Below, one piece after another: positions 1 to 64,000 of a stretch of 64,000 nt of DNA. This DNA is from Setoptus koraiensis. Lineage: Eukaryota; Animalia; Arthropoda. A model generated the notes under the pieces. That model searched no databases and had not been told where the DNA came from. It saw only the letters and a list, made by a program, of their open reading frames with translations. The position numbers and the translations under genes are program-made. Positions within the stretch are counted from its first letter, which is position 1. Each line of letters opens with the position of its first letter. The stretch is from NCBI GenBank assembly GCA_048013815.1, contig CM106586.1:6510001-6574000 (forward strand), in the 5' to 3' direction.

Positions 1-809
1 TGTCACAACGGCCACCGAGCTGCCAGCTAGCATCACATGATAGAGAGGAAAGTGCTTTCACTGATCATCTCGCTGACAAGGTGACTGACTTCATATAGTG
101 CAGCAGCTTGACAGCAGTCTGTTGCAGCAACAGCAACAACAACAACAACAACCACTCGTCTCCACTGGTCGTCGTCTTAGCGTTTTAGCGCCGCTTAACC
201 GTAATTTTTGCCGCTAAATCCATTTGCGTCGTTCATCACACCTCAGTCACGAAAAGTTGCCTCTGCGAAAGTTAACTCGGCGAGCATCGCACTCACTTGT
301 TATGCATAACAATTTACAAGTGTTCACGAGCGTCCATCAATAATCGTAATCAGCAACAACAACAATTGATAATTGATAATTCAATCAAACACTTTCCGCT
401 CATTGTATCCTCTGAGTACAACCACTCATACACCTTGCAACACGACGGACAGCGATCGTTCAATGCACCCTCATTATTGAGAAGCCAACAATGCCCAAAC
501 AGCCAGCGCAGTCGCATTATTTTGTCAGCGCTGTAGTCGTCGCATCATTCTGGTTCAGGCTGGCAAGTTAGTCGCCACATCAATCGATCGAACGTCGCCA
601 CTCAATTCATCCAGCGCCCAGCCAACAGCAACCAACATCAACCGCAACAACCAACAACAACCAACCAACTAACAACAATAACTCTCAATAACAAACAGAC
701 TCACAAGTTGGCACCAGCATACAGAGGACACGGCTTTCTCTAACATAACTCTCTTCATAAGAGAACGTTCGCCAGTACGTGCAATTCGCAGCAATTAATT
801 ATTGAGAAT

Positions 810-3800
810 ATGAGACAACGAAACAAACAAGAGCGAGCCAGCAAAACCGCTTGCCATCTAATTAACTTGATTTTTGTACTGCTCATCCAATTAGTGCATC
901 TCCATCAGGGTAAGTCACACTTGCATCAACTTTCAACACAATTCGAGGTGTCGCACCAGCGTCACCAGTGTTCATGTCAGACGAGTCAGGCTTGCCTGAT
1001 GGTGCTGACTAGAGGCCAGGCGAGCCATGGCCTCCGACGAACGGATAAGTCACCGTTGAACGAGGACGATCTGGTTCAAAAGTTTGCTGCTGTAGTGTTG
1101 TTGCGATTCTTTCAGCCTATCGGCTGGGCACATTCGGCGCCAAAGAATTGACCAACATGGCACAAGTGTCTCAGAAAATGACCTTTTCTCACACTCAATT
1201 GTTGTCGTTGATTTGTTTCAGCTGATCATTATCATCGACGTCGCAGTTAGATAGACACGGAGTTCGATGACAACATTTCGCACTTTACTCTTGCCACTCC
1301 AGTATACGGCATCATTGCAACCATGCACAATGGCGCACAATGATGCACACGACGGTGGCAAAAATTATACACTTCTAGTCGAGATAATAGCCCCAAATCT
1401 ATCTATCCATCGACTCAATAATAGATATGTATATATGAGCACTTTATATAACACACATTATATAAGTGTGACAACGCCATGACAACCGTCATTAAGTAAT
1501 AATGATGATGATGATGATGATGAATAAAAGCTCCTGTTCTACACGGTCCATTGGAGCCAGTTAGACTAGCTAGACACAACTGTAACAAAAACAATCGAAC
1601 CGATCGAACCATTTCGTTTTATTTTATTATTTCTCATTTTATTATTTAGCTCTACACACACTCAACAGCGGCAGCATCAACAGCGACAACAACAACAGCG
1701 ACAGCGAAAACAACAGTGAAAATGCGAAGAAAATTCAATTATTTGAACTATTTGTCGGAGATTTGTTTTGTTGGCTGGCCAGTGAAAATGGTGCTGGCTT
1801 GACATTCAATTGTTTAGCGTCTCTTAAATTCAATTTCAGACAGACGCGGAGTGATGCGGAGAAAGAGATAAGGTGAGGTGATTCACTCACCATAGAGGCG
1901 ATCAAATGAAGACAACAACAACAATCGTCTTCATTTGATCATTCACATACTACTGAATCTTATCTGACTCACTCGAATAACTGGTCAACTCCAAAAATAA
2001 AGCTGTCACTCACACATATTCGCGAATACCAGCACAGGCCTGGCGTTGCTATTCATTTAGTAAGTGAGAGATACAACAGTTAGTTTTTGGCGAGGCCAAG
2101 AGTCGAGTCAGGTAATTGCAGTTTAAACAGCACACACACACACACATTCTTGCATATCTAATTGTGCTCCCCATGAATGAGTTGTCTTCATCTTCGTCGT
2201 CTCCTCTTTCATTGAATGAAAATCAACTTTACCACTATTTCTTCGTATTATTGTGTCTGTGTATACATTATTTATAATGTATGATGCCGGAGACTGGCAC
2301 AAATGACGCAACGTTTGCTTTGCAAACAACACACACAACAACAACAACAACAACAACAACAATTTATTGTATTATCTCACATGTACACCCAATGCATGCA
2401 TAGGTATTGGTTTATACATGCAAACTGTAATAGGCTCCATGGGTCTTTGTTGATTTGTCATGTGGCCATTGTACGAGAGAGTCCTCACTTTTTGTTCTTC
2501 CCTCTCTCACTTGATCACTAAAACCACTTGTTGTTTGTCGCACGCAGACAGACCTATGCCGTAATAGCATCAATCTACTGTGACATGTACCGAGGCACAC
2601 ATAATACACACAAGAGATTTGCATTCGCGCTAGATTGAACGAATTGCCAATTGAAATGGGCCCATCAGACTCTGATGATCAGAGAAGAAAAGAGAATGCT
2701 CTGGCCAGAAGAATCTGGCCAGCGAATTCTCTGTCACCCTGCGGCCAGCCAATGTCAAGGTGACAGCTACGGCATAGTGGCGTATTATAAATGCAAGTCA
2801 CAAAATGTAGATGACGATCGTGACGCTTCAGCTGCCCCGTGATAGTATCTAGTGTGCTATGCAAACTATCCCACGAGGTCAATGATTCCGCATGCGAGTG
2901 AGACAACATTTGCATCATTACAACACTTTGATTATCTCAACTGATCATCGGCCATCATTATAATTGTATTAGATACTCTGGAGCGTTTGCCGTGTTTGTT
3001 CTAACTGTCCCTCTCTCGGTCGGTCGCTCGCTCTCCCTCGGTAGCGCCATGCGTCTGTTATAATGTTATAATCTGTTAATGCCGTTGCTGGCAGTCACAC
3101 TGGCAAGACAGTAGAAAGCAGTCGCAAAATAGAAGCTAACTACATCAGATATAATAGTCTATTCTAGGCTCTAATGATCATGAAAATCACATAATATATA
3201 ACATCATTAACTGCTGCTTTAACTCTATCTGACCGTGCGCCAACTAGAGACTCGAACAATATATGGCCGCCGAGTTGAACTTGAATTGTTTGTCTTTCTC
3301 TCTCTCTCTCTCTAATTGCTCGCCTCGCTAGACTCATTAACTTCGGTGGGCCGCATGCAAGCAGCACGCCACCGCTATGGAAACACACACACACACATTA
3401 CAAATATTAGTTTAGTCAGGTGTGGATTAGTTGCTTGTTTGGCGTCCCAGTTGTTGAAGAACAGGAGAAACTATATTTAGCCATTATATGACCAGGCTAT
3501 TTAATCTAATTCTAGCCAAGCAACAATACCTGTCCATATATATTGTGCTCGCCTGGTTGTGTATCATTGTGTGCCACTGGTGCTTTAGTAAATTTAGTAG
3601 TGGTAATATCATTAATATCATAGCTATTGTAGTGTACGTTACAATTGTGCCCGGTGCAATAGTATGTGGGAATCATTAAGTTTCACACTGTCCAGTCATA
3701 TCACACTATTATATCATGCACACAAGCCTGTGTGTGATTAATTAAAAATTATTATGCTCCGCTGTTTGCACAATCTACTCCGTTATGTTTTGTTATGTAA

Positions 3801-6800
3801 TCCGTGATCCTATTTCTCATCTCAGCCCACTTGTATTCACAAAATCAACACCCTACATCACGCTTCTGTAATCTGGTGTATGCTGTCAGACCATTGGTCT
3901 AAGACCAATCATAGCAAGCCAGCAACTGGCCGTTGATTTTACAGCTCCACCAGTCTCACTTTATCATGAGCACTCTTGTGTGAATAATCCAAAACCAAAA
4001 TAGTCTCTATCGTTAGGCGGTCCAAAGTCAAATTTGCTTCTAGCTAAGAAAGTTTCAATTGAATCGTCAATTCAATATCAATCACCATCGTGTCTATAAC
4101 GGATACTATGTGGGCCAGTGTCTCTTCAATTAGTACAGTGACTCCAATAGTGACGGCTGCCAGGTTGCCCACACCAGAAGAGCGGTCATCTCTCGAGAGT
4201 TTACCTTTCTCTCTCTCTCTCTCTCTCTCTCTATCTGCCAAGAACGTAGATTGTCAGCTTCTCGAATTGTGGCCGAAACTTTTCTTTCCTCTTGTTCTTG
4301 CCCAGTTAAATGTGAACGGAATCAGTGAGAGTGAACTGGTGGTGTTATTGCAAGCATCTTGTGACTTATAAGCTATGAGACTGTTACTGCAGATCTCCTG
4401 TTAGATCGTCGAGCTTTATCATAATGACGGTGAAGATATGATACAATCATCTCTTCAAACTAATAATAGATTATCTGGTCAAAACCGTAGCCTGTTTGCC
4501 ATGTTGTTTATCCAAATCAGAATGATATTTTTCAGTCTCGCTTTTCCTGAGACACACACTTCTCTATACAGTAGAGTGTAATGACGTGTTAACGCACTCA
4601 CTGTCATTGTTGATGCCAACAACCTTCTCCTCATTGTTATGTTAGTCGGATAAAACACTTTTTCAATCCACTTGTGCAGCTTTTTGTTGGCGTAAGCATG
4701 CATTATGGATTAAACACAATTGAGAGATTTATCTAGTCACTGATGAAATGGCCACCATACCAAGGCATAGACACAATTTGGAATCACTCGCAAAACTACG
4801 AAGATGACCAATATAATGACATCATATTCAAAGATCCTTTTTGCATGGAGAACGCTTTCCTCTCTAATTCTTTCCACAATTGAGTAAATCAGGAGCATTA
4901 TATCAGTTTGAAATGCTCAAAATAGTGGAGCGCCTTCAAAATTCGATGGATGTAAACTTTTTAGGTTGCCTACGACTATTCATGTTTCTTTGTGTTTGTG
5001 TTTCAAGCGGCTTAATACTATCATCGTGCGAAGAAATCTATCCAAGTATAATAACTATTCTAGTATGTTACATAATTTTCCTTGTTATGTGTGCCTTAGT
5101 ACATTTCGTTTTCCTTTTTTTCCCTTTTTTCAAGAATATTCTCGTGAGTTACATGTGAATTTGCTAAGAAAAGAAAAAGGAAACCCACATTCATCTGGTT
5201 ATTCAATCGACTAACTTAAATGTTACCAAGCAAAATAGTTGGCCCACGCTCAACAAGCCTCGCATTGCTCGGATATTGCTCTTTGTGTACAACTTTTTCC
5301 ATTCTATTAGTCCGAGATTGAAAAGTGATTTTTTGGCGTTGTAAAAACAATCGAACTTGTGATGTTTGGATCTTAGGTAAAATCTGGCGAATTACTGCTA
5401 GTGCTCTGAAAACACCGTTACGCATCGACTATAGATAGATAGGGTAGCCACATATGGAATTTCTAACGCGCAGCAGGAGCTAATTGGTTGACTTGATTTT
5501 GTTACTATTTTTGCTGCCGTTTTCTTTTAATTTAAATCATTTTATAAAGCACTCTGCCATGATGAATTAATGAGTAATATCTCCCGCTTGTCGATGTTAT
5601 CATCATTCGGCCAATTCGAAGCAAGCCATCTTGTCTGCTAGTGACTGAAAAGTCAAAACATGAATTTGAATCGACAAGCCTGAATGGTTTCGTACTTCTT
5701 TTGAGTCTTATCGTGTGCTCGGTCTATTCGCTCTCCAAGCAATTTTGCGAGATATCTGCCGGCCAAAAACGTTTTCTCCCATGTGTCCCGCTTTCTCATG
5801 GCCACCTGTAATAGTGGGATAGCCTTGCATTTTATCTATTCATCTTCTCCTGATTAGATAAAACAATAATCTGGATCTCCTCTTCTCTATTCGTCTCTTA
5901 TTAATGCTGTTGTCGGTCAAACATTTAGTAGATGCAACAGAGTTCGCTTTTATCTGATCTTGGTCATTTCCCTCACAATATTTGTTAATTGCTGAGTGCT
6001 CAGTTGAAAACAAGCTCCCAGTTTGCTCTGTTGTTGAATTCACATTCTAACCAAACAAACTCTTTTTAATTCTCTAATTAAGCGGATTGTCTGTTTGTTT
6101 GTCATTATGTAGAATGGTATGCATTATCTCGATCTTGTTCAGACAGATTGAGGTTGCGATGTTTCCTTAACGATATCATATCTTGGCGAGACCACTCATA
6201 CCATTTCCATTTTATTATCAACTTGTTCTATCCAGTATCCAATTATTAGACTAGCGTGATATCTTGAAGCACACGCAAAATGTCGCTTCCCTTTAGGGTT
6301 AAAGTGTGCTTTTGTCTAGTTCATCCTGTCAACGATCGTTTTGGGGAAGTGAGATTTTCTCAGACTGTTGTCGCTGCTGTGTTGCGGCGGTTGGGTCAGA
6401 TGGTCAAAACTGCAAAGCAATATAGAATTATAAAAAGTAGGAAAAAAGTGTGCGTGTGTCAAAAAAGGTACAAAGGTAGCCTCTTGAGTTGGTTAAATTC
6501 ATTTCATTCAAAAGATCAATGATTATAATTTTGCTGACACTTGAAGGACATGTTGAGGTTGTTTTGTTGTTGTTGCTCAGCACTAAATGCCGCCGTTGCT
6601 TGTGTAGACTACTTAATATTAATGTGGTGCGTTAATAACGCAGTCGGTCTTTGTGATTAAATTAGTGTGTGTGTTGTAACTTTAATGAAGATGAGCAATT
6701 AAATTTTCAAGTAGCCTAACTAATTGTACTGTAACTGTAAACCACTTTCATTTTCGTTTGTGCTTGTATTATAAGATGCCAATGTTTGCGTAGGTCAGGG

Positions 6801-9800
6801 TTCCTTGTCGAAGCAACCTTACTATGGAACGCTTATAGGAAAGCTAAACCGACGCGGTCACGAGGTATCCGGGGACGTTTACGCCGTTGATGAGCAAACA
6901 TTGTTTATCAAGAATTTCAATTATGATGGCCTGGCTCCGGATGCCTACTTTTGGTCGAGTGTCACCAGTCCGTTGCCCAGTCCAGACGGATTCATAGTGC
7001 CCGACGAGAAAGGCTCGTAAGTAACTCATTAAATATCTCATCGCGGTATGGCGGTCGGCATTTCGGTTGGCTGCTCCAAGCCAATTGTTGCATTGGTGCG
7101 CCAACCATAGATCTATGTCTCTCTGTATGATATTATATAATTGTTTGGATGTTTGAATTAATCACTATAATCAATCTAACAATAATTTTTAATTATTTGC
7201 ATAATTATTTGCACAACAATCATGGACCAATAAAATAGCACAAAACCGTTGGAACGCTACATAAACAAAGACGTCGTGCTGCGCCTGCCAGAAGGCAAGA
7301 CGTTGCGCGAAATTCGCTGGATAAGCATCTGGTGTAGACAAATGAAACTAAATTATGGCGAATTAGCCATAACGCGCAACCTGGTAATACCGCAGCCTAT
7401 TGAGATTAGTCCGTTGACACAATTGGCGCACGGCGTTCGCTCTAGCCCTATAACAATAATAGATGCGCAAACGTTTCTCGTGCCAGAGTTCTCCTATGAC
7501 GGCGTCGGTCCGTCGGCTTATTTTTGGCTCACGCGTAGCTCGCTCGGTTTGTCTGCCAACGGTTTGCGCCTAAAAGACGAAAATGGTTCGGCGGCGCCAT
7601 TGCACAAATACAACGGCGAAACAGTGGTCATATCGTTGCCAGAGGATTACACAATATACGACTTTGACTACTTTGGAGTGTGGGCCAAAGACTTCCAAGT
7701 GGTGAGTGTGCGAACTACAGTTTATCAGTTTGCTCGTGGCGTGCAAATTGCATGGTGCACTTTGGCACACATTTGGAAATTTTTATTTTCATTAATTATT
7801 CAATGTGCCAAATCTAATCAATTCCTCATTACAACTGTAATTCTAATTTCGATAAAACTCTATTTCAACGCGACGCAATTGCTGCTTCCAACGCTACGCG
7901 GCACGATACTAACATGCTCAGAATTTCGGCCAGACAAGGATTCCTCAGACGGCCAAGGTGCCGCCATCGCCCAAGATGTTGGGAATAAAACCAGAGGTAA
8001 GTTTAGCGCGCTCCTTGTACCTAACAATTACAAAATCATAAAATTTGCACAAACATTTATTAATAAAAGTATTTGCAATCGCCATGACTCTCACTCGTGA
8101 CACCAAAAACAATTTAGAATAAGCTCAATTGTGAAATTCTCTACGATGACCTCGGCTACGAAATACGCTGGGTCTTGGACGGCGACGACATCGTGATGCA
8201 ACTGGTGGGAAAAATCGGTGAGTAGCTGACACAAGTGCCCCTTGCCTATAAACTCGCAGCTGCGATAGCCGCATCACCACTGACCGGTATACATCATCTA
8301 CATGTGATTCCATCAACAGAACCTGGCGAATATATGGCATTCGGACTGGGAAAGGACGACGCTCGAAGCGACATGACTAATGCGGACGCCACCGTCACCT
8401 GGGTAGACAGGAGCTCAGGCCAGGTGCATGCAGTGGACTATTTTCTATCATCCAAAGAACAGGTAAGCCAAGTGATATACTTAAGAACTGACCATTTCGC
8501 TCTGGCGCAGAATTGCTAACTTATAAACTAAACATCTTTCTTTCTTTTCATAGTGCACCGGTAATAGAGGAAGTTGTCCGGATGTCAAATTTGATGGTGG
8601 CAGCGACAGCCTAACGCTATTGCATGGCGCCATAGTGAATGGTTATTCTATGGTAACTTTCAAGAGGCCTCAATTGGGAATAGATGAATTATACGACCAG
8701 CACGTATACAGTGATGGACAGCAATCAATTATTTGGGCTATTGGCGCATTAAATGATCGTAGCGAAGTTGGCTACCACAGATTGAAAACACGCGGTGATA
8801 CATTCATTGATTTTGCCCGTACGCCTCAGTGGAATTGTCCAAACCCTGATCTCAATGCCACCATCAATCATCAACCCATTCCGGCCGCCTCACAAAACGA
8901 GCCCACTATTAGTGCTGCTCCCTCTCAACAGCCACTCGTTCAAAATAGACCCTCGAGTGATCGAGCTCATGCCTCATCTTTGACTACAACTATTTTATCA
9001 ACTGTGCCTACACCTACAACAGTATCTGCACAGCAAGAGATCGTTCCATCTACTATGCCGACTGTCAACTTTGACCAACATCATCACGATCATTCGCATG
9101 GTCATCACATGCAACAAGTTCATAATAGCAACAATCATTTGACCCAGGCTCAGTCCATAAAATCATGGTCCATACCACCTATTGTTTGTCCAACGGATCA
9201 GAAATTCGTTGCCCAAATAGGACCCACCGGTGGATTGAAAGGCTTTCAAGGTATAACAGGTCGCCCCGGTTGGGGTATCACGTGGTATATAAATGGTCAA
9301 ATGATACCAGAGTTGTTTGTTCAACGTGGCAAAACTTACAAGTTCATTGTTGAGGGCGGAAGTGATAAAACCAGCTCTATCAGGAGGCATCCTCTCTACA
9401 TAACAGACAGTGCCGAGGGTGGTTTCGATTATAAGACCGATCTGGAGCGGAGAAACGAGCGTATTTTTGCTGGTGTTGGCGTAAGACCTGATGGACAATT
9501 CGTGCCAACAGCCACTGGACGTTTATGCGAATGGAAATCTAATGATACTTTGGCTAGATCCCCTGACAGTTTTGATGATTTTCAATCATTCAAGTCTACT
9601 CTAAGATTAGAATGTGATCCGGGTCAGGCCTCTGTGCTAAAATGGACTCCAGATAATAACACACCTGATGTTGTCTACTACCAGTGTTATACACATCGGG
9701 ATCTAGGATGGAGGATTCGTGTTGTAGATTCTTGTGACTCGCTAAATGTGAGTAACCGTGGTATTTGATCCAACAGTATTCAAACATCTTAAATATTTTT

Positions 9801-12800
9801 CGAAACGAAACAAAAGAAAAAAAAAACAAAAAAAAGGAAGAAATTTAGGTACGATGCATTTGGTTTCTGGTGTGATGGATCTGGTCTATCTGGTGGCGAC
9901 GACACAACTATGCAGTTATCAATGATACAAGGAAAGCGACACAATCAAATTTGTCAGCCTACAAACTCCTCTATTCGAGTATCATCAAATGGTCATCGAA
10001 TGATGAGGCGGCACAGACATAATGAGAAGAGCTCAGCGGGGAGGTAACTAATAACAATCAAACTTTGCTGCTAACAACGAACGCTAACCAACGCTGACCC
10101 AAAAATCACTGCAACGCTATGTTGGCAATCACGCCACGGCTTGATTTCTACTCTTAACTATAAATCTCTAATCAAGGATCGCGCATCGCTTCTAACAAAA
10201 ATTGACGCATAATTTAAATAATTTTAACGATACCGCAACTGCTTCTGCTTCCTATTTGCCAGATATAATCATTGATATTTAGGCTCTCTAGAAGACAACA
10301 ATATATCTTACTTGCATTTGTTTTGCTCTTTACTTTTTCCAAATACAACAGAATTATAATAAGCGACATGTCATATCCAGGATGGATTTAGAGATGGCGA
10401 GTTCCAACTTGCGAGCTGCCAATGCTTCTGATTTCTACAGTAGGAGGTCTCAACAAACGGAAGCTCCTTTGCCATTCGATGGCGCTATGAGTGATTTATT
10501 TTCATTCGAGAATAATATTGGGAACACTGTAACTCCAGACAGCCCTATTATGTCGAATTCTACTATAAACACTTTCAACGACATGGCAGCTCTTTTGGCT
10601 GCGAATAACATCTCAACGGATTCTAATACATCATTCGATGATATCATGGCATTGTCACAGACAAATCTCGAAAGTTTTCTTGAGAATCCAGGCGCAAAAA
10701 ATAGTGACTCAAAACACAGTCCAGTAGAGGAATCTTTGGTACTGCAGCAAATGTCTAACCCCAACCAAGTGAATCAACTAATGATGATGGATCAGTCACA
10801 ATCCCAAGTGAATCGACCCAAGTTGATGAATGGTCCCTCTCAAGGGCTACACTCATACGTTGCCAAATTGGCTCAATTATATTATCCGATGCCTCACTTA
10901 TCGGCGGCTTTAGCGTCTCTAATGAACACAGCTCCATCGCACCCATTTCCGCAACAGCAACAACAGCAGCATCAACCTCAGCAACAACAGCAGCCGCAAT
11001 CAGCCTCGTCAAATTTAAAACCGTCTACAAACACCATGTCGGCAGCCTCATTCTCGTTGTCTCAACTCGTTCCTCGGCCAAAGATTGACCTCATTAGTCC
11101 AGTTCTTAAGATACCACGACTCAGATTGAAATCGTCAAGGAAATATGAGTCTATGAATAAGCCATCTCAACCGCCAATGCCTGCAACAGAATTCAATTAC
11201 AATATATTTAACAACCATATTGCTAATCTCAACAATCAACAGAAACTCGGACACGCTCCCTGGCCCTCCGGTCTCCCAAGCGCAATGCTGGGTAGTGAAT
11301 CTAACATGTTTGAAAACAATCCGTCTGCTGCCGCCAACAGTCTTCATCTCATTAACGAAGACACACCAAGTGGCACAATGAATTACCATAATCCATCTGC
11401 TGATATTATGGCAAATTCACTGGTGCAAGCTCAGCAGAACAAAGGAGGAAAGAACAGTTTCGGCCTTCCGCCACCAAATGGTAATAATATCGAACAACAG
11501 CCTAAAATGCAACATCAATACATGACTTCTATTACTCAACCTTCTAGTATAAGCATTTCCGAAACACTTCACCCAACTCATGATGGCTCGAATGGAAATA
11601 GATTCAATAATCAATTTCACCAAATGCATAATCAACCGATGACTATTTACCGTAACAATGTTGATAAGGTAAACATTGGCAAGCAGCAAGCCACTGATCT
11701 CAAGAATACATTTACCCCGTTGCAACCCGCATCTGCTGGAGGAGGAAATGTTCAGCCCTATGTCATAGAATACATGAAACAAGGTTCAAATGATTTGAAT
11801 TCACTTCAACAACACCTAAGAAATTCTCCGGTGACATTGGAACATCAAGCTAATCACTCTGGGTCAGATCATAAAATCAAATCCAGTGAATCATTAAATT
11901 ACGATTCTGCGGATTCTATTTTGTATGATACTTTCAGTTTCCTTGGTTATAAGGGTCAACTTAATCAGACAAAACAATATCAGCCTATGCAGCATCAGTT
12001 TCCAATGGATAACAACAACATCAATCTTATGTCAAATTCACCGATGCTACCGAATCAAATCATGAGTTCCACAACAACTAGTTGGCTGAATCCCAAACTA
12101 TTCAATCATCAGCAATACTCTCAGCCTGCCACTCGACCATCTTATTCATTTAACTACATGAATGGCGACACAAATCAGCAGCTTGAATTCACCAGTCAGA
12201 AGCATATCCCTTCACTAATGAATTCATTATTCAGCAACAGCAACAATAATCCATCCAACAAGTACCATGCAAATCAACAAATTCCCTCGATAGCCAAACC
12301 ATCTTTGACTAAACTATGGTTTACATCAAGTCCATTTAGAGGGACTTCAGGAATGTCTATGATGCAACAAGCCGCTTCAAATCTCGCCGGTAGACATCCG
12401 CATGCTTATCACAGTTCTGGGCCCAGTTTATTCATGCGCCAGAAACCTCAGCATTTCCCTTATAGCTCTTCGAATTCTCCCCTTTCTAGTTTATCTAAGC
12501 TACCTTTCACATTCTCATCGATGCTGACAAATAGTAATGAGCATCACACGAATCATATAGCTATGCCTCAACAACAACAACAACAAATAAACCAAATCCA
12601 GCACACAACACTCACCCAGAATCAGGATACACCCGCTTATCAATCAACATCGCAAATACAACCGAATGCCGATAATGGACAGCAAATTTCCCATTCATTT
12701 GCAATAAATAATGAGCCTAGTCATCATTCTCAGCAACATTCTGTTAGCAATAATCATCATTTAGGTACCCAACAGAATGCGCCACATCAGGTAGCTAACA

Positions 12801-14779
12801 ATCAACACGATATCTCAAGTGGATCCGGAGGACCTGATTATATGATGGCTGTAGAAAGATTCTCTAAACAATCTTCCGAGAGTCGTCCATCGTCGATTAT
12901 AAATCCTATCAACGGTCAACAAGTTTTTTTCCAGCCAGTCGATGCAGATGGTAATAAAATCAATTTGCAAAATCTCAGACACGAGATTGTTGATCAAAAG
13001 TTGACAACTGTCAATGGATTAAACAACAATCATTCGCCTTACTTTTTGATGACGAGCAGTAACAACAACAGCATGGGCAGAAATGGGATCAATTATCAGC
13101 AAATAACGAGCGAAGATGGTAAAATGATTACTCGAGTTGAATTACCGAAGCCATTTGAACTTGATTATTTGTCCATGTCCAATCTAAACAATAGTGTCTC
13201 GCCCACTAGTGAACCTGACCAGATGGTGATGGCTGCACAACAACATAAGCTTTATTCCACTAATAATTTCAATCCTAGCCAAATATATTCTAATAACACC
13301 GTTAATAATGATGATCTAGTCACTAATAATTCAACGCCGTTAAATCATCAGTACGGAAATGCAACAAAATCAGCACATATAGTGAATAATAATATAAAAA
13401 TCACTCCTTCAATTGATTCGAATCAATTCGATATCACTAGACAGGCTTTCATGTGGAATAATTCAAAAGACTCCAACGCAATGCAACCTATCACTGAGTC
13501 CATAATGTTATCGTCTTTGGTGCTGCCGACACCAATCAATTTTACACGAGATTTGACCACTGCGACCACACCATCATTGGAGAACATTCGTTTGAGTTCT
13601 TACAATTATAATTCCAATACGAATAGCGGACCTCTTGTTCCTCTAGAAAGACCTACCATGTCTCCCACTGCCTATTCGTATCCTCGATACCAGATAAATT
13701 CAGTTATTCAACACACCGGAAAACCTCAACCTCCAATCAAGGTGGCTTCAACTATAGCAAGTCAAATATCAGGCTCGCGTTCGCTCGAAAACTTTCTTTT
13801 ATCTACACCAGGCTCTTCACGCAGCGGAAATTTCATAGTATTGGACTCTAATCCAAACGAAAAGATGACATCTCAAGCTCAACTGAGACCGAGATATATT
13901 GGGCGCATTCTAACACCATCTCATTTGATGACATCGTCTGACCTGCAAAAAGCTGCTAGTATGATCGATGATAAATATAAAATTGTTGGACATCAATTCG
14001 ATAGACTCTCATCGCTATCCTCGCCACCATCAACATCCATCGCATTAGATCCGATGATTGCGGCTCATTCTATCCCCTCTGTTATTTCAGGTCAATTGAT
14101 AGGTTTCGCCTCACCTGATGGTCAATCTCTGCATACAAAGCAAGCTAAAATAATGAATAGCAACGCAAGTCACGATAGCAAAGAAAACAAATCGAAATCT
14201 ATGCTAAACTTCTTACAGGATATTGCTCTTGGAGACATTCAATCATACTCTAAGAAAGATACTTATATGATTAACAACAATAATAATAAAAACAAATATA
14301 ACCACAAACTAATTGACGATCAGATATTCACTAAATTTATACCGAAGCTCATGTCATCTACAACTAGACCGACCATAACTACATATTATATCAAAGATAA
14401 ACCGCAAATTGATTCAAGCAATCAAGGGCAAACCAATGTAACAAATCAAACATCAGATACTGAACAGAATCAACTATCGAAAGAACTGACCGGGAACAAA
14501 CTGCCTATTGGTATTGTCGATGGCCATCATGCAACGAAAGAGCCCCAAATACTATTGCCTCATACAGAAAATATGGCCAACTATTCTGCAACACTACCCA
14601 CGAGTGATAACGACACTGATCATACAATATTATCTCACGTACTTTCACTGATCTCCACTAATGCTGTAGCTCCACCGGTAGTCTCGGTGGCCAGTTCTCC
14701 TGATGCTAGATTTTGGTCGGACAGTCTGAATCAACGGTACGACTTTATAGATTATGAGATAAATACTCGTCGGAGGTGA
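810..14779 (+). CDS. Skeletor: Skeletor-like protein: signal peptide, 2x DM13, DOMON, Skeletor C-terminal domain, then a very long low-complexity tail (about 2241 aa, 8 exons)
   Basis: Exons 810-909, 6794-7016, 7239-7701, 7922-7996, 8118-8217, 8320-8462, 8554-9747 and 10352-14779. All introns are GT-AG with matching phases; total 6726 nt, divisible by 3. Motifs: YYGTLIG..HEVSGDVYAVDEQTLFIKNFNYDGLAPDAYFW (DM13), a second DM13, LNCEILYDDLGYEIRW and YMAFGL (DOMON), WGITWYING..PELFVQRGKTYKFIVEGG, WTPDNNTPDVVYYQCYTHRDLGWRI. The links to exon 1 and to the terminal exon are less certain than the core. Confidence 0.85.
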
Positions 14780-15456
14780 CATCCTAATTAGAATAGTTAT
14801 GTAAATAAAGAATGTAATTGTGAACCGAATTGTACCTTAATTAATATAAATAAAATTAAATTTGTTCATTCATATCTCAGTCATGCACACACTATACTAC
14901 AGAAGACTATGACTACTCCGTTTTGGTAAAATAGTGGCCAATTATTGGGTTCTTGTGGACACTTGTAGCACAACTCAGCATCTATCTGAACAATTTGATG
15001 TAGTAGTAGTTTGATCAGTTGATTATTTGATCGATATTTATTGTTTCGATTGGAAAGGTATTATACACTGTAAACTTGAGTTTGACAGTTTCTAATTCAT
15101 CAAGCATGAATTTTCACAGTATTTCTATAAATTGATTTCAGTTTGTAAAAGTCAAATTTTAATAAAAATTAAATTATACAAATAATTGTAAAATTTCATT
15201 GGGGTCTTAGGTGCCAATTTATGTGGAGTAGTTACTGAGATCTAAATTTATATGCATCGAAATGGCACTACCATTAGTGTAACTTGATACGTCCAGATTC
15301 GAATGGCAAGCAATTATCAACCAATTTCCAAGTTAGGATGGTGAGACGTCTATACAAGTTAAAATGCCGAACTAATGGTGGCTTGATTATCTATCAAAGC
15401 CATACCTAAGACAGTGATGGCGTTTATGTTAGCGAGCTAATCTTGCAGACAAGGGT

Positions 15457-16221
15457 TTAACTTATGTTTTTGTCTGCATTGGGAACTGCGATCACAGGTT
15501 TATTCGCAATTGCCGATTCCTCTTCGTCTCTTTGCTTTGCGAACATGTATGCCTTACTTGAGTACCAGTCCAACAGTAGACCGGGCGCCTCCTCTTTCAC
15601 TCTCTGGTGTTCAAGAAATATAAATCGATTTGAATCTTTGTAATTCACAATCACATGGAGTTGATGATCGGAATCAGTGACGACTCCTAGAATCTTGGCT
15701 ATTTCCATTCTGAAATCGTTCTCTTTTGGGTCATGGAGAGCCAGTTCCTGCGAAGATTCATCTTGAACTTGTCTCAAAGATTTTTTATCTCCTGCTGCCT
15801 CTTCCTCTAATATTCCAGCGTGACGGAGTTTTTTCTTGGATTCTTTAGGTTCCTTAGATGAAGAAGAGTTACGTTTTTTCTGGTCTTTTTTCTCTTTTAC
15901 ACTCTGTTCATATTTTTCTAAGAGATCAGGGCATTCTAAATTTTCAATTGGTTCCCAAGTATTCTGACTGCTATCATAGCCAAGCCACTTGATGAGATAC
16001 TCAACCTGATTTGATGTTTTGCTGATTCTTTTATCTACGACCGCCTCAACAATATATTCTTCCTCTCCAATCTCATCGACAGCGTCCCCCTCTCCATCCA
16101 TGATGACAACTTCATCGTCTTCCACGGCAGAGTTGCCTTCTGCCTGACTGTTGGTTCCATTGATATTTTTGCTGGTATCGGCGTCATTATTCTGAGAAGA
16201 TGATGGGTTTGAGGCTGGCAT
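15457..16221 (-). CDS. HP1/chromobox-like protein (chromodomain plus divergent chromoshadow-like domain), intronless, 254 aa
   Basis: [46 protein letters not shown] is a chromodomain with intact aromatic cage. A basic hinge follows, then a CSD-like C-terminus ([20 protein letters not shown]...[13 protein letters not shown]). Confidence 0.85.
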
Positions 16222-16546
16222 GATTGAATGGGAATAAAAAGAATTGTAGTGATGTTCCGAGATTGTAGATGGTCTCTTGATGCCTCTGATTGGTTATCTG
16301 ATGGTTTCATTTTGCTCAACTGTGCTCACGCGGACAGGAGAAAATAAAGCGCGAAATTCTAAATACCATTCCATCTGTCGAACGTTCTCTTTCATCGAAT
16401 GGTAATACACCATGTAACTATGTAACTAACATGTAACTATTTCATCAGTGTTCGTTGCATCTAAACAAAAAATAAATAACATGATAACATTAATGTATTA
16501 ATATTTACGACAGAAACATTTATTCTCTTCACTGATTGATTTTATA

Positions 16547-17779
16547 ATGATGTGTATATTATTAATATCATACATTACATTGTACGTTAGTTCAATTTCA
16601 GCTTATTGCAACTATCAGGACTATTACAATGGCCAATCGGATAATCAAGATACCATGAATACTCTTTACGATAATGTGATGAATCTATCACATACATCTT
16701 TCTCATCATGCAATTATTGCAATGACCCTTATGCCATCGAACCCCCACCGGACGATATACTATTTATGCCACCGCCACCATTACCTCCAACGATACAAGC
16801 GTCATTATTTCCCAATCGTGACATGTCAATCGAATCAGAGGCTGTTAAACAATCTATGGATTTAGAATGTCATTTTTGCCATATATTCAACGAGGACGCC
16901 AGTGAGGCCAGACAAACTCAAGCTATTTACTCAAGGGCAGGCTTTCTAATGATCTTCACCATTTTGATCTCTCTGTCCATTGTTTATTTTGTGCGCACTA
17001 GACGTGGCAAAATTGTTGCCTCAAACATTCGTGCTACAATATTCAAATCGAATACAGCCACTTCATCATCAAGTAATAAATCATCATCATCTAGCCAAGA
17101 GTCATCACGTTTGTCCCATCACCCGACAGACCCTTGTTTGATGAGTATGAATAGAGAGAAAAATCTAACTTCACCAATAATAACAGATGTACCACACAAA
17201 AAGACGTCAATTCCTAGCAAATACTGGGCACAACCTAATTCTATTATAGGCAACACCATTAGTAGAATACCAAACGATTACGAGGTACCTTCATCAAGAA
17301 CTAATTCTACATGTACTTCAAGTGCAGTTTATGCAGATCTCACCAATGAGGGCCATCACTTGACGGCACAAGCCAGATTATTTTCACCCTACAACATGCA
17401 CACCTATGCCGAAGTTATGGATCCCACAAGCGACCAGCTAACAATGCCAGGTAACACCGGAATGGCACTACCTGATTCTAATTACGACAATGCTGTATAT
17501 TCTCATGGTAGTTTAGTTGGACCCAACATATTCAACGGATCCCTTCAACTATCTGATTTCCATCCAATGAGAACTCCGCATACTGTAATGTTGAACAATT
17601 CAACCATTCAAGCAAATCAAATGCATATTCAACATGTCAACAACATTAAGCCCTTTGCAACAATGCAACAACAACATCAACCACAGCCACATCGGGCTCA
17701 GATAATTGTGACAAGCAGCAATCAAGGATGTGGGCCATCCTTGTTGCACTTTAAAGACCGCCATCATGACGTCATTTGA
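16547..17779 (+). CDS. Uncharacterised single-pass type I membrane protein, 410 aa, intronless
   Basis: Long ORF with N-terminal hydrophobic signal, short ectodomain with two CxxC pairs around a Pro-rich stretch, TM helix (AGFLMIFTILISLSIVYFV) followed by RTRR, and a cytoplasmic tail with several Tyr motifs. Confidence 0.7.
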   Translation: MMCILLISYITLYVSSISAYCNYQDYYNGQSDNQDTMNTLYDNVMNLSHTSFSSCNYCNDPYAIEPPPDDILFMPPPPLPPTIQASLFPNRDMSIESEAVKQSMDLECHFCHIFNEDASEARQTQAIYSRAGFLMIFTILISLSIVYFVRTRRGKIVASNIRATIFKSNTATSSSSNKSSSSSQESSRLSHHPTDPCLMSMNREKNLTSPIITDVPHKKTSIPSKYWAQPNSIIGNTISRIPNDYEVPSSRTNSTCTSSAVYADLTNEGHHLTAQARLFSPYNMHTYAEVMDPTSDQLTMPGNTGMALPDSNYDNAVYSHGSLVGPNIFNGSLQLSDFHPMRTPHTVMLNNSTIQANQMHIQHVNNIKPFATMQQQHQPQPHRAQIIVTSSNQGCGPSLLHFKDRHHDVI

Positions 17780-18251
17780 CAAACAACTAACAAATTGTAA
17801 ATTGAGCAAATCTATAGAAATCTAACACTTCATCTCTGATCAATTCAAAAATTGAACTCCTAAACTAATTTCTTGTATCAATTCAATCGGCAGTAGTTGT
17901 AGCTATTGATTACACTAATTATTGAATTTGTCGGTAGTTCCTCACTCATTACTTCTGCTACACGTAAGTGGATCACATCTCTTACCTCTGTCAAGATATT
18001 GATTTATATCTGAAAGAACAATAAAAAAGGAAAACACATAATTGTCTAATGCATGTGAAAACTCATTATTGTTTGTTGTTGTTGCTGGTGTTGTGTTTTT
18101 ATTGTTAGACATCTCGATTGCACCGATGAAAGTGAAGAGTGGATTGTTTCTTCGAAGCATCAATCCTCTAATGAGACTGGCCTAAAAAAACGTTAAAGAT
18201 AGAGCTAGTCGAACACATAGAGGTCTAAGAACTAAACTCAATGAAGCTGGA

Positions 18252-18480
18252 AATGAGAAGTCCTCGTTTCTCCACCATCGGCTGGACTGATGTGTTAAAT
18301 CTAAAGTCACCGTTCAGAGAATTGGATGAGTTTTAGTCGGACATGATTGAATGGCAATACAAAGAGAAAGTAGTCAGCAGATATTTTAATCTGATGGTTT
18401 CGTTTTGCTCAACTGTGCCCACGCAGTCAAGAGGAAATCAAACCCCAATTTCCAAACAAAGTTCCATTTCTCTAACGGCG
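18252..18480 (-). pseudogene. Decayed partial duplicate of the 5' region (upstream sequence plus first codons) of the HP1-like gene
   Basis: 18342-18478 aligns with 16219-16385 in the same orientation (catgattgaatgg..aata.aaaga; atctgatggtttc.ttttgctcaactgtgc.cacgc). On the minus strand ATG TCC GAC TAA stops at codon 4, but similarity to the HP1 CDS continues beyond the stop. Confidence 0.65.
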
Positions 18481-18599
18481 TCTGACACGTGTTACACGTG
18501 ATACAGCTTCTGAAAGCATTCGTCGAGGTCAGTTACAAATCCAATACAAGATGTAACTGAATAAGGTGGAAAAAATCTGGGAAACAGACATTTATGATT

Positions 18600-20193
18600 T
18601 CAGTGTTTTTCTTTATATATTTTACTGATTACAACCAGAGATTTGACTAATCGGAAGATCGAATGAACATTGATCAACATCATAAGTGTTAGAGAAATCA
18701 ATTTGTACCATTCAGATGAAACCAATAATAAATACATTTGAACTGTGATTAATGTTCCGAGTAGAGCTAATGCAGCAGCAAAGCCTATCTTTGGGTTTGA
18801 GAATACGATGTAGTAACGAAGATGAGATGAACTGCCAGGTTGAGCACAATTGGAAACAGATTCAGATCTGAAGTAACCCTTTGAATGCTTGACTACCACG
18901 CCTAGAAAATACAAGAGATAGGATAATAAGAGAGGAATGATTAGTTATGAAGATGTCAGTAAGTTAATGAAATGAGGACTTTACGTGACAGGTTATGTCA
19001 CGAAGGAAATTACTTAATTGGTATGAACGCACCTTGAGGGTAAATCAAACTCTCTGACCAATTAATGCACGGCACAAGCGTGTTCCTTGCTTCTAACTTT
19101 TGCCATTTGCCAAAATGATAAGCAGATCGGTGGAGAACATCATAAAAATGTGGCGTATATGAACATGATATCAACATAATCAGCGCACTAAACCATGTTA
19201 TAGCGACATGCTGCGCCGTCCATGATACATCATAGTATAAATAACTTTGAGTGAAATTTATCGGTACAAATGAAGAGTAGTAAGCAATGATAATTGATTT
19301 AAATATAATAAATTTAAGTCTCTCGTTGAATATCGTCCTAAGCTTGTCAACTTCTTCACGTATTTCGTCAGGTTGATTAGAACAAACGTGGCTGAGTTTA
19401 TCGTCGTCAAATTTAACATGACAGAACAATGTCATAGATAATGTTAAAAACGATAGGCCAATTTTGCCTGTTTTACGGCAACTTTCAACAACTTGAATGA
19501 TGTGAGTTGAATTCATTACAATAGATACCAGCTGTAGATAGAAGAAAGGGGTAAAAAAAGGTGAAACTGTTAGTCAAATGTTTCTCTAGAAGATCAACTA
19601 CTGGACTACGAATAAACCAAGCAACAGTAGTAATCGATAAGAGGAAATATTCAATATTGAACGTTGGTGGTACTCACGATAGGAACTAGTATACATATGA
19701 TATTATTAGTTCCCCAGTTGTTCCAGATCCTATAAGCGCACTTTACAAGATGATAATTACATATCCATGATGCGGCTGTCGCAGCAAGAGTTGTAGCTGC
19801 TACTATTGACATGGTGGATTCTTCATAAATATTCCAGCTGTTAATTCTACCATTAATTATGCTTATCAAGGATGATTGTCCAATAAATAATAAAGAGAAT
19901 TGTGACACGTCTGTGTCAATGAGATGGTAGTTCATTGCTTGACTTGTGGACTTCGATAGCCACCAAGTTGAGCGGTATAAATTCAAATATTGTGTTCCTA
20001 ACGCAATGACAAATATAAATAATGATTGCAATTCAATAAACATTTGCTGTTGGCCATGGCCTGTGAGTTTAGGTAAGGCAACATGTTTCGGGCATGTGAC
20101 ATTAATTGGGTTTAATGTTCTCTTATCATATGGGTTGACACGTGTAGATGAATGAGATTTAGATGTTAAGGAGAACTTGTTACTTTTGCCCAT
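18600..20193 (-). CDS. TMEM39: Transmembrane protein 39 (TMEM39A/B family), about 438 aa, 3 exons
   Basis: Exons 20193-19678, 19531-19033 and 18901-18600 with consistent phases (1317 nt). Motifs PKHVALPKL, QYLNLYRSTWW, MNYHLID, IREEVDKLRTIFNERLKFIIFKSIIIAYYSSFVP, LHRSAYHFGKW, YPQGVVVKH. Confidence 0.9.
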
Positions 20194-22278
20194 AATTTGA
20201 TTCTCTGGCTTCTTGTATAGATATATGTATTTGTGTGTTTAGATATTTGGAGAGGTTGTTGTATTAATATAATATAGTATAATATTGTAATATTAATGAT
20301 AATCAATTATAATAATGATAATAATAATAGTAGTGATGATTGTTCTTGTTCCCTCCTGTGATTTTTTCTACAAACATTAACAGGCGGCGATAGATGGCGA
20401 TCGATTAAGTTTGGTTTCTACTGTTATTAATGGTTGCAATGATGGCGATAATAATAATCATGTAAGAGTAATAATATATCAATTGGTGATTGCCAACTAA
20501 TTTGCATGGTCATGGGTGTCATTGCGCTAAAGCTGGCTGCATGTAGATGTAGATACACACGAAATATTGTGATACTATGATGATGATGATAATAATAATA
20601 ATAATATTCAAAATTTCATGTTGATGCTTGTCGTTCGTTGCCAAGTTAAACCCACTGCACCATATGAGAGTGGCACACAACACAACGCGGACGTCATAGA
20701 AAGGGTGCAACGAAGTTTAGAGACACCATGTAAGTAAGAGAAGCAACAGCAACGACAAATGAACTAACCAATACTGAGACACACAAACAGACACACTCAT
20801 AGACAGACGGACGGACAAACAAACAGACAGACGGACGGGCTTGGTTACTGTAACCAAGTTACACATTTAGAGAGGACACACTAAATTTTATTTGTGGAAC
20901 TTGTATTCGCTAGTGCAGCACCAAAGACATGGTGTAAATATAATGATAAACATTTATATTCATACGTGAATGTGTGTGCGTGTGTGTGTGTTTGTTTGTG
21001 CAGAGGCAAATAAATTGAATAGTATGGTGTGTGTTGCTTCGAAAACAACCACAAACAAACATATATGCTGCTGCAACATCTCGTAGCTTGCATACATAGG
21101 GGGAAGTGAGACCAAGTTGCCTAGTAGTAAATTATACTAATACCACAGCTTGCAGTATGACGACACACGCACATTTATACATGAATTTGTGGCTTAACGA
21201 GTCTGACGATGCTTATTTGATCAACTCATGGCCTTCAATATGTATATTCATTTGGAACAATTATTCACAGCTGCAAGCCATTGCGGGCCTCTCGCCGACA
21301 AGCGCTCTGTCCGAAGCGCTCTGCTGTTCCTCTCATGTGTGTGCAAGCTATAAAGAATGTTTTACGACGAATGGCCTTACATACGAGCGAGTCTAGCGTT
21401 CCTTCGTGCTGGGCTCATGTCCAATGAGTCGTCCAGTGATTGGTGGCCAATTTACAAGATCTCAAACTACCGAGGGGCCTCCCGCGGGCCGTGCCAGACC
21501 GGGCGCGACCCCGAGACGCCCTGTCGGTCTTGCACAGGGGCACGGGGCAGCTCTCGGGACGCTACAGCAGCGTGAGCCGCTGCCCCACTCGGTACGCCGC
21601 CAAGGAGGGGCGTGCTCGTTGAGGAGCATTTTGTTTTGTTTGATGTAAGATTTAAAAAGAAATGGGGGGCAGGGGTCACGCGGACGCTTCCCAAGCCCGA
21701 ACCAAAAATGACGTACCCCATCTGAGTCGATTTGACCCAGTGGAGGTGTTCAACGCTGCCCGAAGTGCAATGGGCACGCCTCCCACCTGCGGAACGGCCT
21801 TCTTGATCGCCATCCTCGCGGTACCAGGTAAGTATGCTTAAGCATGTGCGGATATTTGCCCTTATATACTGCCATATGGTTATGAAAGACGGTTTGTGTC
21901 CCCATAAAATCTGATAATTCATCACTAAAAAATAGTGAATATTCTGTTCTATTTTGCATATTTGTCTTTCGGGTGACAACTGTTTCAATGATTTTCATAA
22001 TAAAATGATGAAACATGCTTTGAGATTAGAAAAATTCCCAATTTCGCCATACGAACATCACCGCACATTAATATGCATGGCCCACATGTTCACTTATAAT
22101 GGAAAATGTCATGGCGAGTTGGTCAAATCATTTTTGTTTGTAGGCATTTGGCAACGTCATGAGAGTGACTCGTCAGATACCCTAATGGACATTAAGTATT
22201 ATCACTATCCATCTGTTATCACTACTGATTGGCAACTCACAATTGTCATATAGTCGTTGAAATTATAGCAAAAAAAAG

Positions 22279-23277
22279 ATGTCGTCAAAACAAGCGCACA
22301 TTGTGATAAAGAAAAACCCATCAGACAACTCAACTCTGATGGACAAATTCTCCAATCTATTGAGCGATGACAAGAATACAGAACCGCATTTACATGGGCA
22401 CCAAGTTGCCGGAGAGGCTTGCTTTTGTTTAAAGGCTAAGGAACGCAACTCGGGAAAGAAATTCTTCATCAATTTCTGCTCATCCAGCGAAGTCAAATAT
22501 CCAACCCTTGATTGGGACGAACAAAAATGTATTGAGATGCATCAAAGAGGATCCCAAGAATTCGAGGATTATCGCATACCATTGGCGTTGAAACCTCTCA
22601 GTTGGACACGAGACAAGAGAGGAGAGGATAAGCACTTTGTTATTGATGTGCTCGTCAATGATAGATACATGGATGAGAGAGTGATGAAGAGTGAATTCTT
22701 TAAGAATTTCCTCATTGTGGTCACTATTGATACCATTGAAAGCAAATACAGTCGGAGCAATCATGACGCTCTGAATCACGCGCTCGATATTGAAAAGGAG
22801 TCATTTGTTATACTGAAAAACAAAAGATATCAACAACAATCTGGCTATGTTACCAGGCAGACTAGTTCAGATCGTGCCAGTGAGAGCAAGACGTCAAATA
22901 AGATTGCATTGTTGGACGACAAACCATCCAAAGTGTCAGACCAAACGATTGGTTTAAGTAAAAAAGATGAACCATCGTCATCACCAGTCAATCATTATAA
23001 GCTGACCTACAGTTGCGGAACAAACAGTCTGAAAGGTGTGGTCAAATGTAAATGTAAAATAGCACCTGAACCCGATCTAGAAAGTCTAAAGCTTCAAATC
23101 AATTCAGATCATATTCTCTTGACAGTCAATGATCTGAAATCTCCAGAGAACCAGTTAGTTAAACTACTAGATGTTTACATTACGATGCTTATAGACGTTT
23201 CTAATAGCAACCATAGCGTGATATATGACAACACCACAGATTGCCTCAAGTTTAATCTAAAATTATGTGATAACTAA
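22279..23277 (+). CDS. PIH1D1: PIH1 domain-containing protein (PIH1D1/Nop17-like, R2TP component), intronless, 332 aa
   Basis: FCLKAK..GKKFFINFCSSSEV..YRIPLAL..TRDKRG...VIDVLVN...FFKNFLIVVTIDTIESKY matches the PIH1 N-domain, followed by a CS-like C-terminal region. The paralog assignment is tentative. Confidence 0.75.
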   Translation: MSSKQAHIVIKKNPSDNSTLMDKFSNLLSDDKNTEPHLHGHQVAGEACFCLKAKERNSGKKFFINFCSSSEVKYPTLDWDEQKCIEMHQRGSQEFEDYRIPLALKPLSWTRDKRGEDKHFVIDVLVNDRYMDERVMKSEFFKNFLIVVTIDTIESKYSRSNHDALNHALDIEKESFVILKNKRYQQQSGYVTRQTSSDRASESKTSNKIALLDDKPSKVSDQTIGLSKKDEPSSSPVNHYKLTYSCGTNSLKGVVKCKCKIAPEPDLESLKLQINSDHILLTVNDLKSPENQLVKLLDVYITMLIDVSNSNHSVIYDNTTDCLKFNLKLCDN

Positions 23278-23620
23278 TAGCTGAATGTTATATTGTGTAT
23301 ATAAAATCACCACGGCGGGCTATGTAAATTTACAATGTTAAATTTAATCTAAAATGATGTGTTGTTGATATCGCGCGGCGCGATATCTTCACTAGTGATC
23401 ATTGTCTTATTGTCATCAGCGCCCATCTTGGCTTGATCTGAATACATTATGTATATCGTTATCGAGTGTGCTATTTGCTATTACTACATGAGATTGAGAG
23501 AACGAAAGAGTTTACTTTCATATATGGACGTGCGCTTCCGCAGATCCATGATAAAATACCGTAGGCATAATATATCGCTGTATATCGCTAATCGTGGTTT
23601 TCGTTTCGCAGGTTTTGTCT

Positions 23621-26381
23621 CTATAGTCTCGTTTCAAATTGTTCGTCCAAGGCACTAGATTCTGCCTGGCCTGTTCCGGGATCTGACGACGATTCCAATG
23701 AAGAGGAGGATGACGACGACGACGACGATGACACCGACGCCGACGAAGGTGAGGGCGCCGATGCGGCCGATGTGAGCGCCGGCTGACTGAATCCTCGGTG
23801 CTCGTTGATTGTCGAGGGTATTCTGTCGAACGATGTCGATTGATTTACTGCCTGAGTGGCCTGAGCGACGGAAGATGGCGCAAATCTGCTGTAGTGACCC
23901 ATTGGCAGTGAAGAGGAAACGGGAGATGATTGAATGAGCGAGTTGAGTTTGTTGCTGTTTTGTTGGGCATTGTCAGATTGAGATACTGGCGAGGCTCGCT
24001 GATAGGCCGACGATGGATATATCGACGACAATAGTTGTGACTGTTGTTGCTGTTGTTGTTGTTGATTGGATGCTCCCAGAGACCAGGAGGACGAGGCAGG
24101 CGACGACGACGACGAGGACACAGAAGATTGTGGCGAAGATGAGGACAGTGATGACGACCAGTTGTTGCTTGGCTGACTGTTCATTGAGGCAGATGATGGC
24201 AAATTAGATTGGCCGGATTGAGAGGCCGGCGGGTAGGACACAAAAGGTGGCGACGATTGCTGCTGAGGCGCCACCGATTGTGGTACCAAATATGGCGCTG
24301 CTGCCGCTGATGTTGCACTGGCAGCCTGATCTAAAGACTTGGCCCCATTGTTTCCGGCGTGGCCGTTGCTGTTGAGCTGGCCGGACTGTTGCTGTTGCAT
24401 GCTGTTTGTCCATTGTTGGTTGTTGCCCTGATAGGATGATTGCGATGGGCTCGTCTTCTGAGAGCTTAAGCCCGAGTAAGACTGCTGCTGCTGCTGTTGG
24501 TTGCCTTGCTGGGGTCCGTTGTTTGTGGCTCTGGCTGGCCACGGATTAGAGGCGGCAAGCAGTGGTTGTTGCGCGGGTTGGCCTTGTTGACTGGGCGGCG
24601 CGACCGGTGGCGGCGATTGTTGCGGATAATTGTTTGAATTGGTGCTGGCACTGGCCACCAGGTCGGCGCCTGTTTGCATGGGACCCAATTGTTGCTGTTG
24701 CTGCGAACCGCTTGGCATATTGTTGCTCGCCGGTTGCATATGGTAGCGCTGTTGTTGTTGATATTGCTGTTGTTGCATGTTTGCTTGGGTGAGCCAGTTG
24801 GGCGCATTTGGTAGTGTTGTCCACTGTCCGTTCAGTTGTGATTGAGCCATCAGCTGGCTGGGGTGGTCGCGCCTGTTGTCAGAGTTAAACGGGACAGTGA
24901 TACACAAGGGAATGAGGACAGGTGAATAATGGATATCGCAATGTTTCGCTGCTTCAATTAACGGACAACTAACGGACAACCAACGGACTACTAACGGTAA
25001 TTGTCCACTACTCGACAACTACTAACTAGGCTACTCACCTGTTGAATATGTTGGCCAGCATGCCTGTGATGCCGCGCAGCCAGCCTGTGAGCGACGATCG
25101 TCGACCGGAGAGATTCGTTATGGGAACAGGCTGAATTTGTGCCGGATTCAGGCTCGATTGGGGGCCCACACCCGATGACGGCGAACCGGGCAACACGGAG
25201 AACATGTTGTGCTGCTGCTGTTGTTGTTGCTGGTGCTGTCCAGTTTGTTGCGGTTGTTGCTGCATGCTAGCCGCTTGGGCCTGATTGATTTGAACCGGCG
25301 ACGATTGGCCCGATGGCGCGTCGAGCGCCCCGTTGACCGATTGCTGTGGCTGATTATTCCATTGTTGCATTATCTGGCTGTTGGACGACGTCGACGACGG
25401 CCCATAGCCGGACGAGCCTGAGCCAGCGGACGATGCTTGCGGAGGCGCCTGATTGAAGCCGTTGGTCAGCGGCGCTAGGGAGGCCGAAACAGGGTTTGCC
25501 ATGCCATTGGGGCCCGATTGATCGAAGGGGCCGCTCATGGGATTGTTGAACCAGGCATTGTATTGCGGTTGTTGTGATTGTTGTTGCTGCTGTTGCTGAT
25601 TAGACAAACTAGCCACACCTAACGACGATGGCGACGATGCAATTAGAGGAAGTTGGGCGCTTCCCATGTAAGCGGCCGATTCAACATATTGATTGCGCGG
25701 TTCGGGCTTCAATGAATCGCTACTGAGTGTCGCGACATTTGATGATGCAACCGACAGTGAGGCAACAATGGGTTTTTGGTAGATAATTTGTGAGCTTGCT
25801 TGTTTGGCGCTGCTGTGGGCGCCCTCTTGGCTGAGATGCGATGCATGTATATCTGGCGAGTTGCTTTGTTGTTGTTGTTGTTGTTGTTGATGGTGGTGGT
25901 GGTGTTGTTGTTGCTGTTGGCTCGCTGTTTGATCGTTGACAGCAGCAGGGGGCACCACTTGCGCTGACGTCTGATAATGGTACTGATTGTAGGCATGATT
26001 GTTATGGTTCACGGGACTCAATGATTGTTGCTGTTGCTGCTGTTCGTCGGCATTGGAACGAACATTGGCCAGCTCGGATATTGCTGCCTGGTTACCTGTG
26101 TGCTCCATGGTTGCATGAGACTGCGCTGCCACGTCGGACATTTGCGCCGCCGGCACAAATGAACCGGATGAGGCCTGATGAGCGTCGCCATCGTGCACGA
26201 TCTTTGCATTGGAAGCTGTTGCTGCTGCCGGTGAACTGATTGGCGACGATTGATCCGTTAACGGGCTCCTCGAGGAGGCCAGCACACCCGTGAGCAACAG
26301 AGATTGCACTAGACAACAGGTGACAATGGTGGCAAACACAATTTTGTGCTTCTTCGGATATTTGGTCTGGCGATTCTTCAT
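23621..26381 (-). CDS. Predicted secreted Gln/Ser/Pro/Ala-rich low-complexity protein, about 864 aa, 2 exons
   Basis: Exons 26381-25039 and 24872-23621 join in phase 2 (AG|GTGAGT ... CAACAG|G); 2595 nt. The start MKNRQTKYPKKHKIVFATIVTCCLVQSLLLTGVLA is signal-like. An upstream in-frame ATG (MFTSTD) is an alternative start. Confidence 0.7.
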
Positions 26382-29300
26382 TCTTGTTGGCGCTGTTCGT
26401 GACGATTGGGCGGCGTCCGTCGATGTGAACATTTTACTGGGTGCTGATTTTGGTGCTGATTCTGGTGCTGCTTCGCTGATGCTGTAGGCTGGGTATCGTC
26501 GTTGCGGATTGGCTAATTGAGTCGATGCGGATTGGGTGTTTGGGTTGATGCCGATTGGGTGCTTGGGTTGCTGCGGAGAAACGGACGACAGTGGAAACAA
26601 TGGTGAGAACAATTGCCAGCGATCACTCGGAAATGCAACGATGAACAGATGATAATTTATTCTATGGGTGGCTTGGGTGAGACGATTGTGAGACTGTGAC
26701 CGAGAATCGACTTTGTCTGACCGAGAAATGACTTTGACTCGGCACTCTGGCAAACGTAAACACAAACAATGAACAGAACGCTTGCTATGTCGCTACTGAT
26801 TACCAATTAGCGACACTCACAACTGGCTAACTGGCGAAATTAACTCAACTGAGCGACCACCGCTCGACATTTGCAGTAATGGCCACAACAAGCCATACAT
26901 ACACGCCAGCCAGAGGAGATAAACAACAGAAATAACGGTTCTAAATGAATATGGTGGGCGCACCAAGGTCGTTGAACTACGCTGTGTCAGTCAGTGTGTG
27001 ATAAGTGGGACGTCTTCAAAGTTCGAGCGCCAATGCAGCAGCGCCAATAATCAGCGTGACAGATAATTGAGATAATTGAGAGATGCGACAGTCGAGAGTC
27101 AGGTGATTAAGCATCCGATGGTTATCTATGTGTTGCCATGTTGCTGTATCATGTTATCCATCAGCGAATATTGAACGCCCATCTCCGGGTCGAACAGATT
27201 CAGATTCAGCCACCATTGGCTGTGTGAATTATGGACTACGACATGTATGAGCCGCCGCCGATACAAGCACGACACACAACAACATGGACTCACGATGCAG
27301 CTGTTGCAGGTTGTCATTTGTAGTTGTCGCATGCCCTCTCAGATATATTTCAGATTTATTTATATATTGCACAACCGGTCTACTGTCAAATTGTCTCTAT
27401 TGGCCTGGTGAGACATGAGATGTTTTATTATGATTACCATTATAATCAATTATGGGAATCAAGAATGTGCCCAGTGTCTCGCCAGAGATAGAACCACTTT
27501 GGCCAGTTGGTGCAGTCGCAATGGCAACACTCCAACTGCCACTTCTTCTTCTTCTCTTGTTTATCTGCTCGTCATCGTTCGCCTTTGGGATCTATCGTCG
27601 CTTTCGGGATTCGTCGTTTGCTTTCGGGATTCATCGTTTGCAGCAACAACAACAGCAAGGAGACACGGCGAATATGACGAATGTGCGCTGAGCTATCAAT
27701 TATTATCGCCATTATGAGATTTTATAACCATGTGAAACTTCTCCCACCCGCTAACAAATATATGGTGCATCGAACACACAAATACACATATAAATATAAA
27801 TATATGTGGCGTATGCGGCTCAGACCTGAGCATTACGCAACTAATAGTTGACTTAACCAACCAAACACATAAATAGCCATCGCTGCAACCACTGTCAACT
27901 GAGCGCCTAATGCGCCTAAAGTGCCAAAAGTGTCCCAAGTATCACAGATATGATTCAGTTAGCGTTCAAATTATCAGCCCAACTGTTGGCTATCAGCTGA
28001 CGAGTGATGCAAGTCAGCCGAGTAAGAAGCGAGCTTTATCTTTTCTCAGACACCTGTATACAGGTATATACAGGTGACTTGCAACTGTGTGGCAAGCCAG
28101 TCAAGTTCAATGGCTTCTGTCGATGCTGCTGCCGCTGCTGCTGATCATAGGTTGATCATCATAGGTAATTGGTTCATAAGTAGCCAGTGTGATCTGTTTC
28201 TCGCAATGTCTCGGCAGTATCTCGGCAGTATCTCGGCAGTGTCGAGCATAATGGCAGTTTATCGGCGCATTGTCTGCAGACTTATTAAACTTTTGCTAAT
28301 TGCACAACTACTTTCTGTTGCTGGTTGCTCGCCGTGAAGCGGTCATAACTTTCCATTGATTGGATCACTGCTACTCACCTAGACAGACGATGACAGCGAC
28401 TGGTTGCTCTAGTTAGCAGTGTCTTCCTTTTATGTCTTGCTGTCTGTTGGTTTGGTATTATTGTTAGTTTGTCCACTTGCAATAATTACAGTCTTATAAC
28501 AAAGGCAACTATGCTAATATGATTGATGTCTCTATTCAGACAAATGATGCTGCTGCTTGAACACTTGTTGCTGCGATCGCTATGGGACCGTTGCAACTGT
28601 TGTTGCGATTATTAATTGTTTTTGTTGTTATACTTGTTGCTTGTCTATACTTGTCTATACTTACGACAATTGCGAGCATACGCCGTTAGGTTGCGACGAC
28701 AATTTGATAATTTACTTTTACTTTGGGCGACTGTGGTCTTGTTACGGCCAAAGATGTTTCAACAATGTTGCAAATGAAGTGTCTAAATTGTGTGAGCTCA
28801 CTGTCAACAATGCAGTTGCTAACTAACGACCAAAATAACGCTGCAAAACAAAAAAGAAACTTCAGCTTCTGCTGGCGATGATTGTTGGCAATTGTTGAGT
28901 TTGTCCGGCTTGTCTGCTGTCGTGTGTGCGAATGTATATGTGTGATTCGACTGACTGGCTTGACAATCTCGAGTCGAGATGACGATCGACAATATTCAGC
29001 CCGGCTAAATCGAGCTGCTCGATTTCTTCGGAGCATACATGACGAAAGAAAAATAGTATCAACGGGGAGGGACACTCCCATTGATCGCTACCAATCGATC
29101 GCTACCAATTGATCGCCATCAAATTGGGCACTATCAAAACTTGCCCGAGCTATTATAATTTCCTATTTCGGCACATCAGCTCCTTCGCTTCGGATCGCTT
29201 CGGATCGCTCGTCCGCTGCTCGGCTCCGTCGACGAATCATGTTGACAAAAAGTAAACTCCGACAAGTGGGAGGCATCCGCCTCGTTCTTTTCTGCATACT

Positions 29301-31180
29301 CGCAAATGCACAATTGCATTGGCGAGCTCACAGCCGAAATCGACGCCGGTTTCAGTTTAGTTGAGCCGAAGTCGCGACGCAAAATTTGGCTTTTTAGACG
29401 GCGCACAACAGTGGCCAAAGTTAGCCATGCACGGATTATGTAACCACGGCAACGGTGTACAATAATTGCCACAATGCAGTTCAATGGATTCAAGCGTTGT
29501 TGTTTTCTCAAATAGGCACACACAACGGTTTTCCTCGATAGATCCCGTGACATGTCGCATTTTTTTCGGCGCTTCTCGCTCGCTTGTTCCACCGATCATC
29601 ACATCGTCAGCTGGCGAAAATCCCGCCGAAAACAAGCTGTCGCAAGCCAAGGTGTGTGATCATTATTAAGTGATGCTGTTTTTGTTGCTACTATGCTGCA
29701 ATTACCTAATACTATATGACAATCATGAATATATATGTATCGAAATGGCAACCAGTTGTCTAAGTAGAGAATCATCATAAATTGCACAATCGCGGACCAT
29801 AGATGTCGTGTCGCCAGCTCTTAATTTTACTCGAAATTTACAAATTCAATTGGTCCAGCACAAAAGAGACTGGAATAACTTGATTTTAACGATTCTGCGG
29901 TCACCAGTTTTGACTAGGCAATCTTTGTCAGCCACCAGTAGTTCATGCGAGCGCCCGAATCCATGATGCGGTAGTGTTCACGCTTGTTTTAGATAGATCA
30001 GTAGTCTTGTTATTTGCAACACACATTGCAACCGATGGATAAATCATATCGGATCATCGCTCTAATCAATCAGTCGCATTTGAGGCAATTTCCAGAGAAT
30101 CACTCTCGGAATATTCTTGCAGATGCACCAAATGATCACTTGACTATGTCTGCCGATTGGCACGCAATATTTAAAACTATATACGCAACGTAAACTGTAT
30201 TTGTTTATCCCGAAAAGGCATCAACAGGTGATCCGATGCACAAATTGCCGTTGACTTCCTCAAATCGAGCATTCAACTCACACAATCAACTCGATAGTAT
30301 CAAGCAGCCGATGGGCTCGAATTAGCTCGCACCCTCTTTCTCGTCTGTCAACATTTTGAAACAACTTTCCAGCGATGAACGAATAGTTATTTTGATAATT
30401 TTAATTTTTTTATTTAATCGCGAATGGTTACTCATGGGTCTCTAACGTCTTCAGCACTCCATTGCGAGATATTTGGCACTATTGAGCAGGCCTTGCAGCG
30501 CTTCTTCAGAATTCTGATCCAACTGAACCAATTCTTGAATTATGCTCGAATTAAATCTGGACTTCGTAGATTCGATTCGAAAAAATCAACAGATCTCAGT
30601 GATTTCCGGTATTACCCGTTTCATCGTTGTTGTGATCGTAAACGCATATCTTTCAAACTTCAGTTTCTGAAAAAACTCAACCCACAGACACAGAGGCTGC
30701 TATAAACCGAACACAACTGACGAAAATCGCCCCCCCTTCATAGAATTTTTAAAACTATACTCATTTTTTGTTTTTTGCGTGGGCTTAGAATTGACAAATT
30801 TTTAGCGAATCCTCTATGGGGGCCCCGATAGATGGTTATCACATCCAGAGCGAGGAATACCTCTCAGCTGCCGCAACTCAGCGCGCACTTGCATGATTGT
30901 TCTTATCCGCACTGACGACAAGGATATTGAACTTCAAGGCGTATTTATTACCCAGAGCTCATGGGGCCTCATCAATTACTTCGTCGGTCATAAGAACCAA
31001 AATCTCCTTAGAATTCACAGGCAATTAATATTTTTCTATCGAAGATTTGACAGTGTTGACGATACTGTCAGTCGGCATTCCTTTCACCGAAACAACATTT
31101 ATTCAATGATCATTTCGTTTTTTTTTAACTTGAATTATGTGACGACCAAGTTTTTTTTTTCATTTTAAAGGTTATCTCTT

Positions 31181-31257
31181 TCCTTCGTCTCTCTTTCCCT
31201 CGCCTCTCGTTCCTTCGTCTCTATTTCCCTCGTCTCTCGTTCCTTCGTCTCTCTTTC
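31181..31257. repeat. Pyrimidine-rich 30-bp minisatellite, about 2.5 copies
   Basis: The unit tccttcgtctct(c/a)tttccctcg(c/t)ctctcgt starts at 31181, 31211 and 31241 (partial). Confidence 0.8.
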
Positions 31258-31853
31258 TCATGGGAAGCTCCCCGATCGCGAAGATTTGATATTATGAGCC
31301 GGGCAGCTTGTGTTAGGAGGCTGACACCGAGAAAAGATGCGCCCTCTGCTCTCAGAGATAGCAGCTCGGAATCAATTCGAGACGCACCGCGAACCACATC
31401 TATTATACTCGGCGGCGTTGGTGATGAGATGAGGTATTCAACTCGAACAATCGACAACAATCAGTCGCTATGAGTGGCCCATTCAAATCTTGGGTCAATC
31501 TATCGCCCACAGTGGCTGACACTGTTCCCAAATATCTCGCCATGTTGGCAGCGTTAATTAAATTTGATTAAATTTAATTAAATTCGAATTCATTACTAGA
31601 TTTCTGACTGGAGAGCCCCAGTTTAAGCCATGATTTTAAAGCATTTCGTAAACATTTTTTCCATTATCGGGTTGCTTTTTTTCCGAACAGCTGCTTGACG
31701 AACCCCCAACCGCGACGATGCTGCGCGAGATGTAGATACATTCATGTTAATACATTGTGAGAAGAATTTTTCATTGCTCGGATATTAATTTGTATCACAC
31801 CAGCCAATAGATAACCGATACACAAAAGCTCGATCTCTTTGTACAACAGTAAA

Positions 31854-32875
31854 ATGGAAGGAAAAATATTCAAGAAGAAAGCATTCGATCGCAGACATTG
31901 TGACTTCGGCGCAACAGATGATCGAGATTGGAAAGGATCATTTTGCTTCATTCAAGCGGCCGACACTCAATATGGTATGATTGACGATTTTCTACTCAAA
32001 AAGCCTAATCCCAAATGGGACGAAGAGATTAGGTTGAGCAAGCTGGCCGTTGACGCCATCAATCGCATGACACCTAAACCCAAGTTCCTGGTTATTTGCG
32101 GCGATTTAGTAAACGCCATGCCTGGCACTCGCGATCGACCATACCAGGAGGCCGATTTTAAGAAAGTTTTCAGTGAATTAGATCCCACTATACCGTTGGT
32201 TTGTGTTTGTGGCAATCACGACATTGGTGATGAGCCCACGAGTAATACTGTGAGAACGTATAGAGAGTCATTCGGAGATGACTATTTTCATTTTGTCACA
32301 AATGGTGTATTATTTATAGTGATCAATACACAGTTTTACAAGCATCGTGCCAATGTTGTCGATTACGCCACAGAACAAGATGAATGGATTGAAAGAATGC
32401 TATCGAAGGCTAAAGATTACAAATACACCTTTGTGTTCCAACATATTCCGTGGTTCTTACAGCAGCCCGATGAGGACGACGATTGGGCAAATGTTTCCAA
32501 AGACAGCGGCCGTTTAGAATGGCTAGAGAAATTTAGAGCGGCCGGTGTCGACAAGATTATGTGCGGTCACTACCATCGAAACGCCGGTGGTTGGTATCAT
32601 AATCTCGAAGTTGTTGTCACTTCGGGTAAGTTCGGGATAATTGCATACATTCGATTAAGTAACGAAAGAATTTTTGTTTCATCTCTGATCAAGTTGCATC
32701 AAACAATTATAACATTTACTTGTTTCGCACCGACAACCACCAACTTCTTTTTTCAGCAATTGGCGCCCAGACAGGACCAGACCAAAGTGGATTGCGCGTT
32801 GTGACAGTTGCAGAGAATTCAATCGAGCACAAATACTATGCAATGGACGAGATACCGGAGGTGATCAACATCTGA
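31854..32875 (+). CDS. CPPED1: Serine/threonine-protein phosphatase CPPED1 (calcineurin-like phosphoesterase), 2 exons
   Basis: Exons 31854-32625 and 32757-32875 (phase 1). Metallophosphoesterase motifs FIQAADTQYG, VICGDLVNA, CVCGNHDIG, VFQHIPWF, MCGHYHRNAGG; the spliced end reads VVVTSAIGAQTG..GLRVVTV. Confidence 0.92.
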
Positions 32876-33299
32876 TTCGACCGATCAATTGTACCGTTAT
32901 GTTGGCCATTGGTTATTGCATTCCGCAATCTGGTCAAATTATCGTGATGGTCGAGAATGTCGGAGATGTCCCGTAATCGGTACACAATTTGTTCGTTTGT
33001 TGTTGATTGATAGTATATAAATATAAGTATGAATATTACAATCCTTGTTTCGTACCACTTCGTCCGACAACTCTAACGGATTTCAACATGTAGACAACAA
33101 TCAGTATCAGGTAGACACGCGAAAGACATCAGAACATTCGGTGAAAGATCTCCGTGATAATCATAAGGCGCCTCGTTCCGTCAATTTCATGCTATCTGCA
33201 GTATTTATAGTCAGGTGTATAATTGAATGGAATAAAAGTTAGAGTACAATGATTGGCAAAACCAATCAACTGAATTCATAATGACACAAATCTCAATAC

Positions 33300-33872
33300 G
33301 AGAGGGGTGTTCTTCGAAATACGTACCAAGCCCGATTTCCTTCAAACTCCACAAAGGGGCCCCGAAGGGGCCCAAGAGAACGTTATTGATGGTCCGGAAG
33401 TGCGGAAATTCCTACTTCCGGAAATATAGAAAAATGCATTTTTCGGGCCTCAGAGGAGCCTCAGACCTGAAATTTTTGCATGTCTGTATAGATCTTGATA
33501 GGAGCATTGTGATTATTGTCAATACCAAGATGAGTGACAGCCGGTTCGCTGGATATTCATAAATTACCTCATCAGTCACTTCCGGTTTGAGAAATATCGC
33601 ACTAAGTCTGCTTTGGTCGGCTCTTTTGCTAGATAAGGATTGCAACTCATACACGAAAATGAACGAAATCCGGCCCGATCACGGGCCCCGCCCATTCGAC
33701 TCCCAGTCCTCGGGAAGAATCTTTTTCCCTTAGGTGGCCGTCAGTCGTCCCGCCGGAGGCCGCAGGCCGTAGGCGTGGACGACTGGAGGCCGAACCCCTC
33801 ATCCGGCCTGAGCCTTTATTCGTAAAAATATGGGGATATACCCTTTATTGTTTATACTTAAGAAGTTTGGGT
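33300..33872. mobile_element. Probable non-autonomous transposon or repeat sequence running into the assembly gap
   Basis: Non-coding, with GC-rich palindromic motifs (ggggccccgaaggggccc; ccggaggccgcaggccgtaggc) and motifs typical of non-autonomous element interiors (gacctgaaatttttgcatg, tcacttccggtttgagaaatatcg). No termini could be defined. Confidence 0.35.
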
Positions 33873-34372
33873 NNNNNNNNNNNNNNNNNNNNNNNNNNNN
33901 NNNNNNNNNNNNNNNNNNNNNNNNNNNNNNNNNNNNNNNNNNNNNNNNNNNNNNNNNNNNNNNNNNNNNNNNNNNNNNNNNNNNNNNNNNNNNNNNNNNN
34001 NNNNNNNNNNNNNNNNNNNNNNNNNNNNNNNNNNNNNNNNNNNNNNNNNNNNNNNNNNNNNNNNNNNNNNNNNNNNNNNNNNNNNNNNNNNNNNNNNNNN
34101 NNNNNNNNNNNNNNNNNNNNNNNNNNNNNNNNNNNNNNNNNNNNNNNNNNNNNNNNNNNNNNNNNNNNNNNNNNNNNNNNNNNNNNNNNNNNNNNNNNNN
34201 NNNNNNNNNNNNNNNNNNNNNNNNNNNNNNNNNNNNNNNNNNNNNNNNNNNNNNNNNNNNNNNNNNNNNNNNNNNNNNNNNNNNNNNNNNNNNNNNNNNN
34301 NNNNNNNNNNNNNNNNNNNNNNNNNNNNNNNNNNNNNNNNNNNNNNNNNNNNNNNNNNNNNNNNNNNNNNNN
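33873..34372. other. Assembly gap (500 N)
   Basis: A run of exactly 500 N; the round number suggests a scaffolding placeholder. Confidence 0.99.
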
Positions 34373-34447
34373 AGTTGGGTCGTGTTGTCAGTGACATTGT
34401 GAGCAAAATAATGATCCATTGATAAAAGCGACAAAAGCGAAATGATT

Positions 34448-34508
34448 TGATTTGTTAGTAATAAAAATTTATTATTTCATCGAAATACTATTGAATATAT
34501 TGAAATAA
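34448..34508. repeat. 61-bp direct repeat, copy 1 (copy 2 at 38348-38408, downstream of the BiP stop)
   Basis: tgatttgttagtaataa(a/t)aatttattatt(t/g)catcga(a/t)atactattgaatatattgaaataa; 3 mismatches, copies 3900 bp apart. Confidence 0.9.
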
Positions 34509-34521
34509 TTCTTGAAATATT

Positions 34522-34891
34522 AGGCCGGGCGAGCGAAGCGAGCCGGTCTTTACAGATGCATTTTCGTTCTTTCCCCCTTTTACAGCAAAAAAGTCCATAG
34601 AGTTTTCCCCTTCATCGTGTTGTCGGAAATCTGTGTGCTTCAGTGGAGAAAAAGTGTGCTTTCCCCTCCGTGCAGCAAAAAAGCCCATTCAATTTTCCCC
34701 TTCTAAAAATCAGCTGTCCTGTTCTCGTTCGTTCCCTTCGAGGCGTGGAGTGCCGCGGTGGGAGACGAGGGGGGGCGGGGACTGGGAGAGTGGGAGACCA
34801 GGGAGTGTGTGATTTGCAGTATTGACAAGAAAATCTGAAGCGAGCTCGCCCGGCCTCTCTCTGTTAGTCAGAACAGAAGGTTATTCTTTTT
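34522..34891. mobile_element. Small non-autonomous element with Helentron/HINE-like (DINE-1-like) end structure
   Basis: Perfect 13-bp inverted repeats aggccgggcgagc (34522-34534) and gctcgcccggcct (34844-34856). The 5' repeat also pairs locally with ccggtct (34543-34549). A 3' stem-loop tctgtt-agtcag-aacaga (34860-34877) is followed by a T run. No TSD seen. Class assignment is inferred from architecture. Confidence 0.55.
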
Positions 34892-34930
34892 AAAAAGTAG
34901 AATTTCTCCGACGAATATCTACCAGGGCAT

Positions 34931-37510
34931 CTATTGAAGAGGGTCTTCGACCAATATCAGTCGTCGCGGCAAATACTGCCACAAGATGATAGTGTCCACT
35001 TCGGTCAGCTTGTGGCTGTTCTCAATGATGATGGTGTCGAACTTGCACCAGCTGTCCTCGTGAAACAATCTAGCCGCGTTGAATATGGTGCAGCACACTA
35101 CCTGACATCCGGCCAGCACTCGCCGTCTGGAGTCGCGCTGGTAGTCCAGCCAATCGTCTCTTTCGACCCAGTGGAGATTCATAAACTCGGCCGGGTCCAG
35201 TTCGCTTTTGTTGGGCAGCCCGGGCTTGTCGCACGGTGGCTGATGGCGCATCAGCACGTGCAAATAATACGACTTGCTGTTGTCCCGCTGAGGCCTATAA
35301 CGGGGCCTTACATGAACCACCTTGAGCTTGCCCGATTCATCCAGCCTGTCGGCTGTTTTTTCCAGCTCTTGGTCCGTGGCAGCCACAATCAGTATTTTGG
35401 ATTCGGGATGCGAGCGTGTCTCGTACAAAAATCGCGAGAATGTCACCAGCGACATAGAGCGCAAATCGGGGTCACCTTCCAACGCTAGCAGCGATATCCG
35501 TTGGCGCAGCAGCGACCCTATGGCCTCTCGTTTGCCCTGTCTCATGCCGTCGGGCCACTCGGGCTCTTTGGCGTACTTGAGCACATGAATGGTGTTGTTT
35601 GGTGCAACCAGTCTGTCGCGCAAATAAAAGTCCGATAATATGCGCGTTTTGGTGTACGAATGCGACATCTGGCATTCGCGCAGGCTCTCGCTAAGCAGCC
35701 AGTCATCAAACGACAAATCCCACGTGTGGTTGATCCGCGTGTCGGGCGGCAGCATGATGTACAGGCTTGAGTCGCGGTACGTCTCGGTATCGGGCAGATC
35801 CTCGCGCCGCATTACAATGCCCCGATCATCCTCCAGCACCCCATAGGGCTCAAATTGCACCACCATGCCGGGCCGAGCGTTTGCCAATAATTGTCGATTG
35901 CATTGGCGCGCCACCGCGTAGCCGCCCTCGGGTTTTGGGTCCACCTCGACGTTTCGATGTCGGCATCCGGGTTCCACCGTTCTGGCGCGCCAGCTCTGGA
36001 ACAACATTGTAATTTGTTGCATGTGTGCCTCTTCCTTTGGCGTCCAGTCCTTAGGTGGGTCGCGCGGGGGCCTCAGGTGGCATTGCCTGTTCCCCTCGAG
36101 CAGTGCCTCGTCGGGTGTCAGCCCGTTGATCGAGCGCAAACGAGGGCACGTGCGCGTCAGCTCAGACCAGAAATAATTTATGCTAGCCGGCGGACGTTGA
36201 TTTTCGTAAAATCTAAGCGAAAATATCTCCAAATTGCGCGATTTCTTGGCCAGTTTCAGCAGGCCTTTGTACACATCCCATTTGAACAGATTGTCGGCGT
36301 CTATGATGAGCGTCTTGAAGCTGTAGCGCCCCTCCGGATGCAATTCCGGATTGCATCCTTGCATCTCCGGATGCTCGAACAGAAGATGCTCGTGGAAGAA
36401 TTCAAAGATGATGGGGTCGCGCATGGTGAGGTGCAACAGGCGGTCGCGCGTTGCGTCAAACAATTGGTCCAGTTCGTCGGGATCGTCCAGCATGATGTAG
36501 TCCAAGGTGAGCGTGTGTAGCTCGCTTAAATTGACCACTAGAGCCAGCAGCTCGCCGTGCGCGAACGAGGTGCTGGTCACGTTCAAACTCGTCACGTGCT
36601 CACAATGATCCGTTACGATGCGATGATGATCGTGATGCACGCGCGGTATGACGCGGGCAAAATCGATATCGGTCACGTTGGGCGACTTCATGAACAGGGG
36701 CTCCAGCGAGGCCAGTTCGCGCGTTCGGGGCCTCCAACAGGCCAGCGACAGCTTCTTCAGGCCGACGTAGTGTTGTCTCACCAGCTCACATAGGTTCCTG
36801 GAGACGCAAGACAGTCGGGCCAGAGCTATGTGTTCGCCTTCTAACTGCCTCATGACGTGCAGCCAGACGTCATCCGGCAATTGGGGGATCATGGCAAATT
36901 CAATATGAGACAAAATGTTGAGACACGATTTGAGTATGGTGGACGATCTAACAAAATCCGATCTGTCAAAATAGAGTTTGCCCAGTTTGGTGTTGGTCTT
37001 GAACCAGAGCCGATCATTTTTGGCGTCTTTCAATGCGTCCAACGTTGTCTCATAAAACTCTTGCAACAATTCCATTTGTTTCGATGTTGATATGTAATCA
37101 AGAATGGAGTTGATTGATTTCTCGGAATAATTTCGAGTGACCGCACTCTTGATATAGGTTAACAATTGCTGGTATCTCAGCATCATCTCACTGTAGTTGC
37201 CCAAGCCAAAATTAATTTTTATCATTTGCTTAAGTGCCTTAAATCCCCAATCGCCTTTTTCGCCATTCTCCAATTCTAATACACGCTGAAAGCTTATCAG
37301 TGCCGCTTGTGGATTGTTTTCCTTCATGGCTTTTGAATTGTAATATTGATTTTCGAGGTCGACATCGGGCTCGGAATTACTATCTTCACTGTATTCGAGG
37401 TCGTAGTCCTCCTCGTCGTCGCACATGAAGTCGTTGTCGTTGTCAGACATATTTATTGTTTTATTATTCCGTATAACGTCGTCCGGCAATTGGCTGAAGG
37501 GGAAGCTCAT
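34931..37510 (-). CDS. Chimeric intronless protein: CSN2 N-terminal fragment, F-box, LRR, degenerate UPF1-like helicase N-half (859 aa)
   Basis: Single open frame. [40 protein letters not shown]...[12 protein letters not shown] is CSN2; [29 protein letters not shown] is an F-box; LRR-like repeats follow; the C-terminal part is collinear with UPF1 1B/RecA1/1C ([49 protein letters not shown]). Confidence 0.85.
36885..37475 (-). other. CSN2: 591-bp insert derived from COP9 signalosome subunit 2 (25 nt of leader, roughly the first 170 codons, short unrelated tail), flanked by an 18-bp duplication
   Basis: Flanks on the plus strand are acgtcatccggcaattgg (36867-36884) and acgtcgtccggcaattgg (37476-37493). 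The paralog has a single copy at 54880-54897. 591+18=609 nt, i.e. 203 codons, so the frame is preserved. Confidence 0.9.
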
Positions 37511-38495
37511 GGCACCAGATTCCGCCCACTCCTCGGGAAATGGATAATTACCGGCAACTGGTAATTACGGGCCACGGGCTACGGGGATTACCTGTAGACA
37601 TCGGCGGCTGCTTGGTTGTGGTGGCTAATAAGTGGCCGTTTGTTTATAGCGGCCAATTAGTTGCTAATTAGTGGCTAGTCCTATAGAAATGGAAATTGCG
37701 TTTTAAATATTTGCGACTTGTGTCTGTGTGTGTGTGGGTGGATTGTGTGTGATTTATGGCGATTGGGTCTGGATATTGGTTGCGATCTTATCTCGATAGA
37801 GCGTTGTTGTGAAATGATACAAAATGAAACGAAACGAAATGAGAAGACAAACAAACGACTCCAACAATGAATTGGTGCAACAAATGAAACAATGCCCCAT
37901 TGCTCTGGCCTGATGCGAGCAAACGTTTAGCTTGCGCTCGCGCTTTCCCATCGAGCATGCCAACCATTAATACTGGTGCGAGGTCGATGCACCTGTCGCA
38001 CCGACCGTTGGATGGTGCACAGTCACCTTTAAACAATCAGCACGACGACAGTCGACGGTCGAAGGGTATCGCCAATTGCGACCTGCAACCGTCGATAAGT
38101 ACCAACTGCATGTCTAATCCCTATATTACTCATGTGTTAGCTGCGCTCGCCAATCTCGAGCTTTGCGGCTCAGAATCGAGTGCATCCGATGGGCCGACAC
38201 CAACAACTAGTTGATTCTACTACACTCTTCTTTGAAAACACTTGAAATCGCTTTAAAACAAGCATATCTACATATGTATGAATTGGTCAGTCTAATCTAT
38301 CGTCTTGTTATCCTCTGATGGTAAACATTCTCAAAGAGACGTTGAAATGATTTGTTAGTAATAATAATTTATTATTGCATCGATATACTATTGAATATAT
38401 TGAAATAAATATTCTTTTTACAAAGTGGAAAAACCTAATCCTTTTTCTTATAAGGTTGTGATAAATTCTTTAGAAACAAGCGGTAATGTATATTT

Positions 38496-40622
38496 TTACA
38501 GCTCGTCATGGTCGTCTGCAGTCGTTCTTTCTTCATCATCGCTAGGGCTGGATTTAGGACCAGATTTATCAGATTGGTAGAGTTTAGTGATGATTGGTGT
38601 GACAGTAGCCTCAAGTTCCTTCTTTTTGGCCCTTAATTCTTCAGCATCAGCCGATGGATTGGACTCTAACCATTTGACAGCGTCCTCTGCCGACTCTTCA
38701 ATCTTTGTCTTGTCATCATCTGATAGTTTTCCGCCCAATTTTTCTTTATCTTGTAATTGATTTTTTAACGAGTATGCGTATGATTCTAGTTCGTTCTTTG
38801 CCTCGACACGCTCCTTCAGTTTTTTATCATCATCAGCGAACTTTTCGGCCTCTTTGATCATACGATCGATGTCTTCTGGTTTCAGTCTGTTTTGATCATT
38901 AGTAATAGTGATACTCTGCTTGCTACCAGCACCTTTATCTTCAGCGGAAACTTTCAAAACACCGTTGACATCTATTTCGAAAGTAACTTCGATTTGTGGC
39001 ACACCTCGGGGAGCTGGTGGAATTCCAGTCAAGTCGAACTTGCCTAACAAGTGGTTGTCTTTTGTCATTGGACGCTCACCCTCATAAACTTGAATGGTGA
39101 CGGTATTTTGATTATCACTCGCTGTACTGAAAATTTCGGATTTCTTCGTTGGAATAACTGTGTTCCTCTTGATCAGTGTAGTCATCACACCGCCTATTGT
39201 TTCAATTCCCATTGTCAGTGGATTAACATCCAACAAAACGAGATCATTTGTGCTATCCTCGCCACTTAAAACGCCAGCTTGTACAGCGGCACCATAGGCG
39301 ATGGCCTCATCAGGGTTGATACCAAGCGAAGGCTCTTTACCGTCAAAGAAGTCGCGCACTAATTGTTGAATTTTAGGTATACGAGTGGAGCCACCGACAA
39401 GCACGATTTCATGGATTTGACTTTTAGTGAGACCGGCATCTTCCAAAACTTTTTTAACTGGCTTCAAAGTTGATCTGAACAATTCCATGTTAAGTTCTTC
39501 AAACTTGGCACGCGACAATGTCTCTGAGAACTCTTCGCCCTCGAAGAATGAATCAATCTCAATTGTAGTTTGCGGAGCGGAACTCAAAACTCTCTTAGCC
39601 TTTTCAACTTCACGACGTAATTTTTGTACAGCGCGGTGGTCCTTACGAACGTCTTTACCTGTCTTCTTCAGGTACATTTTGATAAAATGGTCCATAACTT
39701 TTTGATCGAAATCCTCGCCACCTAAATGAGTGTCACCGCTTGTGGCGGCAACCTCGAAAACACCTTGCTCAATAGTTAACAGAGACACATCAAATGTACC
39801 ACCACCTAAATCGTAGACAATAATATTTTTTTCTCCTTTGGATCGTTTGTCAACACCAAAAGCAATAGCGGCGGCCGTTGGTTCATTGATGATTCTCATA
39901 ACGTTCAGTCCAGCAATGGCACCGGCATCCTTAGTTGCTTGACGTTGAGCGTCATTGAAATAGGCTGGCACTGTGACAACAGCATGAGTAACTTTCTTAT
40001 TGAGATATTGTTCTGCCACCTCTTTCATTTTAGACAAAACCATGGAACTGATCTCTTCGGGAGCGAACACCTTTTCCTCGCCACTAACTTTCACCTTAAT
40101 GTAGGGTTTGTTCTGTTTGTTGACGACTGTTGAATGGTTCAAATCAAACATGAGCAGTGTTAGTTTGGAATCGTTTAGACATATTGTTGGGTAAGTTTGT
40201 GAATAGTGGTACAGAGTGACTACTATTGTTCATATATTTCATTACTACTTACTCTTGTATGGTAGGTACTTGATGTCATGCTGCACTGTGGGGTCGTCGT
40301 ATTCTCGGCCAATCAGACGTTTTACATCGAATACAGTGTGTTCCGGATTTGAGGTAAGCTGATTTTTGGCGGCATCACCAATGAGACGCTCACCTTCGGC
40401 TGTAAATGCAACAACGGACGGTGTAATACGGTTACCTTGTTCGTTGGGTATAATTTCCACCTGCCCATTTTTGTAGACACCAACGCACGAGTATGTTGTA
40501 CCTAAATCAATACCAATAACAGTGCCGACGTCCTCCTTTTCCTTCTCTTTTGCCCAAATGCAATAAGAGCACAGTAGAAGCACTAGGGCAAATTGTGATA
40601 TGTGTCCTTTCACCATCATCAT
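38496..40622 (-). CDS. Hsc70-3: ER chaperone BiP / GRP78 (Hsp70 family), about 666 aa, 2 exons
   Basis: Exons 40622-40253 and 40126-38496 (phase 1; 2001 nt). Signal peptide, [52 protein letters not shown]-terminal HDEL. Confidence 0.97.
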
Positions 40623-41934
40623 TTGAAGTATTTGTCTAATGTTGCAATGATGCCAATTGAGTCCTAGGGCGAGGCGTCCTCCTTGTACGGTTATAGTACC
40701 ACAGCAAGACGATAGATTGTCTATTGACTTTTACTGGAACAATTCTGTAACAACCACTAGAATATAATGGGTTGTATGTGTAACTTGTGCAAATAGTGAT
40801 GTCACTCGGTGTGATTCCTTCAGTGGGACTCCAATCGAGTATGTAGTGTTTTGGTTGAGGTAAGTTGTTCAATTGAAGATATAAATACTATTGAAGTATG
40901 TCAACAAATTAATGAATGACGAATGGAAATGAAAAGAAAATTCTCTAGAATTCCTTGATTATCTAATACTTTTCTAAACACACATCATCACATCTTGCGA
41001 AAAAAAAAAAGAAAAAGAAAATATGCACAGTATACTTCATGTGTCCACACTTGATTTTGCGCCTATTAAGGCGCATTCTGTGCGCCCCAAGCGCGGTCAC
41101 TCAAGTGCGTACATTTGTGCAATTGTCTGCACAAAAGTGCACACGAAACGCACAGGCACACAGACAGACAAGTGTCAAACGTTGCGGGAGAAACGGATGG
41201 AGACACAGCAATGGTTCACTGTCGTACTTTCACGGCCAGCACTGTGCATAGAGCAGTGCAGCCAAAGCGACCAGTATAAATGGTGCAGCGAACCATGACG
41301 ATCGCCTTGCAAAGGCTCTGAACTCATATGAACCGCGCCACAGCGTGTGTTTTTCTGTCTACACTTTTGGCATTTCGTAGTACTGATACACTCCGTGAGG
41401 GCGGCGCAAAATCGCTTTCAACGAGTGAGTGCGCTTAGCGAGTTTTGCTTCAAGCGAATCGCTTGGTTTTAGTCGTGATGCGCGCGATTGCATAAAATCA
41501 TGTGAATCATCATTAGCGAAAGCGAGACACAACTCAAATGTTGGACTTGCCAACAATTGTAATAATTTTATTGGCGCCTCTGGCGGAACTTTTACTCACT
41601 CGTGAGCAAACTGAAACAAACACAGTTCACCCACTCAACATGTACTAATTGGGGCCGCGAATGAGGCCAGGCCAACAGTTTGCATCATGTAATCCAACAG
41701 GATAAAAAGAATGAATGAGTGCCTGCAAAAGATTCGACGAGAGGCCGACGATTTGTGAGCTAACTGTGATATAGTGAACACAAATCATGCCATCAAACTC
41801 CGACTGTATTTTCGAAGCGGGGCCTCAGTGACTGTGTGGTAACAACTAATTAGTCTTTGAATATCGAATAATAAGATATCTCGGAGCGTCCGATAGCACT
41901 GGGCTGAGCTCACTATTCACGTGGATTCAGATGG

Positions 41935-42201
41935 ATGGGCATGTATCGTGTGACTTATTCACCGGACATCAACATCGACACGAAAACTTTCGAGAGAGTG
42001 CATCATCGAGAGTTTGAGTTGAATCTTCGAAATGACAATATATATATTCGCCCAGAGCCTGGAATGTATATAACTATCCACAATCACAAGGAAAGTGTTT
42101 CGATGTTGGCACTCGTGACAGGTGAATTGCATAACGGGGTTCATTGGCGTTGCTGCCGAGCGGTGCGACTACAAGCAAGCGAACAAAACTATAGGAAGTA
42201 A
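41935..42201 (+). pseudogene. Possible degenerate DEG/ENaC (pickpocket)-like fragment
   Basis: Weak resemblance only: FELNLRNDNIYIRPEPGMYITIHNHKESV recalls the GLxLxL...GxxVxIH ectodomain segment. Upstream frames contain stops and no full model could be built. Confidence 0.2.
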
Positions 42202-42313
42202 GAGGAGCGGTCAAGAAAGTTTCGGTCGTTGCTCAACATGGAACAATCGACAAATAAATTATGCTGAGATTGTTTATTGATTATTTAGTTGTATAGAAAT
42301 GTGTGGAGAGATA

Positions 42314-45300
42314 TCATTTTACATTGCGATTAGTACCAATATCAGCATTGGTATTGTTATTGTTGAAATTAGCATTGTTAGTATTGACCTTTGAATGAGT
42401 GCTCATAATACCATGTAACTTGAGGTGCCTACTTAAATTTCCAGATTGTGAAAAATTTAACGCACAATGGCCGCATTGATATGGTTTCTCGCCACTATGA
42501 ATCCTACAATGTTTAGTTAATGTTGACGAATCTGAGAATGTTTTACTACACGAAGCGCACCTGTACGGTCTTTCGCCTAAATTGAATTACGAGTCATCGC
42601 ATGTGATATATATATATATTTATATGTATGTATGTTATAAATGAAAAGAATGACTCAATATCATCAATGGAAAAAGTTATGGAAAAAGAAATAAAGATCA
42701 ATCGCGATGCAACAACAATAGCGAAAGCGAGTATGTTAACAGCAACAACAATAATATAGTTTGCGACATGTAGCGACAACAACAACAACAGCAATAAATA
42801 GATTATGATTTGGGAATGGAGTTGCGTTGCTGGTGAACTGATGTTAATGCATGGGGACATAAATGGATTACTATTGCCGGAGAATCGGATAGCCATTGAT
42901 AGTATTATTAGTTACTTACCGCTATGCGTCCTGAGATGGGTAATAACTGACGAGCTCTGACTAAATTTTCTGGAGCACACTGGACACGAGAAGGGCCTCT
43001 CACCTGATGGAAGTAAGCACGTGCAAAAAGGGCAAACGTGCCCATATAAATGAGAACAGCAGGAATTAGGCAGGACAAAAGGTTAACTTGGGGTAATGGT
43101 GTTTCGATCTAAATCTCGATGTGTTGTGGGCAAACCACCACTTGTAGTAGTTACCTGTATGTATACGATGGTGAGCTGTCAAGTTGGCCGCCTGAGAGAA
43201 GGTCTTTTGGCATATTTGGCACCTAAGTGGGCCAGTCCGGCAAAACACAAGCGAACAGATTGAAATATTGTTGAATAAACGGAATATAAAAGGGAAAATT
43301 TTTCGTCATTAGCTATATGATGTATGCCATGATGATGTGCATGCTTATAGAGCATATTTAGCACTACAATTGACAAGTGGACTACTAACTGGAAGGGACG
43401 TTCGTTTGTATGGGTGCGCAGGTGAGTTTTGAGGGTGGACGGACGGGCGTAATCCCTGCCGCATATATCACATTGATTGGCTTTCAGGTTGCTGGATGTC
43501 GCTTGCAAATGATAGGCCATTATTGCCTGGTTTCGCGTTTCGCCCTTGAAATGTTTGATGGTTGTTGACATTTTATTGTACTGTTGTTGCTTGCTTGTGG
43601 TTGCCGTTGTTGTTGTTGTTGTCGTCGATTTGATTTGGCAGGATTTGTTGATGGCATTTGTTGAGTGATTTATTTTTTGCTCATCATCATCACCATTGGA
43701 TATTGAATTAGCATCCATGGTGTCGGCATTGGCAACAACAAACTGGCATTTACTGTCGTCGTTGCTGTCCGACAGGCTCCTGATGACAGTTTTGGTCTTA
43801 GTTTTGAGTTTGGCCGAGGCGAGGCCCGCGACAGTTGTGTCTTGAGCGGGACTGGGGCAGGTTGATATGTGATTCAATTTGACATCTCGGGCCGATTGTT
43901 TGTTGTAGGCTGTGATAATTTTGGAATCGCCACTACTGCTGCCACTGCTGCTACTGCTGCTGCTACGCTTGCCGCCACTGTTGGTGACAACAATGTTGCC
44001 AATATTATTTTTGATACTGGCCGGGGCTTTGCCCGTGGTCAGACGGCTGGTTGTGGTCCGCACGGCGCCCGACCAAAGCTTGCTGACACTGGTGCTCTTT
44101 TTGGCCAGCAATCGCTCGCCAATTTCCTCGGATGTTGTCGATATGGACATGGTCCGGTGTTCCAGTCTGAGCGTCACGAGCGACTTTCTGTCATTGTGGC
44201 GATGATGATAGGTGGTGGTTGTGGTGGTGGTGTCGTCGGCCGCAAACAGGCGCCCGTCGTCATCGTCCGACAACGAGCTGTCCCGTGATCTGTCCTTGTA
44301 CTGTTGCCTGATGGAGTCTGCCGAACTGACCGCCTGACCCAATTGCTGATGGTAAGTGGCGCTTGCGTTGTTGTACAAATTATAATTGTTGTTATTATGC
44401 ACCAATGGGTAATTGGTGTTATGCAAATTAAAATTGTTGCCATTGTGCAAATTGTAATTGTTGCCATTGTGCAAATTGTAATTGTTGCCAGTGTGCAAAT
44501 TGTAATTGTTGCCATTGGTGTAATTTGCGTCTTGGCAATGCTGCTGATACTGGTGCCGGTGATACGACCGGGCGTAGGTATTGTCGCACAATGTGGGCCG
44601 TGCCCCATTTGCGACAACGGGCACGGCGACCGCATCACAAGCGCCGCTTGTCTGCGCCAACCCAAAACCGAATTTGTCCTCATGTTTGCCGGCGTAAATG
44701 CGCTGCTGCTGACTACCGCTGCTCATCAGGTCGCTGCCGCACCGAGGATCCCGCAGCGGCAGCGGCTGCTGCGACATCATCATCGACGAGGGGCGTTGCT
44801 CGCCGACCGGAAGTGCGGCGGTCGGCTGCTGCACCGCATGATCGGCGGCACATTGCGCAAACATGCAGTCGGCGTGCTGCTCGAGCGCGCCCGCTGCCGC
44901 ATAGTCCATATAGAGGCAGGCGCTCGGCTTGTTGAGGGCGACCTCTCGCGTCGGGGCGCCGCGCTGTCCGTGTTGCTGGTGATAATCCAGGTCTGGGTGA
45001 TGACAATGGCGATTGTCCGCGCCGTACTGCTGCTGGCTGTTGCGCAATTGGGCCGGATCGGCCGGCGGGTAGCAGTTGTTGCCGCTGCTGTTGCCGTTGT
45101 TGCCGCCGCTGTTGTTGCTGTTGCCGCTGTTGTTGTTGTTGCTGTTGCCCGCGGACGAGTGACTCGACTCGGGCAGCTCGTCCACAGTGCCTATAATTGG
45201 TGCCAAGTGGCAGCCAGTGGCGTGCTCATATAGATTCTCCGCGGTGATGTGGTACGCGTTGTTCTTGTCGCCATTGTGCGCTGCTGCCGCTGCGGCGCCA

Positions 45301-46109
45301 GGCATATAGGTGCCGCTGGACACGGTGCCGTATGGTGCAGCGTGGTGCGCGCCTATAGGCGCCGCAATCGGGTACGACGACGGGTAGTGCTGCTGCTGCG
45401 GCGGCTGCGGCTGCTGCTGCTGCGGATCCAACGGGACGGCTGTCGGGCGTAGCTGCTCCGTGTGCAGCGAATCTATATTGTTGCCCGTCTTGATTGGCTC
45501 CTCCGCTTGAGCCGCCGGCCCGCCGAAATTGCCCTGATGGTGCGCGTGACACGAGTGATAGCCGGACAGCGCTATGGGCGCCGGCGTGTCGTCGCTGGCC
45601 TGCTCAAACAAATTAGCATAATGGCCGTTGCAAACACAATATTGGTGATTGTCGACAACGCCGCCGGACGAGTACAAGTCCAGCAATTGGTGCTGCTGGT
45701 AACAAGCGTCCCCCGCGACCTGCTGCTGGTGACTATAATTAGCGTGATTATTATGACTGTTGTTGTGATTATTTTGGTGATTACTACTATGACTGTTGTG
45801 GTGATTGTTGTTGTGGTTGTTGTGGTGATTGCTGTGACTATCACCGGGGTACTGGTGGTGATAGTTCGGGTGGGCATCGCTCGCCAGCGGCTGGCTGTAG
45901 TTGTCATTGTATTGCGGGTCGCCGGCGGGCTGCTGACCGTAGGCGAGCGCAAACGATTGATTGTCGTTGTTGTGCTGGTGCTGGTGCTGCTGCAGCGGCG
46001 GATATTCCGCCGCCGCTGTTTGTAGCTGATACTCGAACGGATAATTACTGTACTGATGATTATTGTGCTGATACGAGTTGTGCAAACAGCTGTGCTGGTA
46101 CGTCTCCAT
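42314..46109 (-). CDS. gl: Glass-like C2H2 zinc-finger transcription factor (5 fingers), about 1044 aa, 4 exons
   Basis: Exons 46109-43390, 43222-43155, 43003-42920 and 42576-42314 (3135 nt). Fingers [84 protein letters not shown] and [21 protein letters not shown] match the glass finger series. An extra upstream exon cannot be excluded. Confidence 0.92.
44422..44517. repeat. In-frame 24-bp tandem repeat (4 copies) in glass exon 1 encoding (GNNYNLH[TN])n
   Basis: The unit tgcaaattgtaattgttgcca(t/g)tg (one variant copy) starts at 44422, 44446, 44470 and 44494. Confidence 0.9.
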
Positions 46110-48979
46110 ATTGGCTGCGTGTCGGTCACACCAATCGAGGCCCGATCATCGAGTCAGTTGGTGAAAAATATCGATTCTTTTTGATTATTTTCTCGACTAT
46201 CGATTGATTTGTTTGATCATATCATTTGTAATGATCGCATAGTCGCCAACAGCCACCAATTGCGACTAACAACACACTCAACCTATCAGTTGGCAAACTG
46301 TGTGTGTGTGTGTGTCCATTTGTTCCAATGCCCACGTAACATTTTGACGCAACGTCTGACGCAACAACGCTGCACTGATTGGGGCCCGCGCGTTTAGGTG
46401 AGCCAACGCGCACACTCACAGTGTTATTTTCATGTCGGCATGTTGACGGCATGTTATGTAACGCTGACATGTAGCCGACATGTAGCTGACATGCGATAGC
46501 ATTGTGACCATGCTACAACTTGACAAAAGTTTGCCAGTTTGGCCTGGCTTGTCCGCGCGTTCTGTCAAATCTCTCATGTCGTAGAATCAATTCATTAGTC
46601 AGTGTGGCCTTGTGGCCAAATGACACAACGAGCCTCGCTTGTATGCAAATAATAGACGGCTCACGTGCTCGCCGCTTTATAGGCTCAACATGGGATATAT
46701 ATTTATATAAAATATATATATCCCATGTTGAGCCATGCTGATATACATATATTTGTAAATATAAGTGGGTGTATTGGCGCATATTGCACGTGCAAGAGAG
46801 CGTGCCCGACCGCAAATCTTTTGTCGGTGTCGCTTTTTGTCACTGTGATCGCGGCGACAGTCGCCGCCATCATTATTATTATTTGATCCCTTTCTAATTT
46901 GGCCCCCGTTCCACCAATTGAATTGATGGAGACGCCAGCTAACCCAACTGGCGAGCAATGTGTGTGCATGATTGAGTGATTTAGGCGCTACCGAGAGATT
47001 AGCGCCAGTTATTGGGCACCGTTATCGCGCGAGCCGCCGAGTTGACAATGTCGATTTGTCGATTATCTCTCTCTCTCTCTCTCGACGAATGTGTTAGTTA
47101 AACAGCAACAGCGACAACAACAACAGCGACAACAACAACAACGGCAACAGCAGCAGCCACCGCGACCACTGAACGAGGCTGCTTACAGAGAGAGAGAGAG
47201 AGTATAGGTTTCTGGTTGATTAATTAATTTGAATTAATCATATCACTCCCCGCTGCGAGCGCCAAGTCTGCCAAATGAAAGAGCACGCATTATGCACGCG
47301 CAAAGAGAGCGACACAAAAGAAAAGGAATAAGCTTCTTTTTGTCAGTGTTTGTTTGGCGTCCTCACTGAGCTCACTTGAGGGCGAGGGGCCCATTCGACA
47401 CAACAGTTGACGACCTTGATGCCGCCCGATGATGTGAGCGCTTGTATGTTGTTCAATATGCTGCCGCTGCTTCTGAGGCCGCTGCTGCAAACAACAACAA
47501 CAACTGCCGACTGATTATGTGTAAATAATAATGCGCCCCAATACACGCGAATACATGCAAATCAATCAAGCGTACGTCAATGATCCACTTCTCAACAAAT
47601 CAGCCAGAAACAAGCCAGCCCGCGCCCAGTTCGATCGCTTGTTTTGTGCGCGCCCAAATTCAATCATTTCTCATAGGTCTATTACTTAGGTTAAGCTGAT
47701 TAGTTTATTATTATTTTATTCCTCATCATCATTGATATCACTAATGGCCTCACTGCAGTGCCGGCAACATTCAATGGCACAGCACCCAATAGAGAGCTAT
47801 TTTCCAGACGACTGTCGTCGGCATGAAATCCAATTCGAATTGGATTTCATTTCATTTCAGCCCGCTCGTCCACATTGGGGCCCATCGCGCCGTAGACGAG
47901 TCAACTCCCCCTCCCTCGCGCCTCCTCCCTCTATCTCCTGCTCAACGATGTCGCCGTAGTTGATCTATCCTTAGCGACGACGATACACAAGCCAAACCCA
48001 CAAAAAAAACGTCGCCCATTGAGGGCGCCTGTTGGCCCAATGTGCTCGAACAAGTGAATTTGTTCAGGGGTTTGTCGGGGTGGGAGGAGGGGGCGGACTC
48101 ACATTCGAGGATCGGATAATTGGATCACTGGTCAACAACGGCAGGTGATTAGCTTTCAGTCGCCAGACTGGGAGCCACGAACAGCAGATCTATCGGGCCT
48201 CTCGCGAGATTGACCAGGTATCGTGGGCCGGTTTATCAGCTGCACGGGAGAACAGGCTTATTTGTGAGTGAATTATGACACAATTATCAAAGTAGTCCTT
48301 GTTGATTCGCCAATGTGCGATCGATTGCATACAATGTCGAACTATTTTCGTTGAAACGCGAAAATTCTCGTCTCATTCAAACTCAGCGTCATTATTTGTC
48401 CCACTGATGATCGATTAACGTTGGTCGGGAAAGTGAAACGAACTGAAAATCGGCTCGAAAAGAGCCAATGCGATAGTGTTCAGATTTTCAGTAGATTTTC
48501 ATCCAAAAGGGAGGTTACTCGAAATCAAGCTCATAGTTATGGCTGTCTCGAAACAACTCGTCAACTGTCGATGGATATCTATTAATGATTTTAAAATTGT
48601 TATTATTTTCGTGCATCGATTGAAGCTGCGTCTCCGCGTGATTTTTTGTGATTTTGCCTTTCACTATCTGATCGTAACCACAATATAAACTGCAACTGAG
48701 CGTTCGAGCCAATCTAATCCGCCCCACGGCGAGAACCAGTGATAATGCTGCCGATGAAACCATAAACAACCCCATTCGTTGTTTATTCGTTAGCCAGAGC
48801 GACTTTCGCAGGTCTTGTGGTATATAAGTGGTTAGATTTTGTGAAATTTCAAAAACAGTGATAGAAACATTTACGATTGACACTTCTAATTTTGAGGCCC
48901 ATTCTGGACTAAAACAAAGACAATCAAAACCCTACACAACAAATCCATCGTTAATTATCGCGTTCAACAAGTGATCATC

Positions 48980-49423
48980 ATGAACACCAAATTGGCACTG
49001 TCTATTTTAGCTGTTGCTTGCTTCGTTATTGCATCAGGTAAGTATTTTATGGGCGAATTGATCATAGATCAAAAATTGTTCTTCTATTGTGACCCATCTA
49101 ATATGTTTTTTGTCTTTCGCATCAAATACCAATGATTAGAGGCGGCAATTATCGAGCACAGATCAGCCGTCTCATCCAAACCAGACGATCCAATCTGTGC
49201 TTATTGTCTACAAACAGTGAAGACTCTCAAAGAACAAATAAGCGATGAGAAGACTATAGATCAAGCTGTTACGTATACATGCGCTACATTTAAGACTTTC
49301 AAAAAGCTCGAGGAAAATTGTGAAAAAACTGTGGGAAAATTTCTTCATGATGTTGTAAACAATGTGAAGAGCGTGAATGAGAGAGATGTCTGCGTAAAGA
49401 TCTCGCTGTGCCCCGGCGCTTGA
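48980..49423 (+). CDS. Secreted single saposin-B-domain protein (SAPLIP), 113 aa, 2 exons
   Basis: Exon 1 48980-49037 (MNTKLALSILAVACFVIAS, signal peptide, gtaagt donor); exon 2 49140-49423 (phase 1). Six Cys in saposin spacing: CAYC...YTC...ENC...VCVKISLC. Confidence 0.85.
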
Positions 49424-49649
49424 ACGTAACATTACCGAAACTGAAGTGCCTCTTAGAGGATCGGATTCAACCGTTTCCGGTCTTGAAGGCAATGATATAC
49501 AAATCGACAAGTCGCTTAAGCTAATTTGACAGTCCTTGTTCATTAATAAAAGATATCAAAAAGCACTAGAGAGTGCACTTCAATTTTTTCCATGTCATAA
49601 CGACAAAAATACTTCCAATACTATCCTTGTTCTTCCTATGCCATCTGTA

Positions 49650-50183
49650 ATTGAATTGTTTGAAATATATTGGCGAGAGGTCTGTCAATTAGCATTAGTT
49701 TTGCCTGTCGAGCTTTTCTTGTTGTGCTTTTACCCTCGAGTCGCATGACTGAAACAAAAACAAAAATGATTGTACCAAACGGGAAAATGAAAACTAATCG
49801 AAATCGTTCAATCCCTGTTTGTCGGATATGGCGATGGGACATACGTCATCTTATTATTTTTGGAACATTGTGATTGGGAGCAGAAGCTTCTCTCAATCAT
49901 AATCAAGCGATGGGTGCGTGATTTCTAAGCCGCGGTGGCCGATCGGTTTATCAGCTTGATTTTTCATCTCTATGTAGCATAAACATGAAGGCTTATATAT
50001 AATTTCTATATAAGCCTTTCGTTCGCCCCAAACGCTCAATCTAGATGTATTATTAGTCGTGTCTAATAAAGAATCGAATTTCGAACAGACTGTACCAGAA
50101 TCAAAGATGGCCTCTTCAAACTGTTCAAGGGTGACAATACGTGCGGCATGTCGTTGACGCCCTTGAGTGCGATACTCCTATAG
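49650..50183 (+). pseudogene. Internally deleted cathepsin pseudogene: duplicated upstream region joined to the last 27 codons
   Basis: About 49650-50070 aligns with about 51040-51445 (upstream of the cathepsin). 50103-50183 reads KDGLFKLFKGDNTCGMSLTPLSAILL*, versus [26 protein letters not shown] in the intact gene. Confidence 0.85.
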
Positions 50184-51380
50184 TGATTATGACGTAATGA
50201 ATATAGTGTAATATGATAAACATAATAGAATTGAAATGGTTGAATGTTGATATTTTGTCGTATTTTGTTTTTGATTCAGTTACAGAGATCACAACTGAAT
50301 TTCTCTCGCGCGTCCACTTGTCTAGCGCATCTAGCTGGGCACTTCTCTGGCGGATTATTCTCGGCAGGTATTGCAAGATCACGAGAGTATCGATCTCGCT
50401 CATTGGGTCGCTACTTCACTTATGATCGTCTCTAATTTGATTCAGTTTCCCTCGTGAAACAATATCGCAGCGTCGAATAGAGTGCAGCAAAAAAAAATAT
50501 CACTGACACTATTTCTGTCGTGCCTATCGATTGATAAAAAACAATATGATTCATGGAGAATTCAAGGCGACGAAATAAAACTGACATGCGAAAATTGAAG
50601 CATGACTAGAGAGATGATTGATCGCAAGCTATTCATGATGCTCATGACAGTAAAACTCACATTGTACTTTGAAGTTCAATGACTCATGAATGAACAAGAC
50701 CCTGATACAAACCGCAAGATCAAGAGGGCCTGAAAACTACTATCGTCAGTCAATCATTGCGACTCAACTGTGTCCTTAAAGGTGTTAGATTAGGTAAATT
50801 TAGCAGTTGTTCTCTAAATGACACACGTGATCCATTCGATTACAATATATTGTCATATGATGGAGATTAACTGTGGCCCGTGTTTGATAAGCAATCCTAT
50901 CTAGATTTATCGGATAAACTCAAAACGTAATGCACTGAAGAAAAGGTGGCCTGAAGAGTTGTCACACAATGACAGTTTATCTTGATCTAAAATCAACTCA
51001 ATAGGCATTATCACTCAGATATAGACTGCATAGTGAAACTGAATTGTTTGAAATATAATTGCGAGAGGTCTGTTAATTATCGTTAGTTTTGCCTGTCGAG
51101 CTTTTCTTGTTGTGTTTTTTTGCCCCCGAGTCGCATGACTGAAACGAAAGCAAAAATTGCCATTGTACCAAACGGGAAAATGAAAATCAATCGAAATCGT
51201 TCAATCCTTGTTCGTGGGATATGGGTGTGAGGCATACGTCACTTCATTATCGTTGAAACATTGTGTTTATGAGTCAAGTGAGTCGTTTCTCAATCGATAT
51301 CAAGCGATGGATGCGTGATATCTAAGCCGCGGTGGCCAACTGATTTGTCAGCTTGGATATTCATCTCTGGGCAATATTTC

Positions 51381-51390
51381 TATATAAGCC
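51381..51390 (+). promoter_or_regulatory. Candidate TATA box of the cathepsin gene
   Basis: tatataagcc lies about 110 bp upstream of the ATG at 51495 and is conserved in the duplicated copy at 50007-50016. Confidence 0.45.
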
Positions 51391-51494
51391 ATTCGTTGTT
51401 AGCCCAGCGCTCAATCTAGATGTTCCATTAGTTGTGTCCAATGAAATATAGTGCCCCATTTAGCAAATCAAATTTTGAGCAGTGTAGACTTACA

Positions 51495-52693
51495 ATGAAA
51501 TCAGTGTTAGTTTTAGCATGCGTGACCGTTCTGGTTGCGCTCGGTTCAGATCGAGCGACCTGTGTAAAAAAATCAGCGAAAATCAATCACGGCGACAGTG
51601 TTTCAGAGGTATCGTTCGCAAACTTTGTTGCCCGATTCAACAAGCCCTACGCCAGCACTCCTAGCGAATATCACCATCGTAGCGCAATTTTCCGAAACAA
51701 TCTGGCGAAAATTGAGCGATTGAACCGACGAGAACAGAACAAGCCATTGAGCAGCGCCAAATATGGCGTGAATCTGTTTGCTGACATGAGCGAGGCAGAA
51801 TTCAAGCGACAAAAATTGGGACTGAAGCCCTTGTCAGCTGTCGATGAAGAGGCTTTAAGTAAGGGCCAGATGAATTTTAAAAAATTGTGGAAGCAACTGC
51901 TGAAAGAAGAGGGCAAATCCGAGCCGGAAATACTGCAAGCATTGCCGGAATCATTTGATTGGCGCGATCATGGCGCGGTCAGCGAGGTCAAAGACCAGGG
52001 CCAGTGTGGATCTTGCTGGGCCTTCTCCACCACAGGCAACATCGAGGGCCAGTTGAAAATAAACCGAAACGAGAGCGTCTCGCTGTCTGAGCAAGGTGAG
52101 TTTGCAAGTGCAAATATGCAAACAAAATAAATTGTAAATTTTCGCCAAGGTGAGATAGTAATAATTGTTGTCGTTTTGCAGAATTGGTCGATTGCGACGT
52201 TGTGGACGCCGGTTGCGACGGAGGCCTCATGACGAACGCCTTCGATCAAGTGATCAAGCTCGGCGGCCTAGTGAGCGAAAAAGACTACCCCTATATAGCG
52301 GAATCGGCCAATTGCACATTGAAGGAGAGGCAGAAAAAGTACACAATTAATGGTTTTGTGTCGCTGCCGCCAGAGGACGAGGACAAAATGAAGATATGGC
52401 TGGCGAAAAAGGGCCCCCTGGCTGTCGCTATAAACGCCGACAGTCTGCGATTTTACACCAAAGGAACGTTCCATCCAAACACAGTGGAGTGCCCCAACAA
52501 GAAAGATAATCTCGATCACGGCGTTCTGCTCGTCGGATACGGACAAGAATTGGTCAAGGGCCAGTCGCTGCCCTATTGGCTCATCAAGAACAGTTGGGCG
52601 GCCGATTGGGGCGAGGACGGCTTCTTCAAGCTGTACAGGGGCGACAACACGTGCGGCGTGTCGCTGTGGCCCTCGAGCGCCATCGTCCTATAA
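51495..52693 (+). CDS. Papain-family (C1A) cysteine protease with I29 prodomain, cathepsin F/L-like, 370 aa, 2 exons
   Basis: Exons 51495-52095 and 52182-52693 (phase 1; 1113 nt). Signal peptide, ERFNIN-type motif, [24 protein letters not shown] (catalytic Cys), [11 protein letters not shown] (His), YWLIKNSW (Asn). Confidence 0.95.
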
Positions 52694-52956
52694 CGAGCAC
52701 GACGTCAGCGAGCACATGAGATGTGATGAATACGATTACATAACGAATACATGATGAATATGAGACGAGTGTTGAATGCTGATATCTTGGTTTATTTTAT
52801 TTTGATCCTGTCACAGTGTTTTAATTGGAGATTTTACTTCGTTTAATTGATCGTTTTCCTTGTGTCCACTTGATTGCGCGCTGTCCAGTCGCTATGCGCA
52901 CCCATTTGCGTTGCGCACCCATTTGCGTCGCGCACCTAGCGCCTCTGGGGCACCTG

Positions 52957-55129
52957 TCCGACGAATATCTAGCGAATATCTAGGGCGCTCCGACTAATAT
53001 CAGTCGTCGCGGCAAATACTGCCACAAGATGATAGTGTCCAATTCGGTCACCTGGTGGCTGTTCTCAATGATGATGGTGTCGAACTTGCACCAGTTGTCC
53101 TCGAGAAACAATCTAGCCGCGTTGAATATGGTGCAGCACACTACCTGACATCCGGCCAGCACTTGGCGTTTTGAGTCGCGCTCGTATTTCAGCCAATCCT
53201 CCTTTCCTTCCGTGTCGAGATTCATAAACTCGGCCGGGTCCAGTTCGCTTTTGTTGGGCAGCCCGGGCTTGTCGCACGGTGGCTGATGGCGCATCAGCAC
53301 GTGCAAATAATACGACTTGCTGTTGTCCCGCTGAGGCCTATAACGGGGCCTTACATGAACCACCTTGAGCGTGCCTGATTCATCCAGCCTGTCGGCTGTT
53401 TTTTCCAGCTCTTGGTCCGTGGCAGCCACAATCAGTATCTTGGATTCGGGATGCGAGCGCGTCTCGTACAAATATTTCGAGAATGTCGCCAGCGTCATGG
53501 AGCGCACATCGGGGTTACTCTCCAACGCTAGCAGCGATATCCGTTCGCGCAGTACCGACCCTATGGTCTCCCGTAGGACTTGTGTCATGCCGTCGGGCCA
53601 CTCGGGCTCTTTGGCGTACTTGAGCACATGAATGGTGTTGTTTGGTGCAATCAGTTTGTCGCGCAAATAAAAGTCCGATATTATGCGCTGTTCTACGTAC
53701 GAATGCAACATCCGGCATTCGCGCAAAAACAGCAGCCTCACATCATGAAACGACAAATCAAAATTGCCCGTGCGTTCGATGCGCGTGTTGGCCGGAAGCA
53801 TGATGTACAGGCTCGTGTCGCGGTACGTCTCGGTATCGGGCAAATCCTCGCGCCGCATTACAATGCCCCGATTCTCGTACATCACCCGAGAGCGCACAAA
53901 TTCCACTACCATGCCGGGCCGAGCGTTTGCCAATAATTGTCGGTTGCATTGGCGCGCCACCGCGTAGCCGCGCTCGGGTTTTGGGTCCACCTCGACGTTT
54001 CGATGTCGGCATCCGGGTTCCACTGTTCTGGCGTGCCATCTCGTGAATACCGCTGTAATTTGTTGCATGTGTGCCTCTTCTCGTCGGGTCCAGTCATCAG
54101 GTGGGTCGCGCGGGGGCCTAAAATGGCATCGCCTGTTCCTTGGGAGCTGTGCCTCGGATGGTGTCAGCCCGTTGATCGAGCGCAAACGGGGGCACGTGCG
54201 CCTCAGCTCTAACCAGAATAAATCTATGCTCTCCGGCAGGGATTGATTTTCGTAAAATCTAAGCGCAAATGTCTCCAAATTGAGCGATTGCGTGGCCAGT
54301 CTCAGCAGGCCGTCGTACACTTCCAAATTGAACAGATCGTCGGCGTCTATGATGAGCGTCTGGAAGCTGTAGCGCCCCTCCGGATGCAAGAACAGGTGAG
54401 CCTTGAAGCCGCACTCGATGATGATGGGGTCGCGCATGGTGAGGTGCAACAGGCGGTCGCGCGTTGCGTCAAACAATTGGTCCAGTTCGTCGGGATCGTC
54501 CAGCATGATATAGTCCAAGGTGAGCGTGTGAAGCTTGCTTAAATTGACCACAAGAGCCAGCAGCTCGCCGTGCGCGAACGAGGTGCTGGTCACGTTCAAA
54601 CTCGTCACGTGCTCGCAATGATCCGTTACGATGCGATGATGATCGTGATGCACGCGCGGTATGACGCGGGCAAAATCGATATCGGTCACGTTGGGCGACT
54701 TCATGAACAGGGGCTCCAGCGAGGCCAGTTCGCGCGTTCGGGGCCTCCAACAGGCCAGCGACAGCTTCTTCAGGCCGACGTAGTGTTGTCTCACCAGCCT
54801 ATATAGGCTCCTGGAGACTCGAGACAGTCGGGCCAGAGCTATGTGTTCGCGTTCTAGCTGGCTCATGATGCGCAGCCAGACGTCGTCCGGCAATTGGCTG
54901 AAGGGGCGGCTCATGGCACCAGATTGCGCCCACTCCTCGGGAAATAGATAATTACCGGCAACTGGTAATTACGGGCCACGGGCTACGGGGATTACCTGTA
55001 GACACCAGTAATTAGTGGCTGCTTGGTTGTGGTGGCTAATTAGTGGCCGTTTGTTTACAGTGGCCAATTAGTTGCTAATTAGTGGCTAGTCCTATAGAAA
55101 TGGAAATTGCGTTTTAAATATTTGCGACT

Positions 55130-55160
<31 letters not shown>

Positions 55161-55729
55161 ATTGTGTGTGATTTATGGCGATTGGGTCTGGATATTGGTT
55201 GCGATCTTATCTCGATAAAGCGTTGTTGTGAAATGATACAAAATGAAACGAAACGAAATGATAAGACAAACAAACGACTCCAACAATGAATTGGTGCAAC
55301 AAATGAAACAACGCCCCATTGCTCAGGCCTGATGCAAGCAAACGTTTAGCTTGCGCTCGCGCCGTCCCATCGAGCATGCCAACCATTAATACTGGTGCAT
55401 CGCTCACAAAGCCAAAGCTCTTTGCACCTGTCTCAAGAGGTCGAGCTGGTGCAAGAGGTCGAGCTGGTGCACCAGGTCGATGCTTGTCGTGCACCTGTCG
55501 CACCGACCGTTGGATGGTGCACAGTCACCGGTGCACCTATAAACAAGCAGCACGACGTACACGCACGCCGACAGTCGACAGTGAAAGGGTATCGCCAATT
55601 GCGACCTGCAACAGTCAATGGGTACCAACTGCATGTCTAATCCCTATATTACTCATGTGTACTAGCCATGACCTTGGCGGCACAGAATCGAGTGCAACCG
55701 TTGGTCGACACCAACAACTAGTTGATTCT
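52957..55729. repeat. Segmental duplication, copy B (copy A at 34907-38218)
   Basis: See copy A. Copy B lacks the CSN2 insert and has a local expansion of an 18-bp unit (gcaagaggtcgagctggt) at about 55433-55482. Confidence 0.92.
52980..54914 (-). CDS. Intronless F-box, LRR, degenerate UPF1-like helicase N-half protein (644 aa); paralog without the insert
   Basis: [37 protein letters not shown] is an F-box; LRR-like repeats follow; the C-terminal half is collinear with UPF1 up to motif III (RRLILVGAP*). Confidence 0.88.
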   Translation of the reverse strand: MSRPFSQLPDDVWLRIMSQLEREHIALARLSRVSRSLYRLVRQHYVGLKKLSLACWRPRTRELASLEPLFMKSPNVTDIDFARVIPRVHHDHHRIVTDHCEHVTSLNVTSTSFAHGELLALVVNLSKLHTLTLDYIMLDDPDELDQLFDATRDRLLHLTMRDPIIIECGFKAHLFLHPEGRYSFQTLIIDADDLFNLEVYDGLLRLATQSLNLETFALRFYENQSLPESIDLFWLELRRTCPRLRSINGLTPSEAQLPRNRRCHFRPPRDPPDDWTRREEAHMQQITAVFTRWHARTVEPGCRHRNVEVDPKPERGYAVARQCNRQLLANARPGMVVEFVRSRVMYENRGIVMRREDLPDTETYRDTSLYIMLPANTRIERTGNFDLSFHDVRLLFLRECRMLHSYVEQRIISDFYLRDKLIAPNNTIHVLKYAKEPEWPDGMTQVLRETIGSVLRERISLLALESNPDVRSMTLATFSKYLYETRSHPESKILIVAATDQELEKTADRLDESGTLKVVHVRPRYRPQRDNSKSYYLHVLMRHQPPCDKPGLPNKSELDPAEFMNLDTEGKEDWLKYERDSKRQVLAGCQVVCCTIFNAARLFLEDNWCKFDTIIIENSHQVTELDTIILWQYLPRRLILVGAP

Positions 55730-55776
55730 GGTCTCTGTTTGGAAGCGATTATCCTCCATCTTGCGACCACATGCAA

Positions 55777-55915
55777 TGCCAAGATGCCGATATGCCAAGG
55801 TGCCGATATGCCAAGATGCCGAGATGCCGAGATGCCTAGGTGCCTAGGTGCCTAGGTGCCTAGATGCCTAGATGCCAGGGTGCTAAGATGTCGAGACGCC
55901 ATGGTGCCAAGATGC
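55777..55915. repeat. Degenerate 8-bp tandem repeat (tgccNag[a/g]), about 17 units
   Basis: tgccaaga tgccgata tgccaagg tgccgaga tgcctagg tgcctaga ... Confidence 0.85.
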
Positions 55916-56133
55916 ACGCTCCCTACCCGGTAGCCGAGGGAGGCTGCACATTGCATCTTGACGTGGCAGGACATAGCGGCATATCATGCGACCCCGGGTG
56001 CAAGGGGCATTTCGGCATTGCGCGAAATTCAAACAACCGAAAAATCAAAAGTAGTGTTCGGGCAGCAGGGGCAGCACATGTGGACTTATCGCCCAAATGG
56101 CAGGGCTATTGCCATGATGGCTATAGCCAAAAT

Positions 56134-56354
56134 GGCGATAAGGGCGATAAGGGCAGTAAGTGGTGAGGGAGTGATGGGAGAACACGGGAGAACACAGGAG
56201 AACATGGGAGAAAATTGTGGGGAGCGATGTCGCGGACAAGGCTGCCGGCAACACCCCTCCTCGCAGACACGTGTTTTCTCCCATGTTCCCCTGTGTTCTC
56301 CCGTGTTCTCCCATCACTCCCTCACCACTTACTGCCCTTATGGCCCTTATCGCC
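56134..56354. repeat. Long inverted repeat (81-bp arms, 2 mismatches, 59-bp spacer), foldback/MITE-like
   Basis: Left arm 56134-56214 (ggcgataagggcgataagggcagtaagtggtgagggagtgatgggagaacacgggagaacacaggagaacatgggagaaaa) is the reverse complement of 56274-56354 apart from two positions. Confidence 0.9.
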
Positions 56355-57818
56355 CTACTGGCCTTATCGGCAATTTGGCTATAAGTCGGGCGCAGAGCAG
56401 CGCCCTTATTGCCCGGGCAATAGGCCTATTGCCCGCACACTAATCAAAAGTACACTCAAAAGTCATTTCGCCCGCCAATTTCGAACACAAAAACGCTGGA
56501 TCTCGTCGGGCCGACAAGCAGCACGAAGCGTGCATCACGACCTCGAACTTGCACCAAATACAATGCCATGGATGCCGCGACGAGACGGCGAGGGAGACGG
56601 ACCGACAGAGACCTAATGTAAACTGATAGAGACAGAGAGAGAGAGAGAGAGAGACTCCGGCCAGTCGCCGGTGCAAATGCACACATATCAACAGAATGCG
56701 CCGGCACTGATTCCCGCAGCCACACCAAAGCAGTTTGAGCCTGTTCTCGTTCTCATGTGTAGCTCTGATTATGCTCAGGTGAGCTTGCGCAACAGCAGAT
56801 ATTCGGCCGGCGAACATTAGTTACGGGCATGAATGGTGAGCCTTGAGATGACCCAGCAGTATGGTGTCGTGATAATGCATTGGCCAACGATGCCAGCCGC
56901 CAGCCAATGCGCCTCGTCTGGCTCGATGCTGCAATTTTGTGTTGCCGCCGCTGTTTCCTTGGTGCAGCAGCAACAACAACATCAACTTATTCACCTGTTG
57001 GCATACTTTGTTACGCAATGCTTGTTTTGCTGGCGCCGGCGCTGCTGCTGCTGCTGCTGCAAGCAGCGTGAAATTGCAGCGTTTGCCGTGGTGCGCTGTG
57101 TTTAAACTTGCGCAAACACCGCATGAAGTGATGTGATGTGAGCTCTTCGGCTTGCGTAACACAACAGGTTGTTGGCCACAAAGTCAGTGGTTGAGTTTGG
57201 CTCAACTCACGCTGATGACCAGCCCATTTCGCCTGTTTCGGCTGGTCGGCGGCGGACGGGCCACGGCAAACGGCAAGTCACACACACCGACACTCGCACT
57301 CTTACGCCAGCAAATAGGATCAATCTATCGCTTGTGCTCGTCGTCGTCGTCGTCGGCGTACATTGTTCCACCGCACTTGTCCGCATTTTTTATCCGCAGC
57401 GCTTGTCCGCATTATTTATCCGCAGCATTTATCCGCAGCAGTTGTGCCGAACTAAATGGGACAACGACAGGCCTGACAGACACACCAACAAGCAAGCAAA
57501 CGAACCAGCCAACGAACGAACGAGCCAACGAACGAATCCGCGAACGAGCCAACGAACATGCCGCTGGCGACACAGTCTTAGTCAATACCGATTAGTCAGG
57601 CAATCGTCAAGTGTTATAACTGGGGCCAACTGGGATAAAACGTTGCCCAAGCCAAGCATCGAAAGAATTCACGCAATAAACGCACCTCAACATATCACTC
57701 ATCGGGCACTTGCAATCTCCCACTTCGAACAGAAGCAGTCAATTAAGCGAATATCAAGCACAGTTCAACTATACTCAGCATACAGTGGCCTGCAGTGGTG
57801 AAACAAGTGTCAAATATC

Positions 57819-59637
57819 ATGATGATGGAAATAGAGCTCGACCTGTGGGCCTCCCGATCGGATCCGGTTGATCACATGCTGGACGATGATCTCAACATAA
57901 ACAGTTTGACCAACATAAACACAATGTCGCCCTACGATCACGTCATAATACTCAACGATCGCCTAATGAGCGAATCAATGATAGCGTCACGAGTGGACCA
58001 CTGTTACATTCTCGACGACGATCACAATCACCAGCAGCAACAGCAACAGCAACAACAACAACAACAGCAGCAGCAGCAGTTGCAAAACAGTCATCTCAAC
58101 CAATTAAACAATCTCATCAACAGTGGCAATAATCAGCATAATAACAATCACTACGCCAATGATTCTGACGATCAGCAGCAGCAGCAGCAAGCCACCTCCG
58201 CCGCCTCCACCACTACAAGCTCCATCCGGCAAGCGCAATCTCAGTCACAATCGCATTCGCAATCACATTCGCAATCGCATGGCACAAATGGCAATAGCTC
58301 CGACAGATTGACGAGCACCAGTAATCATCAGCATCATCATCATCAGCAGCAACATGATTTATTGAGCTCAATGATTTCGTCGTCGTCGGCGCCGGCCCAC
58401 TCCACCTCGCCGTCGTCGTCGTTGATGTCTGTCACAAGTCACGATCACATTTACGACAACAACAACAACAATCACCTGTTGCTGCACAACAACAACAACA
58501 ACAACAGCACCAACAACCAGCAACAACCAATTTTTCTCAGCTCTGTCACAGGTTCTCAGGGCCCGGCCAATGACAATTATTCGCAATTTGTCTCTACCTC
58601 AACTAATTTCATTGTGGCCAATCAGCACAACAACAACAGCGGCAATAATCAACAGACCAGAAACCAGACGTTGATGGGCCAGCACCTACAGCAGCAACAG
58701 CAGCAGCAGCAACAACAACAACAACAACAACAACAACTGCTGTTCAACAGCCAACAACAAATATCATCGTCTAGCCACCAAATATCAAAGATCAGCTCGT
58801 CGTCGGGACAACTGCTGCGACAACACGCCAGCAGCGACAGCTCGACAATGACCTTCAACAATGACCCAACAAATCAGTTTGAACAGTTGCAGTTGCACCA
58901 ACAAGCGAATAATAATGGCAAGCTGACACCAACAACAAAGAGAAACGCCAACCAGACCAATCCGAGACAGAGGAACAAGCTGACAGCGGCATCACAAACT
59001 AACTCTATTACGACTAGTTCGTGCACCACGGCCACAACCGCACAACAAACAAACAAACCTCGGGCCCGTGCAAGTAAATCACAAACAAACAACAACAACA
59101 ACAACAACAACAAAACTGTCACAAGTGCTGCCAATGCCACCAGCACAAACAACTCACAAAATAAATCAGCGGCAACGGAAATTGTCAGTCAGTCTGGCGT
59201 TCAACTCAAGCATCTGCCATTATCGTCGTTGGTGTCGTCGTCGCCGCCCTCGCCAACTTACCTGACCTCTGGCATGGTGTTAACAAGCAGCCAAGTGTCA
59301 CCGTCATCGTCATCTCTATCATCATCATCATCTTCAGGAATATCTGTATCATTCTCATCATCGTCGTCGTCTACCTCGTCATTGGCCGATAGCAATGAGA
59401 GGCACGACGAACAAGTGAAGGCAATTGAGGACGAACTGACCACAAGTGCCAACTCAATACTCACTATTAGCACAACCAATAATGCAGCGCCGGTCAACAG
59501 CAACAACAACAATCACAGGGACGCCTCAAAACCTGTCACATCAACGTCCACTTATGAGGCCTCGTCATCTGTGGATAACGAGCTCGCCGAAGCGACACCA
59601 ACACACTCGCAACATGCCCCGATGGATATCACTGGGG
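57819..59637 (+). CDS. CrebA: First coding exon of a probable CrebA / CREB3L1-2-type bZIP factor (Q/N/S-rich N-terminus); gene is partial in this window
   Basis: DLWASRSDP...VIILNDRLMSESMIA.RVDHCYIL resembles the recalled CrebA N-terminus (DIWDSDLDP...VILNDKLISDAL...KTEHSYSL). Phase-1 donor G|GTAAGT at 59637/59638. The bZIP domain is not seen in the window. Confidence 0.55.
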
Positions 59638-61451
59638 GTAAGTGCCAAACAACATGTAACATGTTGTTGTTTATTAATACAACAAAACACTCAATGATTG
59701 AACTAGTAACAACTCAGTTGATCACTAGTTTGCCAGATAACTGACAGTTTTACCAGACTGTGAGCGCAACTCCATTCAAACAGCCACCATTCTAACAGGT
59801 TTGTGCCGTTGTCAAACGAATGAATTGTACGCTCGCCTTTTAGTTGTCCGTTATAACGGCCACATCGTTACGATCTCTGTTGTTTGTCTCTTTTTGCAAG
59901 CGACAGCCAGCCAGTGTTTTCGATACCGATGAACGCTTGCAAACGGCTCGAAATCAATTCGAAACGCACCACTAACATGTGCATCAGTGGCGAGATATCT
60001 CATTTAATTAGCAACTCATTGATAAACAATGAGCAATTGGCACCTTTTCGAAACATTCCAGCTCGAACTCAATTGCTTCGCTCCTAATTAATGCTTTAAT
60101 GCTTGCACAAGCAAAATTATTCATTCGATGAGTGGCAGACGTTGGTTGCGCTTGCTAGTAAAACAGGCAACGGACAAGAGTCGCCCATCGGAGCATATGA
60201 ATGCAAAAATATCACTCTTGGCCCTCTCGAACAACTCCATCGGGCTCCGCATCTCTTCAGCAGCGTCAATTGGCAGCTTTGTACTTGTTGCAGTTGGATC
60301 TTCTTTCTCTACTAGTGGAAAAAAAGAGAGATTCCATTCTTCGGATGTGTTACACCGGCCTTCATTCGAACACAAGGGTCGTCAGTTGGAAACCGATTCG
60401 GTTTTGGTTGCTTGATAAAATCGGCCTTTTATTGTTGATAATAAAAACAGGCTCAACCTCGCGATATAAAGGCAACCGTCAAAGTTAAAACTCAGCGAGA
60501 GCCTCCTTGCCATTGATTGCCGAACGCACAGATATATCTCAGCAGATGACATGCTGTTAGTGATGTCTTTTTGTTGTGACCCCAATCCCTTTCGAAAATG
60601 AATCATTTTCGTTGAGATCAAATAATCGAATGTCATGTGACCAAATAGTTAACAAGCATAACTAGACTTAATTGATTCAATATACGATTGCCAGTTTGTT
60701 GCTAAAGATTTATTATTTTCAATCGGCATCGGAAAAACGATTCAAAGTGCTACTCAAAAGCTACCGAGTCAACCTTAGAGAAACACATTTTGATACCTGT
60801 GTAGTAAAAGAACGATCACCATATTGATTACGTGAGAGAGAGTGACTTGCTCTGTCCCAAACCTGTGTGACAATAATCGTGCAAATAGTTTCCACATAAA
60901 TGTAGCTATATTACATAAATGTAGCTATATAATATCGCCGTAGCTACAACTTTTACTTGTTGATTCTTGGACTTGTTTCTTAGATCATCATCATCGTCAT
61001 TTGGTCACTTTATGGTGGTATAGAAATGCCATGCTAAACACATTTCTTCCATTAGGTAGTAGTGTGCAATGTGATATTGAGCCACTTGAGATGATTCTGC
61101 AGCTCTGAGTGTGATCGTAGGTCTACTGGGCTGGCTGGAAATAAACCAAGCGAGATACCGAGAGCGCATATTTACCACTGGCTCTCTTCAATATACTAAA
61201 GGTGGTCCATACGCACAACATACATCACGATAACGATTGCTAGAGCGATCATCGATTTCTTTCTTCAGGCAGCGTGTAGAGCAAATGTAGCCGAGATTAA
61301 AGCCAGCAGCCATGTTGATTATGTACAAGAGTAAGTAGTATAAGTAATAGATTAGACGCTGGACAGCACAAAAACTTCTTCGTTCACCTGTGTTGCGTAA
61401 CAAAAATAAGTAGATGCAGCAGAAAGCTCTCACTATGGTCTCACACAATTA

Positions 61452-61744
61452 AAGGGTGTTTCAATCAAAGCGCTAATGGAGTACTGTCAAGGCTACGGCT
61501 GCCTTCCACAGTGCTTTTTTTTTCGATATTTGTCGATGCACTCTGGAAGTTACAGTGTGCAGAGAGAGACTATGTGCAGCGCGAAATTGATAATTGTGCC
61601 GAGCGAATGGAACTTTTCTTGACCTCAACACGGTCCATCTGATTTGTTGTGCTGAATTTCATTTGATCACCACTTCGGAAAGAATATGTGCTAGCGAGCA
61701 GCACAGTGTGTTTTCTCGATTTGCGCTTTGATTGAAACACCCTT
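61452..61744. mobile_element. Tc1/mariner-type MITE (293 bp) in the presumed CrebA intron
   Basis: Perfect 22-bp TIRs aagggtgtttcaatcaaagcgc (61452-61473) and gcgctttgattgaaacaccctt (61723-61744), flanked by TA on both sides (61450-61451 and 61745-61746). No coding capacity. Confidence 0.85.
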
Positions 61745-64000
61745 TATACAGTAAATAGCGTGGATATCCGAGCAACTTGCAACTCGGAGCGCTTCTAAGC
61801 CCCGTTGATATGTGTGTGTGTGCTGCCTGACAGACTCAAAAAAGAAACAACTAGATTTAATGTTGATGCTGTTATTGGAAGCGGCTCAACCTGTTCGTGT
61901 GTATGTGTGAGTCTGAGTTAGCCGCGAGGTTAAGTTCAACACACAGACACACAAACAAATCATGAACTTGATATTATGCAATTGCTTCGAACTCTCATTG
62001 CCGGCACAAAGCTTTTCACTCCGACAGAGAGTTTAAGCCGATGACCACTGGCCGCATTTTGTGTTGGTCGTTGTACTCTTTCCTGTCCATCATTGTCCGA
62101 TTCTCATTAGTTGATGCTGTTGTTGTTGTTGCTGCTGGCCTGCTGCTGAGCTGCAACAAAAGATAAGAGATAAGAATTGACGGCGAGAAACAGAATAGTC
62201 AACTCGGCTCATACACCTGTGCTGTACACACACACACACACACATAATTCGGCAAGTGGCGTTTCTATGGTAGGCCAACCATTGCGCTGAACCATTTCTT
62301 GTAACTTGTTGCTGTTGTTGTTACGCCATTGTGTGCCCATTGTTGCTGCGGCCGTCATTGCTACTGGGTGAAAACTCCATACTCTCTCATACTCCTCTCA
62401 TGCTCTTAAATTCGGTCGAGCGTGAAACAACTATCCACTCGCTTTTGGATACTCAACTCATGTCTGAGATGTTTTAGATGCCACTTGAGACTCCAGTTGC
62501 TGCCATCAAGATTGCCCATCTATCGCCAGCTCAGTTATAGCTGAATAGGTACACACTATTACCTGAGTAGTAAGTCGGTTGAACTCACTCGGCTCGAGTG
62601 GCATCAAGGTGCTGCTCGTAATAGTATCTGTCCAGTGGTAGCAGCAATCGATTTAAGTCACTCTATGTGTGATAGCTTCGAGTTGGAGTTTTCCAAAGAG
62701 ATTAGAGTCATTCCTGTGGCAGACGACATTATGAACTTGTTGCTGTTGTTGTTGCTGCTATTGCCGTTGCTGATAGTGGTGAGGCAATAATAAAGGAATT
62801 GCCCATACAAGTTTGGGTTCACTTGAGTTGGCTGCTTCGGCGTGTTGTTGTTGTCGCTGCTGCTGCTGCATTCACACAAATACAAGGGTAACTCTTAACC
62901 ATGCTTACATTTACCAACCACCATCGCCACTATTATGTAAGCATCATATAATATTATATAATAAGCCAAGCTGTTGCTGCTTGCTGCTGGTCAAGTTCAA
63001 GGCTATCAATCGGAGGTTCAACGACCATCAACACTATCCTCTGAGTGTGTGCTCATCTATGCTGAGTTGAACCCTGCGAGAATCTCAGCCACTACCTCCT
63101 GCATGATTGACTCTATGATGGTGGTGGCAATAAAGCATGTGTGTGTATGTGTTTGTAGCTCACCTAAAGAATCATCTTATTGAAAGTTGAACTCATGATT
63201 ATTTCGTCTTCATTCCTTTCAACATTTATCGTGCTGGTTGGCTGGCTAGTCGACTGATCGGATCGGATGGAATGGGATTAGATTGGAAAGCGAACGAAGC
63301 AAAGACAAGAGGAAGACGGGCTTCGTATCTCATCTTGAGTGCGTGTGTCTGCCAGTTCCATGTGTTTGAATATTCAAGCTAACATCTTGACCGAAAGACA
63401 CATAATCAAGTCACAATGTGTCCCATTTAGAGATCCTTGATCCATATGATGGACGCTACATGCATGCTGTGCATCCGTCAAAATGCTGATGAGCCTTTGA
63501 TGGATTGGCCGTTGCATAATTATCGGTGTGATCCCCTCATCATCGTATAGATTGATAGATGTCCATCATGACCAGCATCCCATGATGCCGATATTGCGTG
63601 TACGCTGGCCTTGTTTGTCTTGGCAATAATTATTCCTTCGTGTTGCATGATTACAGATCGATCGGCCCAGGTTCACATTGCTTAATATTTATTGTAGTCA
63701 GGTCCCGTGACATGTTTTACTCGCTACACTGGCTTTACTGTATAATTGTTTACCCTAGGCTGCTTAATTTTCTTCTTGATCAAAATGTATAAATAGTAAT
63801 ATTTCACTCTGATTGACTTGCAGTCATTATAGCTTGTGATGTGTGCACCTTCCAGACAAGACCCTCACGGCCATGGCATAAAATGAGTGTATCGCCTCTT
63901 CCTGCATCTCCAAATAGCCCCTCACAGCCTCAGCTTCTAGATAATATTCTATTTGAGGGAATCTCGGTAAATTATTTTCAATCTGCTGGTCCAATATAAT

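What the first reader, a model, noticed from the sequence alone, without database searches (positions are those of the whole stretch)
34931..37510. CSN2 fragment captured in frame inside an F-box gene: a CSN2-F-box-LRR-pseudo-UPF1 chimera
Seen in sequence: a 591-bp, visibly AT-richer segment (36885-37475) sits in a GC-rich F-box gene, flanked by an 18-bp duplication (1 mismatch). The paralog at 52980-54914 has the 18-mer once, so it represents the empty site. The insert carries 25 nt of apparent leader (read as IRNNKTIN), the CSN2 start codon, roughly 170 CSN2 codons with no stop or frameshift, and about 15 unrelated codons. Because the duplication covers QLPDDV, a complete F-box is regenerated downstream of the insert. 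Established: F-boxes bind SKP1 in SCF ligases; the CSN2 N-terminal helical repeats contact the cullin C-terminal domain/RBX1 during deneddylation, and the GFKALKQ segment (retained here) lies in the InsP6-binding region. Inference: the fusion joins an SCF substrate receptor to the cullin-gripping arm of its own regulator. It could bind CUL1 at both ends and shield its SCF from the COP9 signalosome, or lock it inactive. It could also be a recent neutral insertion.
Basis: partly seen in the sequence, partly recalled or inferred. Interest (0 to 1): 0.9.

Follow-up and report, generated by a model that had tools for sequence, protein, structure and literature searches.

The report
Newborn CSN2–F-box fusion gene
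A piece of the housekeeping gene CSN2 was very recently copied, in frame, into the start of one member of a fast-evolving F-box gene family; the DNA event is real, but nothing yet shows that the fusion protein is made or does anything.

Summary
One of two paralogous F-box/LRR/dead-half-UPF1 genes (34931-37510, minus strand) carries a 591-bp AT-rich insert. The other paralog (52980-54914) has the empty site. The insert encodes CSN2 residues 1-182, less four codons, and leaves an 859-codon ORF open.

Refinements:
- A contig in an independent run matches 524 bp of the insert exactly, then continues into a different upstream sequence. This is the parental CSN2, so the insertion is very young and no dN/dS can be computed.
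- The target duplication is not just 18 bp. About 49 bp, including the gene's start codon, is repeated in degenerate form after the insert.
- The junctions carry 6 nt of filler and a short patch. There is no poly(A), no mRNA 3' end and no terminal inverted repeats. This points to error-prone template-switching repair rather than classical retroposition.
- Logan contigs of another run span both junctions exactly, so an assembly artefact is unlikely.
- No transcript of the fusion was seen. The one probable RNA data set shows paralog B and CSN2, but not copy A.
- Relatives of the F-box family lack any such N-terminal extension.
- The fragment keeps the CUL1/IP6-facing module but not the RBX1-RING contacts.

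Verdict: a real, newborn chimeric ORF, most likely neutral. The scan had already noted this F-box family elsewhere in the genome, but not the CSN2 insertion.

The parts
34931..37510 (-). Chimeric ORF of 859 aa: own N-terminus (12 aa), read-through leader, CSN2 fragment, junction, F-box, LRR-like region, dead half-UPF1
   Evidence: ORF list; Pfam F-box at aa 208-249 and AAA_11 at aa 792-859
37476..37524 (-). Native target sequence, copy 1. Includes the gene's start codon (37510-37508) and the 18-bp repeat (37493-37476).
   Evidence: Collinear with paralog B; repeat D2; extended duplication
37470..37475 (-). 6 nt of filler at the 5' junction, neither target nor parental CSN2
   Evidence: The parental contig in run X7 matches only up to 37469, then diverges for 52 nt (tables 7 and 8)
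37451..37469 (-). 19 nt of the CSN2 5' leader, read through in frame
   Evidence: Identical to the X7 contig that continues into a different upstream sequence
36917..37450 (-). CSN2 codons 1-182 minus 4 (178 codons). Covers the acidic tail, the IP6-site lysines and the rigid N-terminal helical module.
   Evidence: E 5e-89 to PDB 4D10_B; 96% aa and 89% nt identity to the closest CSN2, P0001/L001; 36946-37469 is 100% identical to the X7 contig
36904..36916 (-). Short patch of uncertain origin at the 3' junction. It overlaps a 10-nt exact reverse-complement copy of 37045-37054.
   Evidence: Inverted repeat I4; shuffle test p about 0.03-0.04
36867..36903 (-). Degenerate second copy of the target, with three small deletions and one substitution. 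Includes a regenerated ATG (36892-36890, Met207) in the same context, and the second 18-bp repeat (36884-36867).
   Evidence: Local alignment with shuffle p = 0.0016; coordinates
36764..36889 (-). F-box (aa 208-249)
   Evidence: Pfam PF00646, E 1.2e-7, 31.8 bits against a cutoff of 20.5
36071..36763 (-). LRR-like region (approximate bounds)
   Evidence: The AF2 model of paralog B has alternating strand/helix units. Foldseek matches Skp2, FBXL2 and TIR1 with TM (target) 0.45-0.50. The sequence-level LRR signal is weak.
34934..36070 (-). UPF1-like region (approximate bounds). RecA1 lacks Walker A and DExx, and the protein ends at motif III.
   Evidence: Family HMM against UPF1 chains, E 3.8e-13, alignment shown; Foldseek against UPF1, Sen1 and IGHMBP2, E down to 5e-13; Pfam AAA_11, partial
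52980..54914 (-). Paralog B (644 aa). The uninterrupted (empty) site has the 18-mer once, at 54880-54897.
37511..38218 (-). Upstream region shared with paralog B (94% then 81% identity). Presumed promoter and 5' UTR.
   Evidence: blastn. A B-type contig in X7 extends to the position equivalent to 37736 without a splice.

Best explanation
This is a real and very recent DNA rearrangement in one copy (A) of a multi-copy, fast-evolving, lineage-restricted F-box/LRR/dead-half-UPF1 gene family. A break at the first codons of the gene was repaired by error-prone, template-switching synthesis. That synthesis copied about 553 nt from the CSN2 gene, or from its cDNA: 19 nt of leader plus codons 1-182. 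It also duplicated about 49 bp of the target, start codon included, and left filler and a small patch at the joints. The result happens to keep the reading frame. If copy A is transcribed from its normal promoter, the first AUG would give an 859-aa protein: own N-terminus, CSN2(1-182), F-box, LRR, half-UPF1. That protein would carry the autonomous N-terminal CSN2 module that faces the CUL1 four-helix bundle and binds IP6. It would lack the PCI domain, so it could not enter the signalosome, and it would lack the RBX1-RING contacts. The most likely present status is a neutral or mildly deleterious newborn variant in a redundant paralog, with no acquired function.

Shown: the anatomy, the presence of both junctions in reads, the identity to the parent, and the domain content.
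Inferred: the repair mechanism, translation of the fusion, and neutrality.
For: Insert and empty site:
-.

Reality of the junctions:
- Logan contigs of run X2 cover 36756-36958 and 37011-37570 with 0 mismatches at depth 15-25.
- X2 differs from the window at copy-A positions 36156 and 35516, so it is not simply the assembly's own consensus.
- Run X1 holds 0.95-0.98 of the sampled words.

Youth:
- The X7 contig at 36946-37469 has 0 differences, then 52 nt of different upstream sequence, which marks it as the parental CSN2.

Not a classical retrocopy or transposon:
- There is no poly(A), no mRNA 3' end and no terminal inverted repeats.
- The insert is cut at both ends relative to the parent.

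Error-prone repair:
- 6-nt filler.
- A degenerate 37-nt copy of a 49-nt target (p = 0.0016).
- A reverse-complement patch (p about 0.04).
- One mismatch in the 18-bp repeat against none in 524 bp of insert.

Redundancy and relaxed constraint:
- A against B gives dN/dS 0.77 at dS 0.125.
- Relatives are only 29-41% identical although CSN2 is 96% identical.
- Other notes of the scan report many copies in this genome (unchecked).

No expression evidence:
- X7 covers only genic parts and so looks like RNA. It shows B, CSN2 and BiP but no copy A.
- RNA-labelled runs hold none of the sampled words, or only words internal to the insert.
- The exact-protein look-up was empty.

Fragment properties:
- A CSN2 fragment of about residues 30-167 was crystallised as a T4-lysozyme fusion (6A73), and that entry is the IP6 co-crystal.
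- CSN2 30-180 docks as a rigid body near the CUL1 four-helix bundle (PMC4878873).
- Deleting CSN2 1-269 abolishes substrate binding.
- The RBX1-RING contacts lie at residues 260-320.
Against: - Keeping the ORF open needed the one open frame out of six plus a length divisible by three. My estimate of the prior chance is 2-6%.
- The captured piece ends almost exactly at the flexible loop (aa 180) that bounds a natural CSN2 module. Both features are what a selected fusion would also show.
- Absence of copy A from X7 may mean that the population lacks the copy, not that the copy is silent.
- The kind of run X7 (RNA or DNA) is not on record.
- The same-species parent was seen only for 524 of 553 nt.
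- Whether the template was DNA or cDNA cannot be told, because the relative's CSN2 has no introns.
Confidence: 0.62

Rival explanations
1. Functional chimera. The fusion is expressed, and its CSN2 module docks on the CUL1 C-terminal domain (in cis or on a neighbouring CRL) with IP6. It competes with the signalosome, so it either shields that SCF from deneddylation or locks it.
For: - The 859-codon ORF is intact and uses the native start.
- The upstream region is 94% identical to that of paralog B, which appears to be transcribed.
- The fragment equals the autonomous CUL1/IP6-facing module.
- The IP6-site K70 equivalent is retained (K70E is described in PMC8080631).
- An ORF-preserving capture is a priori unlikely.
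Against: - There is zero divergence from the parent, so no signature of selection is possible yet.
- No transcript was seen.
- No relative carries such an extension.
- The RBX1-RING contacts (aa 260-320) and the CSN4 half of the clamp are missing.
- The host family evolves under relaxed constraint.
- The AF2 model is uninformative at the junction, with pLDDT below 50 for residues 181-240.
Confidence: 0.12
2. The insert behaves as extra 5' sequence only. The regenerated start codon (Met207, 36892-36890, same context as the native ATG) is used, through an internal transcription start or leaky scanning. An almost normal F-box protein is then made without the CSN2 part.
For: The duplication includes the ATG and its upstream context. 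Met207 lies one residue before the F-box.
Against: Eight in-frame AUGs precede Met207 in the same ORF, so scanning ribosomes from the native 5' UTR should start earlier. No evidence was found for an internal promoter.
Confidence: 0.1
3. Classical LINE-mediated retroposition of CSN2 mRNA, giving a processed retrocopy with a target-site duplication.
For: - A flanking duplication of a length typical for target-primed reverse transcription.
- No introns in the insert.
- Eriophyoid-type genomes are thought to lose introns through reverse-transcribed cDNA (PMC7738191).
Against: - No poly(A) and no mRNA 3' end; the copy holds the 5' part only.
- It starts inside the leader rather than at its end: the parental contig runs on 52 nt further.
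- The duplication is degenerate, with small deletions.
- The relative's CSN2 is intronless anyway, so the lack of introns says nothing.
Confidence: 0.08
4. Assembly or library artefact: a chimeric join of CSN2 sequence into the F-box gene that does not exist in the animal.
For: A 500-N gap lies about 560 bp beyond the gene's stop. The insert is identical to another locus.
Against: - Independent k-mer contigs (Logan) of run X2 cross both junctions with no mismatch at depth 15-25, similar to neighbouring single-copy sequence.
- Runs from three or more other samples hold 78-98% of the sampled words.
- A duplicated, degenerate target with filler is a biological repair scar, not a mis-join.
Confidence: 0.03

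Closest known systems
TRIMCyp (a cyclophilin A copy captured in the TRIM5 ubiquitin-ligase gene of owl monkeys and macaques) and jingwei-type chimeric genes of Drosophila. Recalled from my own knowledge, not tested here.
   Same: A copy of a conserved housekeeping gene lands in a fast-evolving gene of the ubiquitin-ligase world and creates a new fusion ORF.
   Different: Those are poly(A)-bearing retrocopies joined by splicing, and they are expressed and selected. Here a 5' fragment sits directly inside the first coding exon, has no poly(A), shows a repair scar, has zero divergence from its parent and has no expression evidence.
Templated insertions at repaired breaks: polymerase-theta end joining, FoSTeS/MMBIR-type template switching, and capture of cDNA or organelle DNA at breaks. 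General knowledge; a literature search was run but none of those papers was read.
   Same: An ectopic template is copied exactly. There is filler at one joint and a small inverted patch at the other. The flanking sequence is duplicated with errors, and no transposon ends are present.
   Different: Typical polymerase-theta insertions are tens of bases long. This one is 553 nt from a distant gene and falls in frame in a coding exon.
CSN2 / COPS2 (Alien), the cullin-docking subunit of the COP9 signalosome
   Same: Residues 1-182 are about 85% identical to human CSN2, including the IP6-site lysines and the rigid 30-180 module that faces the CUL1 four-helix bundle.
   Different: There is no PCI/winged-helix domain, no C-terminal helix and no RBX1-RING contact region. 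It cannot be a signalosome subunit.
FBXL-type SCF substrate receptors (Skp2, FBXL2, TIR1)
   Same: An F-box followed by an LRR-like solenoid. N-terminal extensions before the F-box occur in known family members (my own knowledge).
   Different: The C-terminal part is a catalytically dead, half-length UPF1-like RecA1 module. Only a handful of relatives exist, all in one related sample.

Membership tests
CSN2/COPS2 signalosome subunit | N-terminal helical-repeat arm homologous to CSN2 | tested here: met
   phmmer against PDB: ORF aa 21-195 match 4D10_B aa 5-178 (CSN2 1-174), E 4.9e-89. 96% identity to the closest CSN2.
CSN2/COPS2 signalosome subunit | PCI / winged-helix domain (PF01399) and the C-terminal helix that build the complex | tested here: not met
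   Pfam finds no PCI domain in the 859-aa ORF, whereas full CSN2 proteins carry PF01399 and PF25983. CSN2 homology ends at about residue 182.
CSN2/COPS2 signalosome subunit | RBX1-RING contact residues (E260, G290, I291, D298, N320) | tested here: not met
   The residues named in PMC12848000 lie beyond the captured 1-182.
F-box protein (SCF substrate receptor, FBXL type) | F-box motif | tested here: met
   PF00646: E 1.2e-7, 31.8 bits (cutoff 20.5) at aa 208-249. Paralog B: E 9e-9.
F-box protein (SCF substrate receptor, FBXL type) | Leucine-rich-repeat solenoid after the F-box | tested here: inconclusive
   At fold level, Skp2, FBXL2 and TIR1 match with TM (target) 0.45-0.50 on a model of mean pLDDT 68. 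Sequence-level hits are only E 0.01-0.09.
F-box protein (SCF substrate receptor, FBXL type) | Binds SKP1 and assembles with CUL1-RBX1 | not testable with these tools
   Needs co-IP or complex modelling.
UPF1-like SF1B helicase | RecA1 domain homologous to UPF1 | tested here: met
   Family HMM against UPF1 chains, E 3.8e-13, from the Q motif to motif III. Foldseek E 5e-13.
UPF1-like SF1B helicase | Walker A (GPPGTGKT), motif II (DExx) and a second RecA domain | tested here: not met
   In the alignment the P-loop column block is non-conserved and DEST reads ENS. The protein stops at motif III.
Processed retrocopy (LINE-mediated) | Poly(A) tract and the mRNA 3' end next to the target duplication | tested here: not met
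   The sequence at 36885-36945 has no A-tract, and the copy ends at codon 182 of 444.
Processed retrocopy (LINE-mediated) | Loss of parental introns | tested here: inconclusive
   The closest CSN2 gene (L001) is a single 444-codon ORF on a multi-gene contig, so there is no intron to lose. The same-species parent locus could not be fetched.
Templated insertion by template-switching break repair | Exact copy of an ectopic template, cut at arbitrary points at both ends | tested here: met
   524 of 524 nt are identical to the parental contig. The copy starts 19 nt before the ATG, although the parent continues at least 52 nt further, and it ends inside the CDS.
Templated insertion by template-switching break repair | Filler, local patches and error-bearing duplication at the joints | tested here: met
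   6-nt filler. A degenerate 37-nt copy of a 49-nt target, p = 0.0016. A 10-nt inverted patch, p about 0.04.
Templated insertion by template-switching break repair | Microhomology at the switch points | tested here: inconclusive
   In the relative (L001), CSN2 continues with a 7-nt string identical to the target repeat in its copy-2 variant. The same-species sequence at that point is unknown.

The most novel reading that the evidence does not exclude
The fusion is expressed and acts as a natural built-in signalosome decoy. An SCF substrate receptor carries CSN2's own CUL1/IP6-docking module, which would alter neddylation cycling of its own ligase or of neighbouring ligases. That would be a newborn regulator caught at zero divergence from its parent.
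Probability: 0.07. Interest if true: 0.75.

Novelty: new member of a known kind. Interest (0 to 1): 0.35.

Why it matters
If nothing more, this is a clean, datable example of how a new multi-domain ORF is born. A break in a redundant paralog was repaired by copying part of an unrelated essential gene. The parent is still identical and the empty site is preserved next door. The host genome also seems to belong to a lineage (probably eriophyoid mites) known for extreme streamlining and cDNA-mediated intron loss.

If the fusion proved to be expressed, it would be a natural test of what the isolated CSN2 N-terminal module does when tethered to an SCF receptor. That experiment is of interest for cullin-RING ligase regulation.

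Tried and rejected
- **Word-indexed protein search with paralog B:** no hit. The exhaustive HMMER search found only 9 hits, six of them traced to Logan and three of those to a single sample.
- **Exact-protein look-ups of the chimera and of B:** nothing on record.
- **Raw RNA run X16:** 0 reads on the whole 4-kb stretch, including the CSN2-identical part and the BiP 3' end. The organism is not in that run, so this is no test. The runs labelled 'organism C' are probably host material.
- **Spliced-out insert:** I saw no canonical GT..AG at the insert borders when reading the sequence. The 'skips 609' joints in X2 and X7 are at least largely paralog B, because their variant letters equal B's. An empty copy-A allele in X2 cannot be excluded.
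- **DNA transposon or Helitron capture:** no terminal inverted repeats at the insert ends.
- **Parent in the window:** none.
- **dN/dS of the insert against its parent:** impossible, because there are 0 differences. Against the relative's CSN2 the differences are mostly synonymous (89% nt, 96% aa), but that divergence belongs to the parental lineages.
- **MAFFT alignments for a chimera model:** these kept placing the family's F-box onto a look-alike CSN2 stretch. The AF2 model of the chimera built on A3 (mean pLDDT 62) is below 50 for residues 1-47 and 181-240, so it says nothing about the junction or the F-box.
- **Cis-reach of the CSN2 module to the CUL1 C-terminal domain:** could not be modelled, as no multimer tool was available.
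Full report
**1. Observation**

The minus-strand ORF at 34931-37510 (859 aa) is present as described. A second copy of the gene, B, lies at 52980-54914 (644 aa).

blastn of the two loci aligns A 37979-37476 to B 55398-54880, and A 36884-36407 to B 54897-54420. The two B ranges overlap by 18 bp. So A contains 591 extra bases (36885-37475) bracketed by an 18-bp repeat with one mismatch (family D2), and B is the empty site.

The insert has 40% GC and the rest of the ORF has 56%. This matches the 39% of the CSN2 coding sequence of a relative.

ORF residues 21-195 match human CSN2 residues 1-174 at E 4.9e-89.

**2. Finer anatomy**

The closest CSN2 in the protein collection is P0001: 96% aa identity and 89% nt identity, from one Logan sample. 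There it is a single uninterrupted 444-codon ORF on a 6-kb contig on which seven genes were called.

It reaches codon 182, with a four-codon gap (QLHK).

Laying public runs on 34500-38500 gave the key result. In run X7 a 576-nt contig matches 36946-37469 with no difference, and then continues for 52 nt into sequence unlike the F-box gene. This is the parental CSN2 of the same or a nearly identical population. Three things follow:
- The insert is identical to its parent over all 524 comparable bases.
- Only 19 nt of the '25-nt leader' are parental. The first 6 nt (37475-37470) are filler.
- The copy does not begin at the 5' end of the parental contig.

At the other joint, most of the supposed unrelated codons are a degenerate second copy of the gene's own 5' end. 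Native 37524-37476 (context, ATG, first 11 codons) recurs at 36903-36867 with three small deletions and one substitution (shuffle p = 0.0016). The regenerated ATG (36892-36890) is Met207, one residue before the F-box.

The remaining 13-nt patch overlaps a 10-nt exact reverse-complement copy of 37045-37054 (p about 0.04).

In the relative, the CSN2 sequence just past the captured end shares 7 nt with the target repeat, in the variant carried by copy 2. This is a candidate microhomology and remains unproven.

**3. Is it real?**

Logan contigs of run X2 cover 36756-36958 and 37011-37570 with no mismatch, at depths of 15 and 25. These depths are like those of neighbouring copy-A contigs.

X2 also carries private differences in copy A: 36156 G>T and 35516 C>T, which are not paralog-B letters. 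So X2 is not merely the assembly's consensus.

X1 holds 95-98% of the sampled words, and X4/X5 hold 78%.

The 'skips 609' joints seen in X2 and X7 carry B's letters and so represent paralog B, at least in the main. A repair scar with filler and a degenerate duplication is not what a mis-assembly looks like. I put an artefact at about 3%.

**4. How it arose (inference)**

The following features all argue against classical retroposition and against transposon capture:
- There is no poly(A) and no mRNA 3' end.
- There are no terminal inverted repeats.
- The copy is cut at both ends relative to the parent.
- There is filler at one joint.
- There is an inverted micro-patch at the other.
- The target duplication is long and error-bearing.

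One mismatch in 18 bp of repeat, against none in 524 bp of insert, also suggests that the error was made during the event rather than afterwards. This is my own estimate: at best p about 0.01 under equal rates.

The pattern fits error-prone, template-switching break repair that copied from the CSN2 gene or from its cDNA. The two templates cannot be told apart, because the relative's CSN2 has no introns.

**5. The host gene**

Pfam finds an F-box and a partial AAA_11 domain in both copies.

An exhaustive HMMER search of 1.84 billion representatives found only nine hits. Four are full-length relatives at 31-41% identity, and none has an N-terminal extension. The six checked all come from Logan, and the three whose contigs were fetched (the CSN2 P0001, P0121 and P0122) come from one sample.

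A family profile matches UPF1 RecA1 from the Q motif to motif III (E 3.8e-13). The P-loop and DExx are replaced, and the proteins of A, B and P0121 end there.

An AF2 model of B (mean pLDDT 68) matches UPF1, Sen1 and IGHMBP2 (E down to 5e-13) in its C-terminal part. Its N-terminal part matches Skp2, FBXL2 and TIR1 (TM 0.45-0.50). So the 'F-box-LRR-pseudo-UPF1' label is supported.

A against B gives dN/dS 0.77 at dS 0.125, with mosaic identity along the gene. The family therefore evolves fast or under relaxed constraint. Other first-stage notes report many copies in this genome (not checked here).

**6. Expression**

No evidence was found. X7 covers only genic stretches: B-type contigs, CSN2, and the BiP 3' end starting 118 nt after its stop. 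It covers nothing in the intergenic 37850-38250. It therefore looks like RNA, although its kind is not on record. It contains B and CSN2 but no copy-A sequence.

X10, labelled 'RNA?', holds only a 223-nt piece internal to the insert. The other RNA-labelled contig runs (X25-X32) hold none of the sampled words. The raw RNA run X16 had no read at all, even on the CSN2-identical part, so the organism is absent from it.

The best named BiP match is the eriophyoid Aceria tosichella. With the intron-poor, compact contigs, this suggests an eriophyoid-type mite, with 'organism C' as its host plant. This is inference; the literature context is PMC7738191 and the 2026 bioRxiv preprint read.

Absence of A from X7 may therefore mean either silence or a population without copy A.

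**7. What the protein could do**

According to the literature:
- CSN2 residues 30-180 dock as a rigid body near the CUL1 four-helix bundle and helix 24, ending at a flexible loop at aa 180 (PMC4878873).
- Deleting CSN2 1-269 abolishes substrate binding.
- IP6 binds a lysine patch on CSN2. The PDB entry 6A73 aligns to CSN2 residues about 30-167 and is a T4-lysozyme fusion, and it is the IP6 co-crystal structure. K70E impairs IP6 binding (PMC8080631).
- The RBX1-RING interface uses E260, G290, I291, D298 and N320 (PMC12848000).

The captured 1-182 therefore equals a natural, autonomously folding CUL1/IP6-facing module. It lacks the RING contacts, the PCI domain and the CSN4 half of the clamp. 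It could at most act as a weak competitor or tether.

Whether it can reach the CUL1 C-terminal domain in cis from the F-box could not be modelled. The AF2 model of the whole fusion is below pLDDT 50 at residues 181-240.

**8. Verdict**

The sequence observation is confirmed and sharpened. The functional reading is not supported by any data so far, and zero divergence leaves nothing on which selection could be measured.

Keeping the frame had a prior chance of roughly 2-6%, and the fragment ends at a module boundary. Both keep the functional reading alive at about 10%.

I classify it as a new member of a known kind: a young chimeric ORF made by in-frame capture of a gene fragment. Interest is 0.35.

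Noticed in passing
window 33873-34372: A run of 500 N (an assembly gap) lies about 560 bp beyond the stop codon of the chimeric gene. In X2, contig depth rises to about 550 at 34500-34633, which suggests repeated sequence next to the gap.
   Followed up: partly
window 34948-36884 against 52991-54897: Identity between paralogs A and B is mosaic. It is 96% over 36407-36884 and 89% over 34948-36343, with 16 gap openings yet both ORFs open. At 36343-36407 a 63-nt segment in A is replaced by 30 nt in B. Blocks of perfect identity alternate with clusters of replacements, which suggests patchy gene conversion or compensated frameshifts. Overall dN/dS is 0.77.
   Followed up: partly
window 36518, 36523, 36602 (run X2) and 36602 (run X7): In run X2 only paralog-B letters were seen at three positions of the 96%-identical stretch. 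The B-type contig of X7 carries the copy-A letter at 36602. Strains seem to differ in which paralog's variant sits where.
   Followed up: no
window 38496-40151 (-): An ER chaperone BiP gene (ends in HDEL, Pfam HSP70 E 1e-212) lies directly upstream of copy A. The ORF starts at HSP70 profile position 89, so the first 90-100 residues must lie in an upstream exon. Its best named match is the eriophyoid mite Aceria tosichella at 83%.
   Followed up: partly
window ~37740-37760 and ~55130-55157: A (CA)n/(TG)n microsatellite sits in the shared upstream region of both paralogs. Contigs of X2 and X7 break there.
   Followed up: no
L002 154-2166; L003 8001-10166 (Logan sample SRR33593474): The related species has at least five diverged members of the F-box/LRR/half-UPF1 family (29-41% identity to B). 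Three of them extend 50-70 residues beyond motif III, where A, B and P0121 stop.
   Followed up: partly
window 10382-14779 (+), 57795-59744 (+), 25035-26765 (-), 23621-25018 (-), 16547-17779 (+): Five long ORFs (410-1465 aa) have no Pfam match at E 0.01.
   Followed up: no
alignments A1/A3, ORF aa 166-197 against aa 211-245: MAFFT repeatedly aligned the family's F-box helices onto the CSN2 stretch around [15 protein letters not shown]. This is a superficial look-alike that misled three alignments. No homology is implied.
   Followed up: no

Follow-up and report, generated by a model that had tools for sequence, protein, structure and literature searches.

A small F-box/LRR protein family whose C-terminal half descends from a UPF1-clade helicase and has lost its catalytic parts

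A 644-residue reading frame on the minus strand of the window (the whole stretch of DNA that was analysed, 64 kb) raises the question of what kind of protein begins like an F-box/LRR protein and breaks off halfway through a helicase. The frame, here called par1, has a second copy in the window, par2 (Table 1), and the two proteins are 81% identical over 651 aa. Working from the letters alone, an earlier note had described both paralogs as an F-box/LRR region fused to a UPF1-like N-terminal half, and this description is borne out by Pfam, phmmer, a family profile and fold matches of an AlphaFold2 (AF2) model. The C-terminal 370 residues of par1 descend from a UPF1-clade SF1B helicase, of which RecA1, a 1C-like insert and, as predicted by the model, the stalk/1B-like barrel are kept, and the gene belongs to a small protein family that is conserved in a second species and so far undescribed. 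We give a probability of roughly 55% to the fuller reading that par1 is intact, is kept by selection and belongs to a small FBXL-type family restricted to its lineage, in which the UPF1-derived pseudo-helicase half acts as a binding module.

Table 1. Features of the F-box/LRR/half-helicase gene par1 and its second copy par2, with positions in the window
Feature	Position	Strand	Basis
Copy par1: complete intronless ORF, F-box/LRR/half-helicase, 644 aa	52980..54914	-	ORF list, Pfam, phmmer, AF2 model
F-box, aa 5-46	54777..54902	-	Pfam PF00646 9e-9, PF12937 1.5e-6; signature residues invariant in family
LRR solenoid, ~aa 50-265, ~7 strand/helix repeats	54120..54767	-	AF2 model, VIA-align, Foldseek
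Predicted stalk/1B-like region, aa 277-450: long helix, six-strand beta-barrel, two helices	53565..54086	-	Whole-model alignment to UPF1; homology to P0006 aa 167-350
RecA1 with 1C-like insertion up to motif III, aa 451-644	52983..53564	-	phmmer and profile matches to UPF1, Pfam AAA_11, superposition
Degenerate Walker A, aa 464-472 LESNPDVRS, replacing GPPGTGKT	53499..53525	-	UPF1 alignment
Degenerate Walker B, aa 617-618 EN, replacing DE	53061..53066	-	UPF1 alignment
TAG stop at motif III	52980..52982	-	Sequence
AATAAA, candidate poly(A) signal, ~180 nt past the stop	52796..52801	-	Sequence only
5' flank common to par1 and par2	54915..55729	-	Proximal ~480 bp ~97% identical; six TAATT(A/G) at 54949-55081
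Copy par2: same architecture plus in-frame insertion of CSN2 residues 1-173 (36885-37475)	34931..37510	-	ORF list, Pfam, alignment

Using Pfam, we obtained 35.3 bits for the F-box of par1 with PF00646 (cutoff 20.5) and 28.3 bits with PF12937 (cutoff 24.3). The signature residues L8, P9, W13, L30, V33, L37, L40 and V41 are invariant in seven of seven family members. AAA_11 was the only helicase family matched, at aa 565-642 of par1 (profile positions 169-245 of 257, 1.4e-9) and likewise in par2; UvrD families and the 1B-barrel family PF18141 gave no match in Pfam, and NCBIfam gave no useful one. The window proteins also lack matches to AAA_12, which represents RecA2 with motifs IV-VI, and to the CH zinc domain PF09416, which is likewise without a match in the relatives P0001-6 described below and is found at 5e-67 in UPF1 (P0008).

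The human UPF1 helicase core is the top PDB match (phmmer, E 1.7e-5), with par1 aa 378-642 collinear with chain residues 111-370 and an identity of about 18-20% between the helicase half of par1 and UPF1. The alignment pairs TGNFDLSF with THNFQVDF, the ISLLALESNPDVRS stretch with UPF1 and, at the end, LILVG, and so reproduces every pairing on which the claim of collinearity with UPF1 had been built. With the family profile, UPF1 was found in the PDB at 3e-13, SEN1 at 6e-6 and SETX at 8e-5; IGHMBP2, ZNFX1, DNA2 and Aquarius gave no match at E 1.

The same alignment agrees with the earlier view of a dead ATP site. LESNPDVRS in par1 and LEGDPDLRS in par2 lie over GPPGTGKT of UPF1 and GxxGxGKT is absent, a loss of Walker A that extends to all six F-box members of the family (P0001-4 included), and at Walker B IIIENSHQ of par1 is aligned with ILIDESTQ of UPF1, with EN in the place of DE. 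The par1 ORF ends two residues after LILVG, and par2 shares its stop, which there reads V-E-D-P-L-Q-stop-M-P-W and resembles VGDxxQLPP. Using the RecA2 halves of P0006 and of UPF1 (P0008) as tBLASTn queries, we detected no RecA2 in the whole 64 kb (best E 0.15, inside the BiP gene), and these two queries found none downstream of the relatives' genes in L001, L002, L004 and L005. The proposed stop at motif III and absence of RecA2 are therefore upheld. A hidden RecA2 exon was rejected on the strength of these empty searches and of the convergent cathepsin gene on the other strand, whose end lies 290 bp beyond the par1 stop. Besides the candidate poly(A) signal in Table 1, ATTAAA occurs downstream of the stop at 52847 and 52825.

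The AF2 model of par1 has a mean pLDDT of 75.5, mostly 73-94 in the LRR region, and a pTM of 0.52 that leaves the inter-domain geometry uncertain. Its top Foldseek matches are 13 UPF1 entries (4e-15 to 3e-12), followed by IGHMBP2, ZNFX1, Sen1, DNA2 and SETX, and all top structural matches of the helicase half are SF1B; SKP2 matches the front part of the model at 5e-5. With VIA-align, UPF1 residues 318-663 aligned to model residues 296-644 at Z 18, and the LRR fold matched COI1 (Z 15.2, model 4-265), SKP2 (Z 14.4, model 23-264), FBXL17 (Z 13.6) and TIR1, all within Z 13.6-15.2. About 226 residues superpose on UPF1 at 3.3 A, which supports the RecA1 fold with its 1C insertion. At the place of UPF1 1B, the whole model predicts a helix, a six-strand barrel and a two-helix unit; modelled in isolation, aa 280-450 gave a low-confidence structure (pLDDT 61) with matches to UPF1 and IGHMBP2 at E 0.02-0.06, mixed with N-terminal barrels of F1-ATPase. 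Profile and fold searches alike do align the C-terminal half to UPF1-like helicases. AlphaFold DB clusters and the ESM Atlas match the rear half only, mostly with proteins named UPF1 or RENT1.

Relatives with the complete architecture were found by an exhaustive HMMER search of 1.84 billion protein representatives, which returned nine matches only; a word-index protein search had returned no relatives. The closest, P0001 (670 aa, 41% identity, E 5e-136), is collinear with par1 over residues 4-642, as are P0002-P0004 (704-723 aa, 31-33% identity; E 5e-136 to 9e-57 across P0001-P0004). All four contain the F-box and AAA_11, lack AAA_12/RecA2 and have genes that end in non-coding DNA. P0001 terminates with MILVG at the same point as par1 and is followed by non-coding DNA with an AATAAA, and P0002-4 run about 40 residues further, up to the SLFxKLxxxGxxP that closes RecA1, and then stop. 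Among the other matches, P0005 (298 aa) has an F-box and LRRs without a helicase part and its gene is tightly packed between other genes, P0009 is an AAA_11 fragment of 129 aa, and P0006 is a full-length helicase of 824 aa with AAA_11 and AAA_12 (1e-35) and without an F-box (E 8e-13 to par1). P0001-P0006 and P0009 all lie on genomic contigs of one Logan-assembled run, SRR33593474, and the evidence for conservation of the family thus comes from two genomes, that of the window and that of this run. Near the relatives, the SRR33593474 genes are compact and mostly intronless, and one encodes a chitin-binding CBM_14 protein.

P0006 scores 3e-53 with UPF1, 3e-29 with SEN1 and 5e-12 with IGHMBP2, among database proteins its best relatives have the zinc domain of UPF1, and it can be assigned firmly to the UPF1 clade on these matches. 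It shares LFxTR..SKILICA, QVxCCT and LPRRIxxVG with the family and has GPPGTGVT and NES for the GPPGTGKT and DES of UPF1. Its motifs III-VI (P0006 is encoded at L003 892-3366) look intact, and its N-terminal part includes a hydrophobic segment and a charged stretch; P0006 may be an ATPase-dead, possibly membrane-anchored pseudo-helicase. Beside it, L003 3-128 holds the end of a second helicase-like ORF.

In a tree built by maximum likelihood from the helicase part, all six F-box members group together (99/98), and P0006 is the sister of this clade (100/99). Within the F-box clade, par1 and par2 group with P0001 (98/96), and P0002-4 form a second subfamily (100/98). Because the F-box members fall in one clade, the two organisms must have split after the fusion had formed and RecA2 had been lost, and because the window copies group with P0001, apart from P0002-4, the two subfamilies are also older than that split. 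Of the helicase phylogeny envisaged in the earlier note, the tree covers the F-box clade, its UPF1-clade sister and the outgroups that the searches returned; for SETX, IGHMBP2, MOV10 and ZNFX1 the comparison was made through the PDB E-value and Z rankings.

The same note had inferred an SCF adaptor with the dead UPF1 module as bait or as an RNA-binding module. The adaptor part of this is plausible, given that the F-box signature residues do not vary within the family. The F-box would dock on SKP1-CUL1, and the LRR and the pseudo-helicase half would form the substrate-recognition side. As the P-loop, the DE and the arginine-finger domain are missing, the module should not use ATP, and as RecA2 is missing, it should not form an RNA channel; the half-helicase, without ATP binding or hydrolysis and without a closed RNA channel, would then be a folded binding surface. 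The pI of the helicase half is 5.2-7.4 in five of six members, compared with 8.5-9.1 for the same region of UPF1 and P0006. The absence of RecA2 and this shift towards neutral-to-acidic charge favour a surface for protein or RNP partners over generic RNA binding, and the partner would more probably be a protein or RNP than free RNA. Candidates are the partners that would dock on RecA1, 1B and 1C of full-length UPF1-derived paralogs. Since both parents of the fusion, a P0005-type and a P0006-type protein, exist separately, there is a hint of a pathway shared by the fused protein and such paralogs. Fast, mosaic evolution and multiple copies are suggestive of changing targets.

We regard as possible, though rather unlikely, that the half-helicase is instead an ATP-independent RNA-binding module that tethers the SCF to particular RNAs or RNPs and thereby brings ubiquitination to the proteins on the RNA. 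RecA1, 1B and 1C of UPF1 all contact RNA in solved complexes, and entries 2xzo and 2xzl are among the PDB/Foldseek matches. Consistent with such a role, a motif Ia-like ILI(V/C)A and a Q-motif-like LNxxQ are kept in several members, and the helicase half of P0001 is basic (pI 8.9). It is, however, the other wall of the RNA channel that is absent with RecA2, and the charge shift just described sets the remaining members apart from the basic UPF1 and P0006.

How the two window copies have evolved bears on whether the preferred reading, a maintained binding module, is correct. Between par1 and par2 there are 185 substitutions with a dS of 0.126 and a dN/dS of 0.82, which is close to neutral along much of the gene and speaks against selective maintenance. 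The ratio is uneven, with constrained blocks at aa 51-165 (0.08) and aa 481-560 (0.19) and values near 1 in the C-terminal part of the LRR, the barrel and the F-box. Both frames are open, with internal indels that are all multiples of three; when the same number and type of changes were placed at random, a stop-free frame arose in 0.12% of 20,000 trials. Polarised by P0001, par1 kept the ancestral residue 23 times and par2 nine times (p = 0.02), and the par1 branch of the tree is three times shorter than that of par2, so the near-neutral ratio is largely due to par2. No frame-disrupting mutation was detected in par1 relative to its relatives, and its 644-codon frame is collinear with P0001.

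The copies are part of a duplicated unit of ~2.78 kb, in which 52951-55729 matches 34908-38218 (BLASTN of the window against itself) and which extends from ~815 bp upstream of the ATG to ~25 nt past the shared TAG. The likeness varies along its DNA in mosaic fashion: over the first 480 coding nt the copies are 96% identical, close to the ~97% of the proximal 5' flank, and the rest is 89% identical. The dS is 0.02-0.05 in the alike tract (54420-55398 versus 36407-37979), compared with 0.15-0.24 elsewhere, which looks like a single gene-conversion tract of ~1 kb, the explanation that fits the mosaic best. In par2, the insertion at 36885-37475 on the minus strand encodes, after a short 5' leader, residues 1-173 of CSN2 (COP9 signalosome subunit 2; 2e-88 by phmmer against the PDB). 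On both sides of the insertion stands a 17-nt direct repeat, CAATTGCCGGAyGACGT, in which the F-box gene's codons for SQLPDDV are duplicated, and the ORFs listed further downstream (26.8-34.9 kb) showed no continuation of CSN2. The faster-evolving copy is thus a CSN2(N)-F-box-LRR-half-helicase chimera. A 500-N assembly gap at 33873-34372, ~560 bp downstream of the par2 stop, makes its 3' neighbourhood incomplete.

The multi-copy family, the dN/dS near 1 in the C-terminal LRR and 1B next to conserved cores, and the gene-conversion mosaic would also suit an integrated decoy, a model that the earlier note had put forward for UPF1 partners or viral anti-NMD proteins; here the dead half would mimic UPF1 or its paralogs, capture the factors with which pathogens or selfish elements attack these, and pass the factors to degradation through the F-box. 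We find this doubtful: the faster evolution is concentrated in par2, where it may simply be relaxed, and the main partner-docking site of UPF1, the CH domain, is not part of the module. A wider version, held to be just as doubtful, would have a UPF1-derived pseudo-helicase clade that expanded and recombined with N-terminal modules (F-box/LRR here, a membrane anchor in P0006) in this arthropod lineage into a surveillance receptor for viral or transposon RNP factors, such as usually engage helicases of the UPF1 type, with the F-box leading to the proteasome.

Very improbable, in our view, is that the helicase half is a decaying passenger and only the F-box/LRR part matters, or that the whole gene is a pseudogene: the dN/dS between the window copies, the nonsense codon that ends the ORF inside an apparent motif III and the existence of a stand-alone F-box/LRR relative (P0005) would fit, but a second genome and two old subfamilies share the truncated design, at 31-41% identity, the frames have stayed open against the chance expectation, and RecA1 is the best conserved region across species (its parts are 51% and 63% identical to P0001; the F-box reaches 42% and the LRR 45%). 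A transposable element was rejected, as the edges of the 2.78-kb unit have no terminal inverted or long direct repeats and the unit has no other coding capacity. A horizontal or viral origin, considered on account of a GC content of 52-54% against a background of 41%, is countered by other host ORFs in the window that are equally GC-rich, by relatives that are not GC-shifted in their own genome, and by scans of viral contigs and metagenomes that contained no relative.

The window also contains genes for BiP, an intron-containing cathepsin, poly-Q proteins and a Skeletor-type DOMON protein whose nearest ESM Atlas clusters are mostly Arthropoda, as well as a complete U1 snRNA gene (21669-21835, minus strand, Rfam 90.4 bits). 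These genes mark the window as eukaryotic, and the host, for which the DOMON clusters give no more than a lead, is probably an arthropod whose genome is compact and intron-poor. Just upstream of the par1 ATG, a stretch of 128 bp (54949-55081) contains six homeodomain-type TAATT(A/G) motifs, the densest group in the window (background 1.9 per kb), and four of the six are kept upstream of par2. About 30 nt beyond the 5' edge of the duplicated unit there is an 8-nt tandem array, ATGCCRAG, of ~16 units (55760-55895), followed after 400 bp by an imperfect palindrome of 220 bp (86%; 56134-56354), and the GC-rich stretch at 55.7-57.8 kb has no recognisable gene. A local duplication of 330-400 bp (51034-51446 versus 49646-50070, 81-84% identical) was noted just upstream of the cathepsin gene. 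Four RNA runs under the same species label gave 0 reads over 5.5 kb, and the neighbouring cathepsin gene is likewise empty. In the RNA-run index, the share of words found was 0.05-0.06 for the F-box gene and, at 0.07-0.10, no better for the highly expressed BiP control; none of the indexed RNA runs really contains the organism, so these zero counts do not bear on expression.

Many substrate-binding domains are already known from F-box proteins, and many accessory domains from UPF1-like helicases. What appears in none of the libraries and papers searched is an F-box/LRR protein that ends in a stable, conserved RecA1-only SF1 half. The description of the architecture as unrecognised holds in the libraries searched: no named protein has both halves, no AlphaFold DB or ESM Atlas entry spans them, and the papers searched offered no description of it. 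If the preferred reading of a maintained pseudo-helicase module is true, the family would be a natural case in which a former motor domain serves purely for binding and is coupled to ubiquitination. The N-terminal CH domain of UPF1 is RING-like and reportedly has E3-type activity; in that case one ubiquitin-linked module may have been swapped for another in this lineage. The reach of the finding is limited to the two related genomes in which the family has so far been seen; being small, young and variable, the family should have partners that are experimentally tractable.

Like the FBXL proteins SKP2 and FBXL17 and the plant proteins COI1 and TIR1, par1 begins with an F-box, and an LRR solenoid comes directly after it; these proteins, however, have no helicase-derived domain after the LRR, and their sequence likeness to par1 consists of the F-box and weak LRR matches only. 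UPF1 (RENT1/Nam7) is the SF1B helicase of nonsense-mediated decay, and its CH zinc-knuckle domain binds UPF2. Its order of stalk, barrel and RecA1 with 1C up to motif III is also that predicted for par1, and it is the best match for aa 296-644, but its CH zinc domain, Walker A and B, RecA2 and SQ tail are missing in par1, which belongs to a divergent side clade together with P0006. P0006 itself is the closest full-length helicase, but it has RecA2, no F-box, the N-terminal hydrophobic and charged region and a P-loop shape with V for lysine. FBH1 (FBXO18) resembles par1 in that a single chain carries both an F-box and a domain of SF1 helicase type; whereas FBH1 carries a complete, active UvrD-type SF1A motor, the par1 domain is SF1B, UPF1-type, half-length and catalytically dead.
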